A DNA stretch of 63,384 nt, counting the filler, from Theionarchaea archaeon (lineage in GTDB: Archaea; Methanobacteriota_B; Thermococci; Methanofastidiosales; SZ-28-30), in the NCBI GenBank assembly GCA_018992565.1. It is 5 parts of 5 records of this genome, joined end to end, with 100 filler letters (N's around TTAATTAATTAA, not from the genome) between each part and the next. Parts side by side here need not be neighbours in the genome. Positions count along the whole stretch, not along the records: positions 26,577 to 58,254 come from JACVGW010000019.1; 4 more parts are not named here. One strand, written 5' to 3'. Below, piece after piece: positions 1-63,384 of the stretch. The stretch's first letter is position 1. Each line of letters starts with the position of its first letter. Both the position numbers and the translations under genes were made by a program. The notes beneath the pieces are model-generated. The model worked only from the letters and a program-made list of their open reading frames with translations. It did no database searches and was not told the DNA's origin.

Positions 1-2
1 TG

Positions 3-386
3 TGGTCATGCACCTACAATGGGCAGAATCAGCTGACCCAGATAGAAAAGAACCAGCAGTTGATTTCTCAATATACCTACGATGGAGATGGTCAAAGGAT
101 CACCAAGACTGAATGGGTGGAATCAGTGCAGGAATATCAGACACTCATTTATGTGTACTCTGGCATGGAAGTCATATATGAAAAGAACCTGGATACAGAT
201 CAGGAAGCAATCTATGTCTATGGCCGAGGTGGCAGAATAGCAAAGAAAGTTGGAGAACTAATCGATTATTACGAGGAAATCATTGAGAAGCTGTACTCCT
301 TTATATACGAAGAAGATTACGGATTCCGCGGCTCACCCGAAGGTGCCCTTGTAGCCAGTGACTGTAATATCACCAGACATGGGTGA
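3..386 (+). pseudogene. RHS/YD-repeat protein fragment, open at the window edge; RHS similarity stops at about 272
   Basis: YNGQNQLTQI, YTYDGDGQRITK and YVYGRGGRIAKKVG...DYY are RHS core repeats. The expected HxDHLGS continuation is replaced by unrelated sequence and then an IS end. Confidence 0.7.
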
Positions 387-879
387 CACTTTTGACACCA
401 TCCATAGGTAACACTCTTTGTAAGTCTCATGGCAACCGCTCCTCATATCTCGCATGCGGCGTTGCACCATTGATGCCCATGTGAGACCTTTCGTGATTGT
501 AGTAGTACACGTATTTGTCCAATGCCAGCTGGGCTTCCTCTACACTGGTGAAGGGAGTGAGATCCAGAAACTCTTCCTGGAGGTTCCGATGCCAGCGCTC
601 AATCTTCCCGATGCCCTGGGGATGGGTAATGGCTGTCTTGATGTGGGTGATACCTGCCCGTGAACATGCTGCAGAGAATTTCTTGGAGAGAAATTGCCCT
701 CCATTATCCGTGTAGATATGGAGTGGTGCATTATACTGTTTTACCGCAATTTCAAGTGTTTTAACCACTTCCTTTGCTCGTCCTTTCGTGTAGAGACAGC
801 AGGCCAGGATCATCCGGGAACAGTCATCCAGAACAGTGATAGGATATGTCTTTACACCATTGATGGGAAATGAGCCCAT
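363..879 (-). mobile_element. IS481-like element remnant: rve/DDE transposase C-terminal half (427..879) plus right end
   Basis: VLDDCSR, YTDNGGQF, GKIERWHR and YNHERSH are rve motifs. The end begins TGT at 363, with repeated CATRGGTRACACT at 378-390 and 403-415. The N-terminal HTH is missing. Confidence 0.75.
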
Positions 880-883
880 AATC

Positions 884-1008
884 CAGTGCCCCCTCCATCA
901 ACGTAGTTCACCTTTTCTGACTTCTTTGTTCCGCCATGCAATGTACCTGCGAATTGCACGTGCTTGCTCTTTGTGCGATTTATAGTCGGAGTTTAATATG
1001 ATAGCGTC
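884..1008 (-). mobile_element. IS630-family transposase C-terminal remnant with putative terminal sequence
   Basis: Minus-strand frame 898..1008 reads DAIILNSDYKSHKEQARAIRRYIAWRNKEVRKGELR*, resembling IS630 C-termini. It is followed by GGCACTG exactly where the IS481 ORF is cut. Confidence 0.5.
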
Positions 1009-1143
1009 GTTTCCTCAATTGACACTGCTACTCACGAGCTTCTGTGGGAATACAACCTGAATAGTGACGTGTATTCCACACCTGCAGTATGTGATGACAG
1101 GATTATAGTCTTGACACGGGATGAAACGCTCCTATATGCATAG
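997..1143 (+). pseudogene. PQQ-like beta-propeller repeat fragment
   Basis: The frame reads SIDTATHELLWEYNLNSDVYSTPAVCDDRIIV...LLYA*, one W...STPAV blade bounded by stops. Confidence 0.5.
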
Positions 1144-1440
1144 AGTTATAATCCCGTATCCTNNNNNNNNNNNNNNNNNNNNNNNNNNNNNNNNNNNNNN
1201 NNNNNNNNNNNNNNNNNNNNNNNNNNNNNNNNNNNNNNNNNNNNNNNNNNNNNNNNNNNNNNCCCTTAGAGAACTGCTGGACAACTTGGAAGACTCCTTC
1301 TGGACCCTAGGATGGTACTAGCCACAAGGTCAATCTCGTCTTACCTCAGGTCTCGTATAAGTTCACTATAGGCACAGAATAGACTGCATTTTCCACCACC
1401 ACACCAAATAACTTTATAAGCAGATTGACAGTCCAGAATT

Positions 1441-2850
1441 ATGGCGCGAGTCCCCGAAGAGCAAATTTTGAAGGGCCCCATAGTCAAGACCTTACTTGTG
1501 CTGGGCTGGCCAGTAATGATTTCCAACCTGCTTCACAGCATGTACAATATCGTGGACACATTCTGGTTAGGAAGGCTGGGAGGGATAGAGTCCACCAGTG
1601 CAGTAGCTGCGCTCCAGGTTTCCTGGCCCATCGTCTTTCTCACCATTGCCATTGCTTTTGGATTTGGATCTGCAGGGATAGCCCTGGTTTCTCAGTACAC
1701 GGGAGCTCGAAACCCGGAAGAAGCTGATAAGTCAGCAGGCCAGGTCTTATTCATGTCATTCGTGTTTGGGGTGACTATAGCAGTTGCTGGGTTCATGTTT
1801 TCTCATACTATTGTGAACCTCTTGGGGATAAAGGACGCTATTGCAGAGGCAGCTGTGACCTACCTGGAAATAATCTTTCTGGGGATTCCTTTCATGTTCA
1901 CGTCAATGATCTTTGGGTTTCTTATGAGAGCATATGGCGACATGACAACTCCCATGAAATTGGAAGGGATCACTGTCTTGATCAATATGGTGCTGGATCC
2001 AGTGCTCATATTTGGATTGGCTGGGTTTCCCCGAATGGGAATAATGGGGGCAGCAATTGCCACCATATTCTCAAGGTCGATTTCCTCTGTTATCGCCCTG
2101 TATATACTGTTTTCTGGAAAAGCTGGTATCAAGGTGAAATTCCCCTATTTGAAGCCTGTGAAGTGGAGAGTATCCCAGATTTTCAGCATTGGTGTCCCTG
2201 CTTCCGTGGGTAATTCTGGGACTGCCCTGGGGTTTGTCGTGTTGATGGCTGTTATAGCCCGCCTTCCTGATCAGGGCTCCGTTCTGGCGGGGTACGGCAT
2301 TGCAAACAGACTGGTAAACCTGATGTTCATTGCTATTGAAGGTCTGGGAGTGGGTGTGGCCACTATACTGGGCCAGAGTCTGGGAGCAAATAATGTGAAA
2401 AGGGCAGAGGAAGTTGCGAAGAAGGGCATGGTACTCATGTTCTTGATACTGGTGGGTGCATCTTGCTTTCTATTCTGGGGGAGGGAATTCTTGATCCAGA
2501 TCTTTATCAATAATGATGCAGTCATTGCTGAAGGTTCAAATTTTATCAGGGTATTTGTGTTTGGAGTGGCTTTCTTTGGCATTTTCAGGGCAGTCAACTC
2601 TTCATTCATGGGTTCAGGGCATAACATACCCACCATGATCCTGGAACTGGGGAGGCTGTGGGGACTGCGGATACCTCTCTCAATCATATTTGGGTTTACC
2701 ATGGGCTGGGGAACAAGTGGTGTCTGGTTTGGTATGACATTGAGTAACGTTCTGGGAGCAGTATTGGCTCTCGGGTTATTCAAGACAGGAATATGGAAAA
2801 AAAGAGTGATCAAGACCCAAGATCAGGGTCATCCAGTAATAGAAAAGTGA
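1441..2850 (+). CDS. MATE family efflux transporter
   Basis: About 12 TM segments; YNIVDTFWLGRLG, RAYGDMTTP and GQSLGA motifs; TATA TTTATAAG at 1413. Confidence 0.93.
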   Translation: MARVPEEQILKGPIVKTLLVLGWPVMISNLLHSMYNIVDTFWLGRLGGIESTSAVAALQVSWPIVFLTIAIAFGFGSAGIALVSQYTGARNPEEADKSAGQVLFMSFVFGVTIAVAGFMFSHTIVNLLGIKDAIAEAAVTYLEIIFLGIPFMFTSMIFGFLMRAYGDMTTPMKLEGITVLINMVLDPVLIFGLAGFPRMGIMGAAIATIFSRSISSVIALYILFSGKAGIKVKFPYLKPVKWRVSQIFSIGVPASVGNSGTALGFVVLMAVIARLPDQGSVLAGYGIANRLVNLMFIAIEGLGVGVATILGQSLGANNVKRAEEVAKKGMVLMFLILVGASCFLFWGREFLIQIFINNDAVIAEGSNFIRVFVFGVAFFGIFRAVNSSFMGSGHNIPTMILELGRLWGLRIPLSIIFGFTMGWGTSGVWFGMTLSNVLGAVLALGLFKTGIWKKRVIKTQDQGHPVIEK

Positions 2851-3776
2851 GCAAGGAGAGATTCTAATTGTATCTTCTCGTTAGATCCTTCCACCAATCT
2901 GAAATCGTGCTCTCCCAGTTTATCTACCAGTTCAACCTTTTTTTCGTCAGGTATTTTAAGGTTGAAGATTTCTCTGTGCATCTGGCGCAGAATATCCTCA
3001 CCTGATAGTCCCTTGTTGATCAGGAGATCATTCAGCTGCTTTCGGGCTGCCAGAAAGTCGCCACCCAAAGCACTCTCCATCATCTTTCTAATGTCTTCAG
3101 GAGTCGCCCTGGCTGATACCTGGTATATGACATCTCCAGTGATGTTCTTGAAAGCGCTGGCAGCCTGCAGCAAGTTTTCAGATTTGCGCATATCCCCTTC
3201 TGCCACGTACAGCAGGGCATTCATACCGTCTTCTGTTATGGTTAACCCCTCGTTTTCTGAAATCATCTTCATTTTGGATTTGATAGCAGCATCTTGTAGG
3301 GGGCCAAACCTGAACACAGCGCACCTGGACTGGATGGGTTCGATTATCCGGGAAGAGTAGTTGCAGGACAGAATGAACCGACACGTTGAGGTGTAGATTT
3401 CCATGGTGCGCCTCAGAGCATTCTGGGCGTCTGAAGTCAGCGCATCAGACTCATCCAGGAAAATGATCTTGAAATCACCACCAATGGGTCTCGTCCTGGC
3501 AAACTCCTTGATCTTCTGGCGGACGACGTTAATACCACGTTCATCTGACGCATTGGTTTCCTGGAAATTCTGCCTCCAGGTCTCGCCAAAGAATTCATGA
3601 GCCAGACAGATAGCGCAGGTGGTCTTCCCTACCCCTGCGGGTCCTGCGAAGAGCAGATGTGGCATGTTCTCGTGCTCTACATAGTATTTCAACCGTTTCA
3701 CAATACTATCTCGACCCACAACTTCATCCAAGGTCTTCGGTCTGTATTTTTCAGTCCAGGGTTTCTCAAATACCAC
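2829..3776 (-). CDS. rfcS: Replication factor C small subunit
   Basis: WTEKYRP, GPAGVGKT, NASDERG, DESD and IQSRC motifs. Confidence 0.97.
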   Translation of the reverse strand: MVFEKPWTEKYRPKTLDEVVGRDSIVKRLKYYVEHENMPHLLFAGPAGVGKTTCAICLAHEFFGETWRQNFQETNASDERGINVVRQKIKEFARTRPIGGDFKIIFLDESDALTSDAQNALRRTMEIYTSTCRFILSCNYSSRIIEPIQSRCAVFRFGPLQDAAIKSKMKMISENEGLTITEDGMNALLYVAEGDMRKSENLLQAASAFKNITGDVIYQVSARATPEDIRKMMESALGGDFLAARKQLNDLLINKGLSGEDILRQMHREIFNLKIPDEKKVELVDKLGEHDFRLVEGSNEKIQLESLLAHFSITG

Positions 3777-4006
3777 AATATCACCTGCTTACTGCGGTGA
3801 GGTTCTGAAATTTATAAAGGTTTGGTGACTCTCACAGGCGGTCAATGCAGGGGACCACATTCGCGAAGTGCCTCTATCTCGAAATGATCAACCCCTTCTC
3901 AAAGGTGTCATCAGCATCTGATTCTTTTCGTTAGGAGGGAACATCTTCCAATTCTTCTTTAAAAAGAAATGACTATCCATGTTCTTTGCCTAGTATCTTA
4001 CATGTC

Positions 4007-4020
4007 AAAACGTTTATATG
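4007..4020 (+). promoter_or_regulatory. BRE/TATA box for the RRE-rSAM operon
   Basis: AAAACGTTTATATG; the TATA begins 29 nt before ATG 4042, the spacing seen at other genes here. Confidence 0.65.
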
Positions 4021-4041
4021 GTCAATTCGCCGTTTATCTCT

Positions 4042-4668
4042 ATGGAAGATCTCGAGCACACATACATTCGCTGGTCTGACAACTGTGTGTGGCAATCCTT
4101 TGGTGAAACACTTGCTGTCGTGCATACTACTCCCCCTGATGAAGGACTCATTCCTTCAGAAGACCACACTCCCGGAATACAGCTGAACGACGTAGGAAAA
4201 GATGTCTGGGAATTGTGCGATGGTTCCAGGACTTTCAACGCTATCTATGAACAGTTGCTGGAAGAGTATGAAGGAGATTCAGAGAAGATTAAGGAAGATT
4301 TGAAAAAAACCGTCACCAAATTGGAGGAAAAGGGGTTCTTGACCTTTGAAGATGCTCCCAGAGAATATGAACCCATTGAGATCAATCTGAGTATGTACCC
4401 CTACTGGGATGACAATGTGCTGTGGAACGAGGTGGAAAATCAGGTAGTAGCCATGAACAACCAAACAGGAGTGTCTTTTGAATTTCCTGAAGACCTGGGA
4501 GAGTTTTGGAAGCTCTGCAATGGCAGGAAAACGGTCAGTGACATTCTTGCCACTCTTGAAGAGAAAGGGGTGGTGACTAAGAGACAGCCGAGGAATGCGT
4601 TTACTCTTCTCCTGAAGAAGCTGGTCAAGCTCAACATGGTTGTCATGAGGGATGCTCCTGTACCCTGA
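4042..4668 (+). CDS. Tandem PqqD-family (RiPP recognition element) protein
   Basis: Two PqqD-like units: LNDVGKDVWELCDGSRT...LEEKGFL and EFWKLCNGRKTVSDI...LVKLNMV. Start moved from 4018 to 4042 because 4018 lies inside the TATA box. Confidence 0.85.
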   Translation: MEDLEHTYIRWSDNCVWQSFGETLAVVHTTPPDEGLIPSEDHTPGIQLNDVGKDVWELCDGSRTFNAIYEQLLEEYEGDSEKIKEDLKKTVTKLEEKGFLTFEDAPREYEPIEINLSMYPYWDDNVLWNEVENQVVAMNNQTGVSFEFPEDLGEFWKLCNGRKTVSDILATLEEKGVVTKRQPRNAFTLLLKKLVKLNMVVMRDAPVP

Positions 4669-4677
4669 GGGATTTTG

Positions 4678-6039
4678 ATGCAGCCTCTCAAGAGAAGGAT
4701 TGTTGTCCCGCTTAAGAAGGATGAATACCTCCTTATCAATCCCTACTCAGGGCTAACTGATATTATTGATTCAGAAGCACTGCAAGGTCTGGAGAAGGAA
4801 CATCCAGATCCTCACAATGATGTTATCCATGCTCTCAGGAGAAGAGGTCACCTCAAGGAGGAAGGAGAGGAAGAGAACCTCTTTTCTTTCCTGGAAGAAG
4901 AGGCAGCGAAGGTACATGAGGCTGCTCGTTCAATGCACCTCCACGTTATCGTGCCCACCTATCAGTGTAATTTGCGGTGCCCCTACTGCTTTGAAAAACA
5001 TGTATACAGAAAGGAACTGAAGCAGAGAGCAGTCATGGATGAAAAGTCAGTGGATCTTCTCTTTGAATCTGTGGTATCTCTGGATAAGGAATCAAAAGAG
5101 AAGTGCGTTGTCCTGTATGGGGGGGAGCCCCTTCAGGTTGAGAATAAGGATATTATCCAGTACATACTGAAGAAGGGAGATACCCTGGGTTATTCCTTCA
5201 AGGTGGTCACTAATGGTGCCGACCTGTATCATTTTGTCCCCGCGCTCTCTGAGGTGGCTGTTCAGAAGATCCAGGTAACCCTTGATGGTCCTCAGCCTGT
5301 GCATGATAGGAGAAGATTTCGACCTGGAGGAATAGGAACATTTATTGACATAGTGAGAGGGGTGGATGCATGCGTGGAGCATGACCTCCCCATAGGAATA
5401 CGAATCAACGTTGATAGAGAGAATATTGACTCCATCCCCGAGTTTGGGGAATTCTATGAGCAAAAAGGGTGGTATCCCCAGGTGTATGCCTTCTTGACCA
5501 ATGTGCATGAGTCCGAGTGTGTATCCTACTTCCCTCTGATATCTCCAGAGGAATTTGTCCAGAAGATTGTACGCCTCTTTGAGGAGGATGACAGGATGAG
5601 ACCTTTCTTACAGACATTCCGATACCCCAACGTTCTCCTGGAACACCTCTTTGCAGGGAAGCAGTTCAAGCCCCGGTTCTGGGGCTGCGGTGCTCACACG
5701 TCCATTTTGATTTATGATCCCGTGGGGGACATCTACCCGTGCTACGAGGCTGTGGGTGACGAACGCCACAAGATCGGGGAGTACATGCCCCAGCTACGAT
5801 TCAATGATATGTATGATCACTGGAGGAATAGAACAGTATTTTCAATTCCTGAATGTAGAGAGTGCAATTACGGCCTTCTCTGTGGTGGCGGATGTGCTTA
5901 TGGAGCTTACACACAACATGGATCGATATATAAACCCTACTGTGACAAGATCAGATACTCGTTGGAGTATGAGGTGCCCTATTTACTGGAACTCAGCAAG
6001 GCAAACGTCTCTCTCTCCGAGGAGAAAGACTGGTACTAG
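4678..6039 (+). CDS. Radical SAM/SPASM peptide-maturase-like enzyme
   Basis: CNLRCPYC, YGGEPL, and SPASM motif CGAH...YPCY...CRECNYGLLCGGGC...C. The N-terminal extension looks RRE-like. Confidence 0.92.
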   Translation: MQPLKRRIVVPLKKDEYLLINPYSGLTDIIDSEALQGLEKEHPDPHNDVIHALRRRGHLKEEGEEENLFSFLEEEAAKVHEAARSMHLHVIVPTYQCNLRCPYCFEKHVYRKELKQRAVMDEKSVDLLFESVVSLDKESKEKCVVLYGGEPLQVENKDIIQYILKKGDTLGYSFKVVTNGADLYHFVPALSEVAVQKIQVTLDGPQPVHDRRRFRPGGIGTFIDIVRGVDACVEHDLPIGIRINVDRENIDSIPEFGEFYEQKGWYPQVYAFLTNVHESECVSYFPLISPEEFVQKIVRLFEEDDRMRPFLQTFRYPNVLLEHLFAGKQFKPRFWGCGAHTSILIYDPVGDIYPCYEAVGDERHKIGEYMPQLRFNDMYDHWRNRTVFSIPECRECNYGLLCGGGCAYGAYTQHGSIYKPYCDKIRYSLEYEVPYLLELSKANVSLSEEKDWY

Positions 6040-6044
6040 GTGAT

Positions 6045-7340
6045 ATGGTGAAGAAGAACCCAGTAATCCAGGTGGGTGAAGATGAATTCCTCTTGTACAA
6101 CCCTCTCACGAAAGTTGTTGATGTAGTGGACTCTGAGGTCGTTACTGGATTACGAACTGGGCCCCTTCCTCCTGACATGAGGGAGTACTTGAAAAGACAT
6201 GGCCACCTCACTGATAATGAAGATGAAGAAGCCCTGTTGAAGCAGGAATGTCAGAAATCATATGCCAGATTTGCTGCATCTTCTGCTTACTATTTGATTC
6301 CTACCTATAATTGCAATATGCGCTGCATTTACTGCTATGAGAAGGATTTAAGAAGAGAATCGAAGGTGATGAGCAGCCGGACTGTGAATCAAGTTTTCAC
6401 CATTGTAGAGGAACGTGAAGGAGATACTGTCATTCTCTACGGGGGGGAACCCTTCCAAGTGGCAACAACGTCTGTAGTTGAACAGATAGCGAAATTATCA
6501 AAAGAGACAGGATGCAGCCTTTCCGCATGTACAAATGGCCTCGAGTTACTGGATTTTGAACCTCTTTTTGACTATTTCTCAGAGATTATGGTAACATTGG
6601 ATGGAGTCGAACCTGTTCAGAACTTCAGGAGACCCTCTGTAAAGGGACCCTCTTTTGCCACAGTGGTTCGCAGTATAGAGGGAGTCATTGAAGCAGGGAT
6701 CCCTGTAACCATCTCAGTGAATGCAGATGCGCAGAATGTGGAATCTCTACCAGAACTGGCAGATTTCTTCATGGAAAAAGGATGGCATGACCTACCATCA
6801 GTTCATATTACGGTGTCCCATATAATGCAGTCTCTGGATAAAACGTATCCATACATACTGGAGCCCAACGATGCTGCACAGAAAATGGTTGAACTCTACC
6901 GGGAGCATCCTTCTATGGAGCTTTTCCTGGAATCTATTAAAGGTTCAAACCCGCTGGTTAATGTGTTCTTCAGAGGAGAAGAGTGGAGGCCACGCTACTG
7001 GTACTGCGGTGCGAATTGTTATATGCTTTTTTTTGACCCGTACAACTATATTTACCCCTGTTACATGGTAGTAGGGAGGCCTTCTTTTGCAGTGGGGAGG
7101 TTCTCTGATACAATTGAGGAGTTCCCGAGTATGGCTGCATGGAGAGAGCGCACCTGTTTCACCATACCTCAATGCAGGGAATGTGTATACAATTGCTTTT
7201 GCGGTGGAGGCTGTGCATATCGCCAGTACCTGAGAAGTGGGGCTCTCACTGATCCAAACTGTGACACCATGGAAGCCTTAACCACATGGTATGTGCCCTT
7301 TCTGTACGAAAAGGTGAAGGAAAGAGGTGAGAGGCTGTGA
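6045..7340 (+). CDS. Radical SAM/SPASM enzyme, paralog of the upstream gene
   Basis: CNMRCIYC, YGGEP, and YCGANC...PCY...CRECVYNCFCGGGC...C. Confidence 0.92.
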   Translation: MVKKNPVIQVGEDEFLLYNPLTKVVDVVDSEVVTGLRTGPLPPDMREYLKRHGHLTDNEDEEALLKQECQKSYARFAASSAYYLIPTYNCNMRCIYCYEKDLRRESKVMSSRTVNQVFTIVEEREGDTVILYGGEPFQVATTSVVEQIAKLSKETGCSLSACTNGLELLDFEPLFDYFSEIMVTLDGVEPVQNFRRPSVKGPSFATVVRSIEGVIEAGIPVTISVNADAQNVESLPELADFFMEKGWHDLPSVHITVSHIMQSLDKTYPYILEPNDAAQKMVELYREHPSMELFLESIKGSNPLVNVFFRGEEWRPRYWYCGANCYMLFFDPYNYIYPCYMVVGRPSFAVGRFSDTIEEFPSMAAWRERTCFTIPQCRECVYNCFCGGGCAYRQYLRSGALTDPNCDTMEALTTWYVPFLYEKVKERGERL

Positions 7341-7542
7341 AACCTCGGTTCCGGGGAGGGCGCACTACACATGCATGGGAAGCTGTTATGTAACGCCAGA
7401 GAACTGACCTTCTCATCAAGGAGGGATCACTCACAACTCATCAATCATCAGTGACGAGAGTAATCATTTCCATCTTCATCCCGGAAGGGGTTTCAGCGTT
7501 GTGGGCAGGTATTCCAGCAGGTATCCCGCTCCTTATCTTCCG

Positions 7543-7556
7543 CCAAGGTTTATATG
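7543..7556 (+). promoter_or_regulatory. BRE/TATA box for the glycosyltransferase
   Basis: CCAAGGTTTATATG; the TATA begins 29 nt before ATG 7578. Confidence 0.6.
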
Positions 7557-7577
7557 ACTCGTCCTCGTAATGCCTGC

Positions 7578-8753
7578 ATGCAGGTGTTGTTCATTTCCAA
7601 GTATCCCCCTATTGAAGGATTCGTGTCCTCGTATGCTTATTGGCTTGTAAGAGCTTTGGGGGAGAGAGGACACCGGGTTTTTGTCGTTACCAATTCGACG
7701 GAAGTTGATCACACGTACAAGGAAGATACACTCATTGATGATGCCTTATTGGCACCAGAAGAAGTGACGCTCTGCCACACCTGCGAGGACAGAACCCTGG
7801 GATGCGTTCCCTACTTCAATCCTTTTACCGAGAAGCTGGCGTCCCTTGCCCTGGATTTAATCGATGAGCATGATATTTCCCTCATTGATTCATGGTATCT
7901 CCTGCCCTATGGGGTGGCCGGATTGATGGTCAGCCTTCTCTCGGGACTGCCCCTGGTGGGGAGAGTGGCGGGGACAGATGGGGAAAGGATGTGTGGTTCT
8001 CCTCAATTTAGGAGACTTGCTCTGTCCTTCTTTGAACACTGTTCCCAGGTCATTGGGAATGCAAGATTCATTTCCTTCATGACTTCAGAGATGCAGCAGA
8101 AGGTCATCCCTCATGGGATCGTGTTGCATCCTTCATTCACAGAACAGAGACCTCCCCTTGACCTGTCAGGGTACCCTCATTATACAGAAGGCATTCCTGT
8201 CATCACCTTTGTGGGGAAGGCAACCTCATTCAAAGGGTTTTTCTCCCTGGCTGACGCACTCTCTCGGATACGAGAACCATTTCTCTTTCTGGTTATCTCC
8301 AATGGACCTGAATATCCACACTTTGCAGCGCATGTGAAGAACCGAGCCCTGGAGGAGAAAACACTCTTTCTCCCGTTTCAACCCCCGTGGAAGATGCCTG
8401 CAGTATATCGCGCTTCCACGGTAGTAGTCTGTCTGGAACATGGCAACTTAATACAGAGAGCTCCCATTGTGCCGAGAGAAGCTGCTTCCTGTAAATGTTG
8501 CACAGTAATCAGCCCTGAGATCCATTCAAAAGGACACTATCGTCTTCTGGAAAATGGAGTCCACACCGTGGTTGCAGACCCGGAGAATAGAGAGGACCTC
8601 AGGAATGCACTTCAAAATTTGATTGCTCACCCCGAGAAGGCTGAGATGGTCGGAGAGGGCGGACATGAGTTTTTTTCCCGGCTGGATAGCCCGAGAAATC
8701 ACAGGATGTATGTTGACACTGTCCTGAAAATGTATAGAAAGGTCTGCGAATGA
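7578..8753 (+). CDS. Glycosyltransferase, GT-B/GT4-like
   Basis: VLFISKYPP...ALGERGHRVFVVT N-terminus, ITFVGK...KG, and C-terminal E...PREA region. Confidence 0.85.
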   Translation: MQVLFISKYPPIEGFVSSYAYWLVRALGERGHRVFVVTNSTEVDHTYKEDTLIDDALLAPEEVTLCHTCEDRTLGCVPYFNPFTEKLASLALDLIDEHDISLIDSWYLLPYGVAGLMVSLLSGLPLVGRVAGTDGERMCGSPQFRRLALSFFEHCSQVIGNARFISFMTSEMQQKVIPHGIVLHPSFTEQRPPLDLSGYPHYTEGIPVITFVGKATSFKGFFSLADALSRIREPFLFLVISNGPEYPHFAAHVKNRALEEKTLFLPFQPPWKMPAVYRASTVVVCLEHGNLIQRAPIVPREAASCKCCTVISPEIHSKGHYRLLENGVHTVVADPENREDLRNALQNLIAHPEKAEMVGEGGHEFFSRLDSPRNHRMYVDTVLKMYRKVCE

Positions 8754-8891
8754 AGTTGATTCCGGGCGATTCCTGTGAAGGTGGTGACCAACTCTGATGC
8801 AGATTTTTGTCACATTCGTAATCCTGCACCTGCAGTCGCTGAACCCCNNNNNNNNNNNNNNNNNNNNNNNNNNNNNNNNNNNNNNNNNNNN

Positions 8892-8903
8892 TTAATTAAT
8901 TAA
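8892..8903. other. Artificial scaffold linker
   Basis: TTAATTAATTAA (stops in all frames) inside an N run. Confidence 0.97.
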
Positions 8904-8947
8904 NNNNNNNNNNNNNNNNNNNNNNNNNNNNNNNNNNNNNNNNNNNN

Positions 8948-9291
8948 GGAAAATTGCAGAAAAAAGCATGTCCCAACTCAAAGTGGTAGAAAAGCCTGCA
9001 GAAGCAGCTCGAGATGCAGATATCTTGTATACGGATGTCTGGGTAAGTATGGGCGAAGACAAAGAGAAGGAGAAGAGACTGAAGGACTTCAAGGGATATC
9101 AGATTAATGCAGACCTCTTGAAGGTAGCAGCACGCGATGCAGTAGTCATGCACTGTCTGCCTGCTCATCGTGGGCTGGAAATTACAGATGACGTCATAGA
9201 AGGAAACCAGTCTATTGTCTGGGCCCAGGGAGAGAACAAGCTGTATGGAGCTGCAGGCATCCTTGATCTTCTACTATCCAGGGAGAGGTGA
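8948..9291 (+). CDS. arcB: Ornithine carbamoyltransferase, C-terminal part (5' end cut by scaffold end)
   Basis: YTDVWVSMG, MHCLPA and QGENK motifs; lies directly upstream of arcA. Confidence 0.92.
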
Positions 9292-9296
9292 GTATT

Positions 9297-10595
9297 ATGA
9301 AAGCACAAGCAAAAGCAGAATGGCACCCCCTGAGAAAGGTGGTGGTCCACAGGCCAGGAATTGAAATGTTCTTTGGATTGTTGGAACCGTATGCTTCACT
9401 ATATGAACGGGCTTTCAGCAGATATGAAGCCCGAAGAGAACATGAAAAACTGGAGTATACACTGAAGCAAGAATTCAAAATAGACATACTGCGCCTCAAA
9501 GAAACGATCTTATCCATTGCGGACAGGAATCCCAGGATCAGAGAGGATCTGATCAAGAGAGCCTACCAATCAGTCACTTTCAAAGGAGACAAGAAAGAAG
9601 CAGATCTCGCTAGAAAGCAAATGGAGAAGAATACAGATGTTCTTGACTCAGGACATTTCTTCAACATTCTGCTCCTTCACCCATTAGTTGATCTTGAAAC
9701 AGAGCCAGGTGCTCGGATCATCCACCTCAATGTCACAGAAAGAGAACCAGTCTCCAACCTGTATTTCATGCGGGACCAGCAGGCAGTTACTGACAAAGGA
9801 ATAGTCCTGTCACGAATGTCAAAGCCGCAGAGACGCAGGGAGCCCTTACTTACTCAGTTTCTGTGGGAGATACTTGAAGCACCTGTTGTCCATGAAACCC
9901 AGGAGCCAGGGACCTTCGAGGGCGGTGACTTCATTCCTATGGGTGACTTTGCACTCATGGGTATTGGAGACAGGACCAATCGGTCGGGTGTGGAACAGAT
10001 GCTTGCATCAGGACTTGGATTTGATGAGGTTGGAGTAGTCCACCAACCGAACCATCCGCTGATCCCTGGCGAAAAGAGAGACCCCATGGTTGACATGCAC
10101 CTTGATACCTATTTCAATGTTGCATCCAGCAGTGCTGTGGTGGGGCTGGAACTTCTGCTCAAGAACGCGAAAGTGGAGATCTACCACCGGGAAGGTGGTT
10201 CCTACACCAAGGACAAAGAAGAAACTTCCCTTCATGATTACATCAAGGGGAAAGGATTTGATATCATCCCCATTACCACGCTGGAACAAATGTCATACGC
10301 ATCGAACTTCCTATGTATCAGAGATGGCACAATTCTGGCAGTTGAAGTAGATCGCAACGTGAAGGACGTGCTTGAGAATCTGAAAACGCAAGTACAATCA
10401 GATCCAGAAAGATATGGAAAGCTCTTGGCACAGGCAGAAAAGGACTACGAGAGCCTCAAAAACGAGGGACAGTTCTTCCCCCACAAAAAAGAAATCTACC
10501 AGCACGGAATAGATGCATATCCCCTCATTCTCCCCAACCTAACAGGAGGATACGGGGGAGCCCACTGTATGACATGTGCTCTCAAGAGAGGATAA
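9297..10595 (+). CDS. arcA: Arginine deiminase
   Basis: NLYFMRD, EGGD, MHLDT and GGAHCMT (catalytic Cys); SD GAGGTGA before ATG 9297. Confidence 0.93.
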   Translation: MKAQAKAEWHPLRKVVVHRPGIEMFFGLLEPYASLYERAFSRYEARREHEKLEYTLKQEFKIDILRLKETILSIADRNPRIREDLIKRAYQSVTFKGDKKEADLARKQMEKNTDVLDSGHFFNILLLHPLVDLETEPGARIIHLNVTEREPVSNLYFMRDQQAVTDKGIVLSRMSKPQRRREPLLTQFLWEILEAPVVHETQEPGTFEGGDFIPMGDFALMGIGDRTNRSGVEQMLASGLGFDEVGVVHQPNHPLIPGEKRDPMVDMHLDTYFNVASSSAVVGLELLLKNAKVEIYHREGGSYTKDKEETSLHDYIKGKGFDIIPITTLEQMSYASNFLCIRDGTILAVEVDRNVKDVLENLKTQVQSDPERYGKLLAQAEKDYESLKNEGQFFPHKKEIYQHGIDAYPLILPNLTGGYGGAHCMTCALKRG

Positions 10596-10609
10596 CCAGA
10601 GGTAGTACG

Positions 10610-11557
10610 ATGGGAGAGAGAGTCCTGGTCGCCCTTGGTGGAAACGCAATTCTCAAGCACAAAGAAAAGGGAACGGCAGAAGAACAGGTCGAGAATGTTC
10701 AGGAAACATGCAGATACCTGGTGGATCTCATCAAGGAAGGATACCAGATTGCTATTACCCATGGGAATGGCCCCCAGGTGGGAGATATTCTCCTCAAGAA
10801 CGAACTGTCAAAGAAGACACTTCCCCCCATGCCTCTTGACATATGTGGTGCAGAAAGCCAGGGAATGATTGGATACATGCTGCAGCTCTCCATGCTGGGA
10901 CAGCTGCTCAAGGCAGGACTCTCCATGCCTGTGGTCACCATTCTCACCATGACCCGTGTGGACAGTAACGATCCAGCTTTCAAGAATCCACAGAAACCCA
11001 TTGGTCCCTTTTACACAGCCATGCAGGCCTCAGAGCTCAGAGAGGAAAAAGGATGGACCATAGTCGATGACAGTGGAAGAGGATGCCGGCGAGTGGTCCC
11101 ATCTCCTATTCCAACAGATATCCTGGAGAAAGATTCTATTGTGACATTGGTTCACTCAGGTGCTGTGGTTATCGCCTGCGGAGGTGGAGGAATCCCTGTG
11201 ACTATCTCTGATCAGGGAATCCCACCACCACGTGGAGTGGAAGCTGTCATTGACAAGGACCACGCTGCAGCATTGTTTGCCACCCTCATAGACGCTGACA
11301 TCCTGCTTATTCTTACTGATGTGGAAAAAGTCTCTCTGAACTTCGGCAAGCCAAATCAGAAAGACCTGACTGACATGACAGTCAAGGAAGCCCAAGAATA
11401 TTATCAAGAGGGGCAGTTTGCCCCGGGTAGCATGGGTCCCAAGATCGAATCCACCATCCAGTTTATCGAACGTGGAGGAAAAAGAGCAGTGATAACTTCA
11501 ATTCACCAGGCCAAGAATGCCCTCAAAGGTAAAGGAGGAACGGTCATTCACTCATAG
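10610..11557 (+). CDS. arcC: Carbamate kinase
   Basis: VALGGNA, HGNGPQVG, GGGGIPV, AVIDKD and GSMGPK motifs. Confidence 0.96.
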   Translation: MGERVLVALGGNAILKHKEKGTAEEQVENVQETCRYLVDLIKEGYQIAITHGNGPQVGDILLKNELSKKTLPPMPLDICGAESQGMIGYMLQLSMLGQLLKAGLSMPVVTILTMTRVDSNDPAFKNPQKPIGPFYTAMQASELREEKGWTIVDDSGRGCRRVVPSPIPTDILEKDSIVTLVHSGAVVIACGGGGIPVTISDQGIPPPRGVEAVIDKDHAAALFATLIDADILLILTDVEKVSLNFGKPNQKDLTDMTVKEAQEYYQEGQFAPGSMGPKIESTIQFIERGGKRAVITSIHQAKNALKGKGGTVIHS

Positions 11558-11626
11558 CTCATTTTTCTTTCCCTTTCTTTTTTAAAGCTGAATCTGTAAT
11601 AAAGCATAGACAAAGGAGGAATACCG

Positions 11627-14068
11627 ATGAATCAAATCAGCACACACGATGCAAAGGAAGCTTCTATAGATGACCTATTAAAGAGTCTTTCATCAAGTGA
11701 GACAGGTCTGTCTGTAGCTGAAGCAGAACATCGACTCAGAGAAGTTGGACCTAATGAGATTGTTGAAAAGAAGGCAAATCCCATTGTCAAATTCTTGCTC
11801 TATTTCTGGGGCCCTATCCCCTGGATGATTGAAGCTGCTGCCGTCATATCGATTATCATTCATCACATTTCAGATTTCTTCATCATTTCTGCCTTATTAC
11901 TGATGAACGCTGTCGTGGGATTCTGGCAGGAACACAAGGCGGATAATGCCATCGAGCTCTTGAAGAAGAGACTTGCCCCCACTGCACGGGTGCTGCGGGA
12001 CGGTTCATGGAAAGAAGTTCCTGCACGAGACCTGGTGCCTGGAGACATTGTGAGGGTTCGGCTGGGTGATATTGTCCCCGCTGATCTCAAACTGATTGAG
12101 GGCGATTACCTGCAGATTGATGAGTCTGCACTTACAGGAGAATCCCTGCCTGTAGAGAAACATGTCCCTGACGTTGCCTATTCTGGCTCTGTAATCCATC
12201 AAGGAGAAATGAATGCACTGGTAGCCACCACGGGGATGAATACGTATTTTGGAAAGACAGCAAGCCTGGTGGAAGAGGCCAGGACTGAAAGCCACTTCCA
12301 GAAAGCCATTGTCAAGATTGGTGATTATCTCATCGCTTTGGCCGTAGCACTGGTGGTACTGATTTTCATGGTGGCAATGTACCGTCATGAAAGCATGGTG
12401 GAGACACTGCAATTCGCCCTGGTCTTAACAGTGGCTGCAATCCCTGCAGCACTACCTGCTGTTCTCTCAGTTACCATGGCCATAGGGGCAACTGCTCTGG
12501 CAAAAAAAGAAGCTATTGTCAGTAAACTGGTGTCCATAGAAGAAATGGCTGGCATGGATATACTGTGCTCTGATAAAACCGGGACTATTACCAAGAACCA
12601 GCTGACCGTTGGGGAGGTGGATCTCTTTGGAAAATTCAAGGATACTGAGTTACTCCTGTATGGTGCCCTGGCTTCCAGAGAGGAGGACAAGGACCCCATT
12701 GACCTCGCCATCATTAAGAAGACAAAGACAATGAAGGAGGTAGCAGAAGAACTTCCTGGTTGTAAGGTGCTCAACTTCAAGCCCTTTGATCCTGTTTCAA
12801 AACGAACTGAAGCAACGGTAGTAGATAAGAACGGTAACCAGTTCAAAATCTCCAAGGGAGCACCCCAGGTCATCCTGGACCTTGTGGAAAACAAAGACGA
12901 TATGAAAGGTGAACTGGAAGATGATGTCGATTCTTTTGCTACAAGAGGATATCGTGCCCTTGGTGTGGCTCGAACAGACGCCAAGGATACATGGCACTAC
13001 GTTGGCCTCATCTCTCTCTATGATCCTCCTCGTGAGGATTCAGCTGAAACTATACAGACTGCCCAGTCCATGGGTGCAGAGGTCAAGATGGTCACCGGTG
13101 ATCATGTGGCCATTGCCAAGGAGATTGCAGGGCAGGTGAACCTCGGCACGAATATAGTGGAAGCTTCATCATTTCTGGATAAACCTGATAGTGAAGCTCA
13201 AGAGATTGTGGAGAAGGCTGATGGGTTTGCACAGGTATTTCCTGAACACAAGTTCCGCATTGTAGGGTTACTCCAGGCCAGAGGACACATTGTCGGCATG
13301 ACGGGAGATGGTGTCAATGATGCTCCTGCTCTCAAGAAAGCAGATGCAGGCGTTGCTGTTGCAGGAGCTACAGATGCTGCAAAATCTGCAGCAGACATTG
13401 TCCTTACCAGCCCGGGTCTTTCAGTAATCATTGACTCTATAAAAGAAAGCCGGAAGATCTTCCAACGGATGACCAATTACGCTATATACCGAATGGCTGA
13501 GACCATACGGGTGCTGCTCTTCATTACTGCATCCATTGTCGTTTTTAAGTTCTATCCTGTGACTGCCCTGATGATTGTCTTACTGGCGCTGCTCAATGAC
13601 TTTCCCATCATGACCATCGCCTATGACAATGTGAGATACTCTACTACCCCTGAACGATGGAATATGAGGACAATCCTGGGAATAGCTACATTTCTGGGGA
13701 TTATTGGAGTTTTCTCGAGCTTTGGAATCTTCTATCTGGGGTATGTCACCCTGCATTTGAGCCGTGAAATCTTGCAGTCCTTTATATATCTGAAGCTCTC
13801 TGTGGCAGGACATCTGACCGTATTCGTAGCACGTACAAAAGGCCCTTTCTGGTCAGTCAAGCCGGCATTGCCTTTGCTGGGAGCAGTGCTCATTACCCAG
13901 CTCATTGCCACGTTGATAGTTGTGTATGGATTTCTGCTGCCTGCTATGGGATGGAACCTGGCCCTGCTGGTCTGGGGATATGCGCTGGCTTTGTTTGTTA
14001 TAACTGACTTCATGAAAGTCCGTCTCTACAAACTCCTGGATCACACAGGAATCATATTCAAGAGGTAA
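11627..14068 (+). CDS. P3A-type plasma-membrane H+-exporting P-type ATPase
   Basis: TGES, PAALPAVLSVTMA, CSDKTGT, GDGVNDAP and LNDFPIMTIAYD (P3A M6 Asp). Confidence 0.92.
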   Translation: MNQISTHDAKEASIDDLLKSLSSSETGLSVAEAEHRLREVGPNEIVEKKANPIVKFLLYFWGPIPWMIEAAAVISIIIHHISDFFIISALLLMNAVVGFWQEHKADNAIELLKKRLAPTARVLRDGSWKEVPARDLVPGDIVRVRLGDIVPADLKLIEGDYLQIDESALTGESLPVEKHVPDVAYSGSVIHQGEMNALVATTGMNTYFGKTASLVEEARTESHFQKAIVKIGDYLIALAVALVVLIFMVAMYRHESMVETLQFALVLTVAAIPAALPAVLSVTMAIGATALAKKEAIVSKLVSIEEMAGMDILCSDKTGTITKNQLTVGEVDLFGKFKDTELLLYGALASREEDKDPIDLAIIKKTKTMKEVAEELPGCKVLNFKPFDPVSKRTEATVVDKNGNQFKISKGAPQVILDLVENKDDMKGELEDDVDSFATRGYRALGVARTDAKDTWHYVGLISLYDPPREDSAETIQTAQSMGAEVKMVTGDHVAIAKEIAGQVNLGTNIVEASSFLDKPDSEAQEIVEKADGFAQVFPEHKFRIVGLLQARGHIVGMTGDGVNDAPALKKADAGVAVAGATDAAKSAADIVLTSPGLSVIIDSIKESRKIFQRMTNYAIYRMAETIRVLLFITASIVVFKFYPVTALMIVLLALLNDFPIMTIAYDNVRYSTTPERWNMRTILGIATFLGIIGVFSSFGIFYLGYVTLHLSREILQSFIYLKLSVAGHLTVFVARTKGPFWSVKPALPLLGAVLITQLIATLIVVYGFLLPAMGWNLALLVWGYALALFVITDFMKVRLYKLLDHTGIIFKR

Positions 14069-14214
14069 GTCCAGAAGCAGCCGGGACGTCATGAGGTATG
14101 AAAGGAAAAACTGCAGAAAAACACCTGAGACTGTCATCAAACACATGGAATTGATCATCCATATTCCTGGATTCCTACAAAGATGCCCCCCTGTGGAAGA
14201 ATCAATCGGGAGCA

Positions 14215-15742
14215 CTACAGCACAACAGTCTCGTAGGTGTGCTCCTTGAATAATTCAGGGTATCTGAGCATGACAATGGTTCGTACGATCTCTCCCAGTT
14301 CTTTCTCTTTGCATCCTGCTGCATTTATTGAACCACTTTTCTCATATGCGGCGAGAGCACATCCNNNNNNNNNNNNNNNNNNNNNNNNNNNNNNNNNNNN
14401 NNNNNNNNNNNNNNNNNNNNNNNNNNNNNNNNNNNNNNNNNNNNNNNNNNNNNNNNNNNNNNNNGAGCATGACAATGGTTCGTACGATCTCTCCCAGTTC
14501 TTTCTCTTTGCATCCTGCTGCATTTATTGAACCACTTTTCTCATATGCGGCGAGAGCACATCCGCCACCACAAATAGGTGCAAATTTGCAGGTTGCACAT
14601 TCTTCTATCAACGACGGATCCCTCAATGTCCACATGCAGTATGCGGTGTAGTTCATGTCCACAATGTCACCTTTCTCGTTCAATGTCCCAAGTCTATGCT
14701 CAGGAAAATTGGAAGCTGCGATACACTTGTAGACGTCTCCATGCGGATCAATGACGAAATAACTGTCCGGTAGAGCACTGCACTTTTCAACGAAATTATG
14801 TATGTACACAGGAGCTGTCTTGAATCCCATATCTTGAGCCATTCTGCATAGAAGAGCTAATTCTCTCACATTCACTTCTTTTGAATTCCAGTCCGGCTCA
14901 GTATAGCAAATATCCCTACTGATAGGGCAGAAGGCAACACCCAGCCCTCCGAGCCCTCTTTCATTCAAATCCTGTAATAGTGTGCCTACAGTGCCAAGGC
15001 TGCGTTGATCAACATCCACACGTATGTGAAAAGCTATTTCGTGCTTCCTGAGCAATGTAAGAACGCGGATAAGCTTCTCATACGTTCCGGTTCCTTTCTT
15101 GTCAATACGCATGGTATCATGGATCTCCTTTGGGCCACAAAACGTGATTTGAACTCTGCAGTTGTAATCCTTGAATTTCTCTATTATTTCCTCTGTGATG
15201 AGAGTACCATTGGAGGTAAAGGAGACTGAGAGATCAATGCCTGATTCATTTGCAAAGTGCTTCAGCTTCTCTGCAATTCCGAAGACAATGTCTGGGACGA
15301 GGAGGGGCTCTCCTCCATAGAAGTTCACACCAACTCCCCCGCATCCTTCAACATTCTTCTTGATGAATTCAATGGTTCGCTCTATGGTCTTTTCATCCAT
15401 AGTTGAGCTCAACACCTCACCGTGCCCCTGGTAACAGTATGTACATGCCAGGTTACAGGCATGAGTTGGAATGATGGTGAATCCTCTTGAGGCTGCATTG
15501 TATTTGATCCTGTTGAATCTGATCTTCAACATGTCCAGTTCATTGAGGTCGTCGTCAACGACAGTTCCTTGATCCCTGAGTACTTGAAGAAATTCGTCAT
15601 CAATGCAGTCTATTTTGCCACATCTCATCAATTGGTAGACATCACTGTCAATGCGCAACAACGATCGGTGCATGACATTGTATACTATGCAATCTGTTCC
15701 CACTTCATCCAAAAGATACACGTTATATACAGATTCCTTCAC
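14215..15742 (-). CDS. Radical SAM/SPASM enzyme; C-terminus split by an assembly gap with a duplicated overlap
   Basis: GTG at 15742 after SD GGAGGTGA; CNLACTYC, YGGEP, CSA...YKC...CATCKFAPICGGGC...C. The true end is RYPELFKEHTYETVVL* at 14215. Confidence 0.88.
14266..14563. repeat. 99-bp exact duplication flanking an N gap (assembly artefact)
   Basis: 14266-14364 is identical to 14465-14563. Confidence 0.9.
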
Positions 15743-15758
15743 GAAATCACCTCCATCA

Positions 15759-17102
15759 CTAGAGAGAGCATGAACCTGAGGGGTCCAGGCTTTCTCCCTG
15801 CACTCCTCTCTCCTCAGCAAAAGCTTTGAGGTCCTCCTGCAGGCTTTGATAGACTGCTTGTTGTCTGCATATCCGCTCGCGGACAGCACCTTTGTTCTCG
15901 AATATTTCAGCAAGACAGCCCCCCCGACAGATAGGTAGAAGGCTGCACATCCTGCATTCCTGCACTGAGAACGGATCTCTCAACATTACATCAAAATAGA
16001 ACTGGTTGAATTCCGGTTCTGAATTCTCTGGATTGATTCTGCCTACTGAATTCTCCGCGAAGGGCAGCTGGATGTTGCACTTGAACAGTCGCAGAAAGGG
16101 ATCTATGACAAAATTCGAATACCTCTGGGCTCTGCATGCGCCCTGGCATGAAGGCCTGTCCTTTTTTGCCACAGTAATGTTCATGGATCTGGCCACACTA
16201 TAGAGACGGTCTGCCGCAAGAGTTCCCTCCACATCTGGCATGCAGTAGTTGTACGACGAACAGGCAGGAGACGTTTTGAACACGGGTGTAATATTGAGTG
16301 ATATGTCAGCAAAGCCTTCCTTCTTCAGGAATTCAAAAAAAGACACAATATGATACCTATTTGTTTCATCCAAATTAACACGGATCTTGATTTTCAGACC
16401 ATTATCAGTCACACAATGTAGTCCCTCAATAATGTCTTCAAACGTGCCTTTCCCGTTCTTGTACATTCTTCTCTGATCATGTATTTCCTGTGGACCATCC
16501 AAGACTACCAGGAACCCACAATTATATTGAGCCAGGTCTTCAACAATTTTTTCAGTGAATAATGTCCCATTGGTAACTGCACTCATGAAAAAGCCTTTGT
16601 TATTCTCCTCACACCACCTGCTCAATTCTTCTGCCAGGTTCAGATTTGCAGGCATATTCAACAGTGGCTCTCCACCGAAGAGTGACACTCTCAGCTCCGT
16701 ACTGCTTCCACTCTCCACCAGGTTCTGTATGAATTTCACAGTACACGCCACTGATCTTTCGTCCATTTTCTTGTTTTCTATCTCCCCTTTTCCCTCGTAG
16801 CAGTACGTGCAGGCCAAGTTGCAGGCGTACGTCGTGACAACCTCCACCGTCGTTGAGAGAGTGCAGTATTTCGAACGCTCATACATCAGCTGATACACAT
16901 CCTGCTCGTTCAGCTCATCTTCAACGATTATATCATTATCAGTAAAGGCATGTATAGACTGCTCATCCAAAAGGTTGACCTCATTTTTTTCAAGGATATT
17001 CCTGATCTCAGAATCCACCAAGAAGATAGACCCTCTTAAAGTATTAAACAGGATGTATTTCCCGTTGTAAGGAAAGAACACATTATAGTGCGATGACTTC
17101 AT
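15759..17102 (-). CDS. Radical SAM/SPASM enzyme
   Basis: ATG at 17102 after SD GAGGTG; CNLACTYC, FGGEPLL, CRA...FKC...CRMCSLLPICRGGC...C. Confidence 0.92.
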   Translation of the reverse strand: MKSSHYNVFFPYNGKYILFNTLRGSIFLVDSEIRNILEKNEVNLLDEQSIHAFTDNDIIVEDELNEQDVYQLMYERSKYCTLSTTVEVVTTYACNLACTYCYEGKGEIENKKMDERSVACTVKFIQNLVESGSSTELRVSLFGGEPLLNMPANLNLAEELSRWCEENNKGFFMSAVTNGTLFTEKIVEDLAQYNCGFLVVLDGPQEIHDQRRMYKNGKGTFEDIIEGLHCVTDNGLKIKIRVNLDETNRYHIVSFFEFLKKEGFADISLNITPVFKTSPACSSYNYCMPDVEGTLAADRLYSVARSMNITVAKKDRPSCQGACRAQRYSNFVIDPFLRLFKCNIQLPFAENSVGRINPENSEPEFNQFYFDVMLRDPFSVQECRMCSLLPICRGGCLAEIFENKGAVRERICRQQAVYQSLQEDLKAFAEERGVQGESLDPSGSCSL

Positions 17103-17422
17103 GGAACACCTCACTTGCATCTCTTGACTCCTTCTCTTTGTTGCAATGAGAATCGAGACATTATATAAGGGTTTCGATTCACAGCTATTCAAATCACGAA
17201 ATTGTCTCTGCTACCCATTAATTGTGTCGGAATGAAGGAGAGAGCACCATATTCATCCTGTCTTCACAGACTTCCCCACAGGGACAATGAGATAGAGACT
17301 TCATATCAGGTTGCAGCGTGAATTGCCAGATTCTTGCCTGCTCCTGCAGGAGGCTGAAGATGGTTGTTCTGTCTCAAGAGTGCTGCAGGGATATTTATAA
17401 ATCTCATTTTCCACACCCATTC

Positions 17423-17706
17423 ATGATTTTCGGTATCGACATTGGAGGAGCAAATATTAAGCTCACACAACTGAACAGTGAAGACAACCGTCTGGAAGTA
17501 ACCCCCATCTCTTATCCTTTTTTGGGTAAAGGAAAAATGATTGAAGACCTGATCTTCTCTATTCGTAACCCTGATGTTGTGGTTGTCACCCAGACGCTGT
17601 GTATCAGTCGTCAATTATTCTCTTCTGCACGAGAAGGCACCCACTACATCATTGATGTAACTGAACGGTTGTTTGGTGATAGAGTACGATACCTGGGTCT
17701 TTCTTA
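17423..17706 (+). CDS. ASKHA-fold hydantoinase/MfnF-like protein, N-terminal part (cut by scaffold end)
   Basis: MIFGIDIGGANIK; TATA TTTATAAA 29 nt upstream. Confidence 0.65.
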
Positions 17707-17750
17707 NNNNNNNNNNNNNNNNNNNNNNNNNNNNNNNNNNNNNNNNNNNN

Positions 17751-17762
17751 TTAATTAATTAA
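17751..17762. other. Artificial scaffold linker
   Basis: TTAATTAATTAA inside an N run. Confidence 0.97.
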
Positions 17763-17806
17763 NNNNNNNNNNNNNNNNNNNNNNNNNNNNNNNNNNNNNN
17801 NNNNNN

Positions 17807-18193
17807 CTCTTCCATGTGTCTCCTGGTGGTAATCACGCTTCCGCAACCCTGGCACAGGATGAGGTCATGCTCAATCTCATCATAGGATGATGTCTTATCG
17901 AGGGTGGCCATTTCAAACTTCTCGGTGAGATGAATTCCTTCCCATGGGCAGACATCCTGACAACTCCTGCAGAAGATACAGAGCCCATGATCGATTCTCA
18001 TGACCCTGGTCTTTCCCTCGTCCACAATAGAGATTGCTTTAGGAGGGCATACTGCAGCACATGCACCGCATCCAACGCAATCATCAGTGAACTCAGTCCT
18101 TCCCCTGAATCCTTCAGGAGCGGGAGAAGGCTCAAAAGGGTACTTCACCGTGAAAGGCTTCTTAAACAAGGAAAATAATGCTTCAAGTTCCAT
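17807..18193 (-). CDS. mbhN: Hydrogenase 2x[4Fe-4S] subunit (NuoI-like), 3' truncated
   Basis: TVKYPF, CVGCGACAAVCP and CIFCRSCQDVCP. Confidence 0.85.
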
Positions 18194-19077
18194 TAAATCA
18201 CCACCCTCACAAGATCAATGACTGCCAGAACTGCCATGTAGTTCCAGAAGAAAACAAAGCTCTGCTCTGTTTTTACCCTGGCCGATATGATCTTGATGAA
18301 GATGAACACAAGCCACAACAGCCCTCCAGTGATCAGGAACATCCACCAGTTTTTCCAGAAGAACAGGATGACTGCAAGAGATATCACTGTAAACATTTTT
18401 ACCTGGTTAGAAAGCGTGAAAATAGCCAGCCTGTACCCGGAGTATTCCACAAGCGGTCCTCCCAGAATTTCCTGCTCAGCTTCCGGTATGTCAAAGGGTT
18501 GCAGCCCGATCTTTGCTGGTATGATGCTCAGGAAAGCAATGCAGGCAAAAGGAAGCTGGTAAAACAGCATGCCATGTACCTCCTGCGCTTCAGCAATTCC
18601 TGCCAGCGAGAAACTGCCTGCTCTTACTGCCACTGCTACAATGGAAATGGCAAGAGGCAGTTCATAGGCAAACAACTGGGTCACTTCTCTTGATCCTCCC
18701 ACAGCACCAAAAGGACTGGCTGAGGAAAATCCTCCCACTGCCAGCATAATGGACGACATATTCAGAACATAGATTACCACAATGACATCACCAGCAAAGG
18801 ACAGTCCCCATACCGGAAACAGCATGGGCACCACCAGGATAGACGCCAGGGCAATGACAGGGGCCCAGGTAAATAAAGCACCCGCCTTTTCAGGCTTGAC
18901 ACTGTCCTTGGAGAGTAACTTCACAAAATCATAAAAGGGCTGCAGAAATGGTGGGCCACGCCTGTTCTGCATGCGTGCTCTCACCTTTCGGTACACTCCT
19001 GCATACAGGAACGTCATCACCGAGGTGAACAGCAGCCCCGGAATGATGAAAATGGAAATCAATGGATTCAAACTCAT
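18193..19077 (-). CDS. mbhM: Hydrogenase membrane subunit (NuoH-like)
   Basis: RKVRARMQNRRGPP, QPFYDFVKLL and PFDIPEAEQE...VEYSG. Confidence 0.9.
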   Translation of the reverse strand: MSLNPLISIFIIPGLLFTSVMTFLYAGVYRKVRARMQNRRGPPFLQPFYDFVKLLSKDSVKPEKAGALFTWAPVIALASILVVPMLFPVWGLSFAGDVIVVIYVLNMSSIMLAVGGFSSASPFGAVGGSREVTQLFAYELPLAISIVAVAVRAGSFSLAGIAEAQEVHGMLFYQLPFACIAFLSIIPAKIGLQPFDIPEAEQEILGGPLVEYSGYRLAIFTLSNQVKMFTVISLAVILFFWKNWWMFLITGGLLWLVFIFIKIISARVKTEQSFVFFWNYMAVLAVIDLVRVVI

Positions 19078-19081
19078 GATA

Positions 19082-20167
19082 TCACCTATCTGTACAGCAG
19101 AAACATGGATCAATGCTGGCCAGCGTAATGGGAACATCACCCAGAGTGTCACCCTGCAGCATCACCGGAACTGCCTGTACATTTGCATATGTGGGAGCTC
19201 TAATCTTCACTCTCTCAGGATAGAATGTTCCATTAGACCTGACATAGTGGAATACTTCTCCCCGGGGAGCTTCGTATCTGCCCACTCCTTCACCAGGAGG
19301 GATCTGCTTCACCTTGACAGCTATCTCCCCTCCTGACAGCTCTCTGAGAGCTGTCACTGCCTGTCTGATGATTTTCACAGATTCAATAATTTCAAGAAGT
19401 CTGACTTTTGCCCTTGCCATGTTGTCTTCCTCGTCCAGTACAATTTTCTCGAAGTCCACCTTATCATAGGCAAGATGAGGATCATCTTTCCTCACATCCA
19501 CAGCATACCCTGACGCCCTGGCCAGAGGACCTACCGTACACAGCCGCCTGGCATCCTCTCTGGGCAGGATACCTGTTCCCACAAGGCGTGCCTTTATGGT
19601 CCTGTTTCTCAGGAAAGAGTCAATGTAGTACTCAGTCCTGCGCTCAACCACATCCAGTGCAGTCAGCAGCCCAGGGATGTGCTTTTCAGTAATATCCTTC
19701 CTGCATCCTCCTACAGTATTCCATGCATAGTGGTTTCTGTTGCCTGTAATAATCTCCAGCTGATCCAGAACAAATTCCCTATCTCTCCATATGTACATGA
19801 ATAACGTCTCAATCCCTATTATTTCAGCAGCTATTCCAGCCCACAGCAGGTGAGAATGAATCCTTTCCAGCTCAGCTATGATCATCCTCGAGTAGTTTGC
19901 TCTTTCAGGTACAGTAACGTTGGCAATGTCCTCCACTGCCTGCGTGAAAGCCACAGGATGGGACATGGAACAGATGCCGCAGATCCTCTCTACCAGCAGT
20001 ATATCCTGCTCATAGGTCTTTCTCTCTGCCAGTTTCTCTATGCCTCTGTGGTTATATCCCATAGCAATGTCCACATTGACCACTTTCTCTCCTTCTGCAT
20101 GCACTCTCAGGCGTTCAGGTTCTGCCAGAGCCAAATGCTGAGGTCCAAATTGCACAACAACATCCAT
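19082..20167 (-). CDS. mbhL: Group 4 [NiFe] hydrogenase large subunit
   Basis: GYNHRGIEK, ERICGIC (L1) and DPCFCCTDR (L2); all four Ni-Fe cysteines are present. Confidence 0.93.
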   Translation of the reverse strand: MDVVVQFGPQHLALAEPERLRVHAEGEKVVNVDIAMGYNHRGIEKLAERKTYEQDILLVERICGICSMSHPVAFTQAVEDIANVTVPERANYSRMIIAELERIHSHLLWAGIAAEIIGIETLFMYIWRDREFVLDQLEIITGNRNHYAWNTVGGCRKDITEKHIPGLLTALDVVERRTEYYIDSFLRNRTIKARLVGTGILPREDARRLCTVGPLARASGYAVDVRKDDPHLAYDKVDFEKIVLDEEDNMARAKVRLLEIIESVKIIRQAVTALRELSGGEIAVKVKQIPPGEGVGRYEAPRGEVFHYVRSNGTFYPERVKIRAPTYANVQAVPVMLQGDTLGDVPITLASIDPCFCCTDR

Positions 20168-20169
20168 GG

Positions 20170-20589
20170 TTAAAACCTCCTCAGGGGATATTCAGTATAA
20201 TCATCAGGCAGGAACAGGTGACGGGGATCGGGATGGTTGACTACGGTAATACCCATCATTTCCATGGCTTCTCTCTCGTACCAGGCCGCGGACGGATAGA
20301 TATCAGATATGGTCTCAATCCTGGGATTTCCCCGGGGAGCTGATGTCTTCAGACTCACCTGGAGGGGATGAAGTTCAAAGTGATAGACGAGTTCCAGCTC
20401 CTCGCCCAGGTCTACAGAAGTGATCACCGAAAGGTGGCCTCCCATATCCTGGAAGAGCTTGACTGCCTGTCTGTGAGACCCATTTCGCACCTTAGAAAAT
20501 ACCCTATTTCTCCGAGCCAGAGTGAACTCCAGCACATCTTCTCTGAGATGAGTTCTCAATGTCTCTTCCAGTTCTGAAGCAGTGACCAT
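20170..20589 (-). CDS. mbhK: Hydrogenase NuoC-like subunit
   Basis: ISDIYPSAAWYEREAMEMMGI...HPD...YPLR. Confidence 0.88.
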   Translation of the reverse strand: MVTASELEETLRTHLREDVLEFTLARRNRVFSKVRNGSHRQAVKLFQDMGGHLSVITSVDLGEELELVYHFELHPLQVSLKTSAPRGNPRIETISDIYPSAAWYEREAMEMMGITVVNHPDPRHLFLPDDYTEYPLRRF

Positions 20590-21018
20590 CTACTCACCCC
20601 ACAATGCATTGAGCGCAGTGACCACTCCATGCAGAATGGCCTGAGGTCTCGGTGGACATCCAGGAATGTATGCTGCCACCGGGATCACCTTATCTGCAGG
20701 GCCGTATGATGCGTATGTCTCATTGAAAATTCCTTTCGTAATTGCACAGGAGCCAATAGCTACAGCAGCCTTTGGTTCCATGGTCTGTTCATAGAGTCGC
20801 TTCAGCACATCTCTCATTTTTAGTGAGATGATTCCCGTCACCACAATAATGTCTGCATGACGAGGATTTGGCTTCAGTACACCACCGAACCGTTCCACAT
20901 CAAATCGAGGAGCGAGAGCTGCCAGGATTTCAATATCACAATTATTACATGATCCGCAGCTCACGTGGAGTAGCCAGGGAGATTTCTTCCGACAGTAGTT
21001 GACCATTTTATCCAGCAT
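20590..21018 (-). CDS. mbhJ: Hydrogenase small subunit (NuoB-like)
   Basis: CGSCNNCDIE, PRHADI, GSCA and IPGCPPRP. Confidence 0.92.
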   Translation of the reverse strand: MLDKMVNYCRKKSPWLLHVSCGSCNNCDIEILAALAPRFDVERFGGVLKPNPRHADIIVVTGIISLKMRDVLKRLYEQTMEPKAAVAIGSCAITKGIFNETYASYGPADKVIPVAAYIPGCPPRPQAILHGVVTALNALWGE

Positions 21019-22826
21019 TAAACCACTCTCCACAAATATATGATCACCACTATAAGAGTGAATACCACCCAGAACACGTAGTTCTGCAGCAGTCCGCTGT
21101 GTTCAGATTTCAGGTACCTGTAAAATCGATCGAGCGGAGTTATGATGCCATAATAAAGGTTTGAACCCGAAATATTAACGTAGTAGTCTTCTTCACCACA
21201 GATATATATGTCATCTCTGGCACCAGCCTTTGCCTCTGGTTCGGGTGCCAGTGCTTTCCCCGTCCTCAAGGTCAAAACCACGAAGACCAGGAGAACCAGC
21301 AATACCAGTGATATCATAACAGGACTCCAGAAGGCATACTCAAGGTTCAGCCCAAGGTTATAGGCACCTACATCCACAGGGATACCCAGGACAGCAGAAG
21401 AGGCTTTCTCCACCAGGGTGAGAGGCAGCTGGGGGTAAATGCCAAACACAATACAGGTTACTGCAAGGATACCCATGGGGATCTTCATCAGGAGAGGAAC
21501 GTCTTTCACCTCTCTGTACTCCTCCTTGAGTTGACCCAGGAACACAGAATCCAGAGCCTTCAGGAATGAACTCAAGGTGCCCACACTGGCGAGGATTAAG
21601 ACTACTGTGAAGAAGTAGTACTCTTTCTGGTAGGTACCCACATAGAGCATCCACTTGCTGACGAACCCGTTAAAGGGAGGAACTCCTGAGATGGCCAGTG
21701 CCCCTATGAAAAAGCAGAATGTGGTAAAGGGCATTTTCTTGGAGAGTCCGCCCATCCTATCCAAGTCCCATGTACCAATCCGGTAAAAGACGGCCCCTGC
21801 ACACAGAAAGAGGAGCCCTTTGTACACTGCATTGTTCATCAAGTGGAACAGCCCTCCCGAAATTCCCAGAGGTGTAGCCAGGCCAATACCTGCCATGATA
21901 TAGCCCAACTGGGAGACTGCGTGATAGGACAGCAGCCGTTTGAAATCATGCTGCACAAGAGCCATCATGACGCCGATAAAGGCTGTTATTACACCGAAGG
22001 TGGCAATCATGGGGCTGGTAGCTTCCATAGCATCAAAGACGAAGTACAGGACACGGGCGAAAAGATAGACGCCTGCCACCTTGAAGGTCCCTGCCAGGAG
22101 CATACCTGTGGGAGTGGGAGCTGCAGGGTAGCTGTCAGCAGCCCAGAAATGCAGGGGTACAATTCCTGCCTTGAATCCGAATCCCACCACAAAGAAGGCC
22201 ATTGCAACAATGTCCACAGACGACATGGCGATCTTTGACATGAGGTCAACCATGTTCAATGTCTGGTACTGGGCATACAGCAGTGCGACGCCAAACAGGA
22301 TGAACGTGGATATCACGCCACCCAGTGTCAGTAATTTGAACCCTGCTTCTGCTGAATCCGATTTCCTGTGATACGCCACCAGAGCATAGGTGGAAACTGA
22401 CATGATCTCAAAGAAGACATACAGGTTGAACATGTCTCCTGTGAGGATGACGCCTGAAATTCCTGCAATCTGGAGGCAGAACAAGGTGTAAAATTTCCCT
22501 CTGCGAGCATCTTTCCTCATGTAGGGGACAGCATACACTGCAGAGAAGGTGGCCATCCCTGCTACGACGAGAGCTGCAAACAGAGACAGTGCGTCAACAT
22601 ACAGGGTAATACCATAGGGAGGGCTCCTGTTGCCCAGGGCATACACTATAGTATCGCCTGACAGAACGGGGGAAATCATGGTCAGTCCACATGCCAGGCT
22701 GCCCACAAATGCCAGGAAGGGTATGTAATCCCGCGCCCGTCCTGACACGAGACCCACAAGGGGTGTTATGAATGCTGCAGACAGAGGCAGCAGAACCATG
22801 AAGATAGGTGCATGTTCAGTAATCAT
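21018..22826 (-). CDS. mbhH: MrpD/NuoM-like antiporter subunit fused to an MbhI-like C-terminal module
   Basis: DMFNLYVFFEI, KAGIVPLHFW, DFKRLLSY and GVPPFNGFVSK; tail FWSP...IYICGEE...EHSGLLQNYV. Confidence 0.88.
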   Translation of the reverse strand: MITEHAPIFMVLLPLSAAFITPLVGLVSGRARDYIPFLAFVGSLACGLTMISPVLSGDTIVYALGNRSPPYGITLYVDALSLFAALVVAGMATFSAVYAVPYMRKDARRGKFYTLFCLQIAGISGVILTGDMFNLYVFFEIMSVSTYALVAYHRKSDSAEAGFKLLTLGGVISTFILFGVALLYAQYQTLNMVDLMSKIAMSSVDIVAMAFFVVGFGFKAGIVPLHFWAADSYPAAPTPTGMLLAGTFKVAGVYLFARVLYFVFDAMEATSPMIATFGVITAFIGVMMALVQHDFKRLLSYHAVSQLGYIMAGIGLATPLGISGGLFHLMNNAVYKGLLFLCAGAVFYRIGTWDLDRMGGLSKKMPFTTFCFFIGALAISGVPPFNGFVSKWMLYVGTYQKEYYFFTVVLILASVGTLSSFLKALDSVFLGQLKEEYREVKDVPLLMKIPMGILAVTCIVFGIYPQLPLTLVEKASSAVLGIPVDVGAYNLGLNLEYAFWSPVMISLVLLVLLVFVVLTLRTGKALAPEPEAKAGARDDIYICGEEDYYVNISGSNLYYGIITPLDRFYRYLKSEHSGLLQNYVFWVVFTLIVVIIYLWRVV

Positions 22827-23173
22827 TCTCTCAACCCCCTGATCTCTGTAATATCCAGGGTGCCATAATGGCGGTACAGGACAATCGCGATACTCAGAGC
22901 AAGAGCAGTGACACTGAGTCCGATGACGATGCTGGTCAGCACCAGCGCCTGGGGCAGAGGATCCACCATAACCACTGTCTCTGAGGTGATATCAGGCAGA
23001 ACCTCAATAGGAGGCGATCCACCCTGAACGTACCCTGTGGCAATAAGGAAGTATTGAACAGCATAATCCATCAGACTCAATCCTACGACAATTTTGATCA
23101 GATTCTTCTTCACCATGACTGCGTACAATCCAATGGCAAACACAGCGACGCAGACAATATAATCGACATTCAT
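22823..23173 (-). CDS. mbhG: MrpC-like subunit
   Basis: KKNLIKIVVG and DPLPQALVLTSIVIG. Confidence 0.9.
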   Translation of the reverse strand: MNVDYIVCVAVFAIGLYAVMVKKNLIKIVVGLSLMDYAVQYFLIATGYVQGGSPPIEVLPDITSETVVMVDPLPQALVLTSIVIGLSVTALALSIAIVLYRHYGTLDITEIRGLRE

Positions 23174-23598
23174 GGGGGGCTCCTCCTCATGTTGTTAAAT
23201 ATGGCTGTCAGCTCTGTTCCCACCTTTATACCAATTGCTACGTAGATTGGACCCAGAATACCTGCACTGAGCAGAGTACCTGGCGTTCCAAGTGAAACAG
23301 CATTCCACAAAAAGTTGCCTCCTTTCACTATGCCAATACACCCGAGGCCAATGAAGCAGAGGGCTGCCACACTTTCCAGGGCAGTCATCAATGATTCCGG
23401 GATTTTCAACGTACCAACACCCAGATAGAGCAGGATGATACTGGAGGCAATGATAGTACCTCCCTGAAACCCACCTCCAGGTGTCAGATGGCCGTGGACG
23501 AAGATATACACCCCGTACACAAAGGCCAGGGGGAAAACCATGCGGGCTATACTCTTTACAATAACACTGGGTTCACGAGGATCGTCATTCTTCTCCAT
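23170..23598 (-). CDS. mbhF: MrpB-like subunit
   Basis: HGHLTPGGGFQGG. Confidence 0.9.
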   Translation of the reverse strand: MEKNDDPREPSVIVKSIARMVFPLAFVYGVYIFVHGHLTPGGGFQGGTIIASSIILLYLGVGTLKIPESLMTALESVAALCFIGLGCIGIVKGGNFLWNAVSLGTPGTLLSAGILGPIYVAIGIKVGTELTAIFNNMRRSPP

Positions 23599-23866
23599 CG
23601 TTCTCCCTCCTTTTTTTCCAGAATAATGCTGCCACTCCTGTGGTGGCAGTAAAGAGAACAGTGACCTCTCCCAGGGTATCATACCCTCTATAGTCCAGCA
23701 CAATGTTGGTCACCAGGTTGGTAGCACCTGCCTCTTCAACACCTTCTTTGAGGTAGTGTTCTCCAACCCCAATAGAGTGGTCTCCGAATTCGTTGACATT
23801 GGTGACAGTGAAAACCAAAACGGAAATGAGCAATCCCAGGAGGAGGTAGGTCAGTGCGCGTTTCAT
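23585..23866 (-). CDS. mbhE: MbhE-like subunit
   Basis: GATNLVTNIVLDYRGYDTLGEVTVLF. Confidence 0.88.
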   Translation of the reverse strand: MKRALTYLLLGLLISVLVFTVTNVNEFGDHSIGVGEHYLKEGVEEAGATNLVTNIVLDYRGYDTLGEVTVLFTATTGVAALFWKKRRENDGEE

Positions 23867-24099
23867 TCTCCCGACCTCCGGGTATGGTTAATAGCCAGGA
23901 GCAGGATGAATGTGGATAGAGCTGCCCCAATGGCAACTTCTGTCATGGCTACATCTGGAGCTTGCAACTGGTAAAAGAGCAGGGCCAGGCACAGGCTGCA
24001 CATGCCCAGAGAGACAGCTGTATATATCAGGTCTTTGAACTCCACAGCCATCAGTGCACTGGCAACAAATACCACCAGCAGGATGAGATGTGAGATCAT
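23863..24099 (-). CDS. mbhD: MbhD-like subunit (DUF4040-like)
   Basis: LQAPDVAMTEVAIGA. Confidence 0.88.
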   Translation of the reverse strand: MISHLILLVVFVASALMAVEFKDLIYTAVSLGMCSLCLALLFYQLQAPDVAMTEVAIGAALSTFILLLAINHTRRSGE

Positions 24100-24422
24100 T
24101 CAAATTCCTCCTTGAAAGCATCATAACTTCCAATTTTCATCCGGGTTCCTGATCTGTATGCAGCCCTGGCTATGGCGTGGGCAGAGGTCGGGTTACCCAG
24201 GACGATGAAAACAATGATGAGAATAGCCTTGATTGCCACCTCTCCCTGCATGAGAAGTGCCACACCCAGAAGAGTGCACATGGCACCCAGTGTCGTACAC
24301 TTGGTAGCTGCATGCATACGGGTGAACATATCAGGAAGTCGAAGCAATCCAATGGCACCTACTAGGAGAAAGAAGGTGCCTATTGTGATGAGAACATCTG
24401 CTATGAACGTCACTCCTGTCAT
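24096..24422 (-). CDS. mbhC: MrpG-like subunit
   Basis: GLLRLPDMFTRMHAATK and PTSAHAIARAA. Confidence 0.9.
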   Translation of the reverse strand: MTGVTFIADVLITIGTFFLLVGAIGLLRLPDMFTRMHAATKCTTLGAMCTLLGVALLMQGEVAIKAILIIVFIVLGNPTSAHAIARAAYRSGTRMKIGSYDAFKEEFE

Positions 24423-24682
24423 AGTCCTCCCTCCAAATATCGCGCTATGGCAATAACAGCGATGAAACTCAGCAATGCGTAGATAATTGCTACATCTATC
24501 AACCATGTTCTATTATAAATAACACCCAGAATAACCAGGAGAGCAGTCGTGATAGTAGTAGCAGCATCCAGAGCGACAACCCGGTCCCCTGCTGTAGGAC
24601 CTTTGACAACCCTCAAAAACGAGAGCAAGAACGCAAAGGTAATGACAGACACTACAGCCTGTAGAAAAGAAAATTCCATCAT
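24419..24682 (-). CDS. mbhB: MrpF-like subunit
   Basis: RVVKGPTAGDRVVALD. Confidence 0.9.
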   Translation of the reverse strand: MMEFSFLQAVVSVITFAFLLSFLRVVKGPTAGDRVVALDAATTITTALLVILGVIYNRTWLIDVAIIYALLSFIAVIAIARYLEGGL

Positions 24683-25170
24683 GGAAACACCTTGTTCAAG
24701 AATCTCATGAACCGGCCAGTAATAATCTCGGCAGCTTCCTGCGGCTCACGGGTCTGAATGTTCAGCCAGTGCACATAAAAATTGTCTCCCAGAACGTCCA
24801 GCGTAAGGGTTCCTGGCGTTAATGTTATTGAATTTGCCAGGAGCGTCTTTCCATAGTCTGACTGCAGAGACACTGGCACCCTGACAATTCCTGGGTTGAT
24901 AGGCATTTTCGGATGGAGTACCCGGTAGGCCACATCCAGATTGGACTTGATAATCTCCCAGAGGAGAGCAGGGATATACACCACAAAGTAGAACACTCTC
25001 CTGGGGTGAAGACTGACAGCAGGAAACAGGTTCCTGGACAGGACTGCCACTATGAGGGCAGCAAGTACTCCCACCAGAAGAGGAGGATACCCTTGCTCCT
25101 GTATTTCAGACCAGGTCAGAAGGACCCACAGAACTACTGTAGCAAAGAACGCAGAGAGACATTGCCGCAT
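24679..25170 (-). CDS. mbhA: MrpE-like subunit
   Basis: SNLDVAYRVL...PGIV and LANSITLTPGT. Confidence 0.9.
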   Translation of the reverse strand: MRQCLSAFFATVVLWVLLTWSEIQEQGYPPLLVGVLAALIVAVLSRNLFPAVSLHPRRVFYFVVYIPALLWEIIKSNLDVAYRVLHPKMPINPGIVRVPVSLQSDYGKTLLANSITLTPGTLTLDVLGDNFYVHWLNIQTREPQEAAEIITGRFMRFLNKVFP

Positions 25171-25174
25171 GGTT

Positions 25175-26353
25175 TCACCTCAAAACGTCTACCACTTTAG
25201 CGGAATCCTTTTCCACCCGTATCCCCACGTCAGCCAGTTGATTCCGCACTGAAGGGGTAACAAAGGGCATTGTCCCCAGGACAACGGGGATATCCTGTGA
25301 AGCCAGTGCAAAAGCTGCTGTCAGCATCCTTGGGTCTCTCCACCTGGGCATGAGGACAGTAAGGGCCTTCATGCCAAGGAGCTTTGCGGGTTCGCAACAT
25401 CCTGCATTTATGACACAGGGAAATTGAAATTCGCTCATCAAGGTGCATTGGTGGTCAGGATGTTCCAAGAGGTCACAGGTCAGATTCAACACCATGAATT
25501 TCTGGCTGACCAGCTGGTGGGCAATTGCATCAAGATCCCATGTGCTCTTCCCAGAAGCGCACCCCATGATTGCTACAACCCCTGTAATGAGACCAGAGTC
25601 CACTGCACGAGTAAGTGCGTCACTGTCCACGGGGTATCCAACTGCTACACGCCGGGGAGTGACTTTTCTGAAGGATGCCTGATCTCTCTTTGAGAAATTC
25701 TCTATCGCAGTCTCGCAGGCAGCAGTCACATCTCCACCCTGGTATACGTAATCTATCATGTCGCCAGCTTCTTCCAGGACGTCAATTCCACCCAGAAAGG
25801 GGATACCAAAGGTTGAAGCAGCTTCTGCTCCTTCACACAAAGCACCCACCAGGTTGATCCCCCTGGCAGTACGTTCTCTGGCCAGATCTCTCATTTTCTG
25901 ACTTCTGGCCTGCTTTATCATGTCTGGAGCATAGACGGTGGTAACGAGATTGACCGCGTCTTTCTGTAATACTCCCATACCGACCTCAATGTCGCGGGGC
26001 TTTTTCTGGTCGGAATGCCATTGGTTGACCAGAGTCTGCGAAGGCTCGAGTATGGAAGCACTGGCTTTCACCAGATCCTCAACAGTAATCCCTGCACCAT
26101 GAGTGTAGATCATTCTGTCAAGCGAAAGAGGTAAAGAGGTTCCCACCCCGTAGTCAGTCAATCCCTTGAGAACATGCAGTCCCAGGTTCACCATATTCAT
26201 ACTCTCCGCATCAATTCCACAGGCCCCTGCATGGGGCTCTTCATCAAAAGGGTTTATGATACATGGCCCTAAGTCACAGTACGTGCACATCATGCCGGCA
26301 GAAGCCAGTTCATTCTGGGGCATCTGAGCTTGTAATCGATCCATTATTTTCAT
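25175..26353 (-). CDS. Shortened, divergent CooS/HCP (CODH-fold) Fe-S protein
   Basis: B-cluster CTYCDLGPC...GACG, GINLVGALC and GVVAIMGC blocks are collinear with CooS, but it is only 392 aa. Confidence 0.75.
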   Translation of the reverse strand: MKIMDRLQAQMPQNELASAGMMCTYCDLGPCIINPFDEEPHAGACGIDAESMNMVNLGLHVLKGLTDYGVGTSLPLSLDRMIYTHGAGITVEDLVKASASILEPSQTLVNQWHSDQKKPRDIEVGMGVLQKDAVNLVTTVYAPDMIKQARSQKMRDLARERTARGINLVGALCEGAEAASTFGIPFLGGIDVLEEAGDMIDYVYQGGDVTAACETAIENFSKRDQASFRKVTPRRVAVGYPVDSDALTRAVDSGLITGVVAIMGCASGKSTWDLDAIAHQLVSQKFMVLNLTCDLLEHPDHQCTLMSEFQFPCVINAGCCEPAKLLGMKALTVLMPRWRDPRMLTAAFALASQDIPVVLGTMPFVTPSVRNQLADVGIRVEKDSAKVVDVLR

Positions 26354-26476
26354 GCCTTTCCTCTCCTCTCTTTCATAATCTGTGAAAACTCACCATATAC
26401 GAGAGCATTGGTGGGGCAGGCAACGACACATGCAGGTCCTCCCATATTCCTGCATAGATCACACTTCACCATAATC
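26310..26476 (-). CDS. CooF/HycB-like 4Fe-4S protein, C-terminal part (absent from the ORF track; 5' end cut)
   Basis: Manual translation IMVKCDLCRNMGGPACVVACPTNALVYGE...PE* overlaps the start of the CooS-like gene. Confidence 0.8.
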
Positions 26477-26520
26477 NNNNNNNNNNNNNNNNNNNNNNNN
26501 NNNNNNNNNNNNNNNNNNNN

Positions 26521-26532
26521 TTAATTAATTAA
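26521..26532. other. Artificial scaffold linker
   Basis: TTAATTAATTAA inside an N run. Confidence 0.97.
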
Positions 26533-26576
26533 NNNNNNNNNNNNNNNNNNNNNNNNNNNNNNNNNNNNNNNNNNNN

Positions 26577-26863
26577 TTGAAACTCTGGAAGACGTCAGAA
26601 GAACCTTCGAAGTGGCAGCAGAACTTGACACTCCCAATGTGGCTTTCCACATTTTTACACCCTATATTGGAACTCAGGCTTTTGCATCCCCTGAGGCATT
26701 CGGGTTGACCATTTTGTCTGACAACCCCGAGGACTTTGATAAGAACAAGGAACCAGTGGTAAAAACGCAATATTTGACCTCAGAGCAAATCATGGACTTG
26801 TATTGTGAGAGTTTTGGTATATCTTTGAGAAAGGGACGTCAAAGAGTGTGGAGGACACGCTAG
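26577..26863 (+). CDS. B12-binding-type radical SAM protein, C-terminal part
   Basis: ETLEDVRRTFEVAAEL...FHIFTPYIGT...PEAFGL is typical of class B rSAM C-termini. Confidence 0.65.
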
Positions 26864-26958
26864 GGAGAATTTCTTGAAAAAAAGAAACAAGCGGTGCTGC
26901 TTTCAATCGAGGTGCAGATACACAATTTTGTCAGGATAAAAGGTAGAACGATTTAAAA

Positions 26959-27216
26959 TCAATTTCTTTCTAGGTATGATTCCCGAGAATGGAAGAGAAC
27001 TGCTGCATGGTTACAGCTCTTGATAATTTTCTGAGTCTTCACATCATAGATGCAGCAAAGCACGTTCCCCTTGAGTTCTGAAAGGGCTGTACTCATGAGG
27101 ACCATCAATGAATTTCCCACCCCCACGATAAAAGGAGTGGTAGGGAGATAAGAGAAGAGTCTTCTTACTGTCTGTTCGTAATCAGTGGAGAACAAGAACC
27201 AGGAGGTCAGATCCAC
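26959..27216 (-). CDS. Hypothetical protein, possibly a C-terminal remnant
   Basis: Protein-like 85-aa ORF with no convincing start or SD. Confidence 0.3.
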   Translation of the reverse strand: MDLTSWFLFSTDYEQTVRRLFSYLPTTPFIVGVGNSLMVLMSTALSELKGNVLCCIYDVKTQKIIKSCNHAAVLFHSRESYLERN

Positions 27217-27454
27217 AGGGTGTCTTTCGGGTAAGACCCTAGGGATTTTGTAGGATTGTATGAAGTTAATTGCACAGACAGAGATGATGATATCCGTAGC
27301 ATCTTTAATTTGGAGTTGAAGAGGGGTATTGAAGAGAATGTACCTAACGTGATACAGTGTTATGCCTGCAATGTCAGCTTCGAGCCAAAGACTTCCAAAG
27401 ATTTAAATATCCACTTCAAGAGACACACTACACCAGTCCATCAAGATTGAGAAG

Positions 27455-28180
27455 GTGGTATCTATAGACATACAGAAAAGAGTTGCTATTGTAACAGGAG
27501 CTTCTTCAGGAATTGGTCTTGCCACTGCGAGGCTTCTCACAGCAAAAGGTGCACGAGTTGCTCTCGTTTCCAGGTCAAAAGACACCCTTGAAAGAATTTC
27601 AAAAGAATTACCCAGTTCTCTGGCACTACCTGCTGATATTACAAAGGAAAACACTATCAGAAGAATGGTTGAACAGACAAAAGAGCATTTCGGAAGAATT
27701 GACATTCTCATAAACAATGCAGGGCAAGGATATGACGCACCCATAGAAAAGACCAATATCACCACATTCAGGTATATCTTTGAACTGGACGTCGTGGGCC
27801 AGCTCATTGCCATGCAGGAGGTGATACCCATCATGAGGTCTCAAGGAGGAGGCTCCATAATGAATGTCAGTTCGGGCACTGCTTTGATGTATTTGCCCAC
27901 TATGGGTGCATATTCATCTGCAAAACGGGCGCTGGTAGGTATCAGCCTTACTGCAAGAGAAGAGTTGAAGAGGGACAATATTGTGGTCAGTGTAGTGTAT
28001 CCATATATAACGCTCACCAATTTCCAGGAAAATACGATGACAGATTCTGTTGGCGAGTGGGAAGGAGGCGGCAGTTATCATCCAGCAGACACGGCAGAAT
28101 ACGTAGCCCAGAAAATCCTCGAAGGCGTAGAGAGTGGAGAAGCTGAAATTTTTGCACATGACTGGATGAGAGAATTGTGA
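27455..28180 (+). CDS. Short-chain dehydrogenase/reductase
   Basis: TGASSGIG, NNAG, NVSS and YSSAK motifs. Confidence 0.93.
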   Translation: MVSIDIQKRVAIVTGASSGIGLATARLLTAKGARVALVSRSKDTLERISKELPSSLALPADITKENTIRRMVEQTKEHFGRIDILINNAGQGYDAPIEKTNITTFRYIFELDVVGQLIAMQEVIPIMRSQGGGSIMNVSSGTALMYLPTMGAYSSAKRALVGISLTAREELKRDNIVVSVVYPYITLTNFQENTMTDSVGEWEGGGSYHPADTAEYVAQKILEGVESGEAEIFAHDWMREL

Positions 28181-28343
28181 CTTCCACGTAGAATCAGCAG
28201 ACTGCCACGGAGTAGAGCATCAGAGGTTCGACTATGAGTGTTCAGCAGGAACAGTCTTTCTTGTTGAAATCTTTTTCATAATCAGGGTATTCAAGCTTTT
28301 ACAGTCTATGCAAGAACAAAAAACAAAGAAAAGAAAAAAAAGA

Positions 28344-30917
28344 CTATTGCAGAATCTTCTGGAAAAGCTCATATTCAAGGTTATAAATCTCCATGGTAAT
28401 CTCTTTCTGATCCTCACTCAAATTGTCAGGATCTGTCCCATTGTACCCCATGTAGCCTGGCTGACCATTGAATCCATCTCTAAACACAGTGGAAACGGTA
28501 CAGAGCACGAAGTAGCCACGTCCATATTTGACCTTCGCCAGTATAACCCTGTCGCCCACAGTCTTTACTGCCTCCCCGCCTTTAATCGAGGGGCCCCAGG
28601 GGACAAGAGGACCTTCTTCTTCAGCATCCTCCGGTTTCGCAATCTCCTCAATGTCCAGCCCGAATTCTGCAATGAGGTTCAATCCAAGAACCCGGGCCTG
28701 GTCCACCATCATCAACACGTGTCCGCCTCTTTCCAGGTGGTTCTTCAACACCTCAATGTCCTCATGAGAGAAATTCTCCTCCACAGGATCCGCAATGACC
28801 ACAATCTTCCCTTTTTCTGTGCAGTCTTCCAGAGAGCACTCAATGGAAGGGACCAACCCCACTCTCTGGGTCCATATGAGAAACACAGTATAGTCTCCCT
28901 GGGAAGTTCCACTGTTGACAATTTCTGAAGAGTGGCTCCCATCAAAGCAAACTGTGTCTTCCCAGTTGTAGAACTTTGGTGGTATTCCCTGGTACAGGTC
29001 TGGGTTACATACAGCAAAACACAAACTGCTGCCCAGTCCAACCATACACACCACCAGCATCAGAGCACCAAGTCGCTTTTTCCTTTCAATCCCGGAAAAG
29101 ACGTACATTCCAGCAGCCATCACCACAATTCCTGCTGTCAGGAATAGAGTCCGCATGAAGGGAATTTCATTCTTGTGGTTCAGCCACTCCATACTCCCAA
29201 TAACCAGTTGATCTGATCCACCAAAGAATATCCTGAAGTTGGATATAGTAGTACTGTCAGCAAAAGCTACCACCCGTCCTTTTCCATACTCTACAGCCAC
29301 ACATTGATGGAAGATGCCCCAATCCCGGTCTGTGGCCAGGACTGGCAAGTCTCTTCGTGTCTCTCTGAAGAACCCGGTAGATGCGTATTCTCCTGGCTCA
29401 GCACTCAACCCATACCCGGGGATAACCCGTCCCACAGTCAGAGGAGCGGAAATGCTGCATGAGGTCAGAAAATCATACTTCGGCATGTATTTGGCGCAGG
29501 GATGTGCAATGTCACCTCTCTCATACACGGAGAGCCTTCCTTCTGAATTGTTGACACTGTCAAACACGAATTCAATTCCGAAATGCCTGGTAATCTCGTT
29601 AAGGGAAGTACTGGTTCCAGCAAAATTACTGTGATCCCCGACAACAAAGAGGCCTCCACCATTCTTGACGAAGTTCACAATTGCAGTGACCTCATTCTGG
29701 CTGTACATATTGGGGGTCTTCAGGATGAGGATATCATAGTTGTTCAACATGTCAGCTGTTATCTCATCACTGACGACATCTGGTGTAGCCTTGGTTATGG
29801 TTTCAGCAGGATTCCAGGTGACAAACGCATTGTTCATTACCCGATCCACCTCATACGTCACCTTCAACCATTCAATCATGGAGTATGCATTGTAGGTGGA
29901 TTCTGTCCCGTACCAGTGCGTGTCCATGACGAGAGATGAAGGCTCCCAGGTCGAATGAATCTCGTCCACCAGGACCCTCCCCTGCTTCTCACCCCCTGTG
30001 GGTTGTGCCATTATAGTCCCCGTCAGGAGAAGTGCACCCACCAGAACCGTCAGACACACAATGGTATTCACTTTCTCAAGGCCCATTCGCGGAAATTCTA
30101 CGGTCAGCTCCCACCGATATAAGAGGAGTATCACGACTACCAGAGGGACAAAAGTCCAGAATAGCCACCATGGACTGAAAAAGATGTTGGCGAATTTTGT
30201 TAGAGCATCCGTTCCCAGGTCACCTGCAAAATAGTACTCCAGAAGTACCACATACCTGAACAGCATGTACACAGCACTCAGGCCAACAATCCCCAGAGCA
30301 CGTTGTCCTGCCTGTTCCAGTGTCTCAGATTTCAGCAACAGGAATATGAGGACAGGCACAAGGATGAGAAGCAAAGGATACATTCCCAGAGTATCCCAGG
30401 TAGTGGGGAAGGGATAGACATCACCTGCTTCCTGTATGTAGACAGTTCCTCTCTCAAAGGCTGCAGGGATCCCCATCAGCCTGACAAAAGGATAGACAAT
30501 GTACGACATGACTCCTGCAGCATGGCCTGACGGTATCACTATCATGTATATGCCCATGACAGCTGCCTGCATCCCCATGATGAGGCCACTCACTGTAAAC
30601 CCAAGCCACATATACCAGGTGGGCCGAACCAACAGCAGGAAGAACCCAATACTCAGCAGGATAAATCCAGTATTATACGGGAAGGGAATGAAGACTGCTG
30701 CACATAGACTGGGAAGGATTAAGACTCCCCATTTTCGTTCTGGCTGATACTCGTGTCCCCTGTACAGAAGAACACCTGATACCACTGTGATAATCAAGGC
30801 AATGGCAGCGGGGATTACAGCACTCTCACCCTTGAATATGGTGAGAAGCCACAGCCAGAACGCTGTTGAAGATAGCAGTACTACTCCTGTTATCCAGTGT
30901 TGCACTTCTTGGTTCAT
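28344..30917 (-). CDS. Large membrane protein: multi-TM region with an archaeosortase-like segment plus two GATase-like (GIFT/DUF4350-type) domains
   Basis: About 10 TM segments, then VLVDEIH...FVKNGGGLFVVGDH...YGKGRVVAFADS, two more TM, and FDGSH...LERGGHVL...YGRG. Confidence 0.7.
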   Translation of the reverse strand: MNQEVQHWITGVVLLSSTAFWLWLLTIFKGESAVIPAAIALIITVVSGVLLYRGHEYQPERKWGVLILPSLCAAVFIPFPYNTGFILLSIGFFLLLVRPTWYMWLGFTVSGLIMGMQAAVMGIYMIVIPSGHAAGVMSYIVYPFVRLMGIPAAFERGTVYIQEAGDVYPFPTTWDTLGMYPLLLILVPVLIFLLLKSETLEQAGQRALGIVGLSAVYMLFRYVVLLEYYFAGDLGTDALTKFANIFFSPWWLFWTFVPLVVVILLLYRWELTVEFPRMGLEKVNTIVCLTVLVGALLLTGTIMAQPTGGEKQGRVLVDEIHSTWEPSSLVMDTHWYGTESTYNAYSMIEWLKVTYEVDRVMNNAFVTWNPAETITKATPDVVSDEITADMLNNYDILILKTPNMYSQNEVTAIVNFVKNGGGLFVVGDHSNFAGTSTSLNEITRHFGIEFVFDSVNNSEGRLSVYERGDIAHPCAKYMPKYDFLTSCSISAPLTVGRVIPGYGLSAEPGEYASTGFFRETRRDLPVLATDRDWGIFHQCVAVEYGKGRVVAFADSTTISNFRIFFGGSDQLVIGSMEWLNHKNEIPFMRTLFLTAGIVVMAAGMYVFSGIERKKRLGALMLVVCMVGLGSSLCFAVCNPDLYQGIPPKFYNWEDTVCFDGSHSSEIVNSGTSQGDYTVFLIWTQRVGLVPSIECSLEDCTEKGKIVVIADPVEENFSHEDIEVLKNHLERGGHVLMMVDQARVLGLNLIAEFGLDIEEIAKPEDAEEEGPLVPWGPSIKGGEAVKTVGDRVILAKVKYGRGYFVLCTVSTVFRDGFNGQPGYMGYNGTDPDNLSEDQKEITMEIYNLEYELFQKILQ

Positions 30918-33469
30918 GATTGTGCCTCCTGAAAGTCAGTAATAATGTCACGCAGTAATTCTACATTACCCACCCAGATGGCTGCAAAGGTGGGCAGTCC
31001 CAGCCGGGACGGTTCCAGTGAATACTCCAGGTTCTCATCAAGCAGGAATCGGGAGTCTCCAATGAGGACTATGATTCCTTTGCCGTACTGCTTGCTGATG
31101 ATCAGGTCATACGTCTGGCCCAGATACGTCAGAGTAGCATACGACTTTGAGAGGTTGGTTCCACCTACAGGGTATGCTTCCATGAACTTGGGCTCATGCC
31201 AGTATTTGTCCAGGTTTTCCTGGGAGATTTCCGGGGTACGCCCATGTGTCTCAATAATCCAGGGGACAGGACCCAGAGGCACATTTCCTATATCCATTTC
31301 AACCCGTTGCAGAAGGGGCCTCAGAGCATCACGTTCTGCTGCTCCAGCTGACAGGATGAGGAGACCTCCCTGTTCCACAAAGGATATTATGTCATTCACT
31401 TCACCTGAGGAGTATCCCCTGGTAGGAGCAATTATCACCAGTATTCTGCCTTCTTTCAGTTGCGATGTGTCCTGGAGATACAGGGGTATGTAGTCATTTC
31501 GCAGGAAATTCTTGGTCAGTCCATCTACACTGTTGTCTTTGTATCCTCTGGTATTGAGAAGGTTGCAGTGAGCTGCATCAATCCAGGCAAGGACATCACT
31601 TTCTGGATGAGGTGTATCAATCAGCGAAGAGACGAACCCAGAGATGATCAAGGCTGCCAGAAGAACCACGAATATATGGCTTTCCAGCAGTCTCCTGCGT
31701 TCGAAGTAGAGCACACTGCCTGCACATATCAAGAACACGGCACTGGCCACCCAGGTCAGGGAGTATGGGATAGTATATGTATCTGTCAAGAAGTCCACGG
31801 AGTTCTCCATAAGTCTCCAGGTACTGGGTAGGGCTTCATTGAAACTGTATGAAGTATCTCCAAAGACCAGGACCTTCCCTTTTCCATAGGTATCTGCAGC
31901 TGCCAGGATAATGTCTCCCAGCTGCTCTCCGGATTCAAACTCCCTGTTTCCCAAGAACCCAGCTTCAAGAGGGTCAGGGTTATCAGAAAAGGCATACCGC
32001 CCTACCATCACGGGTTCAGCAGTCCCCGATACTGTCAAAGACGCACCCACAGAACCTGTGCGCACATCCTCAGAAGTCAGTCCCCAGGTAACAGCATGGG
32101 GCAGAAGCTCAGTTGAGGTCTGCCAGTGGTGTTGCATCCACTCTGCAGTGTCCATCTGTATCCTGATACCTGTCATAGAGAGGATATCATTCAGGTAGTG
32201 TCTCCCTGACTGGAAATCTACGAGACTGGCCATCATGTTGGTATGCTCCCCGAACACCAGGAGCCCCCCTCCTCTCTTGACAAAGGCATTCACAGCCTCT
32301 ATATCCTCAGCAGAAAGAGGGCTAGTTAGATTGGCCACCATAACTACATCAGCATCCTGTAAAGCATCTTTCAGTGAAGCAGATGTCTCATCAGTGAGTA
32401 TTTCCATCGTATACCCTCTCTCCTCAAAATACCACAGAGTAGCACCCAGCGTTATGCCCATGTCTCCCACCAGTGATTCACCTTCTTCAGGGAATTCTGG
32501 GATGTAAGAATCCATAGCGCAGTCCCGCTGATAGAATACTACCTTCCCCGGGCCCCCCTGGGTTACAAAGGGCAGCACTGTCAGGAATACCACCGATACC
32601 AGCAGTACCAGGAGAACTGCAGCGCGTCTAATATTCTGAGGGTTGACGGTACGGTAGGCCTCGACTTGTGGAATTCTCCATATTGAATAAAAGAACAGGC
32701 CTACCAGCAGGAAGAAGAGGGACAGCTGCAGCAGCGTGACCTGAGTGAGAGGATACAGGTCCAGCGAAGAAAAAACAAGACCGTACAGCAGCAGAGAGAG
32801 CATCCACAGAAGCACGGAACCGACTGCAAAATACACGAAAAAGAGCACCCTCCTGGGTTCTCCTCTCGCATTAAAGGCAAAGAGACCAGTTCCACACAGC
32901 AAAAAGTACAGCCACACCCAGAATCCACTGGCATCTGTGCCCAGTCTCATGTGTATACCACAAAGAGTGCCCATGAATCCACTGAACTGCAGCGATAGAG
33001 AGGATATTCCTCGTAAAACATATGGATTATACTGATGCACCAGAAATACTACAATAAACATCAGTGTACCTGCCACCACGGGAAGGCTGTACTGCTCCAA
33101 TCGTGAATCAGATATACTGGTTATCCCAATCACGAAAATTCCCACAGAGAGCATCCAGTACACTCGTGAAGATGTGGAAACCAATACAACAAAGGCTGCC
33201 ACCATCAAGACAAGCGACAGAGCCTTCTTTCTGTCTTCTGCATTTTCCCGTATCCTGGAGACAAGTGATCTGTTCACAGCTGAGAAAGGAAAAAGTGCCA
33301 GAAATACCAGTAATAACAGGACAAATCCGAAAAATCTTAGTGAACTCAATGTAAAGTGACCAATGACTGCAGAGATCAAGGTGAATGAGAAGGTCAACAG
33401 AATTGTCATAGACAGGAAATATACCATTTCTTTCTTGTTCGTTTTTTGAGGGGTTTCACGGTTCATCAC
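30914..33469 (-). CDS. Large membrane protein with the same architecture as its downstream partner
   Basis: About 10 TM segments, FVKRGGGLLVFGEH...YGKGKVLVFGD, two TM, then WIDAAH...FVEQGGLL...YGKGIIVLIGD. ATGA overlap with the next gene. Confidence 0.7.
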   Translation of the reverse strand: MMNRETPQKTNKKEMVYFLSMTILLTFSFTLISAVIGHFTLSSLRFFGFVLLLLVFLALFPFSAVNRSLVSRIRENAEDRKKALSLVLMVAAFVVLVSTSSRVYWMLSVGIFVIGITSISDSRLEQYSLPVVAGTLMFIVVFLVHQYNPYVLRGISSLSLQFSGFMGTLCGIHMRLGTDASGFWVWLYFLLCGTGLFAFNARGEPRRVLFFVYFAVGSVLLWMLSLLLYGLVFSSLDLYPLTQVTLLQLSLFFLLVGLFFYSIWRIPQVEAYRTVNPQNIRRAAVLLVLLVSVVFLTVLPFVTQGGPGKVVFYQRDCAMDSYIPEFPEEGESLVGDMGITLGATLWYFEERGYTMEILTDETSASLKDALQDADVVMVANLTSPLSAEDIEAVNAFVKRGGGLLVFGEHTNMMASLVDFQSGRHYLNDILSMTGIRIQMDTAEWMQHHWQTSTELLPHAVTWGLTSEDVRTGSVGASLTVSGTAEPVMVGRYAFSDNPDPLEAGFLGNREFESGEQLGDIILAAADTYGKGKVLVFGDTSYSFNEALPSTWRLMENSVDFLTDTYTIPYSLTWVASAVFLICAGSVLYFERRRLLESHIFVVLLAALIISGFVSSLIDTPHPESDVLAWIDAAHCNLLNTRGYKDNSVDGLTKNFLRNDYIPLYLQDTSQLKEGRILVIIAPTRGYSSGEVNDIISFVEQGGLLILSAGAAERDALRPLLQRVEMDIGNVPLGPVPWIIETHGRTPEISQENLDKYWHEPKFMEAYPVGGTNLSKSYATLTYLGQTYDLIISKQYGKGIIVLIGDSRFLLDENLEYSLEPSRLGLPTFAAIWVGNVELLRDIITDFQEAQS

Positions 33470-33763
33470 ACCACTTCCTCGGATTTTTTTCTTCTTGGCG
33501 CTAATAACAGCCTCTCCCTATATAAACTTTTACTCTGCAGAAATGTTACTATTGGGAATGAACTAAAAGGGGGGTACCTGGAACTGATTCACACACAGGA
33601 GCCATAGGAGTAATCTCTCGGGAATTCTGGATGTTGTTTCGAGGCAGAATCACAGAAGAAGTTAAAAAGATATCCAGGAACAATCTGGGTAGTCCACTAT
33701 GAGAAGCTGCAGATTGTAATTTGCCGCTCTTGTCTATCTTATCTCAGAAGAATAAGGTTTGAC

Positions 33764-33820
33764 GCAACGTTTATAAATATAGGTTAATCCATATCTACAT
33801 AGAAAGAAGGAGGTGAATTG
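33764..33820 (+). promoter_or_regulatory. TATA box and strong SD for the TC-repeat gene
   Basis: CAACGTTTATAAAT, then AAGGAGGTGA 5 nt before ATG 33822. Confidence 0.7.
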
Positions 33821-33821
33821 A

Positions 33822-34238
33822 ATGGAAAAAAAGAGCGTTGTGATCCTGGCCCTGGTATCTGCCATAGCGTTATTTGTGGCAACAGCAGTCAGCGCCAGTT
33901 CCCTGACGGGTAGCCCTCTTTTCAACCTGAGAATGGAACAGCAGAGCAGCAAGATGAACTTCTTACCAACAGAGATCAATGGATTTACTTACACGTCAGA
34001 ATCAACATATTCCCTGGCCCTGGAGTTTTCACAGTGCTGTGCAGTGGTCCCCCTGGGACCAGAACCCACGAATCACCAGGTTCCATGTGAATGGACAGTC
34101 CAGACCTGTCCCCTCACCTGCCTGAGCACATGCCCGGAAACGTGCTACACATGCAACACATGCCTCGTAGAAACATGCCCCTATACCTGCAGTTTCACCT
34201 GTGGTGGATCTACCTGTGGCGATCCTCCTTGCGTGTAA
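33822..34238 (+). CDS. Secreted protein with a C-terminal Thr-Cys repeat (candidate modified-peptide precursor)
   Basis: Signal peptide MEKK+hydrophobic+VSA; 10 TC dipeptides; 14 Cys in total; has its own TATA, SD and T-rich terminator. Confidence 0.85.
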   Translation: MEKKSVVILALVSAIALFVATAVSASSLTGSPLFNLRMEQQSSKMNFLPTEINGFTYTSESTYSLALEFSQCCAVVPLGPEPTNHQVPCEWTVQTCPLTCLSTCPETCYTCNTCLVETCPYTCSFTCGGSTCGDPPCV

Positions 34239-34260
34239 TATTCCTCTTCTTTTCTTTTTT
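34239..34260 (+). terminator. Archaeal T-rich terminator
   Basis: TTCCTCTTCTTTTCTTTTTT immediately after the stop codon. Confidence 0.6.
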
Positions 34261-34393
34261 ACTATTGCCATTGAACTGTCATCGTCTTTCACCCTCCCTT
34301 CTTCTCTGAATGCGTCATACAGTGATCTCTGCGAAGGTCATGCACTAGTTCCTTCAGGAGCCACACGATTCTATAAAAACAGGAAAAAGTTCT

Positions 34394-35221
34394 TCAGGTG
34401 CCCTGCAGCCCTGGGTCCCTGTCCAGTTCATCAACAGTAATTCCTCTTTTCCTCAATTCCTTCAGATACGGGTTGATACCCACCATGTCTGATGCAATAT
34501 GTCCGGTAATAACCAGGTTCCCTTTCCCGTACTCCTGGAGTCTCTTCAAGTCGCCAGGGTTAATATGTATATATATTACAGTCCCGATGCCGTGATCAAA
34601 ATACGCCTTAGCTACGCTGTATCCTCCATTGGTCCCGGCTCCATGTGCCACCACTACCTTCCCCGCCCCATTATCAAGACGACCCACGGGAATCATGATC
34701 TCAGTGGTTGCCCTTTCAAACTCTTCCAACCCCATCAAGGCGTTGACAACATCCTGCACAGTTCCTGATTTATCCACCGAATTTCGAACAGTCTGATCCA
34801 TAATTCGTCTTCCCAGTTCGTCCAGTGGATTGTGAATATTGAGGTACGGCATTCCCAGCCGTTCTGCTACCGAAGGGGCGTGATACAGGTTCCGGGATTG
34901 ATTGGTGATTCTTGCTGTTTCTACCAGTGGGCTGACTGCCTCTTCTGCCAATCTTTCTGGTACACCTGCATTCATGAGGAGGGGTTTATGTTTCCACAGA
35001 ACCTCAAAGTACTTTGCAAAGGCTCTCCCTCCCTGGGGGTGGTGCGCCAGGCAGCAGTCATACCCCAGGTTGTGGGCCATAACCAATTCGGGGACTCCCA
35101 GGTCCACGCCGAAGAGAACTCTCTTAATGTCTTTTCCTCTAACGTAAATAGTAGAATCCCCTGGTATCTCAGAGAATCCCACCATATCAAGAGCTATCTG
35201 CATTAATTCTTCAGTATTCAT
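34394..35221 (-). CDS. NIF3/DUF34-like metal-binding protein
   Basis: VLFGVD, LAHHP, NIHNPLD and ITGHIASD motifs. Confidence 0.75.
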   Translation of the reverse strand: MNTEELMQIALDMVGFSEIPGDSTIYVRGKDIKRVLFGVDLGVPELVMAHNLGYDCCLAHHPQGGRAFAKYFEVLWKHKPLLMNAGVPERLAEEAVSPLVETARITNQSRNLYHAPSVAERLGMPYLNIHNPLDELGRRIMDQTVRNSVDKSGTVQDVVNALMGLEEFERATTEIMIPVGRLDNGAGKVVVAHGAGTNGGYSVAKAYFDHGIGTVIYIHINPGDLKRLQEYGKGNLVITGHIASDMVGINPYLKELRKRGITVDELDRDPGLQGT

Positions 35222-35351
35222 GGTTATTCCTCCTGGAAAGGTGCTACAGTACTATGCTTCTCCTGCGCAAATCATGTTTATAAGAGTATGTCCTTGTTCT
35301 GCCAGCGCTAGAGAGGGAAAATCCACTTCCAGAATATCAAGACATCCCATG

Positions 35352-36671
35352 TTATACCCTGACTTCTTTCCACCTTCCTGCTTTGTACTGATGAATATAC
35401 AGGATGCCTCTGACAAATGTGTCTACTGTCATGGCCACCCAGGCACCTACAGCTCCCCAGTGGAGCATGACACCCAGGAAGTAAGCTAACGGGATGCGGA
35501 ACAACCATAACCCAAACACAGATATATACAAGGGTGATCGGGTCTCGCCTGCCCCCCGCAGTCCTCCTGACAGGGTGAACACCAGAGCCAGGAACGGTTC
35601 TGATACAGCCACAATTCTCAAATAGTACACAGCCAGTCCCACCACATCCTGTTCTGTGACAAAAAGCTCTGCCATTGACCGGGGAAACACAAACATCAAG
35701 GCACCCACAGCACTCATCATTATGACGCATAACTTGGCTGCTTCCCACCCACTCTGCTCTGCTCTTTCTGGATCGTTTGCTCCCAGGTTCTGACCCACCA
35801 GGGCAGTAGCTGCTACTGCAAATCCAAACCCAGGCATGTATGAGAGCGACTCAATGCGGAGGCCGATCTGGTGGGCAGCCAGAGCAGCAGTGCCAAATCC
35901 TGTGATAATTGATACATAAAAGATCATAGATCCAGACATGATGATCCGCTCGACGCCGCTGGGCATACCGATTTTTAATATTCGCTTCACTGTTTCTCTC
36001 TTCAGGGAGAGGTGCTCATGTCGTGATATTTTCAGGACGAACCTCCCACTGAAGAAGATGACAAGATAGGTAAGAGAAGCCCACAGGAATGAGACAGCTG
36101 TGGCAATACCTGCCCCCTTCACTCCAAGAGCCGGGAATCCCCACTTTCCAAAGATCAGGAGGTAGTTTAATACCACATTGATGAGGTTCATGGTGGCTCC
36201 CACCATCATGGGAGTTTTCGTGTCACCTGCTCCTCGTAGTGCTCCTTCTGAATTGAATATCACAAAAATACAGGGAGTACTGAGAAAGACAATGCGGATG
36301 TAAATTGACCCCAGCTCAGCGACCTGCTCGCTGGCTCCAATAAGGAGAAGAGCGTGCTTGGCAATCCCATACCAGAAGGCCCCCAGACCCACAGAAAGGA
36401 GGAGTACCAGTATCAGGGACTGGACCAGAACATGTTCAGCTTTTTCTTCCTCTCTGGCACCCACAAACCTGGCAATTAACGCAGTCGTGCCCACAGTGAC
36501 AGAAAACATGAGGGCATTCAAGAACCACAGAAGCTGTCCTCCCAGTCCCACTGAAGCTACAGCAGCTGATCCCAGCCTGCCCACCATTACCAGATCCACC
36601 ATACTGACTACAGTTTGAAGCAGATTTCCCACAATGGCAGGCCATGCGAGCTTAAGAATAGTCCCACGCAT
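35352..36671 (-). CDS. MATE family efflux transporter
   Basis: VDLVMVGRLG, LRGAGDTKTPM and VGQNLGA. Confidence 0.93.
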   Translation of the reverse strand: MRGTILKLAWPAIVGNLLQTVVSMVDLVMVGRLGSAAVASVGLGGQLLWFLNALMFSVTVGTTALIARFVGAREEEKAEHVLVQSLILVLLLSVGLGAFWYGIAKHALLLIGASEQVAELGSIYIRIVFLSTPCIFVIFNSEGALRGAGDTKTPMMVGATMNLINVVLNYLLIFGKWGFPALGVKGAGIATAVSFLWASLTYLVIFFSGRFVLKISRHEHLSLKRETVKRILKIGMPSGVERIIMSGSMIFYVSIITGFGTAALAAHQIGLRIESLSYMPGFGFAVAATALVGQNLGANDPERAEQSGWEAAKLCVIMMSAVGALMFVFPRSMAELFVTEQDVVGLAVYYLRIVAVSEPFLALVFTLSGGLRGAGETRSPLYISVFGLWLFRIPLAYFLGVMLHWGAVGAWVAMTVDTFVRGILYIHQYKAGRWKEVRV

Positions 36672-36837
36672 TGGTGATTCCTCCAGGTGGACCTTTTAAT
36701 GGTTTGCCTCGTATGATGAAATCAGGAGACCCTGCAAAAGACCCGTATCTGACCTGTGGAACGGTGAAGTCTGCTGTCACATCTATGAAGAAGTATCAAG
36801 AAGGGTGGCCTGCACAGTACCAGCATCCTGCAATCCT

Positions 36838-38001
36838 TCAACAGTGAGCCTTTACGAATTCTTCCAGCCTGTTGTAGGCCTCCTCGAGAACGTCTATTGT
36901 GGGAAGGACAACTGATCTCAGGTGGCCCTTTCCAAACTCGGGACAGAACCCAGACCCATGTACAAAGAGCACGTGTTTTTCTTTCAAGAGGTCCAGCACA
37001 AATTTCTTATCGTCTCTGGCAGGTATCTTGGGAAAAATGTAGAAGGCTCCTTCTGGTTTCGATGCAGAAACTCCTTCAATTTCATTGAGCCTTTTCCAGG
37101 CAAAATCTCTCCTTTCTTTCAGTTTTTTCACCAGGAGTGGTATATGTTCCTGACTGCCCTCCAGTGCTTCAGCAGCTGCCACCTGGCATAGTGTGTTTGT
37201 ACAGAGCCTGATTCTTGCCTGTCTCAGGACTCCCTCTTTCAACTCATCACAATTGCAGAAAACAGCATACCCTATCCGCCATCCTGTAGCCAGGTAGACC
37301 TTGGAGAACCCGTTGACAATGACCATGGGGGCATCAGTCACGGGGAATGTCTCGTGAGGCTTATCAAACACCATTTCATCATAGATTTCATCTGTTATGA
37401 GAAGGATATCATGGTCTGCTGCTACCCTCTGCAGTTCCATGAGCACTTTTTTTGGATACACTGCCCCTGTGGGGTTGTTGGGGTTAATCACTGTTATGGC
37501 CTTAGTTTTCTTAGAAATCTTGGCTTCCATGTCTTCAATATCCGGGACCCATCCCTCCTCTTCTATGGTCCTGTATGACACTGGGTTACCTCCATAGAAC
37601 CTGGTGTAGGCCATGTACGGAGGATAAGTGGGGCCAGGAACCAGTATTTCATCACTGGGTTCAAGGAGTGCCCCGAATAGCATGGATATTCCTTCGGATA
37701 TACCATTAGTGACAATTATCTGTCCAGGATTGCACGTTCTGCCGTTAAGGGACTGTTCTCTCTTACAGATTGCTTCTCTGAGTCTGGGTAGCCCTTCAGA
37801 TGGCCCATAGAAGTTCATATTGTCCTTGGCAGCCTGACATAAAGCTTCTGTCATGTGATGAGGGGTCTCGAAATCAAACTTGAGAGGATCACCGATATTC
37901 AGCTTGATAACGGTAATGCCTTTCTTCTCCAGTTCTGTGGCGGGTACTACCACATCTCGAATAGCATACTCAATCTGGGAAACCCTGTCAGCGAGGTTCA
38001 T
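36838..38001 (-). CDS. Class I/II PLP aminotransferase (AlaA-type alanine aminotransferase-like)
   Basis: LNIGDP, INPNNPTG, DEIY and SKVYLATGWRIG. Confidence 0.9.
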   Translation of the reverse strand: MNLADRVSQIEYAIRDVVVPATELEKKGITVIKLNIGDPLKFDFETPHHMTEALCQAAKDNMNFYGPSEGLPRLREAICKREQSLNGRTCNPGQIIVTNGISEGISMLFGALLEPSDEILVPGPTYPPYMAYTRFYGGNPVSYRTIEEEGWVPDIEDMEAKISKKTKAITVINPNNPTGAVYPKKVLMELQRVAADHDILLITDEIYDEMVFDKPHETFPVTDAPMVIVNGFSKVYLATGWRIGYAVFCNCDELKEGVLRQARIRLCTNTLCQVAAAEALEGSQEHIPLLVKKLKERRDFAWKRLNEIEGVSASKPEGAFYIFPKIPARDDKKFVLDLLKEKHVLFVHGSGFCPEFGKGHLRSVVLPTIDVLEEAYNRLEEFVKAHC

Positions 38002-38110
38002 GGGTGGGTGTGTGTAAATGCATTCTTAAAGGTTAGCGTGGGCTTCAGAAAGAACGCGCAGTTTTCTTTCAAGGTCAAAGGTTCTTAAACCAAGCATCTA
38101 TCAATACATC

Positions 38111-38674
38111 GTGAAACTGGATTCATCGTTCTATGAAAGAGATACCCCTGCTGTGGCCAAAGCTCTCCTGGGCTGTCAGCTCATCTCCCGTGTTGGTGGA
38201 GAGAGTGCAACGACAAGTGGCGTCATTGTAGAGACTGAGGCCTACCTGGGAGGAGGGGACCCGGGAAGCCACGCCTCTAAAGGAAGGACTCCCCGCACTG
38301 AGACCATGTTCGGAGAGCCTGGTAGAGCATATGTGTATCTTATATACGGGATGTACTATCTCCTCAATGTTGTTACTGAACCTGTGGGTACGGCGGGCGC
38401 AGTACTGATCAGAGCCCTGGAGCCTGTTGAAGGGATTGACATCATGAAAGAGAGAAGAAAGTGCCAACCAGTGAAGAACCTGACTACAGGACCAGGGAAG
38501 CTCACACAGGCACTGGGTATTACTATTGAGCACAATACACTGGATCTCACACAGGATCTCATCTGGATCGAGCCATATACCACGGGAGACGTACAGGGTT
38601 CGTCCAGAATTGGGGTTTCAGATGGGCAGGCACTGAGATATTTCATTAAAGGGAATCCTTTTGTTTCCAGATAG
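38111..38674 (+). CDS. mpg: 3-methyladenine DNA glycosylase (MPG/AAG family)
   Basis: IVETEAY, YVYLIYGMY, AVLIRALEP, GPGKL and SRIG. Confidence 0.93.
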   Translation: MKLDSSFYERDTPAVAKALLGCQLISRVGGESATTSGVIVETEAYLGGGDPGSHASKGRTPRTETMFGEPGRAYVYLIYGMYYLLNVVTEPVGTAGAVLIRALEPVEGIDIMKERRKCQPVKNLTTGPGKLTQALGITIEHNTLDLTQDLIWIEPYTTGDVQGSSRIGVSDGQALRYFIKGNPFVSR

Positions 38675-38700
38675 AGAAAACCATTCAGTTATTGTTCGCG

Positions 38701-39882
38701 TCAGTTATCTGATTCATCGATTGCCTCTCGGTTGGACTTTAACCACCCAATGAATCCAAATGCAACCAGAGCACACAGTGCAAATGAGCTGTAGAATAGG
38801 TTTTTAAGATCAAAATGATCTGCAATGGGCCCTCCTACAGAAGATCCTCCCTGTGATATGGTGAAGATCATACTGTGAATCCCCATGTATGTTCCTCTCA
38901 TTTCTCTGGGAGTGAGGGATGATAATACAGCAAAAGAAGACACGCAATAGCCACTCCACCCAATTCCTTCAACTGCCACTGCCAGAAACAAGTACCACCA
39001 GATAGGGGAAACAGCGAATATGAGGACAGCCACAGTTCTCACTGCAACAGAAACCTGGAGCATACGCACTCTCCCTATCTTGTCTGAAAGTTTCCCCATT
39101 GGGATCATAGATAGGGTAGCTATTCCATCGGCGAGGATGAACACGTAGCTCACTTCCTGTATGCTGCCACCCAGTTCTCGTACGTAGATGGAGATAAACC
39201 GTTCAATCATGGCGAAGGCAAAAGAAGTCAAAAATATGAACAGCGTGTAGACGGTGAAATGCCGATGTACTGTGTAAAAGGCTTTGAACTGTTCTGCACT
39301 CAGCAAGTTGTTCCGAACTGGCTGGAGTCCTTCAGGTTCATCAATGTAGAGGGCTATCAGAGCGGCAGACAGCATGCACAGAGAACAGAAGTAGAAAAGG
39401 TATGCATACCCGTACTGGGAGATGAGACCACCAACAATATAGTAGCCAATTATGGTTCCCACGCCCCCGAAGGTGGTAATCTTGCCCATCAAGGTTCCCC
39501 GTTCTGTGGGCAGCGAATGTTCTGCAATGAGTGCTTTCCAAACGGGAGCTGCCATGGACCAGCATGCCTGCAGCACAATCAGGGTCAAAGACAACGTATA
39601 AATATCAGTAATCCTGGGAATAAGCAGAAAGACAATCCCTGGAATTCCCTCTCCTACAACGAGAAAAAGCCTTCTCTGTCCTATGCGGTCCGAAGTCCAG
39701 CCCCAGAGCGTCTGGAACAGTGCACTGACCACAAATATCAGTGTCCAGATGATACCTACCTGTGTGAACGACGCAGCTATCTCCTCTTTCAAGTATAGGC
39801 TGAAGAACACGCCAAACACGCCTTTCCGCATCTCCACCACGAAGGAAATGGCCGAGAATACACCAAGCATTCTCCGCTCCAT
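38701..39882 (-). CDS. MFS transporter
   Basis: About 12 TM segments; GWTSDRIGQR and GKLSDKIGR (motif A). Confidence 0.9.
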   Translation of the reverse strand: MERRMLGVFSAISFVVEMRKGVFGVFFSLYLKEEIAASFTQVGIIWTLIFVVSALFQTLWGWTSDRIGQRRLFLVVGEGIPGIVFLLIPRITDIYTLSLTLIVLQACWSMAAPVWKALIAEHSLPTERGTLMGKITTFGGVGTIIGYYIVGGLISQYGYAYLFYFCSLCMLSAALIALYIDEPEGLQPVRNNLLSAEQFKAFYTVHRHFTVYTLFIFLTSFAFAMIERFISIYVRELGGSIQEVSYVFILADGIATLSMIPMGKLSDKIGRVRMLQVSVAVRTVAVLIFAVSPIWWYLFLAVAVEGIGWSGYCVSSFAVLSSLTPREMRGTYMGIHSMIFTISQGGSSVGGPIADHFDLKNLFYSSFALCALVAFGFIGWLKSNREAIDESDN

Positions 39883-39978
39883 ACCATAGACTTCGTTTGT
39901 CCTTTATAAATATAGGGGTTGTCAAGTCATTGAGAAGTATCTGATCAATACCGTCATTTGATGACTTGAGGTGGTTTC

Positions 39979-41262
39979 ATGAAATCAGAAGCAGTAAAAA
40001 TCCTCCAAGACCTGATTCGGATTGATACAGTCAATCCTCCGGGTAATGAGGGAAGAGCAGCCCGATACCTGGGTGAATTGTTTGATAAGGAAGGAATCGA
40101 ATACCAGCTCGTGGGAGAAGAAGGAAGAGAGAATTTTGTTGCCTCTCTTGGTGAGGGGAAGAAGAGGCTTCTCCTTCTTTCTCACATGGATGTTGTCCCT
40201 GTTTCAGAGGAAAAATGGGACGTTCCTCCTTTTGCAGGCGAAATAAAGAATGGATACATCTGGGGCAGGGGAGCTCTCGATTGCAAAGACCTGGTGGCCT
40301 CAGAAGCCTATACCCTCATTCGCATGAAAAGGGAAAATGTACCTTTGAATGGAACGCTGATTTTTGCAGCTTGTGCAGATGAGGAGAAAGGTGGCACTGT
40401 GGGGGCCAAGCTCCTGACTGATAAATACAAGGATATGATACGCGCAGATTTCGCTATTAACGAGGGGGGAGGAGAGTACATTGACGTCATGGGAGAGAAG
40501 CTGTACCTGTTGCAGACAGGAGAGAAAGGCCCCGCCTGGTCACGGGTGAGAGCATCCGGAGTGGCAGGACATGGGTCTATCCCTACCCTGGCAGATAATG
40601 CGGTGGTGAAGGTAGTCAGAGCGGTCAAGGCATTGAGTGAGTACAATCCAGAGATTATCGTCATACCAGAGATTAAAAGGCTCGTGGAAACCTACTTGAG
40701 CCTGCGAGGAGATCCGCGAGACGTCACGCCCCAGAATGTGGATGAGATCATAGACAGCATTCCAGACCAGGTATTTGGCGAGGGACTGCGCTCCAAGACC
40801 CGCATGACAGTCTCACCTAATATGATAAAGGGAGGAAGCAAGGTCAATATTGTTCCTGATGAGTGCGAGGCAGAAGTGGACATTAGAACCCTTCCCGGGC
40901 AGGACGAATCTTACATGAGACAGCAACTTGAACCCTTGCTCCAGGAGTGCATCCTTGATATTATTCACAGTCATCCAGCGAATTTCTCGCCCGCAGACAA
41001 TACGTACTTCCAGCTGATTGAAGAAACGGTGAAAGAAGTCCTTGGAACTGTGCATTGCGCTCCATATATGCTGGCCGGGGCCACTGATTCCTTCTACCTG
41101 AGAGGAATAGGTATTGAATCTTATGGAGTGTCTCTCCTATCCCCCCATTTTCCTTCTGAGCTGATAAAAACAGTGCATGGCGCCAATGAACGTATCGATA
41201 TAGAGAGTATAGAAGTTAAGACGGATTTCCTGTACAGACTAGCCAGAAAATATCTATCCTGA
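39979..41262 (+). CDS. M20 family metallopeptidase/deacylase
   Basis: SHMDVV, GRGALDCK, DEEKGG, NEGG and HGANE. Confidence 0.92.
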   Translation: MKSEAVKILQDLIRIDTVNPPGNEGRAARYLGELFDKEGIEYQLVGEEGRENFVASLGEGKKRLLLLSHMDVVPVSEEKWDVPPFAGEIKNGYIWGRGALDCKDLVASEAYTLIRMKRENVPLNGTLIFAACADEEKGGTVGAKLLTDKYKDMIRADFAINEGGGEYIDVMGEKLYLLQTGEKGPAWSRVRASGVAGHGSIPTLADNAVVKVVRAVKALSEYNPEIIVIPEIKRLVETYLSLRGDPRDVTPQNVDEIIDSIPDQVFGEGLRSKTRMTVSPNMIKGGSKVNIVPDECEAEVDIRTLPGQDESYMRQQLEPLLQECILDIIHSHPANFSPADNTYFQLIEETVKEVLGTVHCAPYMLAGATDSFYLRGIGIESYGVSLLSPHFPSELIKTVHGANERIDIESIEVKTDFLYRLARKYLS

Positions 41263-41364
41263 CTTTTTTCTTCCTTTTTTTCAATCCTGGAGTAAGGGAA
41301 GGTAGCGCTGAATTGAGAACAAAATTAAAAGAAGAAAAGAAAGGCGAATACTATAAATAAAGTA

Positions 41365-41568
41365 CTACATCTTCCACGCTAGGTTGATGTCCTCTGCCTT
41401 TATGGTCTTTCTCTTGGCATGCTCAGCAAAGCGGATGGCTTCTCGCGCAACCTCTGTGGCTAACATTTCTAAGTGCTCGCCCAGGAGTCGGGAAGCATCT
41501 TCAGATACCCGCTCTGCGCCTCCTTTTCTGATCATTTTGTCAACTGAAGCGAGAGGTATAATTGCCAT
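41365..41568 (-). CDS. Archaeal histone (HMf family)
   Basis: PLASVDKMIRKGGAERVS...AEHAKRKTIKAEDI; SD GAGGTGA. Confidence 0.95.
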   Translation of the reverse strand: MAIIPLASVDKMIRKGGAERVSEDASRLLGEHLEMLATEVAREAIRFAEHAKRKTIKAEDINLAWKM

Positions 41569-41981
41569 TCCAAATCACCTCGCAGCTTCTGATCATTGAC
41601 CCTTTTTAAGCGTTGTGTTTCCTGAAGAGTATTCCAGCCAATTTGGCATATGATTGCATTCTATCTTAGCAGATACGCGCGCCAGAGAACCCCGTTCTCG
41701 TTGAGTAATCCAGGTTGCCTGAAGGTCAGGGCACATGTGGGACAGGGCATGTCCATGTATCCTTCTCAGAAGTGTTGCAGCCAATCCACTCATCTCTCAG
41801 TTTGACTGTGTCTTCACCGATGAAGCAACGCCTCGAGTCCTTTCCAGAACAACAGTACCAGAACCCTTCCAGTGAACATTCGGGAAGAAATCTATGTCTC
41901 AGTGAGGCTGCCATCCCACTCACATTGTAAAACCATTCTGTGATTCGAAAAGCTTAAACGTACATGTGGCGAGTGTGGGCT

Positions 41982-43346
41982 ATGAAGAATGTGACAGTAC
42001 GAATACGAGGCGTATACACGACATCGCTCACAAAAGTACTGGCAGAACGGGGTTATGGAATATGTCAGGTTTCTAGAGCAATCAGGAATAGACTTCAAAT
42101 CGAGAGTCTTGATCTTCCTCCTGATATTGATATCAGGCACACCTACAACAGACAGGGTATATCTATTGTAGCTACAAATAACGTACTAAGCACATTTTTA
42201 AAGGATATGGAAGATGCTTTTGTGGATATTTTTGTCATTCCTTCTGGAATCGACTTGTATGGTGTGTACAAAGGAAGAAACTTAGGGAAGGGGGAAGTTG
42301 ACATGGGAGGATTCACCGGGTGCCTGGATGAAAGAACCGCAGAGCGGGATGTCCTGATACAGGTGGCTGAAATCAGGAACCGTCCCATGCTGACCACAAA
42401 AATCTCTTTTAGTGGTAATTATGCAATTCTCATTCCTCAAGAAGGCGTAAAAATATCCAGGAAGGTGGAAAGCCCCGATGACAGGCGAAGGTTGTATCAG
42501 CTTGGCAATGAGCTGCAGATATCCCCAGGATATGGGGTCTTATGGAGGACTGCCGCGGTGAGCGGTGAGGATCAAGAACTGAGACAGGAAGTTGAGATGC
42601 TGGTAGAGGAGATGCATCGCATCAACATGGAATTTCCATCATCTTCAATTGGTCTTCTCAGAGAGGGAAAAAAACACGTAGAAATACTATTTGGAGGGGA
42701 AAGTAAGAGGCGACTGGACTTTATTCGGAATAATGTAGTCCCCACTGCACAGAACCATCACAAGCTCAAATCATCTGGAAAAGAATATTCATTGGTCGTG
42801 GATGTTTTCGAGGAACTGCTTTCTCGATATAGTATAGAAGAGAACCTGGATCAGATTTTATGGGGAATCAACCCGTGGAGAGAGGGAGACACAGTACTGC
42901 TGGAACATGTCAGACCCACAGGCGAGAAACTCCATCTTGGACGGGCTGTGGTGCAGAGGTTTTCCTATCCGTACGTGGCTATGGAACGCAGGATGCATAC
43001 CTTTGGAGTATATGATGGTATGGGAATAAAGAAAGAGAGAGGGGACGTCATCGTTACTGAGATGAAAGAAGGGGAGTGGATATTTGCTCACACATATTAC
43101 GATCAGAATGACAATTTGAAAGGGCGCTACTATAATATCTGCACTCCTGTGGAGTTCTACCCTTTCAAGGTACGGTATATGGATCTGGAAGTTGATGTAG
43201 TGGAGGTTGATGGCAGAAGGACTATTGACATGGATAGACTGGAAAGAAGAGCTGATGAGGGCCACATTTCAGAATTCCTTAGAGAAAAAGCACTTTCTGT
43301 GGCCCAGGAGGCAGTAGAGGGAAGAACATGGATCCAATCCAGCTGA
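41982..43346 (+). CDS. aubA: FAU-1/AU-binding ribonuclease (RNase E/G-like plus DUF402)
   Basis: VRIRGVYTTSLT, GVLWRTAA, YDGMG and YYNICTPVEFYP...YMDLEVDV. Confidence 0.85.
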   Translation: MKNVTVRIRGVYTTSLTKVLAERGYGICQVSRAIRNRLQIESLDLPPDIDIRHTYNRQGISIVATNNVLSTFLKDMEDAFVDIFVIPSGIDLYGVYKGRNLGKGEVDMGGFTGCLDERTAERDVLIQVAEIRNRPMLTTKISFSGNYAILIPQEGVKISRKVESPDDRRRLYQLGNELQISPGYGVLWRTAAVSGEDQELRQEVEMLVEEMHRINMEFPSSSIGLLREGKKHVEILFGGESKRRLDFIRNNVVPTAQNHHKLKSSGKEYSLVVDVFEELLSRYSIEENLDQILWGINPWREGDTVLLEHVRPTGEKLHLGRAVVQRFSYPYVAMERRMHTFGVYDGMGIKKERGDVIVTEMKEGEWIFAHTYYDQNDNLKGRYYNICTPVEFYPFKVRYMDLEVDVVEVDGRRTIDMDRLERRADEGHISEFLREKALSVAQEAVEGRTWIQSS

Positions 43347-43696
43347 AGATTTTTATTGAAGCTCTCAAGACAGGAGATACCAGGAAGGCAGGCGAGCTCG
43401 TTGAAAAAATGAGTACCGAGAGTGAGTACCACAAAGGGTACAGGAAAGCACTTGCGGGCATGGTGGCCTCAGTGGAGAACAAGGAGGCCAGTGCCCTGGC
43501 CACGAAGATGCTGTCAGGATCACTGACCAAGAAGAAGATGGACGAAGAACGGAAGCTTTCGCGCAGAATTGCTCAGGAAACATTCAGGCCAGCTTTCGAA
43601 CGAGGGTATGAAAAAGCATGGTATGATGTTTTGTCTATCTTTCTGGGGAAGACGAAAGTGGGTCTGGAAGCTCATATGGAAAGCGAACTCTACTAA
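43328..43696 (+). CDS. Hypothetical protein
   Basis: 122-aa ORF overlapping the upstream stop; two GY motifs (YHKGY, FERGY); T-rich tract follows. Confidence 0.7.
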   Translation: MDPIQLKIFIEALKTGDTRKAGELVEKMSTESEYHKGYRKALAGMVASVENKEASALATKMLSGSLTKKKMDEERKLSRRIAQETFRPAFERGYEKAWYDVLSIFLGKTKVGLEAHMESELY

Positions 43697-43842
43697 TTTT
43701 ATTTCCTTTTCTTTAAATGATACTTCCTCTTTTACTCTTTTTGGTGAAAATAATTCCTTCTCTCCCCCGTTGACCGCTGCTTCTACCGGAACAACCATAA
43801 GCTTTATATAGGTACGGTCTCAATAGTAGCTTGGTGATGCTC

Positions 43843-44157
43843 ATGCTGGGACCCTTGGAGAGGGAGGTCCTATCCTGTATGAATGAGATCAAGGAAGGAA
43901 CAGTACGTGATGTGTACAGACATATGAAAAGAGAGAAGAACATTGCGTATACAACAGTGTCCACAACGTTAGAGCGACTCTATGAGAAGGACTTCCTCAA
44001 TCGTGGCGAAGACACGGGTAGAGGAGGTACTCGCTATGTGTATTCTGTAAGAGACATCAAACCAAAGATAGCAAAGATGTTCGTTGATGAATTCATGTCT
44101 ATGTTTGGAAAATCAGGTATGTCTGCCTTGCATGAAGAAATCAACAAGCACGAGTGA
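43843..44157 (+). CDS. BlaI/MecI/CopY family repressor
   Basis: LGPLEREVL...IAYTTVSTTLERLYEK...YVY. Confidence 0.9.
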   Translation: MLGPLEREVLSCMNEIKEGTVRDVYRHMKREKNIAYTTVSTTLERLYEKDFLNRGEDTGRGGTRYVYSVRDIKPKIAKMFVDEFMSMFGKSGMSALHEEINKHE

Positions 44158-45089
44158 TTTTTTTGTTTTTCCTCCCCCTTATTTTACTGGTTTTGCTTAC
44201 GGGACTGTCATTTTTGATGTATGCAGTGTACCGGAGTCATCCCAGAGATTCCAGAACTCGCAGCCTTGCCCTTTCTGTGATGGTGCTGGTTATACTGGGG
44301 ATGTATCTGGGGCTGGGATGGATCTTCGTAGCTGCAGGATCAATATGGAAGTACCCAGGAGTTGTTCTCTTTGCGGTGGTTGCTCTCATTCTGGGGAAGT
44401 GTCTTGTGGAATACCTGTACACAGCACCCCATTTGAGGACAATGCATGCTGTTCCTTTGCAGGATCCACAGCTGGTCGGCCTGTCCCGGGAAGTGGCCAG
44501 CCGGTTCAAGATCGCACCTCCTGCAGTCTATATCACCCATTATGAAGTGCCCAATGCGTTCACTCTGGGAAGGAAGTCACAATCCAGGCTTATTATTACT
44601 GATGGGCTGCTGGACCTGACATATGACGAAGTACGGGCCGTCTTTGCCCATGAACTGGCCCACATAAAATCCAACGACTCTCTCATCAAGACAGTGGCTT
44701 CAGTTATGCGCAGCATACTCATCTTTGACCCGGTGATCCGGCTTGTGTACTCCCGCATCTATGTGGAAAGAGAGTTTGTGGCAGATGAGCGTTCAGCTCG
44801 AGTAATTGGGAAACCGCAGGACCTGGTGTCTGCTCTGAGAAAGATATACAAGGACGTCCTGGAATTCGGAGAAGGATTGCCCTCTCAATCTGTCCTCAAT
44901 TACTCTCAGAAGATCTACAAGGCAGAATCAATACGGCTGCAGCAGGGGATTCCTTCTGACCCCATTCTGAAGAACAGGTTTATTGTGGAGCGAAAGATGA
45001 TGCCAGGCTCAGTGGTCATGGAACGGGTGAAAAGACTCAGCGAAATGGAGAAAAAGATACGAAAGGTGAAACGGCTCCCCAAGAAGTGA
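44154..45089 (+). CDS. M56/M48 (BlaR1/HtpX-like) membrane zinc metalloprotease
   Basis: N-terminal TM segments, PNAF, AHELAH and EFVADE. Confidence 0.88.
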   Translation: MIFLFFLPLILLVLLTGLSFLMYAVYRSHPRDSRTRSLALSVMVLVILGMYLGLGWIFVAAGSIWKYPGVVLFAVVALILGKCLVEYLYTAPHLRTMHAVPLQDPQLVGLSREVASRFKIAPPAVYITHYEVPNAFTLGRKSQSRLIITDGLLDLTYDEVRAVFAHELAHIKSNDSLIKTVASVMRSILIFDPVIRLVYSRIYVEREFVADERSARVIGKPQDLVSALRKIYKDVLEFGEGLPSQSVLNYSQKIYKAESIRLQQGIPSDPILKNRFIVERKMMPGSVVMERVKRLSEMEKKIRKVKRLPKK

Positions 45090-45152
45090 GAGCAATTGGA
45101 AAAATGTGGGTTGAGCGCAACCTTTTTATCTCTTGCTGTCTTCTCATGTGCA

Positions 45153-45250
45153 GGGCCTGTAGCCTAGTCAGGATAGGGCGCGAGGCTTCGGAAGTGTGCA
45201 GTACTGAAGACACCTCGCGGTCTGGGGTTCGAATCCCCACAGGCCCGCCA
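45153..45250 (+). tRNA. tRNA-Arg(UCG) with a 20-nt intron (45192-45211) and encoded CCA
   Basis: Acceptor GGGCCTG/CAGGCCC, anticodon stem CGAGG/CCTCG, T arm TGGGG-TTCGAAT-CCCCA, BHB motif; TATA about 30 nt upstream. Confidence 0.93.
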
Positions 45251-45338
45251 TACTTAAGCCATGACACTGTCATGGAAACGTAATTGCAGAATACTGTTCA
45301 GTGTCTTATAATTCGCAACAGAAGATGTCATAATCATC

Positions 45339-46220
45339 TTAGATACTTGCTTCAGGCTTCTTCATGCTTTCTGCGTACACTGCTCTGGCCATTCTAGGAG
45401 TATTGTACGCACTTCCATAATCTCCTTCTCTGGTCACCACAATGGCACCACCGTACCCAGAAAACCTGTCCCTTAGAATCTCAACCGATTTTTTCACAGC
45501 TTCCTGAGCTTTCAGCCCCCTGTCCACAAAATCTGCAATAGTCTTGGCCATTCCTGCTTTCATGATTGCTTCGCCCCACCCTGTACAGGAGACAGCACAT
45601 GTGTCTGTGGCATAGGTTCCAGCTCCCAGAATGGGTGAATCTCCAATTCGCCCTGGCTGTTTGCAGGGTGTTCCCCCAGTAGAAGTCCCTGCAACCAGAG
45701 TACCTTCCTTATCGACAGCCACAGCTCCCACTGTGCCATGTTTAAAGAAGTCTTCGGCAGGTTTGTTCTGTCTTGCCAGTCCTTCCCACCTCTTAATTTC
45801 CCTCTCTATAACCAGATCTCTATTATCACATAACGGAACACCCTGGTGAGCTGCAAACCGTTCAGCACCCTCTCCAGTTAGAAAAACGGTATCGCAGTGC
45901 TCCATTACTATTCTGGCTGCTCGTATGGGGTTCTTAATTCTCTTGACTGCACCCACGGCACCGGCCCTCAGTGAATTCCCCTCAGTAATGACAGCATCCA
46001 GCTCCACCATCCCATCTCTGTTGAGAAAGGAGCCTGTTCCAGCATCAAACGTAGGATCATCTTCCAAGCATGTTATAGCATCTTCCACAGCATCCAGAGC
46101 AGAATGAGGCAAAGCTTTTTTCCCTCGAGTAATCGCTTCTGTGACACCTTTCAAATGGGATTCCACGAGGTCATCTGGGATATCCCATGCTCCACCATGA
46201 ACCAGAATAATGGGATTCAT
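45339..46220 (-). CDS. Isoaspartyl peptidase/L-asparaginase (Ntn hydrolase)
   Basis: VHGGA, LEDDPTFDAG, GTVGAVA, TSTGG, GRIGDSP and TGWGE. Confidence 0.93.
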   Translation of the reverse strand: MNPIILVHGGAWDIPDDLVESHLKGVTEAITRGKKALPHSALDAVEDAITCLEDDPTFDAGTGSFLNRDGMVELDAVITEGNSLRAGAVGAVKRIKNPIRAARIVMEHCDTVFLTGEGAERFAAHQGVPLCDNRDLVIEREIKRWEGLARQNKPAEDFFKHGTVGAVAVDKEGTLVAGTSTGGTPCKQPGRIGDSPILGAGTYATDTCAVSCTGWGEAIMKAGMAKTIADFVDRGLKAQEAVKKSVEILRDRFSGYGGAIVVTREGDYGSAYNTPRMARAVYAESMKKPEASI

Positions 46221-46291
46221 GCGTGAGGTGACGAAGGTTTGTTAAAAAGGTTTGCCAGACCAGGCTGTATTGCTCCAGAATACGTCAGGGG

Positions 46292-46621
46292 TTATTCCTT
46301 GACAACTTCTGAGAAAATCTTCTCTTCAAACTCCTGTATCTTTTTCAGCTTCCTGTTCCATTTCCTCAGAAAGATGGCCTGCTTGAACCCAAAATACACC
46401 AGCAGAAAGCAAATCAACATGTTCAATAAGAAGAAGAACCCCCGCACCGATACAATAGTAGCCTGAAACCTCACTGTATACAGCAGTAGAAACAGTCCAT
46501 TCAAGAGTAGCCCACCAGGTGCCAGAATCAGACATGCAAACACAATTAAGACCATCCAGTTCCTCTGTTTTTCCATGTATTCTGTGAGATCATACATCAC
46601 GTCGGTCATGGTGTCTTCCAT
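46292..46621 (-). CDS. Hypothetical two-TM membrane protein
   Basis: Two hydrophobic helices and a charged tail; SD GAGGAGG, coupled to the upstream HTH gene. Confidence 0.65.
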   Translation of the reverse strand: MEDTMTDVMYDLTEYMEKQRNWMVLIVFACLILAPGGLLLNGLFLLLYTVRFQATIVSVRGFFFLLNMLICFLLVYFGFKQAIFLRKWNRKLKKIQEFEEKIFSEVVKE

Positions 46622-46622
46622 A

Positions 46623-46931
46623 CTATTCCTCCTCATACAATTCGGCATTTATTTTCTGGAACCAGGAGTATCGCGTGCGCCCCAGATCTGTCAGTGCATA
46701 GTAAATCACCTTCCGATCTCCCCACATTCCTTCGTGCTCCGTAATGTATCCTGCATTCTTGAGCATGTCCAGGTAACGTTCTGCCATGGGCGTCTTCAGG
46801 TTGGCATACTGGATGATGTGAGTCTTTAGCACCTGCGACTGGCTCATGCTCTTTTTGAAGATGCACTCCAGTATCCTCTGGATAATCTTGTTGGTTGATC
46901 TGTAGCGCGACATATAAGTTCTCCGTACCAT
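46623..46931 (-). CDS. Archaeal winged-HTH regulator
   Basis: YRS...II..IL...KTHIIQYANL...YLDML...GYI...YALTDLG. Confidence 0.8.
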   Translation of the reverse strand: MVRRTYMSRYRSTNKIIQRILECIFKKSMSQSQVLKTHIIQYANLKTPMAERYLDMLKNAGYITEHEGMWGDRKVIYYALTDLGRTRYSWFQKINAELYEEE

Positions 46932-47209
46932 TGTTACTCCACCCATTTAAAGCACTTTTGTTCTCGACCCTGCAAGTCAGGCTGCAACCCTTGTCTCTTT
47001 CCAGTTCTCCTTCGACGAATTGTCCACATTCTGTTAAAGCAGTGGGTGATGAAAGGCAGTATAGCAGTCTGAGCACAGAATTCGGAACTCGGTGGATAAG
47101 TGAGATGACAGCCTCCAGGGGACAGAAAAATCATGAGTTGCTGGATACTGATCCTGACCTGTCACGTGCCCGCGGGAAAATGCTTAAGTAGTGAGTACCT
47201 AGAACGTCT

Positions 47210-48790
47210 ATGCGAATAGCAGTAGCCCAGATTAATACATCTGTAGGCGATCTTGAGGGAAATACAAAAAAAGTCATCACAGTAGTCAACCAGCCAGATG
47301 TGAAAGCAGATCTTTTCGTTTTCCCAGAACTGACAATTACCGGGTACCCTCCACGGGATCTGGTCCTGGAGAATCATTTCGTGGAAGAGAATAAGAGAAT
47401 GCTTTCTAAGATAGCTCAATCTTGCAGAACCCCCTGTATTGTGGGATTCGTGGACAGCAGGGATGGAACACTATATAATGCAGCAGCTTTCATCCAGGAT
47501 AAGACTGTAACGACGCAGTATAAGATGCTGCTTCCCAACTATGATGTTTTTGATGAGAAGAGATATTTCACCCCGGGAGAAACACAGTCCCTTATACCCT
47601 TTCAGGGGAGAACAGTGGGAATTGAAATCTGTGAGGATCTCTGGGAGATTGACTACCCTGTAAAACCTACCACCACCTTGAAGAAAATGGGTGCAGATAT
47701 TATAATTAATATTTCAGCTTCCCCGTACTGCGTACGAAAGGTGGAAGAGCGGATAGAACTGGCCAAGAAGATCGATGTCCCCCTGATGGTTTACTGCAAT
47801 CTGATCGGAGGTCAGGACGAGCTGGTCTTTGACGGAAATAGTTTTGTTGTTAGCCGAAAGACTGTCGTACGGGTGGGGAAATCCTTTGAAGAAGATGTCG
47901 TTATCATTGATACTGAAGGACTGCATGAAGAAGGCAGTATAGTAGTGTATGAGATCAGGAACGTATTCAAGGCGCTGGTACTGGGGTTGAAAGACTACTG
48001 CAGGAAAACGGGGTTCCAGAAGGCTGTCCTGGGGCTGAGTGGAGGGATCGATTCCTCTCTGGCATGCTGTCTGGCTGTGGAGGCTTTAGGATGTGAGAAT
48101 GTCACCGGAATGTTCATGCCCTCCCGGTATACCTCTCCCCAGAGCAGGGAATATGTTGACATGTTGGTGGAAAACCTCGGGGTTGACTTGGTGACAGTGC
48201 CCATTGACAGAATTTTTGAGACATACAAAACTGAGATGAGCCCCATGTTTAGAGAACTTCCGGAGGATATAACAGAAGAGAACATACAGGCCAGAATACG
48301 CGGGAACTTGTTGATGGCGTATTCCAACAAATTTGGCCACCTGGTTCTTGCTCCTGGCAACAAGACAGAGCTGGCTCTAGGATACTGCACGTTGTATGGG
48401 GACATGTCTGGAGGATTGTCAGTTATTGGCGATGTGAGTAAGGCCCGGGTGTATGAACTTGCCAGGTATTATAATGAAAAGATGAAGAAAGAGATCATTC
48501 CACAGGAAGTCTTCAAGAGAGCACCTTCTGCTGAATTAAAAGCAGGACAAGTGGACCCTTTTGATTATTCCGTGGTTTCACCGCTGGTAGACTGTATTGT
48601 TGAAGAGAAAAAATCTGAGAAAGAGTTAATAGATGCAGGATACGATCCCAACCTGGTGAAAGATGTAATGAGAAGGATACGCCGCAGTGAATACAAGAGA
48701 AAGCAGGCAGCGCCTGTGATAAAAGTCACTGAGCAAGCCTTCGGAGTCGGCTGGAGATATCCCATAGCAAACCGATTTTCACAGATATGA
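47210..48790 (+). CDS. nadE: Glutamine-dependent NAD+ synthetase
   Basis: Nitrilase domain (FPEL, K, EICEDLW) plus LSGGIDS, ENIQARIRG and PSAEL. Confidence 0.95.
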   Translation: MRIAVAQINTSVGDLEGNTKKVITVVNQPDVKADLFVFPELTITGYPPRDLVLENHFVEENKRMLSKIAQSCRTPCIVGFVDSRDGTLYNAAAFIQDKTVTTQYKMLLPNYDVFDEKRYFTPGETQSLIPFQGRTVGIEICEDLWEIDYPVKPTTTLKKMGADIIINISASPYCVRKVEERIELAKKIDVPLMVYCNLIGGQDELVFDGNSFVVSRKTVVRVGKSFEEDVVIIDTEGLHEEGSIVVYEIRNVFKALVLGLKDYCRKTGFQKAVLGLSGGIDSSLACCLAVEALGCENVTGMFMPSRYTSPQSREYVDMLVENLGVDLVTVPIDRIFETYKTEMSPMFRELPEDITEENIQARIRGNLLMAYSNKFGHLVLAPGNKTELALGYCTLYGDMSGGLSVIGDVSKARVYELARYYNEKMKKEIIPQEVFKRAPSAELKAGQVDPFDYSVVSPLVDCIVEEKKSEKELIDAGYDPNLVKDVMRRIRRSEYKRKQAAPVIKVTEQAFGVGWRYPIANRFSQI

Positions 48791-48861
48791 AGAAAAGAGT
48801 CCATGGTTCTCAATTGATGTCATCCCTTATACTGATTACATGGGACCTGAAGTTAAAAGAA

Positions 48862-49626
48862 TCAGCAAATCTTCCGTGCAAAGCTCATGTACCCAGTGTG
48901 ACCCAGCATCCTGGATTTCGGCCTGGTCCCTCGTTCAGAGACTTCATACTCTCTCACGATGCACTCAATTGTTTTCACCTGCATTCTTCTCTGGCGGGTA
49001 GCAAGGCAGAACCGGGAAACCTGTTCAATACAGGGTGAATACGAAAAGATGTACCCTCCAATCTTCAATGCATCATATGCAGGGTCCACCACCTTTTCTG
49101 GGGATGGTACATCCAGTGTTACGAGATCAACATCATGCTCATCTATTCCTTCATAGATGTCCTGTATTCTGAACAAGACATTCTTCATCCCGAATAGTTC
49201 CACATTCTTTTGGGCAACCGTCAGGAAATCCTCTCTCACCTCATAGGAATACACCACTCCTGGATTGACCACTGCTGCCAAGAACACCGTCAAGGCACCT
49301 GACCCCGCTCCCCCTTCCACCACCGTATCCCCTGCAGAAAGACCAGTGTGAGCCAGGATCTGGGCTGCATCCTTTGGCTGAATAACCTGGGGCATCTTTC
49401 GCATTTTCTTGATGTAGTCAATATACGTCGGCTTCAAAGCAGCGAAGAATTGACCAGAATGAGACTCCACTCCTGTTCCATACTCTTTTCCCACAAGATC
49501 TTTGAGATCGACAACTCCAAAATGCGTGTGAAATTCCCTTTCACTCACAGTGACCAGAAATGTTTTCTTTTCATGTACAAGCAAGACCAAGTCACCCACT
49601 GCGATTCCTGTCATCCTCTCCTCCAC
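48862..49626 (-). CDS. trmI: tRNA (adenine-N1)-methyltransferase
   Basis: PQVIQPKD, EGGAGSG, YSPCIEQV and HTGY. Confidence 0.93.
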   Translation of the reverse strand: MEERMTGIAVGDLVLLVHEKKTFLVTVSEREFHTHFGVVDLKDLVGKEYGTGVESHSGQFFAALKPTYIDYIKKMRKMPQVIQPKDAAQILAHTGLSAGDTVVEGGAGSGALTVFLAAVVNPGVVYSYEVREDFLTVAQKNVELFGMKNVLFRIQDIYEGIDEHDVDLVTLDVPSPEKVVDPAYDALKIGGYIFSYSPCIEQVSRFCLATRQRRMQVKTIECIVREYEVSERGTRPKSRMLGHTGYMSFARKIC

Positions 49627-49853
49627 ACCACATATGCCAGCAATAGAAGGACAGCTCCTGCAACACTCAATAAGGCCATGGTCTTGTCACTGCCGAATAT
49701 AATGGGGATAGGTCCAATGAGAATGACACCTCCTGCCCTCACATCTCCCTGATGTTCTTCGCCTGCCTGTAGCATGCTTCCGATACTGCCAATGACCACG
49801 AGCGCAAATCCCGCCACTATCACCAGTATACCAAGAGCTATCAGTTTCTGCAT
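49611..49853 (-). CDS. DUF131-family membrane protein
   Basis: GGVILIGPIPIIFGSD signature. Confidence 0.85.
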   Translation of the reverse strand: MQKLIALGILVIVAGFALVVIGSIGSMLQAGEEHQGDVRAGGVILIGPIPIIFGSDKTMALLSVAGAVLLLLAYVVWRRG

Positions 49854-49935
49854 GGAAAGGCTCACACAAAAACATTTATATACTTTCGTATGTGGTATGG
49901 GACATTCACGCTTACAACAAGGCTGGAGTGATACC

Positions 49936-50808
49936 ATGTTAAAAGAATGGTTAGACCAATTTGATCCCACGAAGAACCCTCTGAAAGGTATGATAGGAAT
50001 TCCTTTGATTGTCCTCATTGTGTTCTTGCTCATCCTTGGCCTTCCCCTTATTGTATCAGACTATTCTGGACCTTTTGAATTGCGCATGGGAATGGATCTT
50101 CAGGGAGGCACGCTGGCTATGGTAACTGGAGTTGACCCCGATCCTTCATTGAAAGAAGTGCTTTCGGATCACTTCGATGTATATGATATTGATGTGCGTT
50201 CTGCGGGAGGAGGCATAGCAGTGGAAGCCCCTGCAGATGTGGATGTTGTGGAACTGGAAAATGTTCTCAGGCAGACATATCCTGATGCAGAAATCTCCAC
50301 CAGCTATGTAGGTCCTACCATGGGAGAAGACCTGCAATTACAGGCCAGAAATGCACTTATTATTGCTTTTGTTGGCATGACTATAGTTGTTTTCATAGCC
50401 TTCCGTTCTATTGTCCCCAGTATTGCAGTGATTTTGTCTGCATTTTCTGATATGGCTATTGCAGCAGGATTTATGGCTATAACAGGTGTGACACTTGAAC
50501 TTGGTACCATAGCTGCTCTTCTAATGGTGATTGGATACAGTGTTGACTCCGATATCCTATTGACCACAAAGCTTCTGAAGAGAAGGGGAAACCTCAGAGA
50601 AAAGGTACGAGGTGCCATGAGTACTGGGATTACCATGACGTTGACCACTATTGCTGCAATGGTTTCATTGTACGTGGTATCCACCCATCCAACCCTTGAT
50701 TCCATCGCAATTGTCTTACTCTTTGCGCTGGTCACTGACCTGATGAATACATGGATGCTCAACACAGGCATTCTCATGTGGTATCTGAAGAGGAGGGGAA
50801 GAACATGA
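49936..50808 (+). CDS. secF: Protein-export membrane protein SecF
   Basis: GMDLQGG, VGPTMG, IGYSVDSDI and DLMNTWMLN. Confidence 0.93.
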   Translation: MLKEWLDQFDPTKNPLKGMIGIPLIVLIVFLLILGLPLIVSDYSGPFELRMGMDLQGGTLAMVTGVDPDPSLKEVLSDHFDVYDIDVRSAGGGIAVEAPADVDVVELENVLRQTYPDAEISTSYVGPTMGEDLQLQARNALIIAFVGMTIVVFIAFRSIVPSIAVILSAFSDMAIAAGFMAITGVTLELGTIAALLMVIGYSVDSDILLTTKLLKRRGNLREKVRGAMSTGITMTLTTIAAMVSLYVVSTHPTLDSIAIVLLFALVTDLMNTWMLNTGILMWYLKRRGRT

Positions 50809-52581
50809 CCCGGGCATACAAAGATTTACGCGTATTATTACTGGTAGTCGCTCTTCTGGTTTCTCTCTTTGCTATCAAACCCAGTTATAGCGAGGGAGAG
50901 TTTGATACTAATTTGAAGTTTGGCATTGAACTGGCTGGAGGCAGCTTCATTCGACTGGCCTTGCAGGGATGCATGGTGCAGATAGAGGCTGATGCCGATG
51001 CGATTCTCATTGAGAACATGGAGAACGTGCTGAATAGACAAGTCACTCTATTGAGCAGCACGGACGAAGTCGCAACGTTCCAGTGTCCAGCGATGACAGA
51101 AGAAGAGCAACAAAGACTTGATAGCGAACTTGATCTGTCTTTTACCTTTCCTGACGAGAACTCGATTCAGCTAGAGCGCTCTGAAGATGCCATCATTGTG
51201 TGGCTCCTGCGACGAGAAACTAATAGCGAAGTGTGGAAAGTGGAATACAGCGGAGAAGAGTATATTGAAATCCGTGCAGCCTTCTCTCAGGAGCAGATTC
51301 AGGCTTTTCTGGGAAAAAACGGAACCGTTACCAGCTATTTGGACAAAGTATCTCCCCAGACAACAAAAGAAACCAGGAGAATTATCGAAAACAAACTGAA
51401 TTATCTTGGATTGCAGGACATTAAGGTCCGGGTGTGGGGAGAAGACTATATTATGGTGGACATGGCCGGAAAATCTCTGGAAGAGGCAAGAGAAATCGTA
51501 TCGAAGCCTGGAAAATTCGAGATCAAGATAAAGATGGGAACAGTGTCTGAGACAGAACCGATAGAAGAAGGTGTAANNNNNNNNNNNNNNNNNNNNNNNN
51601 NNNNNNNNNNNNNNNNNNNNNNNNNNNNNNNNNNNNNNNNNNNNNNNNNNNNNNNNNNNNNNNNNNNNNNNNNNNNCAGAAGAAGGTGTAACAGAATTAC
51701 CGGAAGAAAAAGCGGTCTTTGTTGTCAGTGGTTCTGAGATTTCGCGGGTTGACCCCGCTAGTAGTCCTGTTGGTTCAACATGGGGTGTGCCTTTCACATT
51801 TACTGAGAAGGGTGCTCAGATTTTTGCTGAAAAGTGTATTGAGTATGGGGCTGCTGATCCTGATGACGCTGTGAGAGCAGTGCATGAGGTAGCTATGTAC
51901 TTGGACGACATAGAGGTATTTTCCGCCCCATTACAAGCAGACCTGGCCAGCAGCATTCGGGATGGAACATACAGAGGAAGCCAGGTTGCGCAGACGGGAA
52001 CATATGAGTCTGCACGAGAGCTTGAAATTCACCTGAGAGCAGGTGCTTTGCCTGTAAAGCCCAAAATTGTGGGAGAAGGAGAAACTCCTCCTGAACTGGG
52101 GCAGCAATTCATGAGGCAGGTAATCCAGGCTATCATTGGAGCTATTTTTGCGGTTGCCATTATTATTTATATTCGCTATCGGTATCCCAGGGTAGTCCTA
52201 CCTTTGCTTGCCTGTGCTTTTTCAGAGACACTCATTGTCCTTGGATTTGCGGCCCTGATTAACCACCAACTGGATCTCCCTTCACTGGCTGGAGTGATTG
52301 CCACTCTGGGGACAGGGGTGGACCAGATGGTGATCATAACTGACGAAGTAGTGAGAGGAGAAATGCGCAGGATGGGCGGCTTGCTCCAGCGTGTATCTCG
52401 TGCGTTTTCCATTATTTTCGTCTCTGCGGCCACTACTGTTATTGCAATGACTCCTCTGGCCTACATGCAGCTGGGTGTTCTGAGAGGATTTGCCATTATT
52501 ACCATCGCTGGCATCTTCATCGGAATCTTCATAACCAGACCTGCTTACGGGAGACTAGTCACATACATCATTAAACTCTAA
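50805..52581 (+). CDS. secD: Protein-export membrane protein SecD (N gap at 51577-51676)
   Basis: GIELAGG, LRAGALP, GTGVDQMVII, AATT and TRPAY. Confidence 0.9.
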
Positions 52582-52598
52582 GATGTATGGATGATTGT

Positions 52599-53114
52599 AT
52601 GGAACTATTCGAAGCGATACAAACCAGAAGGAGTATACGCACGTTCAGGGAGGATGAAGTCCCTCGCAACAAGGTAAAGATTATTCTGGAATCCGCAATC
52701 CTGGCCCCTTCTGAAGGGAATCTGCAGTCCTGGCGATTTTATGTGGTTACGAACAAAGAGGTGAAGGAAGAGCTGGCAAAAGCGGCTCTTGACCAGAAGT
52801 TCGTTGCTCAGGCACCTGTCGTCATCGTGGTGTGTACCAACCTTCAAGCAGTGACTCCATATGGGAAAAGAGGCAGGGAATTGTATGCGCTCCAGTCCAC
52901 TGCGGCAGCCATTGAGAACATGTTGCTCACTGCAGTTTCTCAGGGTCTGGGTGCCTGCTGGGTGGGTGCGTTTAGAGAAGACAAGGTTGCTAGAATCCTG
53001 AATTTGAAAACCACTCTAAGACCAGTTGCCCTGGTGGCTGTGGGGTATTCCGCAGAGGAACCTCCATCCAGGGGACGAATTCCTGTAGAAGCTGTGTCCG
53101 TCTTTCTGGAATGA
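52599..53114 (+). CDS. Nitroreductase family protein
   Basis: RRSIR, APSEGNLQSW and GLGACWVG. Confidence 0.92.
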   Translation: MELFEAIQTRRSIRTFREDEVPRNKVKIILESAILAPSEGNLQSWRFYVVTNKEVKEELAKAALDQKFVAQAPVVIVVCTNLQAVTPYGKRGRELYALQSTAAAIENMLLTAVSQGLGACWVGAFREDKVARILNLKTTLRPVALVAVGYSAEEPPSRGRIPVEAVSVFLE

Positions 53115-53147
53115 GAACCCGGACCCGTAACTGGGAATATGCGGCAG

Positions 53148-53681
53148 CTATCGGTACATGGAAGTGCCTTCATCAAGCGAGGGTGAAGGCGAGGGTGGAG
53201 AAACACCGAACTCCTTCTGAATAAACCAGATTACCTGCAGCTTGCTGCGATTAACATCCAGAAGTGCATTCATGAAGGCCTGTTTTGAAAATCCGTCCTG
53301 AAACAGAAAGGTATGAACCCGAACACGCTCAAGGATGTTATCTGGATGCCGCATTTCGAATTCCACCCTTCCCTGAGCCAGCATTAACCTCAAGTTCCAG
53401 ATGAATTCCTCTCTTTTCTTGATATCAAGAGCCCTCAAGCCCTGTTTATGTGTGTCTGAAACTTCTATGACAGCTCCAACAATAATAGTGTCTTCTTTAC
53501 CCTTCGGCTGAAAGACATTGAGACTGCTTTGCGGACTGGGAAATTGTAGATTCAGCTGGAATTCTGCCATTTCAGTACGCACCTTCTGGATGACAATGCC
53601 TTCCTCAAGGCACAATTCTTCCACTCTCTTTTCAAGCTCTGTACCCACTTGATCACCAGCTTTCTGTAGGGACCTTGCCAT
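53148..53681 (-). CDS. Conserved archaeal protein (DUF2299-like)
   Basis: EEG...F...QPK...D...REEFIWNLR...DGFSKQ pattern. Confidence 0.55.
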   Translation of the reverse strand: MARSLQKAGDQVGTELEKRVEELCLEEGIVIQKVRTEMAEFQLNLQFPSPQSSLNVFQPKGKEDTIIVGAVIEVSDTHKQGLRALDIKKREEFIWNLRLMLAQGRVEFEMRHPDNILERVRVHTFLFQDGFSKQAFMNALLDVNRSKLQVIWFIQKEFGVSPPSPSPSLDEGTSMYR

Positions 53682-53714
53682 TTATAGCTATCTCTTCTCC
53701 CCCCCATGTCCACT

Positions 53715-54917
53715 CTAGCCTGTCTCCGTCATCCACCGGGTGGTTGCCTTCAGTCCGATGGGAGTCAATATGGTGGTGATGAAAGCCATAACCACAACAA
53801 TACTGAAGAGCTCATGGCTGATTACTCCATATTCAAGTCCAACTCCTGCAAGTACCAGTTCCACCGCTCCTCTTCCATTCATTCCCACGCCTACAGACAG
53901 TGCCTCTTTCCTGCTCAGCCCACTGATCACTCCTCCCAGACCACATCCCACGATTTTTCCAACACAGGCAGCAGCAATCACCGCATAGCAGAAGATATTG
54001 AGGAGCGGGTGCAGTCTGACGACAAATCCAATCCATCCAAAGAACAGAGGACCGAAAAACCCAAACCCCCAGGTGACCAGCTCTTCCACTTCCGCATTGG
54101 TCAATGACTTTCTGAGGATCAGGCCGGCCACAAAGGCACCAATAATCTCGTGCAGCCCGGAAATTCTAGCTGCCACAGCATATGTGAGTACAATGAGCAG
54201 AATGGAACCCAGTCTGAATTCCTTTGACAGCCGCAGCCTGTTTAAGATCCGGGGGACAATGCGCAGCCCCACCACGCCACTGATGAGCAGGAATGCAACA
54301 GACTGAGAGAAGATAATCGCCAGGTTTACCAGAGATGGGAGTTCTGCGTGCTTTATGATATTCAAGAGAAGAGACAGTATGAGAATTCCTATGACGTCAT
54401 CAAAAACGGCAGCCCCCATGACAGTGGACCCTATGCGTGTTCGCAGCAAATTCAAATCGTACAAAGACTTGGCAGATACAGCCACAGCAGTAATAGACAG
54501 AGAAGCTCCCAAGAACAGACAGGTAATCCATTCATAGTGGAACAACCTCCCTGTTCCATATCCCAGGAGAAAAGGGAAAATAACACCTCCCACTGCAGTG
54601 CTGAGGCTGTACCGAGAGGACTTGATAAGTTCCTCCAGTTCGGTTCCCAATCCTGCAATGAGCATCACCATGACCATCCCAATGTCAATCAGGATAGTAA
54701 TCTCTCTCTCAATCTGGTCTGGATTCCAGTATTCAAGTAAAGGATGATCCCCAAAGGGAATTGAAAAGAGAAACAGGGCCACAGGTCCCACCAGAATACC
54801 TCCCAACAACTCCCCGATGATATTGGGCTGGCCCAATCGCTCCATGATATTCCCACATATGATAGCAGCAGTGACAATAACAATCACATGAATGAATATC
54901 AGCATCAGTAAAGACAT
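53715..54917 (-). CDS. Cation:proton antiporter (CPA2/NapA-like)
   Basis: GELLGGILVGP, SITAV, AVFDD and MNGRG. Confidence 0.92.
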   Translation of the reverse strand: MSLLMLIFIHVIVIVTAAIICGNIMERLGQPNIIGELLGGILVGPVALFLFSIPFGDHPLLEYWNPDQIEREITILIDIGMVMVMLIAGLGTELEELIKSSRYSLSTAVGGVIFPFLLGYGTGRLFHYEWITCLFLGASLSITAVAVSAKSLYDLNLLRTRIGSTVMGAAVFDDVIGILILSLLLNIIKHAELPSLVNLAIIFSQSVAFLLISGVVGLRIVPRILNRLRLSKEFRLGSILLIVLTYAVAARISGLHEIIGAFVAGLILRKSLTNAEVEELVTWGFGFFGPLFFGWIGFVVRLHPLLNIFCYAVIAAACVGKIVGCGLGGVISGLSRKEALSVGVGMNGRGAVELVLAGVGLEYGVISHELFSIVVVMAFITTILTPIGLKATTRWMTETG

Positions 54918-55023
54918 TTGTGCAGATTACTTAAAGGTTTCCCTTCCTTCTTTCTCTATGGTTCATCCTTTGTCAGGCTATCTCTCGCGCTGTAATCCAT
55001 AGAATTGTGGTTTTCTCCGGGTT

Positions 55024-55494
55024 TTAAGTTGTTTCTTGTTTGAACCCGGTCTTTGAAGGACTGTTTGCCCTCTGGAGGTCAAAGGCTTTTTGTATTGCTT
55101 TTTTCGCACCCGGGGTTAAGTCATATCTGTGCAGTTCACTCTGCTGCACCCATCTGACATCAAGACATTCTTTGCTGGGTTGCAGAGTGCCTCCCTTGAC
55201 TTCCGCCCAGAAATCGATCAGTACGTAGTGGTACTTGATGCGTTCCCCCTCATAGACAACGTTGTCCAGAACTGCTACTACATCCCGCAGTTCAATATTC
55301 AGGCCCAATTCTTCTCCTACTTCCCGTTTTGCAGCATCTCTCACTGATTCTCCCACTTCTACAGCGCCTCCAGGAATGCTCCACCTGTTGGCTGAGGGTT
55401 CAAAAGCGCGCTTTATAATGAGCACTCTCCCCTGATCAAAGAGGATTACACCCACTGCAGGAATGGGGAATTCTGGATAGGTGCGGTTCGCCAT
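55024..55494 (-). CDS. NUDIX hydrolase
   Basis: PGGAVEVGESVRDAAKREVGEELG Nudix box. Confidence 0.93.
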   Translation of the reverse strand: MANRTYPEFPIPAVGVILFDQGRVLIIKRAFEPSANRWSIPGGAVEVGESVRDAAKREVGEELGLNIELRDVVAVLDNVVYEGERIKYHYVLIDFWAEVKGGTLQPSKECLDVRWVQQSELHRYDLTPGAKKAIQKAFDLQRANSPSKTGFKQETT

Positions 55495-55569
55495 GTTGAC
55501 ATCTCCAGGCTGGCTTCTTAAGAAAGAGAGTAAAGGAAGCCTTATAAATCCTTCATGATAGTACCAGTT

Positions 55570-55842
55570 ATGAAGCGAGCTCATCTCTTCATCTCGGGCC
55601 GCGTTCAGGGAGTGTTTTTCAGATCGAATACCAGGAAGAAGGCACTGGAGCTGGGACTAGGCGGATGGGTCAGGAATTTAAACGATGGAAGGGTGGAAGC
55701 AGTGTTTGAAGGCGAGGAATCTGCGATTGAAAAAGTCATTGATTGGTGTCACCAGGGACCCACTCATGCCTCAGTGGACGATGTTGAAGTGCATTGGGAG
55801 GAATTTCGGGACGAATTCAAGACCTTTTCAATCCGTTACTGA
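55570..55842 (+). CDS. acyP: Acylphosphatase
   Basis: GRVQGVFFR and GWVRN. Confidence 0.95.
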
Positions 55843-56045
55843 GAAAGTGGCTCCTCTGGACTGTGTAACATGTCTGTTGTTTCTGCTGTCAAGATGAGAA
55901 TCAATCTATCAGGGTGTCTGGGAATTGCTGCTCGCCTGGGGTTCAGGGTTCCAGCCATTCTGCATTATCCACACATTTCGGGACCCCAGATGTGGGGACC
56001 TTGGGCAACCCAAACCATTAAAATGCTCATTGCCTGTAGTAGTCC

Positions 56046-57117
56046 ATGGAGTACAGAGTACTGGAGTCTGAATCATGGGAAACCATCCATGAATGCTTCG
56101 ATGAGGCGTTCTCAGATTACGCTGTTGAGATGCATGTCCCCTTTGACAAATTCCAGAACATTATGTTGCGGAATGGTGTAGACCTGAAGTATTCTATGGG
56201 GTTGTATGATGCTGAGAAGCTGGTGGGATTCATCGTCAATGGAACAGGTGTCTGGCATGATCTGCCCACTGTATATGACTCTGGAACAGGTATACTCAGG
56301 GAATACCGGGGGAAGAAGTATTCACGAACCTTGTTTAGCAGGCTGAGGGACCTCCTATCAAGGACTCGGTATCAACAGTATCTTCTGGAAGTCATTCAAA
56401 CCAATATCCCCGCATATACTCTGTACCTGCGTGAAGGATTTACCATGACCCGTGAACTGCAGTGTTTTAGAATTGAGAAAGAAAGGCTGCATCGCGAGGA
56501 CCCACATTGTGATATTCAGTTCAGGACTGTATCTGTAGTGGACTGGGACGCAGTGACTGCATTCTGGAATGCTGCTCCTTCGTGGCAGAATTCGATTCCA
56601 GCAATTGAACGGATTTCTTCTCAATTTGAGAAAATTGCAGCATACGCAGGTGACACATTAACAGGATACGGAGTATTTGGAAGGGAATCCGGGGAACTTG
56701 TACACATTGCAGTACGAAAGGACTTCAGGAAGAGAGGCATTGGTACAGCGCTCTTGAATGAGATTTCATCCAGGACACAGAGTCCGGGATTGCGGATTGT
56801 CAATATCGATGGAAGTGACAAGGAGACTACAGGGTTTCTCCGGAAGAGAGGGTTCGAGAATGATGTCAATCAGTTTGAAATGATTCTGCNNNNNNNNNNN
56901 NNNNNNNNNNNNNNNNNNNNNNNNNNNNNNNNNNNNNNNNNNNNNNNNNNNNNNNNNNNNNNNNNNNNNNNNNNNNNNNNNNNNNNNNNTGCGGATTGTC
57001 AATATCGATGGAAGTGACAAGGAGACTACAGGGTTTCTCCGGAAGAGAGGGTTCGAGAATGATGTCAATCAGTTTGAAATGATTCTGCCGTTGAAAAAAA
57101 GATCTGAGACATCATAA
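56046..57117 (+). CDS. Tandem GNAT acetyltransferase; C-terminus split by a gap with a duplicated overlap
   Basis: YRGKKYS and FRKRGIGTALL motif A; true end EMILPLKKRSETS* at 57117. Confidence 0.87.
56791..57088. repeat. 99-bp exact duplication flanking an N gap (assembly artefact)
   Basis: 56791-56889 is identical to 56990-57088. Confidence 0.9.
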
Positions 57118-57339
57118 TGGCTGAGTCCTTGAGAGGCGGACGAGTCCTTTTCACTATTAACACCATGTGTGGTGCAGGCCGGAGTAATCCAGTCTGTAAG
57201 GAGACGAGAAAAGTATAAGAGGAGGTTCCCTCTTGATAAGAACAGGGAAGGGGATGTCCTCATAGAGAAAGGATACCCGCCACTGGCAACGGGAGATGTG
57301 CAGGTTGCCACTCATCTCCCAGAAAAGAGAGGTGACTTT

Positions 57340-57834
57340 ATGAATGATGAGACAGGAAAAACCACAAGAATATTAATCATATACGATTCAGGAACAGGAA
57401 ATACTGAAAAGATGGCTCTGGCTGTAGCCGAGGGTGCAAGAAAAGTGACTACAGCTGTAATAGTCAAGAGAGCTGATGCAGCCACTGTGGACGATATGTT
57501 GGAAGCTGATGGAATCATACTTGGGTCTCCTACGTACTATGGATTGATGTCAGCCAATATTAAGAAATTATTCGACATCTCGGTGAAGATCCATGGGAAA
57601 CTCTCCGGGAAGGTGGGTGCGGCCTTTACTAGCGCAGGAGGTACTGCCACCGGAGCAGAGACGACACTTCTTTCCATTGTGGAAGGGCTGTTGATCCATG
57701 GTATGATTGTCCAGGGAAGATCTGACAACAAGCACTATGGTGTGGCCTGCACAGGGCCGCCGGACGAAAAAGGGATTACATTCTGCAGAGAACTCGGAGA
57801 GAGGACAGCTTCGCTGGCAAACAGACTTGTGTAG
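57340..57834 (+). CDS. Flavodoxin/WrbA-like NAD(P)H:quinone oxidoreductase
   Basis: YDSGTGNTEKMA, GSPTYYG and GKVGAAFTS; SD GAGGTGA. Confidence 0.9.
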   Translation: MNDETGKTTRILIIYDSGTGNTEKMALAVAEGARKVTTAVIVKRADAATVDDMLEADGIILGSPTYYGLMSANIKKLFDISVKIHGKLSGKVGAAFTSAGGTATGAETTLLSIVEGLLIHGMIVQGRSDNKHYGVACTGPPDEKGITFCRELGERTASLANRLV

Positions 57835-57980
57835 ATGTCAGGTTTGCGCTGTGCCTGCAGGTCTTCACCTGGGTTATACCTTCCCTGTTAATTGAAGACG
57901 AGATGGGTCTGGAAAAGAGCAGTAGTATTGAGAGTGCTGGCTGTCAGAACACAATCACAATCCAATAAAGAGGTGATAGA

Positions 57981-58254
57981 CTGAAGACTCTATTGACTGT
58001 TGTAGCCATCATACTCGTGTGTGCGGGTGTAGCTACACCCTTCTTATGGGAAGCCCTGAAAGGCTCTCACACTCCGCTGGATGACCTTACCATCACGGTG
58101 GTCTATGACAATTACGCGGCTGCGGAAGGTCTTGAAACAGATTGGGGGTTTTCCTGCTTAGTAGAAGGTGCTGAGAAAACAATTCTGTTTGATACGGGGG
58201 CTGATGGTACTATACTCTTGAGAAACATGAATAGGCTCGGGATTGATGTGAGCA
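57981..58254 (+). CDS. Secreted or membrane-anchored MBL-fold metallo-hydrolase, N-terminal part
   Basis: Hydrophobic N-terminus, ITVVYDN, WGFSCLVE and ILFDTG; cut by scaffold end. Confidence 0.8.
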
Positions 58255-58298
58255 NNNNNNNNNNNNNNNNNNNNNNNNNNNNNNNNNNNNNNNNNNNN

Positions 58299-58310
58299 TT
58301 AATTAATTAA
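58299..58310. other. Artificial scaffold linker
   Basis: TTAATTAATTAA inside an N run. Confidence 0.97.
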
Positions 58311-58355
58311 NNNNNNNNNNNNNNNNNNNNNNNNNNNNNNNNNNNNNNNNNNNNC

Positions 58356-58760
58356 AGCAAAGAGGCCAGTTCACGGCTCCTGGCATTACTGGAAGAACAG
58401 AAATTCGATTATCAAATTGTCAGAGGAATCCGTGACCCAGAAGGATTCAGGGAGCTCGAGGTTAAGGTTCTCTATCCCTCGATTTTCTGGGTTACCATCA
58501 CTCCCCTTTACGAGAAGAAGTTCAAGACTGCATCCCTGTTCCATGTGCATGGGTTGGAAAGTAAATTCGAGCAACAGGGAGCAACCTACGAGCTGGCGCC
58601 TCAACTGGCCCGCCAGCACATGGAAAATCTATTGTTTAAATTCATTTATGTTGGGGAAAGACCCTGGAATTTTGAGAAAGGTTCCTTCTTTTCACGTGTT
58701 GAACCAGAAAAAGTAGCTGCCAGGCAAAAATGGGAAAAATTTCTGGGAGAGGAGCTGTAA
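58356..58760 (+). CDS. Hypothetical protein, C-terminal part
   Basis: Frame is open from the scaffold edge (SKEASSRLLALL...) to the stop at 58760. Confidence 0.55.
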   Translation, partial: SKEASSRLLALLEEQKFDYQIVRGIRDPEGFRELEVKVLYPSIFWVTITPLYEKKFKTASLFHVHGLESKFEQQGATYELAPQLARQHMENLLFKFIYVGERPWNFEKGSFFSRVEPEKVAARQKWEKFLGEEL

Positions 58761-58767
58761 ACAGCAA

Positions 58768-58962
58768 TCATCCTCCCTGAAAAGCCATGATCAAGAACCA
58801 ACCAATAATGACGGCAAAAGACCCGTAAAAGAGCCACTGAGTCCTTCGAGCTTTCTTTCTTCTCTCTTCATAGATACTTTCACATCGATCCGAGCAGAAT
58901 TTTTCGTCTGCAGGAATCGCTTTTTCACAAATAATGCAGTGTTTATGTTGCTGAATTGCCAT
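58768..58962 (-). CDS. DUF2116-like Zn-ribbon membrane protein
   Basis: HKHCIICEKAIP...FCSDRC followed by a C-terminal TM helix. Confidence 0.85.
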   Translation of the reverse strand: MAIQQHKHCIICEKAIPADEKFCSDRCESIYEERRKKARRTQWLFYGSFAVIIGWFLIMAFQGG

Positions 58963-59061
58963 GTCATCACCTGAGACGGTTTCAGAAGCACACTTATAAG
59001 GGTTTGCATTCTCAAAATGCGCACTCCTGGCTGGAAGCTGCGAGAATTCTTAGTATAATGG

Positions 59062-59412
59062 TCACTTTTCGAGATATCCTTCGTCATCAACCTCTCCGAA
59101 CAGGCTCTCAATCATCTCTTCCATGAATTCTCTTCCCTTGTTAAACAACTCTCGTCCCCTGTCAGTAATAGCGTAGTACTTTCTATTAGGCCTCCCTTCC
59201 TTGCTTTCTACCCATTCTGTGGTTACATATCCTTCCTTCTTCAGGTTGTAAAAAACCACATAACTGGTAACAGTGGCAGCGTCCCACTCGAATCGGTTCC
59301 TTATCTGTCTTTTTATCTCGTAGGCATACATTGGTCGTTCCATCAGCAAACGCAACACGTACAGCCACATGACTTCTTTGGTCATCTTCGTTTTCAATCT
59401 CTCCAGTGGCAC
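59062..59412 (-). CDS. PadR family transcriptional regulator
   Basis: PMYAYEI...Y...LKKEGYV...GRPNRKYYAITDRG. Confidence 0.92.
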   Translation of the reverse strand: MPLERLKTKMTKEVMWLYVLRLLMERPMYAYEIKRQIRNRFEWDAATVTSYVVFYNLKKEGYVTTEWVESKEGRPNRKYYAITDRGRELFNKGREFMEEMIESLFGEVDDEGYLEK

Positions 59413-59513
59413 TATATCACCACCATTTCAATCATTGATCCCCTTAAAACATTTTTCCTCAGCCCCTATTTTCTAACCATAAAATATATAAGGCGTATGT
59501 CAGTACTAGTTCC

Positions 59514-60605
59514 ATGGCGAAAATTAAGCTCGCAATAGCAGGAGTAGGTAATTGTGCCTCCTCACTCATACAGGGACTGGAATACTACAAGAATGCTGAA
59601 CCTGAACACGTGATCGGATTAATGCATCATGATATAAATGGGTACAAGCTCTCAGATATTGAAGTAGTCTGTGCCTTTGACATCGATGAACGGAAAGTGG
59701 GGAAGGATGTTTCTCAAGCCATTTTCGCTCCCCCCAACTGTACAGTAGTGTTTTCAAAGGTGCCTCATCTTGGTGTAGAAGTTAAGATGGGCCCTGTCTT
59801 GGACGGAGTTGCCCCACATATGGCACAGTATGACGAAGACAAGACCTTCAAGCCGAAGAACTCCCAACCCTGTGATGTGGTGGGGGAGCTCAAGAAGAGC
59901 GGAGCTGATATGCTGATCAACTATGTTCCTGTGGGATCAGAGCAGGCTGCTCGTTTCTATGCTCAATCCTGCCTGGATGCTGGATGTGGATTCGTCAACT
60001 GCATGCCGGTGTTCATTGCATCTACCCCCGAGTGGGGAAAGAAATTCGAAAAAGCAGGCATTCCGGTGGTGGGAGACGACATTAAATCCCAACTGGGAGC
60101 CACTATTGTGCACAGAGTGCTCACCAAATTATTTAATGATAGAGGTATCAAACTGGATCGGACATACCAGTTGAATACAGGAGGAAACACGGACTTTTTG
60201 AACATGCTGGCAATGGACCGATTGAAATCAAAGAAAATCTCAAAGACAGAGTCAGTGCAGTCTCAGCTGGATACACCACTCAACCCAGACAATATTCACA
60301 TTGGACCTTCTGACTATGTTCCCTGGCAAAAAGACAACAAAATCTGTTTTCTGCACATGGGAGGACGGATGTTCGGGAGTGTTCCACTGGAACTGGAGCT
60401 TCGACTGTCAGTAATTGATTCGCCAAATTCCGGCGGATGTGCTATCGATGCTATCAGATGTCTAAAACTGGCTCTCGACCGCGGGATCTCAGGTCCGTTG
60501 TTGTCAATCTCATCGTACACGATGAAACATCCCCCTGTCCAGTACTCAGATTCAGAAGCCAGAGTCTATGTAGAAGATTACATTGCTGGAAAAAGAGAGC
60601 GCTAG
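59514..60605 (+). CDS. ino1: myo-inositol-1-phosphate synthase
   Basis: GVGNCASSL, GDDIKSQ, QLNTGGNTDFLNM and DSPNS. Confidence 0.96.
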   Translation: MAKIKLAIAGVGNCASSLIQGLEYYKNAEPEHVIGLMHHDINGYKLSDIEVVCAFDIDERKVGKDVSQAIFAPPNCTVVFSKVPHLGVEVKMGPVLDGVAPHMAQYDEDKTFKPKNSQPCDVVGELKKSGADMLINYVPVGSEQAARFYAQSCLDAGCGFVNCMPVFIASTPEWGKKFEKAGIPVVGDDIKSQLGATIVHRVLTKLFNDRGIKLDRTYQLNTGGNTDFLNMLAMDRLKSKKISKTESVQSQLDTPLNPDNIHIGPSDYVPWQKDNKICFLHMGGRMFGSVPLELELRLSVIDSPNSGGCAIDAIRCLKLALDRGISGPLLSISSYTMKHPPVQYSDSEARVYVEDYIAGKRER

Positions 60606-60715
60606 CACATTCAATAGAAAGACACTCCTTTTTCTTCTTTTGCCTAGAATTTTGCTGTAGCCTTACCCCACTATCGTCGGCCTCTTGAGGTTGCCACAGC
60701 GCAGTCTCGGGAAAG

Positions 60716-61456
60716 CTATAATTCCATGGGGGCCAGATAGAAGGTCAGCCTGAGCCCTTCCACAGGAAAGCTGATGCGCAGAGGAAGGTTCTTGTCTCCC
60801 ATGTTGATACGCACCCTGTCCGAGATATAGGAAGAATGGAGAAAACTGATAAGATACCCCAAGTTGAATCTGGAACAACATTTCTCCCTGACTTCAAACT
60901 GCCGTATTGACTCACTGTTCTTCTCAATACGAATCTTTGCTCTTTCAGTGTCTCCTTCTGCAGAGATTACCAATGCGTCAGGTGTAGCCTCAAAAAGAAC
61001 AGAATTGGCCACGATAGCCGCATCACCAATCCCCTCCTTGAATACAGAAACGTCCATTTCTATGGAAACGGGATAATCGACGTTAATAGAGGGCAAAACC
61101 TCCACCTGGGGTTCCAACAACAGACACTGGAACTGACGTTCTATGGAGCTCTTCAAAATAAAATCCATAGTTCCCCCATTCAGTTCCATGAACATGCCGT
61201 CACCCATATGGATTCTCCTGGACACTTTCCTGAGCGCATTCATGGAAAGACCAATAGTCTGTTCATCCGTTGCAGAATACTCATTGAAGAACGAGCTGTA
61301 CAAATCCAATTCAACCTTGCACACAAGTGAAGGATCACAGGCCTCCATGCTCAGCTGGTTCTTCCTCAAAAAGAAGATGGCCTCATCTACCAGGTCCGAC
61401 ATTGATTCTATAATGTATTTCAAGTTCTTGGCGTCACTGAGGAAAGCCCTGAACAT
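60716..61456 (-). CDS. pcn: DNA sliding clamp PCNA (divergent)
   Basis: 246 aa; MF...LVDEA.F, DPS.V, F.EY and LTFYLAP. Confidence 0.85.
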   Translation of the reverse strand: MFRAFLSDAKNLKYIIESMSDLVDEAIFFLRKNQLSMEACDPSLVCKVELDLYSSFFNEYSATDEQTIGLSMNALRKVSRRIHMGDGMFMELNGGTMDFILKSSIERQFQCLLLEPQVEVLPSINVDYPVSIEMDVSVFKEGIGDAAIVANSVLFEATPDALVISAEGDTERAKIRIEKNSESIRQFEVREKCCSRFNLGYLISFLHSSYISDRVRINMGDKNLPLRISFPVEGLRLTFYLAPMEL

Positions 61457-61793
61457 AGTGATTTTCTTCTTTCCAGGCTATTAAAGCTTTCGCTCCATTG
61501 GGTCTGTTCAATGAGTTGGCGATTTATCTGTTATAAACAGATGAGAGCAACAATTCGCATTTTAAAGATAATTCTAAAATTAAATAATTCTTGGAAAAAT
61601 ATGAGTACTCTAGCTAAGATGCAAAGGTGGAATATAGAGTATGTGAAGAATGATCACACGATGCAGAATAACATGCAGGAACGTGTTGACACTGGTAACT
61701 GGAAATCAATATAGAACCTTAGCAGGTGAGAGACAATGAGAACAGGCTAATGTGAAAGGAAAGGAAATGAAAAGAAAAAGAAAAAAAGGATAA

Positions 61794-63384
61794 TTATCTC
61801 CTTAATTTTACAGTAGCGCCTAACAAGATAAGCAGGCTAACCAGGGTAGTTCCGAGGCAGCTTGTTGAGTTGTCAACACTGCACGTGACGGAGTGCTCAG
61901 CTTTGTACACGCCACCAACGTATCCCTCAGCCTTTACAGTGTGGCTACCATCAGAATATGCGGTGGTATCCCAGCTGTACTGGAAGGGTGATGAGGTGTC
62001 TTGGCCTACGTATGTACCGTCAATGTACCACTTAACAGTGTCACAGTTGCTGGTTGCAGCACATGTAACAGTGCCAGAGTACGTCTGTCCTGAGACAGGG
62101 GTGGTAATGGTCACAGTGTAGTCGATGACATTGTCCACGTTGACAGTCACAGAGTCAGTATCTGCCAGAGTACCAGACACGTATCCATCAGCCTTCACAG
62201 TGTGGTTGCCATCGGAGTATCCGGTGGTGTTCCAGCTGTAGCTGAAGGGTGATGAAGTGTCATCACTCACAAGTGTACCATCGATGTAGAACTTGACTTC
62301 ATCGATTGATCCAGTAATGGATGTGGTAACACTGACAGTTCCAGAGACTGTTGATCCGTTGGAGGGGTTTGTGATTGTCACTGAGTCAGGTGGCGGTGTT
62401 GAACCTCTCTGTGTGAGACAGGGTGACTCGGGGTCTCCTACCAGGTTTCTCTCGTAGAAGCACCATCTGTAGGTAGTGTTGCTGCTGGCTGAAGATGCCA
62501 GGTAGCTTCTTGCCTTGTTCAGCATGTCACCGAGTTTCTCCTTTCCGTCACTCCAGCAGGCTCTGAACTCAGCAATACAGTACTCACCAGAGTACATGCA
62601 TGCGTTGCCTGTGTTGAACCAGCCGTAGTTGTCGTTATAGATGGCTGCAATAGCACCATTGTTGGCATCCATGACGTACGCTTCTGCCAGACAGTCGTTA
62701 GCTTCGATCTGTCCACTGATGCAGGCGACACTGGTGGTCCAGGGCCAGAATGTATTGGTCATGCTGGCAACATCTGTGTTGTACCAGCTTACTGTACCAC
62801 CGATTTCGTAGTTGATATAGTAAACATTGGTATTTCCGTGTCCAATGTGAGCTACTGCTATTGCGTCCTGAGCCCAGTGAGAGATCCACGCTGACTTGGA
62901 AACAGTACCATTCTCCTCAAAGAGGTAGTCAATGTAGTAGCTTCCTGGAATGTAGTCGTCACACCCGTAAGCCAGGCATCTGGCGTCAGGGCTGTTATTG
63001 GACTGCACTCTTGACTGGTGGAGCAAGACTCTCAGAGGCTTGGCAGCCTGTTCGTAGGCAATGACCTTGTTGACGAAGTTCTGAGCCTCTGTTACAGACT
63101 GACATGGAGCTCTTCCTACAGCCACTTCTGCACCGAAGTCGACGCCATCACTGGTCTCACCATAGTTGCCGTCACCATCTGAGTTGTGACTGCCATCCAG
63201 GTGACCAAAGTACATGTCAGCAAGCATGTCGGAATCAGTGTATCCGCCAGTGGATACATAGAATCCTCTGTAGGGGACAGCAGCAGTGTCTCCACCCAGA
63301 AGGACATACTTACACCCATTGTTGGTGTACTTGTCAATGATGAAGTTTCTCATCTTCATCTGGGTGTCAGTACCAGAGTAGTTG
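61794..63384 (-). CDS. C25 (gingipain-like) cysteine peptidase with two Ig-like domains and a C-terminal anchor; 5' end beyond the window
   Basis: YVLLGGD, ADMYF, VGRAP, HIGHG, SVAC and NLVGDP; two ITxP...FYIDG...PFxYSWxT repeats; ends CLGTTLVSLLILLGATVKLRR. Confidence 0.88.
   Translation of the reverse strand, partial: NYSGTDTQMKMRNFIIDKYTNNGCKYVLLGGDTAAVPYRGFYVSTGGYTDSDMLADMYFGHLDGSHNSDGDGNYGETSDGVDFGAEVAVGRAPCQSVTEAQNFVNKVIAYEQAAKPLRVLLHQSRVQSNNSPDARCLAYGCDDYIPGSYYIDYLFEENGTVSKSAWISHWAQDAIAVAHIGHGNTNVYYINYEIGGTVSWYNTDVASMTNTFWPWTTSVACISGQIEANDCLAEAYVMDANNGAIAAIYNDNYGWFNTGNACMYSGEYCIAEFRACWSDGKEKLGDMLNKARSYLASSASSNTTYRWCFYERNLVGDPESPCLTQRGSTPPPDSVTITNPSNGSTVSGTVSVTTSITGSIDEVKFYIDGTLVSDDTSSPFSYSWNTTGYSDGNHTVKADGYVSGTLADTDSVTVNVDNVIDYTVTITTPVSGQTYSGTVTCAATSNCDTVKWYIDGTYVGQDTSSPFQYSWDTTAYSDGSHTVKAEGYVGGVYKAEHSVTCSVDNSTSCLGTTLVSLLILLGATVKLRR

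Follow-up and report, generated by a model that had tools for sequence, protein, structure and literature searches.

A family of small, putatively exported Thr-Cys repeat proteins in uncultured sediment archaea

The gene analysed here belongs to an undescribed and unannotated family of small archaeal proteins, predicted to be exported, which join a conserved N-terminal head to a variable tail built from Thr-Cys repeats (hereafter the TC family). We tentatively put one explanation of the tail first, while holding it with some doubt: outside the cell, it may be a natively unfolded array of thiolates with an affinity for soft metals or metal sulfides. The window (i.e., the whole stretch of DNA that was analysed, 63,384 nt) consists of five contigs joined by N spacers, and the target gene lies on contig C67. 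Literature searches found nothing on the TC family. The target matched 0 NCBIfam families at E<=10, with the curated CXXX-repeat, SCIFF and CefA precursor models included, and its only Pfam match at E<=10 was a sub-threshold GRP match on the signal peptide, with no metallothionein, DUF2282 or BUF_6/12Cys match. One of 28 relatives (P0014) carries a precomputed PF27846 label; in a Pfam copy without PF27846, neither P0014 nor six other relatives had a match above threshold.

Judging from relatives found by two types of search, the target gene is genuine. A word-indexed search gave the 28 relatives, and an exhaustive profile search with the signal peptide and conserved block gave 247 representative clusters at 50% identity, in which the match was always N-terminal and the proteins were 59-281 aa long. 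The flanking signals (Table 1) recur in part across the family: 57 of 73 distinct upstream regions have a Shine-Dalgarno-like motif within the final 20 nt before the start, and 62 of 67 genes have a run of at least five T no more than 60 nt past the stop. The TATA-box-like element of the target was picked out by eye and may be an archaeal promoter element, and the L069 paralogues have the same element at an equal distance from their starts. Because the strict pattern TTTA[TA]A[TA]A matched only 12 of the 73 upstream regions (median 51 nt from the start), a promoter common to the family is not established. A lone 178-nt metatranscriptome contig (RNA run X20, depth 2.7) maps to 34004-34181 and is a weak hint of transcription, with DNA carry-over possible. 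The match in run X14 is limited to a 41-nt conserved piece, which belongs to a relative of the target.

Table 1. Features of the target gene and of the adjoining membrane-protein genes, in window coordinates.
Feature	Position	Strand	Details
Two paralogous ~850-aa polytopic membrane proteins, GldG/GIFT-like (DUF4350, ABC_transp_aux)	28344..33469	-	Pfam; divergent from the target
TATA-box-like element TTTATAAATA	33770..33779	+	~50 nt 5' of the target start; by eye
Shine-Dalgarno-like GGAGGTGA	33809..33816	+	6 nt before the target's ATG
Thr-Cys repeat protein CDS, 138 aa	33822..34238	+	ATG start; stop codon included
Predicted Sec-type signal peptide, residues 1-25	33822..33896	+	MEKK, 18-residue hydrophobic core, VSA before predicted cut
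Conserved block, residues 31-65, SPLFNLRMEQQSSKMNFLPTEINGFTYTSESTYSL	33912..34016	+	Consensus TPLYTLRMEQASSKMNFLPTxxNGFTYTTExGYxL
Variable linker, residues 66-88, semi-conserved CC..PL motif	34017..34085	+	Alignment A1
Anionic (TCxx)n tail, residues 89-138	34086..34235	+	12 Cys, 10 Thr-Cys pairs, end GSTCGDPPCV
T-rich tract TTTTCTTTTTT	34250..34260	+	12 nt past the stop; putative, terminator-like for archaea

The tail is the most distinctive part of the protein. The sequence-only reading had described a peptide with ten Thr-Cys pairs, and that peptide is present exactly in the ORF. Of the 14 Cys in the protein, the final 50 residues hold 12, ten of them directly after a Thr (tail Cys spacings: 7,4,4,4,3,3,5,4,4,5,5). 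When the target tail was shuffled 100,000 times, none of the shuffles contained ten or more such pairs. Thr is encoded by ACC, ACA and ACG and Cys by TGT and TGC, and no exact repeat in the DNA of the tail is longer than 8 nt. The periodicity is therefore maintained at the protein level, and the earlier claim that the repeat is not a product of DNA slippage holds. The target shares the tail end GSTCGDPPC with its closest relatives (P0002-P0005 and P0009).

Family tails follow the same pattern. The tail survey examined 144 proteins and kept 128, dropping eight with variant RIE/RMEx spellings and eight with tails shorter than 30 aa. Cys are most often spaced by 4 (574 of 1227 gaps in 81 tails), and Thr stands directly before 75% of Cys. 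The number of Cys varies freely from 1 to 39, and tails reach 170 aa. Across 221 tails, the composition is 20.4% Cys, 19.4% Thr, 8.5% Pro, 10.9% D+E and 2.0% K+R; aromatics (Y+W+F) make up ~8%, Lys is almost absent, and 98% of tails have a net negative charge (median -6). This anionic composition fits cation binding, not cationic membrane-active peptides. The Cys count is even in 109 of 230 mature regions, i.e., there is no parity constraint, which argues against a fully disulfide-paired fold. The tandem triplet at L069 has diverged through in-frame indels that are confined to the tail, with a sharp DNA boundary between it and the conserved head.

The head begins with a predicted signal peptide. 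In the target, MEKK is followed by 18 uncharged residues and by VSA and SS on either side of the predicted cut, which fits Sec and signal peptidase I by the n/h/c-region and -3/-1 rules. Among 272 family N-termini, the median uncharged run is 21 residues, 96% have K/R at the start, and a heuristic rule finds a small-x-small motif 3-9 residues ahead of the PL motif in 268. From these features we infer that family proteins are exported by Sec and that their signal peptides are cleaved. The block that follows has invariant P32, L33, R37, M38, S42 and F47, plus Y57 in alignment A3, and its median pairwise identity is 0.62 vs 0.31 at the non-T/C positions of the tail. The rules and the alignment thus bear out the three parts first proposed for the protein (a Sec-type signal, a leader-like block and a Thr-Cys tail).

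Structure prediction favours a disordered tail. AF2 with a 32-sequence alignment gave a confident helix for residues 2-27 and no usable model of the tail (tail pLDDT <45, mean pLDDT 50). The ESM Atlas model (pLDDT 0.48) had no usable feature match, with all structure matches at TM <0.4, and a PDB profile search with alignment A1 returned 0 matches. We therefore treat the tail as predicted to be natively unfolded, a state in which it would resemble apo metallothioneins, which also lack structure.

The family is multi-copy and patchily distributed. The sequence-only reading had proposed a search for paralogues with a conserved leader and variable cores, and the target's own genome contains eight dispersed paralogues (target included) in which only the head is conserved and the tails vary. 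The gene is therefore neither single-copy nor conserved along its full length. Family genes occur at 75 metagenome loci, in tandem arrays of up to seven genes. Among 133 species genomes of the phylum, the family was seen in one, the target's own, and two genomes of the same genus have no member. A scan of genome contigs found a single locus, L016, whose genome (G101) is a 0.6-Mb fragment with one TC gene and two SPASM proteins. The viral contig collection that we scanned contained no relative, so a virus-borne origin is unsupported there. The DNA was found in marine, estuary and mangrove sediment runs from seven studies. As far as our searches reach, the family is confined to uncultured archaea of sulfidic sediments.

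The gene neighbourhood was examined for maturation enzymes. The target had at first been linked to the window's rSAM-like ORFs (4669-7337 and 14345-17210), which lie on contigs C62 and C64; contig C67 has no rSAM. If contig C132 joins C67, the nearest rSAM would be ~9.5 kb from the target, with five genes between. An rSAM lies within 5 kb of a family gene in 7 of 57 dereplicated locus groups (1/8 in the target's genome and 6/49 in foreign ones), which equals the genomic background (12-14% of the target's own genome is within 5 kb of an rSAM). We therefore set aside rSAM neighbourhood as a sign of coupling, and the proposed link is unsupported. Two loci deserve individual mention. The paralogue on C30 is 732 bp from a CefB/PapB/SCIFF-like rSAM/SPASM gene. 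At L013, a PqqD protein and a 46-aa Cys-rich ORF belong to the rSAM cluster itself, and an opposite-strand gene lies between the cluster and the TC gene, which stands as a unit apart.

Enzyme families were also searched genome-wide. The target's genome has 40 matches to the CefB/PapB/SCIFF-like rSAM/SPASM family (75 ORFs in the rSAM count), and the two same-genus genomes have 15 and 12 matches yet no TC gene. The best maturase scores in the target's genome are far below their cut-offs (CefB: 160 vs 600; TIGR04115: 102 bits vs 350). No TIGR04115 equivalog above its cut-off was found in this genome, where the best gene is on another contig, or in the control genomes; the “CXXX-repeat target” rSAM family is known here from the NCBIfam name TIGR04115 alone. 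The suggestion that the protein is a CXXX-repeat rSAM target, with the rSAMs as the enzymatic half, is not borne out, with no linked maturase and the curated precursor and maturase models unmatched. MNIO (PF05114) is absent from all four genomes searched (the target's own and three relatives), with the positive control found in Caulobacter, and a search for LanC-like PF05147 gave no match in the same four, nor in any of 14 control genomes. The target's genome has one YcaO gene, at the end of contig C46, and none was found in the three relatives, which lack the family.

Among other neighbours, the commonest and most enriched is cluster 17, found in 11 of the 57 locus groups and beside 2/8 of the target's paralogues vs a background of 2.7%. 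Its predicted fold is tandem Lrp/AsnC-like (pLDDT 91, with Foldseek matches to NirDL and Lrp/AsnC regulators), and of the 34 genomes of the order 10 have it, among them both same-genus genomes that lack TC genes. On account of this fold and this distribution, we rejected cluster 17 as an RRE or maturase. The pair of GldG/GIFT-like membrane proteins beside the target adjoins a family gene in 3 of the 57 locus groups (the target's own, L042 and L069), and in both same-genus genomes the syntenic site has neither the pair nor the TC gene; the pair is a possible partner of the target. Metal transporters, metallochaperones and metal-sensing regulators are not among the recurrent neighbours of family genes, and neither are immunity or export genes.

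In the explanation that we put first, the pre-protein would leave the cell via Sec, and signal peptidase would cleave it behind VSA (residue 25). This would release a protein of ~113 aa, made of the conserved N-terminal block (~35 aa) and an acidic, proline-punctuated (Thr-Cys-x-x)n tail. The block, which all family members share, may serve as a pro-segment or for docking. Outside the cell, the dense thiolates of the tail would capture thiophilic metal ions, metal sulfides or sulfur species in sulfidic sediment, acting much as a metallothionein does, with support from the hydroxyls of adjacent Thr. Capacity would depend on the number of repeats, and many paralogues would offer differing capacities or specificities. 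Each gene would be its own transcription unit, often beside an Lrp/AsnC-type regulator. The sequence-only reading had named “a poly-thioether or metal-binding product”; we keep the metal-binding half, in which the tail would bind metal or sulfur, and the poly-thioether half loses ground, as no linked maturase was found. Our preference rests on the near-universal signal, the anionic Cys-rich tails with their free repeat number, the lack of Cys parity, of a fold and of a linked enzyme, the regulator-type neighbour and the sediment habitat.

Metallothioneins resemble TC tails in having ~20% Cys in CxxxC/CxxC arrays, no stable apo fold, variable repeat modules and no Cys parity. The differences are that the TC family has no sequence match to metallothioneins, is predicted to be exported rather than cytosolic, and has a conserved N-terminal block without Cys, tails with an obligatory Thr before Cys, 8% aromatics and almost no Lys. 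Some of these differences, the aromatics among them, also count against the explanation itself, as does the lack of recurrent metal-related genes beside the family: a plain metal sponge leaves unexplained both the conservation of the block and the near-obligatory Thr before Cys, which look more like signals for recognition and chemistry. In addition, a conserved head, a hypervariable tail and a sharp DNA boundary between them are the classic signature of a RiPP or toxin precursor.

Known RiPP systems offer partial parallels. The rSAM/SPASM thioether peptides (SCIFF/ranthipeptides TIGR03974, PapB NF047865, TIGR04115 and CefA/CefB NF038107) also have periodic Cys at spacings of 3-5, often with Thr nearby, and a conserved N-terminal segment, and the TC host genome encodes many distant relatives of their maturases. 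A Cys at every fourth residue, the commonest arrangement in TC tails, recalls the TIGR04115 CXXX-repeat targets, although this is a resemblance only. Unlike these peptides, TC proteins match no precursor model, their genome's maturase scores are below the cut-offs, and adjacency is at background; they are also long (59-281 aa; target 138 aa) and have an obligatory predicted Sec signal, whereas the SCIFF, ranthipeptide and CXXX-type precursors known to us are short, cytoplasmic and without a signal. In prochlorosins, one enzyme serves many precursors that are encoded at dispersed sites and combine a conserved leader with hypervariable cores. TC genes follow this logic in that they are multi-copy and dispersed and encode a highly conserved head followed by a hypervariable tail rich in Cys and Thr, but they differ in having a signal peptide and tails that are periodic repeats, not unrelated cores. 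Bufferins (BufA1/BufA2) are described in PMC11626156 as bacterial, MNIO-modified RiPP metallophores of the DUF2282 or BUF_6/12Cys families, encoded beside MNIO (PF05114) and DUF2063 genes. They are like TC proteins in having a Sec signal (here heuristic) on a small Cys-rich protein, a proposed extracytoplasmic metal-binding role, and precursors with many Cys that are sometimes longer than 200 aa. They are unlike them in being bacterial and folding as small proteins, whereas TC proteins are archaeal, repetitive and predicted to be unfolded, with no MNIO in the host genome or three relatives and no DUF2282 or BUF_6/12Cys match.

Several other explanations compete with an exported thiolate array. 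One that we consider unlikely, albeit the strongest of them, is a RiPP precursor modified in trans by rSAM/SPASM maturases encoded elsewhere, with the block as leader. Ranthipeptide-like links would join Cys sulfur to nearby Thr carbon, and the resulting poly-thioether ladder would then be exported by Sec, as in bufferins. It would account for multi-copy genes (dispersed or tandem) whose products join a conserved head to a hypervariable, Cys-rich tail, the frequent Thr before Cys, the dominant spacing of 4, and the lack of both Cys parity and a fold. The count of peptide-maturase-like rSAM/SPASM genes in the genome is exceptional, so modification in trans is conceivable, and both the C30 paralogue and the six foreign locus groups with a nearby rSAM are compatible with it. 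Bufferins also demonstrate that Cys-rich RiPPs with a Sec signal exist, although the authors of PMC11626156 regard macrocyclised peptides as poor Sec substrates. The background-level rSAM proximity, the rSAM-free contig, the self-contained cluster at L013, the same-genus genomes that keep the rSAM family without a TC gene, and the unmatched curated models all weigh against it, and tails of up to 170 aa with 39 Cys go far beyond known ranthipeptide lengths. A bolder version, which we find harder still to credit, is that these are giant Sec-routed archaeal RiPPs, the first of their kind: rSAM/SPASM enzymes acting in trans would cross-link each Thr-Cys (by thioether or another Cys-derived bond), giving secreted polycyclic ladders of up to ~36 rings that are diversified by repeat indels. 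Thr-Cys is also a classic heterocyclisation site, so a YcaO could cyclodehydrate the pairs to (methyl)oxazoline-thiazoline in an azol(in)e-type RiPP, and the distribution of YcaO (one genome with the family vs three without) agrees with this. However, this single co-occurrence involves a lone contig-end gene whose best matches are the E. coli-type accessory factor and which scores 56.7 bits with the SagD-type TIGR03604 model (cut-off 219.25). On C46 it is surrounded by genes for an acetyltransferase, an MBL hydrolase and a dehydrogenase-like protein and by no TC gene, and no YcaO neighbours a family gene in the 57 locus groups. We consider it the most improbable explanation of all.

We regard both of the remaining explanations as improbable. 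The tail could be a secreted disulfide-rich toxin or archaeocin with prepro architecture, as in conotoxin and halocin-type precursors, in which a mature Cys-rich peptide is diversified against its targets. The conserved signal and pro-region, the hypervariable mature part, the sharp DNA boundary, the tandem arrays and the patchy distribution (1/133 species genomes) all suit a toxin. The tails, however, are low-complexity, free in length and strongly anionic, with no preference for an even Cys count and, apart from the TC unit, no conserved arrangement of Cys; there are no recurrent immunity or export genes, and extracellular disulfides would be unlikely to last in a reducing habitat. Alternatively, the protein could form a membrane-anchored, variable surface coat: the N-terminal helix would stay uncleaved as an anchor, the block would dock to some conserved part of the envelope, and the tail, perhaps O-glycosylated on its Thr, would make up a variable outer layer of Thr and Cys. 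The single confident AF2 helix with the block directly after it in all members, the 19% Thr of the tail, and the GIFT-domain membrane-protein pair that adjoins the target and two relatives are consistent with a coat, the GIFT domain being linked with glycan handling. The near-universal small-x-small motif nonetheless points to cleavage, and the pair is present in only 3 of the 57 locus groups.

We know of no exported metallothionein-like protein from archaea. Should the tails prove to bind metals or metal sulfides, the family would be relevant to the ways in which anaerobic archaea of sediments acquire or detoxify thiophilic metals; the abstract of PMC11205478 links Theionarchaea to mercury methylation. 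Tails modified by enzymes would instead extend RiPP biology, a type of chemistry barely explored in archaea, to very long, Sec-exported products built from repeats. The family is large and unannotated (247 clusters, up to eight copies per genome and arrays of seven), and on either reading its sharp boundary between a conserved head and a hypervariable tail makes it a natural system for studying repeat-driven diversification.

The target gene (here the TC gene) encodes a 138-aa protein with an ATG start, and GGAGGTGA lies six bases 5' of that ATG. Twelve of the protein's 14 Cys fall within its last 50 residues, at spacings of 7, 4, 4, 4, 3, 3, 5, 4, 4, 5 and 5, and Thr precedes 10 of those 12. 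At least 10 Thr-Cys pairs occurred in 0 of 100,000 shuffles of this tail. The ORF and its Thr-Cys core are thus present as the sequence-only reading had described them. Both residues use mixed codons (ACC, ACA and ACG for Thr, TGT and TGC for Cys) and exact DNA repeats in the tail reach 8 nt at most, so the periodicity is a protein-level feature and DNA slippage can be ruled out as its source, as that reading had also held.

Even at E<=10, the protein matches neither Pfam nor NCBIfam families, and neither the ESM Atlas nor a PDB profile search yielded anything for the target or its family. It is nonetheless one of many. A word-indexed search found 28 relatives, and those with names are hypothetical proteins from 'Theionarchaea archaeon' and 'Candidatus Methanofastidiosia archaeon' MAGs. 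The sequence-only reading had proposed searching the organism's own genome for paralogues that keep the leader and vary in the core, and there are indeed eight, on eight contigs, with the head kept and the tails varying. A metagenome collection added 75 family loci, reduced by dereplication to 49 locus groups. Adding the eight own loci and one from the genome collection gave the 57 groups used below. Several metagenome loci hold tandem arrays, the largest having seven genes in about 8 kb (locus L029). An exhaustive search with a profile of the first 70 residues only (family alignment A3, 56 sequences) matched 247 representative clusters at E<=0.001 (237 also pass E<=1e-10), and all of these proteins are 59-281 aa long. 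Among the 150 matches listed, the module is N-terminal in nearly all; in the others, additional residues predicted at the N-terminus push it inward.

Every member has three parts: an N-terminal signal, a block of about 35 residues, and a linker plus tail, so the proposed anatomy of signal, leader-like block and Thr-Cys core was right. The signal pattern fits 268 of 272 N-termini, with K/R at the start in 96%, an uncharged run (median 21) and a small-x-small motif, mostly V-x-A, 3-9 residues ahead of the next element. The block has the consensus TPLYTLRMEQASSKMNFLPTxxNGFTYTTExGYxL, in which P32, L33, R37, M38, S42 and F47 are invariant. A short linker, often with CC..PL, leads into a (T-C-x-x)n tail of free length. 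Across 81 distinct tails, Thr stands ahead of Cys in 75% of cases, and the commonest Cys spacing is 4 (574 gaps), followed by 5 (250) and 3 (181). The composition of 221 tails is 20.4% Cys, 19.4% Thr, 8.5% Pro, 10.9% D+E and 2.0% K+R; 98% of them have a net negative charge. The Cys count is even in only 109 of 230 mature regions. We also surveyed the tails of 144 proteins from the exhaustive profile search, of which the motif regex excluded 8 and another 8 had tails shorter than 30 aa; 127 of the remaining 128 have a Cys-rich tail (median 20% Cys, maximum 39 Cys and 36 Thr-Cys), and the one exception is apparently frameshifted. Separately, three members appear frameshifted or split, with head and tail in different frames or the tail out of frame, and one metagenome member (L041) has the usual signal and block but a Cys-free 'WPPDT' repeat tail.

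Head and tail are conserved to different degrees: the block has a median pairwise identity of 0.62, versus 0.31 at tail positions other than Thr and Cys. In a tandem triplet at locus L069, a single base differs across the promoter-proximal DNA and the first ~275 coding nt, and divergence begins abruptly within the tail, as substitutions and in-frame indels. AF2, run on the family alignment, gives a confident model of an N-terminal helix only (residues 2-27), and the tail has pLDDT <45. Most family genes look monocistronic; an SD-like motif lies 5' of 57/73, a T5+ run lies 3' of 62/67, and a strict TATA match occurs in only 12/73 upstream regions.

The family's distribution among species-representative genomes is remarkably patchy: it occurs in 1/34 genomes of the order, 1/101 sampled in the class and 1/133 of the phylum, always the target's own. 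No members were found, even at E<=10, in two genomes of the same genus (91% and 84% complete) or in one of the same family, and no relatives were found in a viral contig collection. The target stretch is present in at least 20 metagenome runs from seven studies (marine, estuary, mangrove, soil or sediment); nine of the 20 runs listed could themselves be the source sample. In one metatranscriptome run, a single 178-nt contig covers 34004-34181; its one synonymous difference also occurs in a DNA run, and the contig gives a weak hint, short of proof, that the target is transcribed.

The window is not one molecule: it joins contigs C62, C64, C66, C67 and C116 of a single MAG (2.8 Mb, 154 contigs, 88% complete) with runs of N, so neighbourhoods seen across the spacers are not physical. 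The TC gene is on C67, which carries no rSAM-like ORF. Contigs C132 and C67 share a 99-nt sequence without a mismatch, at the end of the former and the start of the latter. This assembler-style overlap suggests that the two may adjoin; if they are truly adjacent, an rSAM-like ORF on C132 would lie ~9.5 kb upstream of the target with five genes between. A neighbouring contig in the window has a Mrp/Mbh-type membrane-bound hydrogenase cluster and a prismane/CODH-family gene.

Locations of features in the window and at comparison loci (L, locus; G000, the target's own genome; C, contig)
Feature	Location	Strand	Details
TC gene	window 33822..34238	+	138 aa
Contig C67	window 26577-58254		carries the TC gene
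N runs	window 8848-8947, 17707-17806, 26477-26576, 58255-58354 and others
Membrane protein 1	window 28344-30917	-	~850 aa, polytopic; DUF4350/ABC_transp_aux (GldG/GIFT-like) domains; divergent from TC gene
Membrane protein 2	window 30914-33469	-	paralogue of protein 1, same features
rSAM-like ORF	window 4669-7337		C62
rSAM-like ORF	window 14345-17210		C64
rSAM-like ORF	C132:1434-2489
Contig-end overlap	G000:C132:4734-4832; window 26577-26675		99 nt
Hydrogenase cluster	window 19082-26353		complex I-like, Mnh antiporter subunits; also prismane/CODH-family gene
rSAM cluster	L013:65-8609 (G000:C30:24464-33008)
PqqD-domain protein	L013:65-757
Cys-rich ORF	L013:2237-2377		46 aa
YcaO gene	L101:1-1145 (G000:C46)		truncated by contig end
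Cluster 17 paralogues	L011:431-1519, L015:3946-5049, L010:1523-2671		and 7 more places
Site without TC gene	L104:2587-6084 (G036:C16)		same-genus genome
Cys-free-tail member	L041:18198-18614
Frameshifted/split members	L037:4313-4833, P0006, L100:10643-10852		apparent
DDE transposase	L046:8040-9362 and relatives		cluster 116

Pfam matches less than about 14 kb from the target comprise the two ~850-aa membrane proteins, a short-chain dehydrogenase, a MatE transporter, an aminotransferase, a DNA glycosylase, an MFS transporter and an M20 peptidase. None of these, nor a 275-aa protein there that has no Pfam family, is a peptide-modifying enzyme. Downstream, the 275-aa protein, MatE transporter and aminotransferase are syntenic in the same-genus genomes (73-90% amino-acid identity). 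Synteny stops exactly at the TC gene: it and both ~850-aa membrane proteins are missing there, and each same-genus genome has different genes on the far side of the break. One such site holds a 1165-aa secreted protein and two ~250-aa paralogous membrane proteins. The ~850-aa pair lies beside a family gene in 3/57 locus groups (the target's own, L042 and L069), and a functional link between the pair and the TC gene is possible but unproven.

When all neighbours in the 57 groups were clustered, the commonest (cluster 17, 11/57) was a ~370-aa cytoplasmic protein with no Pfam or NCBIfam family, often only 150-430 bp from the family gene and in variable orientation. Its predicted fold is two fused Lrp/AsnC-type HTH+RAM modules (pLDDT 91), and its top Foldseek matches are NirDL (siroheme decarboxylase, E 1e-8) and then Lrp/AsnC regulators. 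We therefore read it as a putative local regulator and set aside an RRE or enzyme role. There are 10 paralogues in the target's genome, where 2/8 TC genes lie within 5 kb of one versus 2.7% of the genome, and the cluster is found in 10/34 genomes from the order, the two same-genus genomes without TC genes among them. Other recurring neighbours are winged-helix regulators (HTH_24, HxlR/PadR), TPR proteins and a DDE transposase, the last being <5 kb from family genes in two locus groups, with a third copy 5.7 kb off.

Genes for rSAM/SPASM proteins are the second commonest neighbour (7/57 groups). They are peptide-maturase-like, with best NCBIfam matches, all far sub-threshold, to the CefB 'Cys-every-fifth', TIGR04463, PapB and SCIFF maturases. 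The target's genome has an extreme expansion of these mostly clustered genes (40 matches to a single protein query, 75 ORFs by family HMM at E<=1e-10), so that 14% of the genome and 12% of ORFs are within 5 kb of one. The observed frequencies, 1/8 own paralogues and 6/49 foreign groups, equal that background, and we rejected proximity as evidence of coupling. The same query gave 15 and 12 matches in the two same-genus genomes, which lack the TC gene, and 0 in the same-family genome. The enzymatic link to rSAMs implied in the sequence-only reading fails; the apparent neighbourhood is due to contig concatenation and sheer rSAM gene number. The only own paralogue near an rSAM gene, on C30, stands after an opposite-strand gene behind a cluster of a PqqD-domain protein and five rSAM-like genes, and within this cluster a 46-aa ORF, Cys-rich at its C-terminus, has the look of the cluster's own precursor. 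As for other maturases, MNIO was found in 0/4 genomes (control positive), TIGR04115 ('CXXX-repeat target' maturase) reached at best 102 bits against a cut-off of 350, and LanC-like proteins gave 0 matches in a search whose control also gave none.

We class the TC family as Cys-rich exported repeat proteins or RiPP-like precursors. In function-like terms its place is between bufferins (Sec signal, Cys-rich, metal binding) on one side and CXXX-repeat/SCIFF-type rSAM targets on the other, and metallothioneins resemble it in kind as well. It lacks the genetic features that define any of the three. It belongs to no curated family among those tested (one relative has the precomputed label PF27846), and full-text literature searches found no description of it.

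Our preferred reading, held tentatively and at somewhat less than an even chance, is that the TC protein is an exported, natively unfolded thiolate array whose targets, in sulfidic sediment, would be thiophilic metals, metal sulfides or sulfur species. This draws on the universal Sec signal, the strongly anionic, lysine-poor tails, the lack of Cys parity, the free repeat number, the absence of a predicted fold and the regulators as neighbours. It leaves unexplained the strong conservation of the block, the near-obligatory Thr before Cys and the sharp head/tail boundary. These are hallmarks of RiPP or toxin precursors, which leaves in-trans modification, by any of the genome's numerous rSAM/SPASM enzymes, as a serious if rather unlikely rival. 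The bufferin work (PMC11626156) shows Sec routing of Cys-rich RiPPs and also describes macrocyclised peptides as poor Sec substrates. The boldest reading, a giant Sec-routed archaeal poly-thioether RiPP, is in our view unlikely.

Heterocyclisation by YcaO is the least probable alternative, and only slightly credible: the genome has a single generic copy beside unrelated genes (acetyltransferase, MBL-fold hydrolase and dehydrogenase-like protein), and its presence here, with none found in the three closest relatives, is a weak lead only. A disulfide-rich toxin would share the precursor hallmarks, but the lack of Cys parity, the tail's charge and its low complexity make it improbable, and we consider an anchored variable coat to be no likelier.
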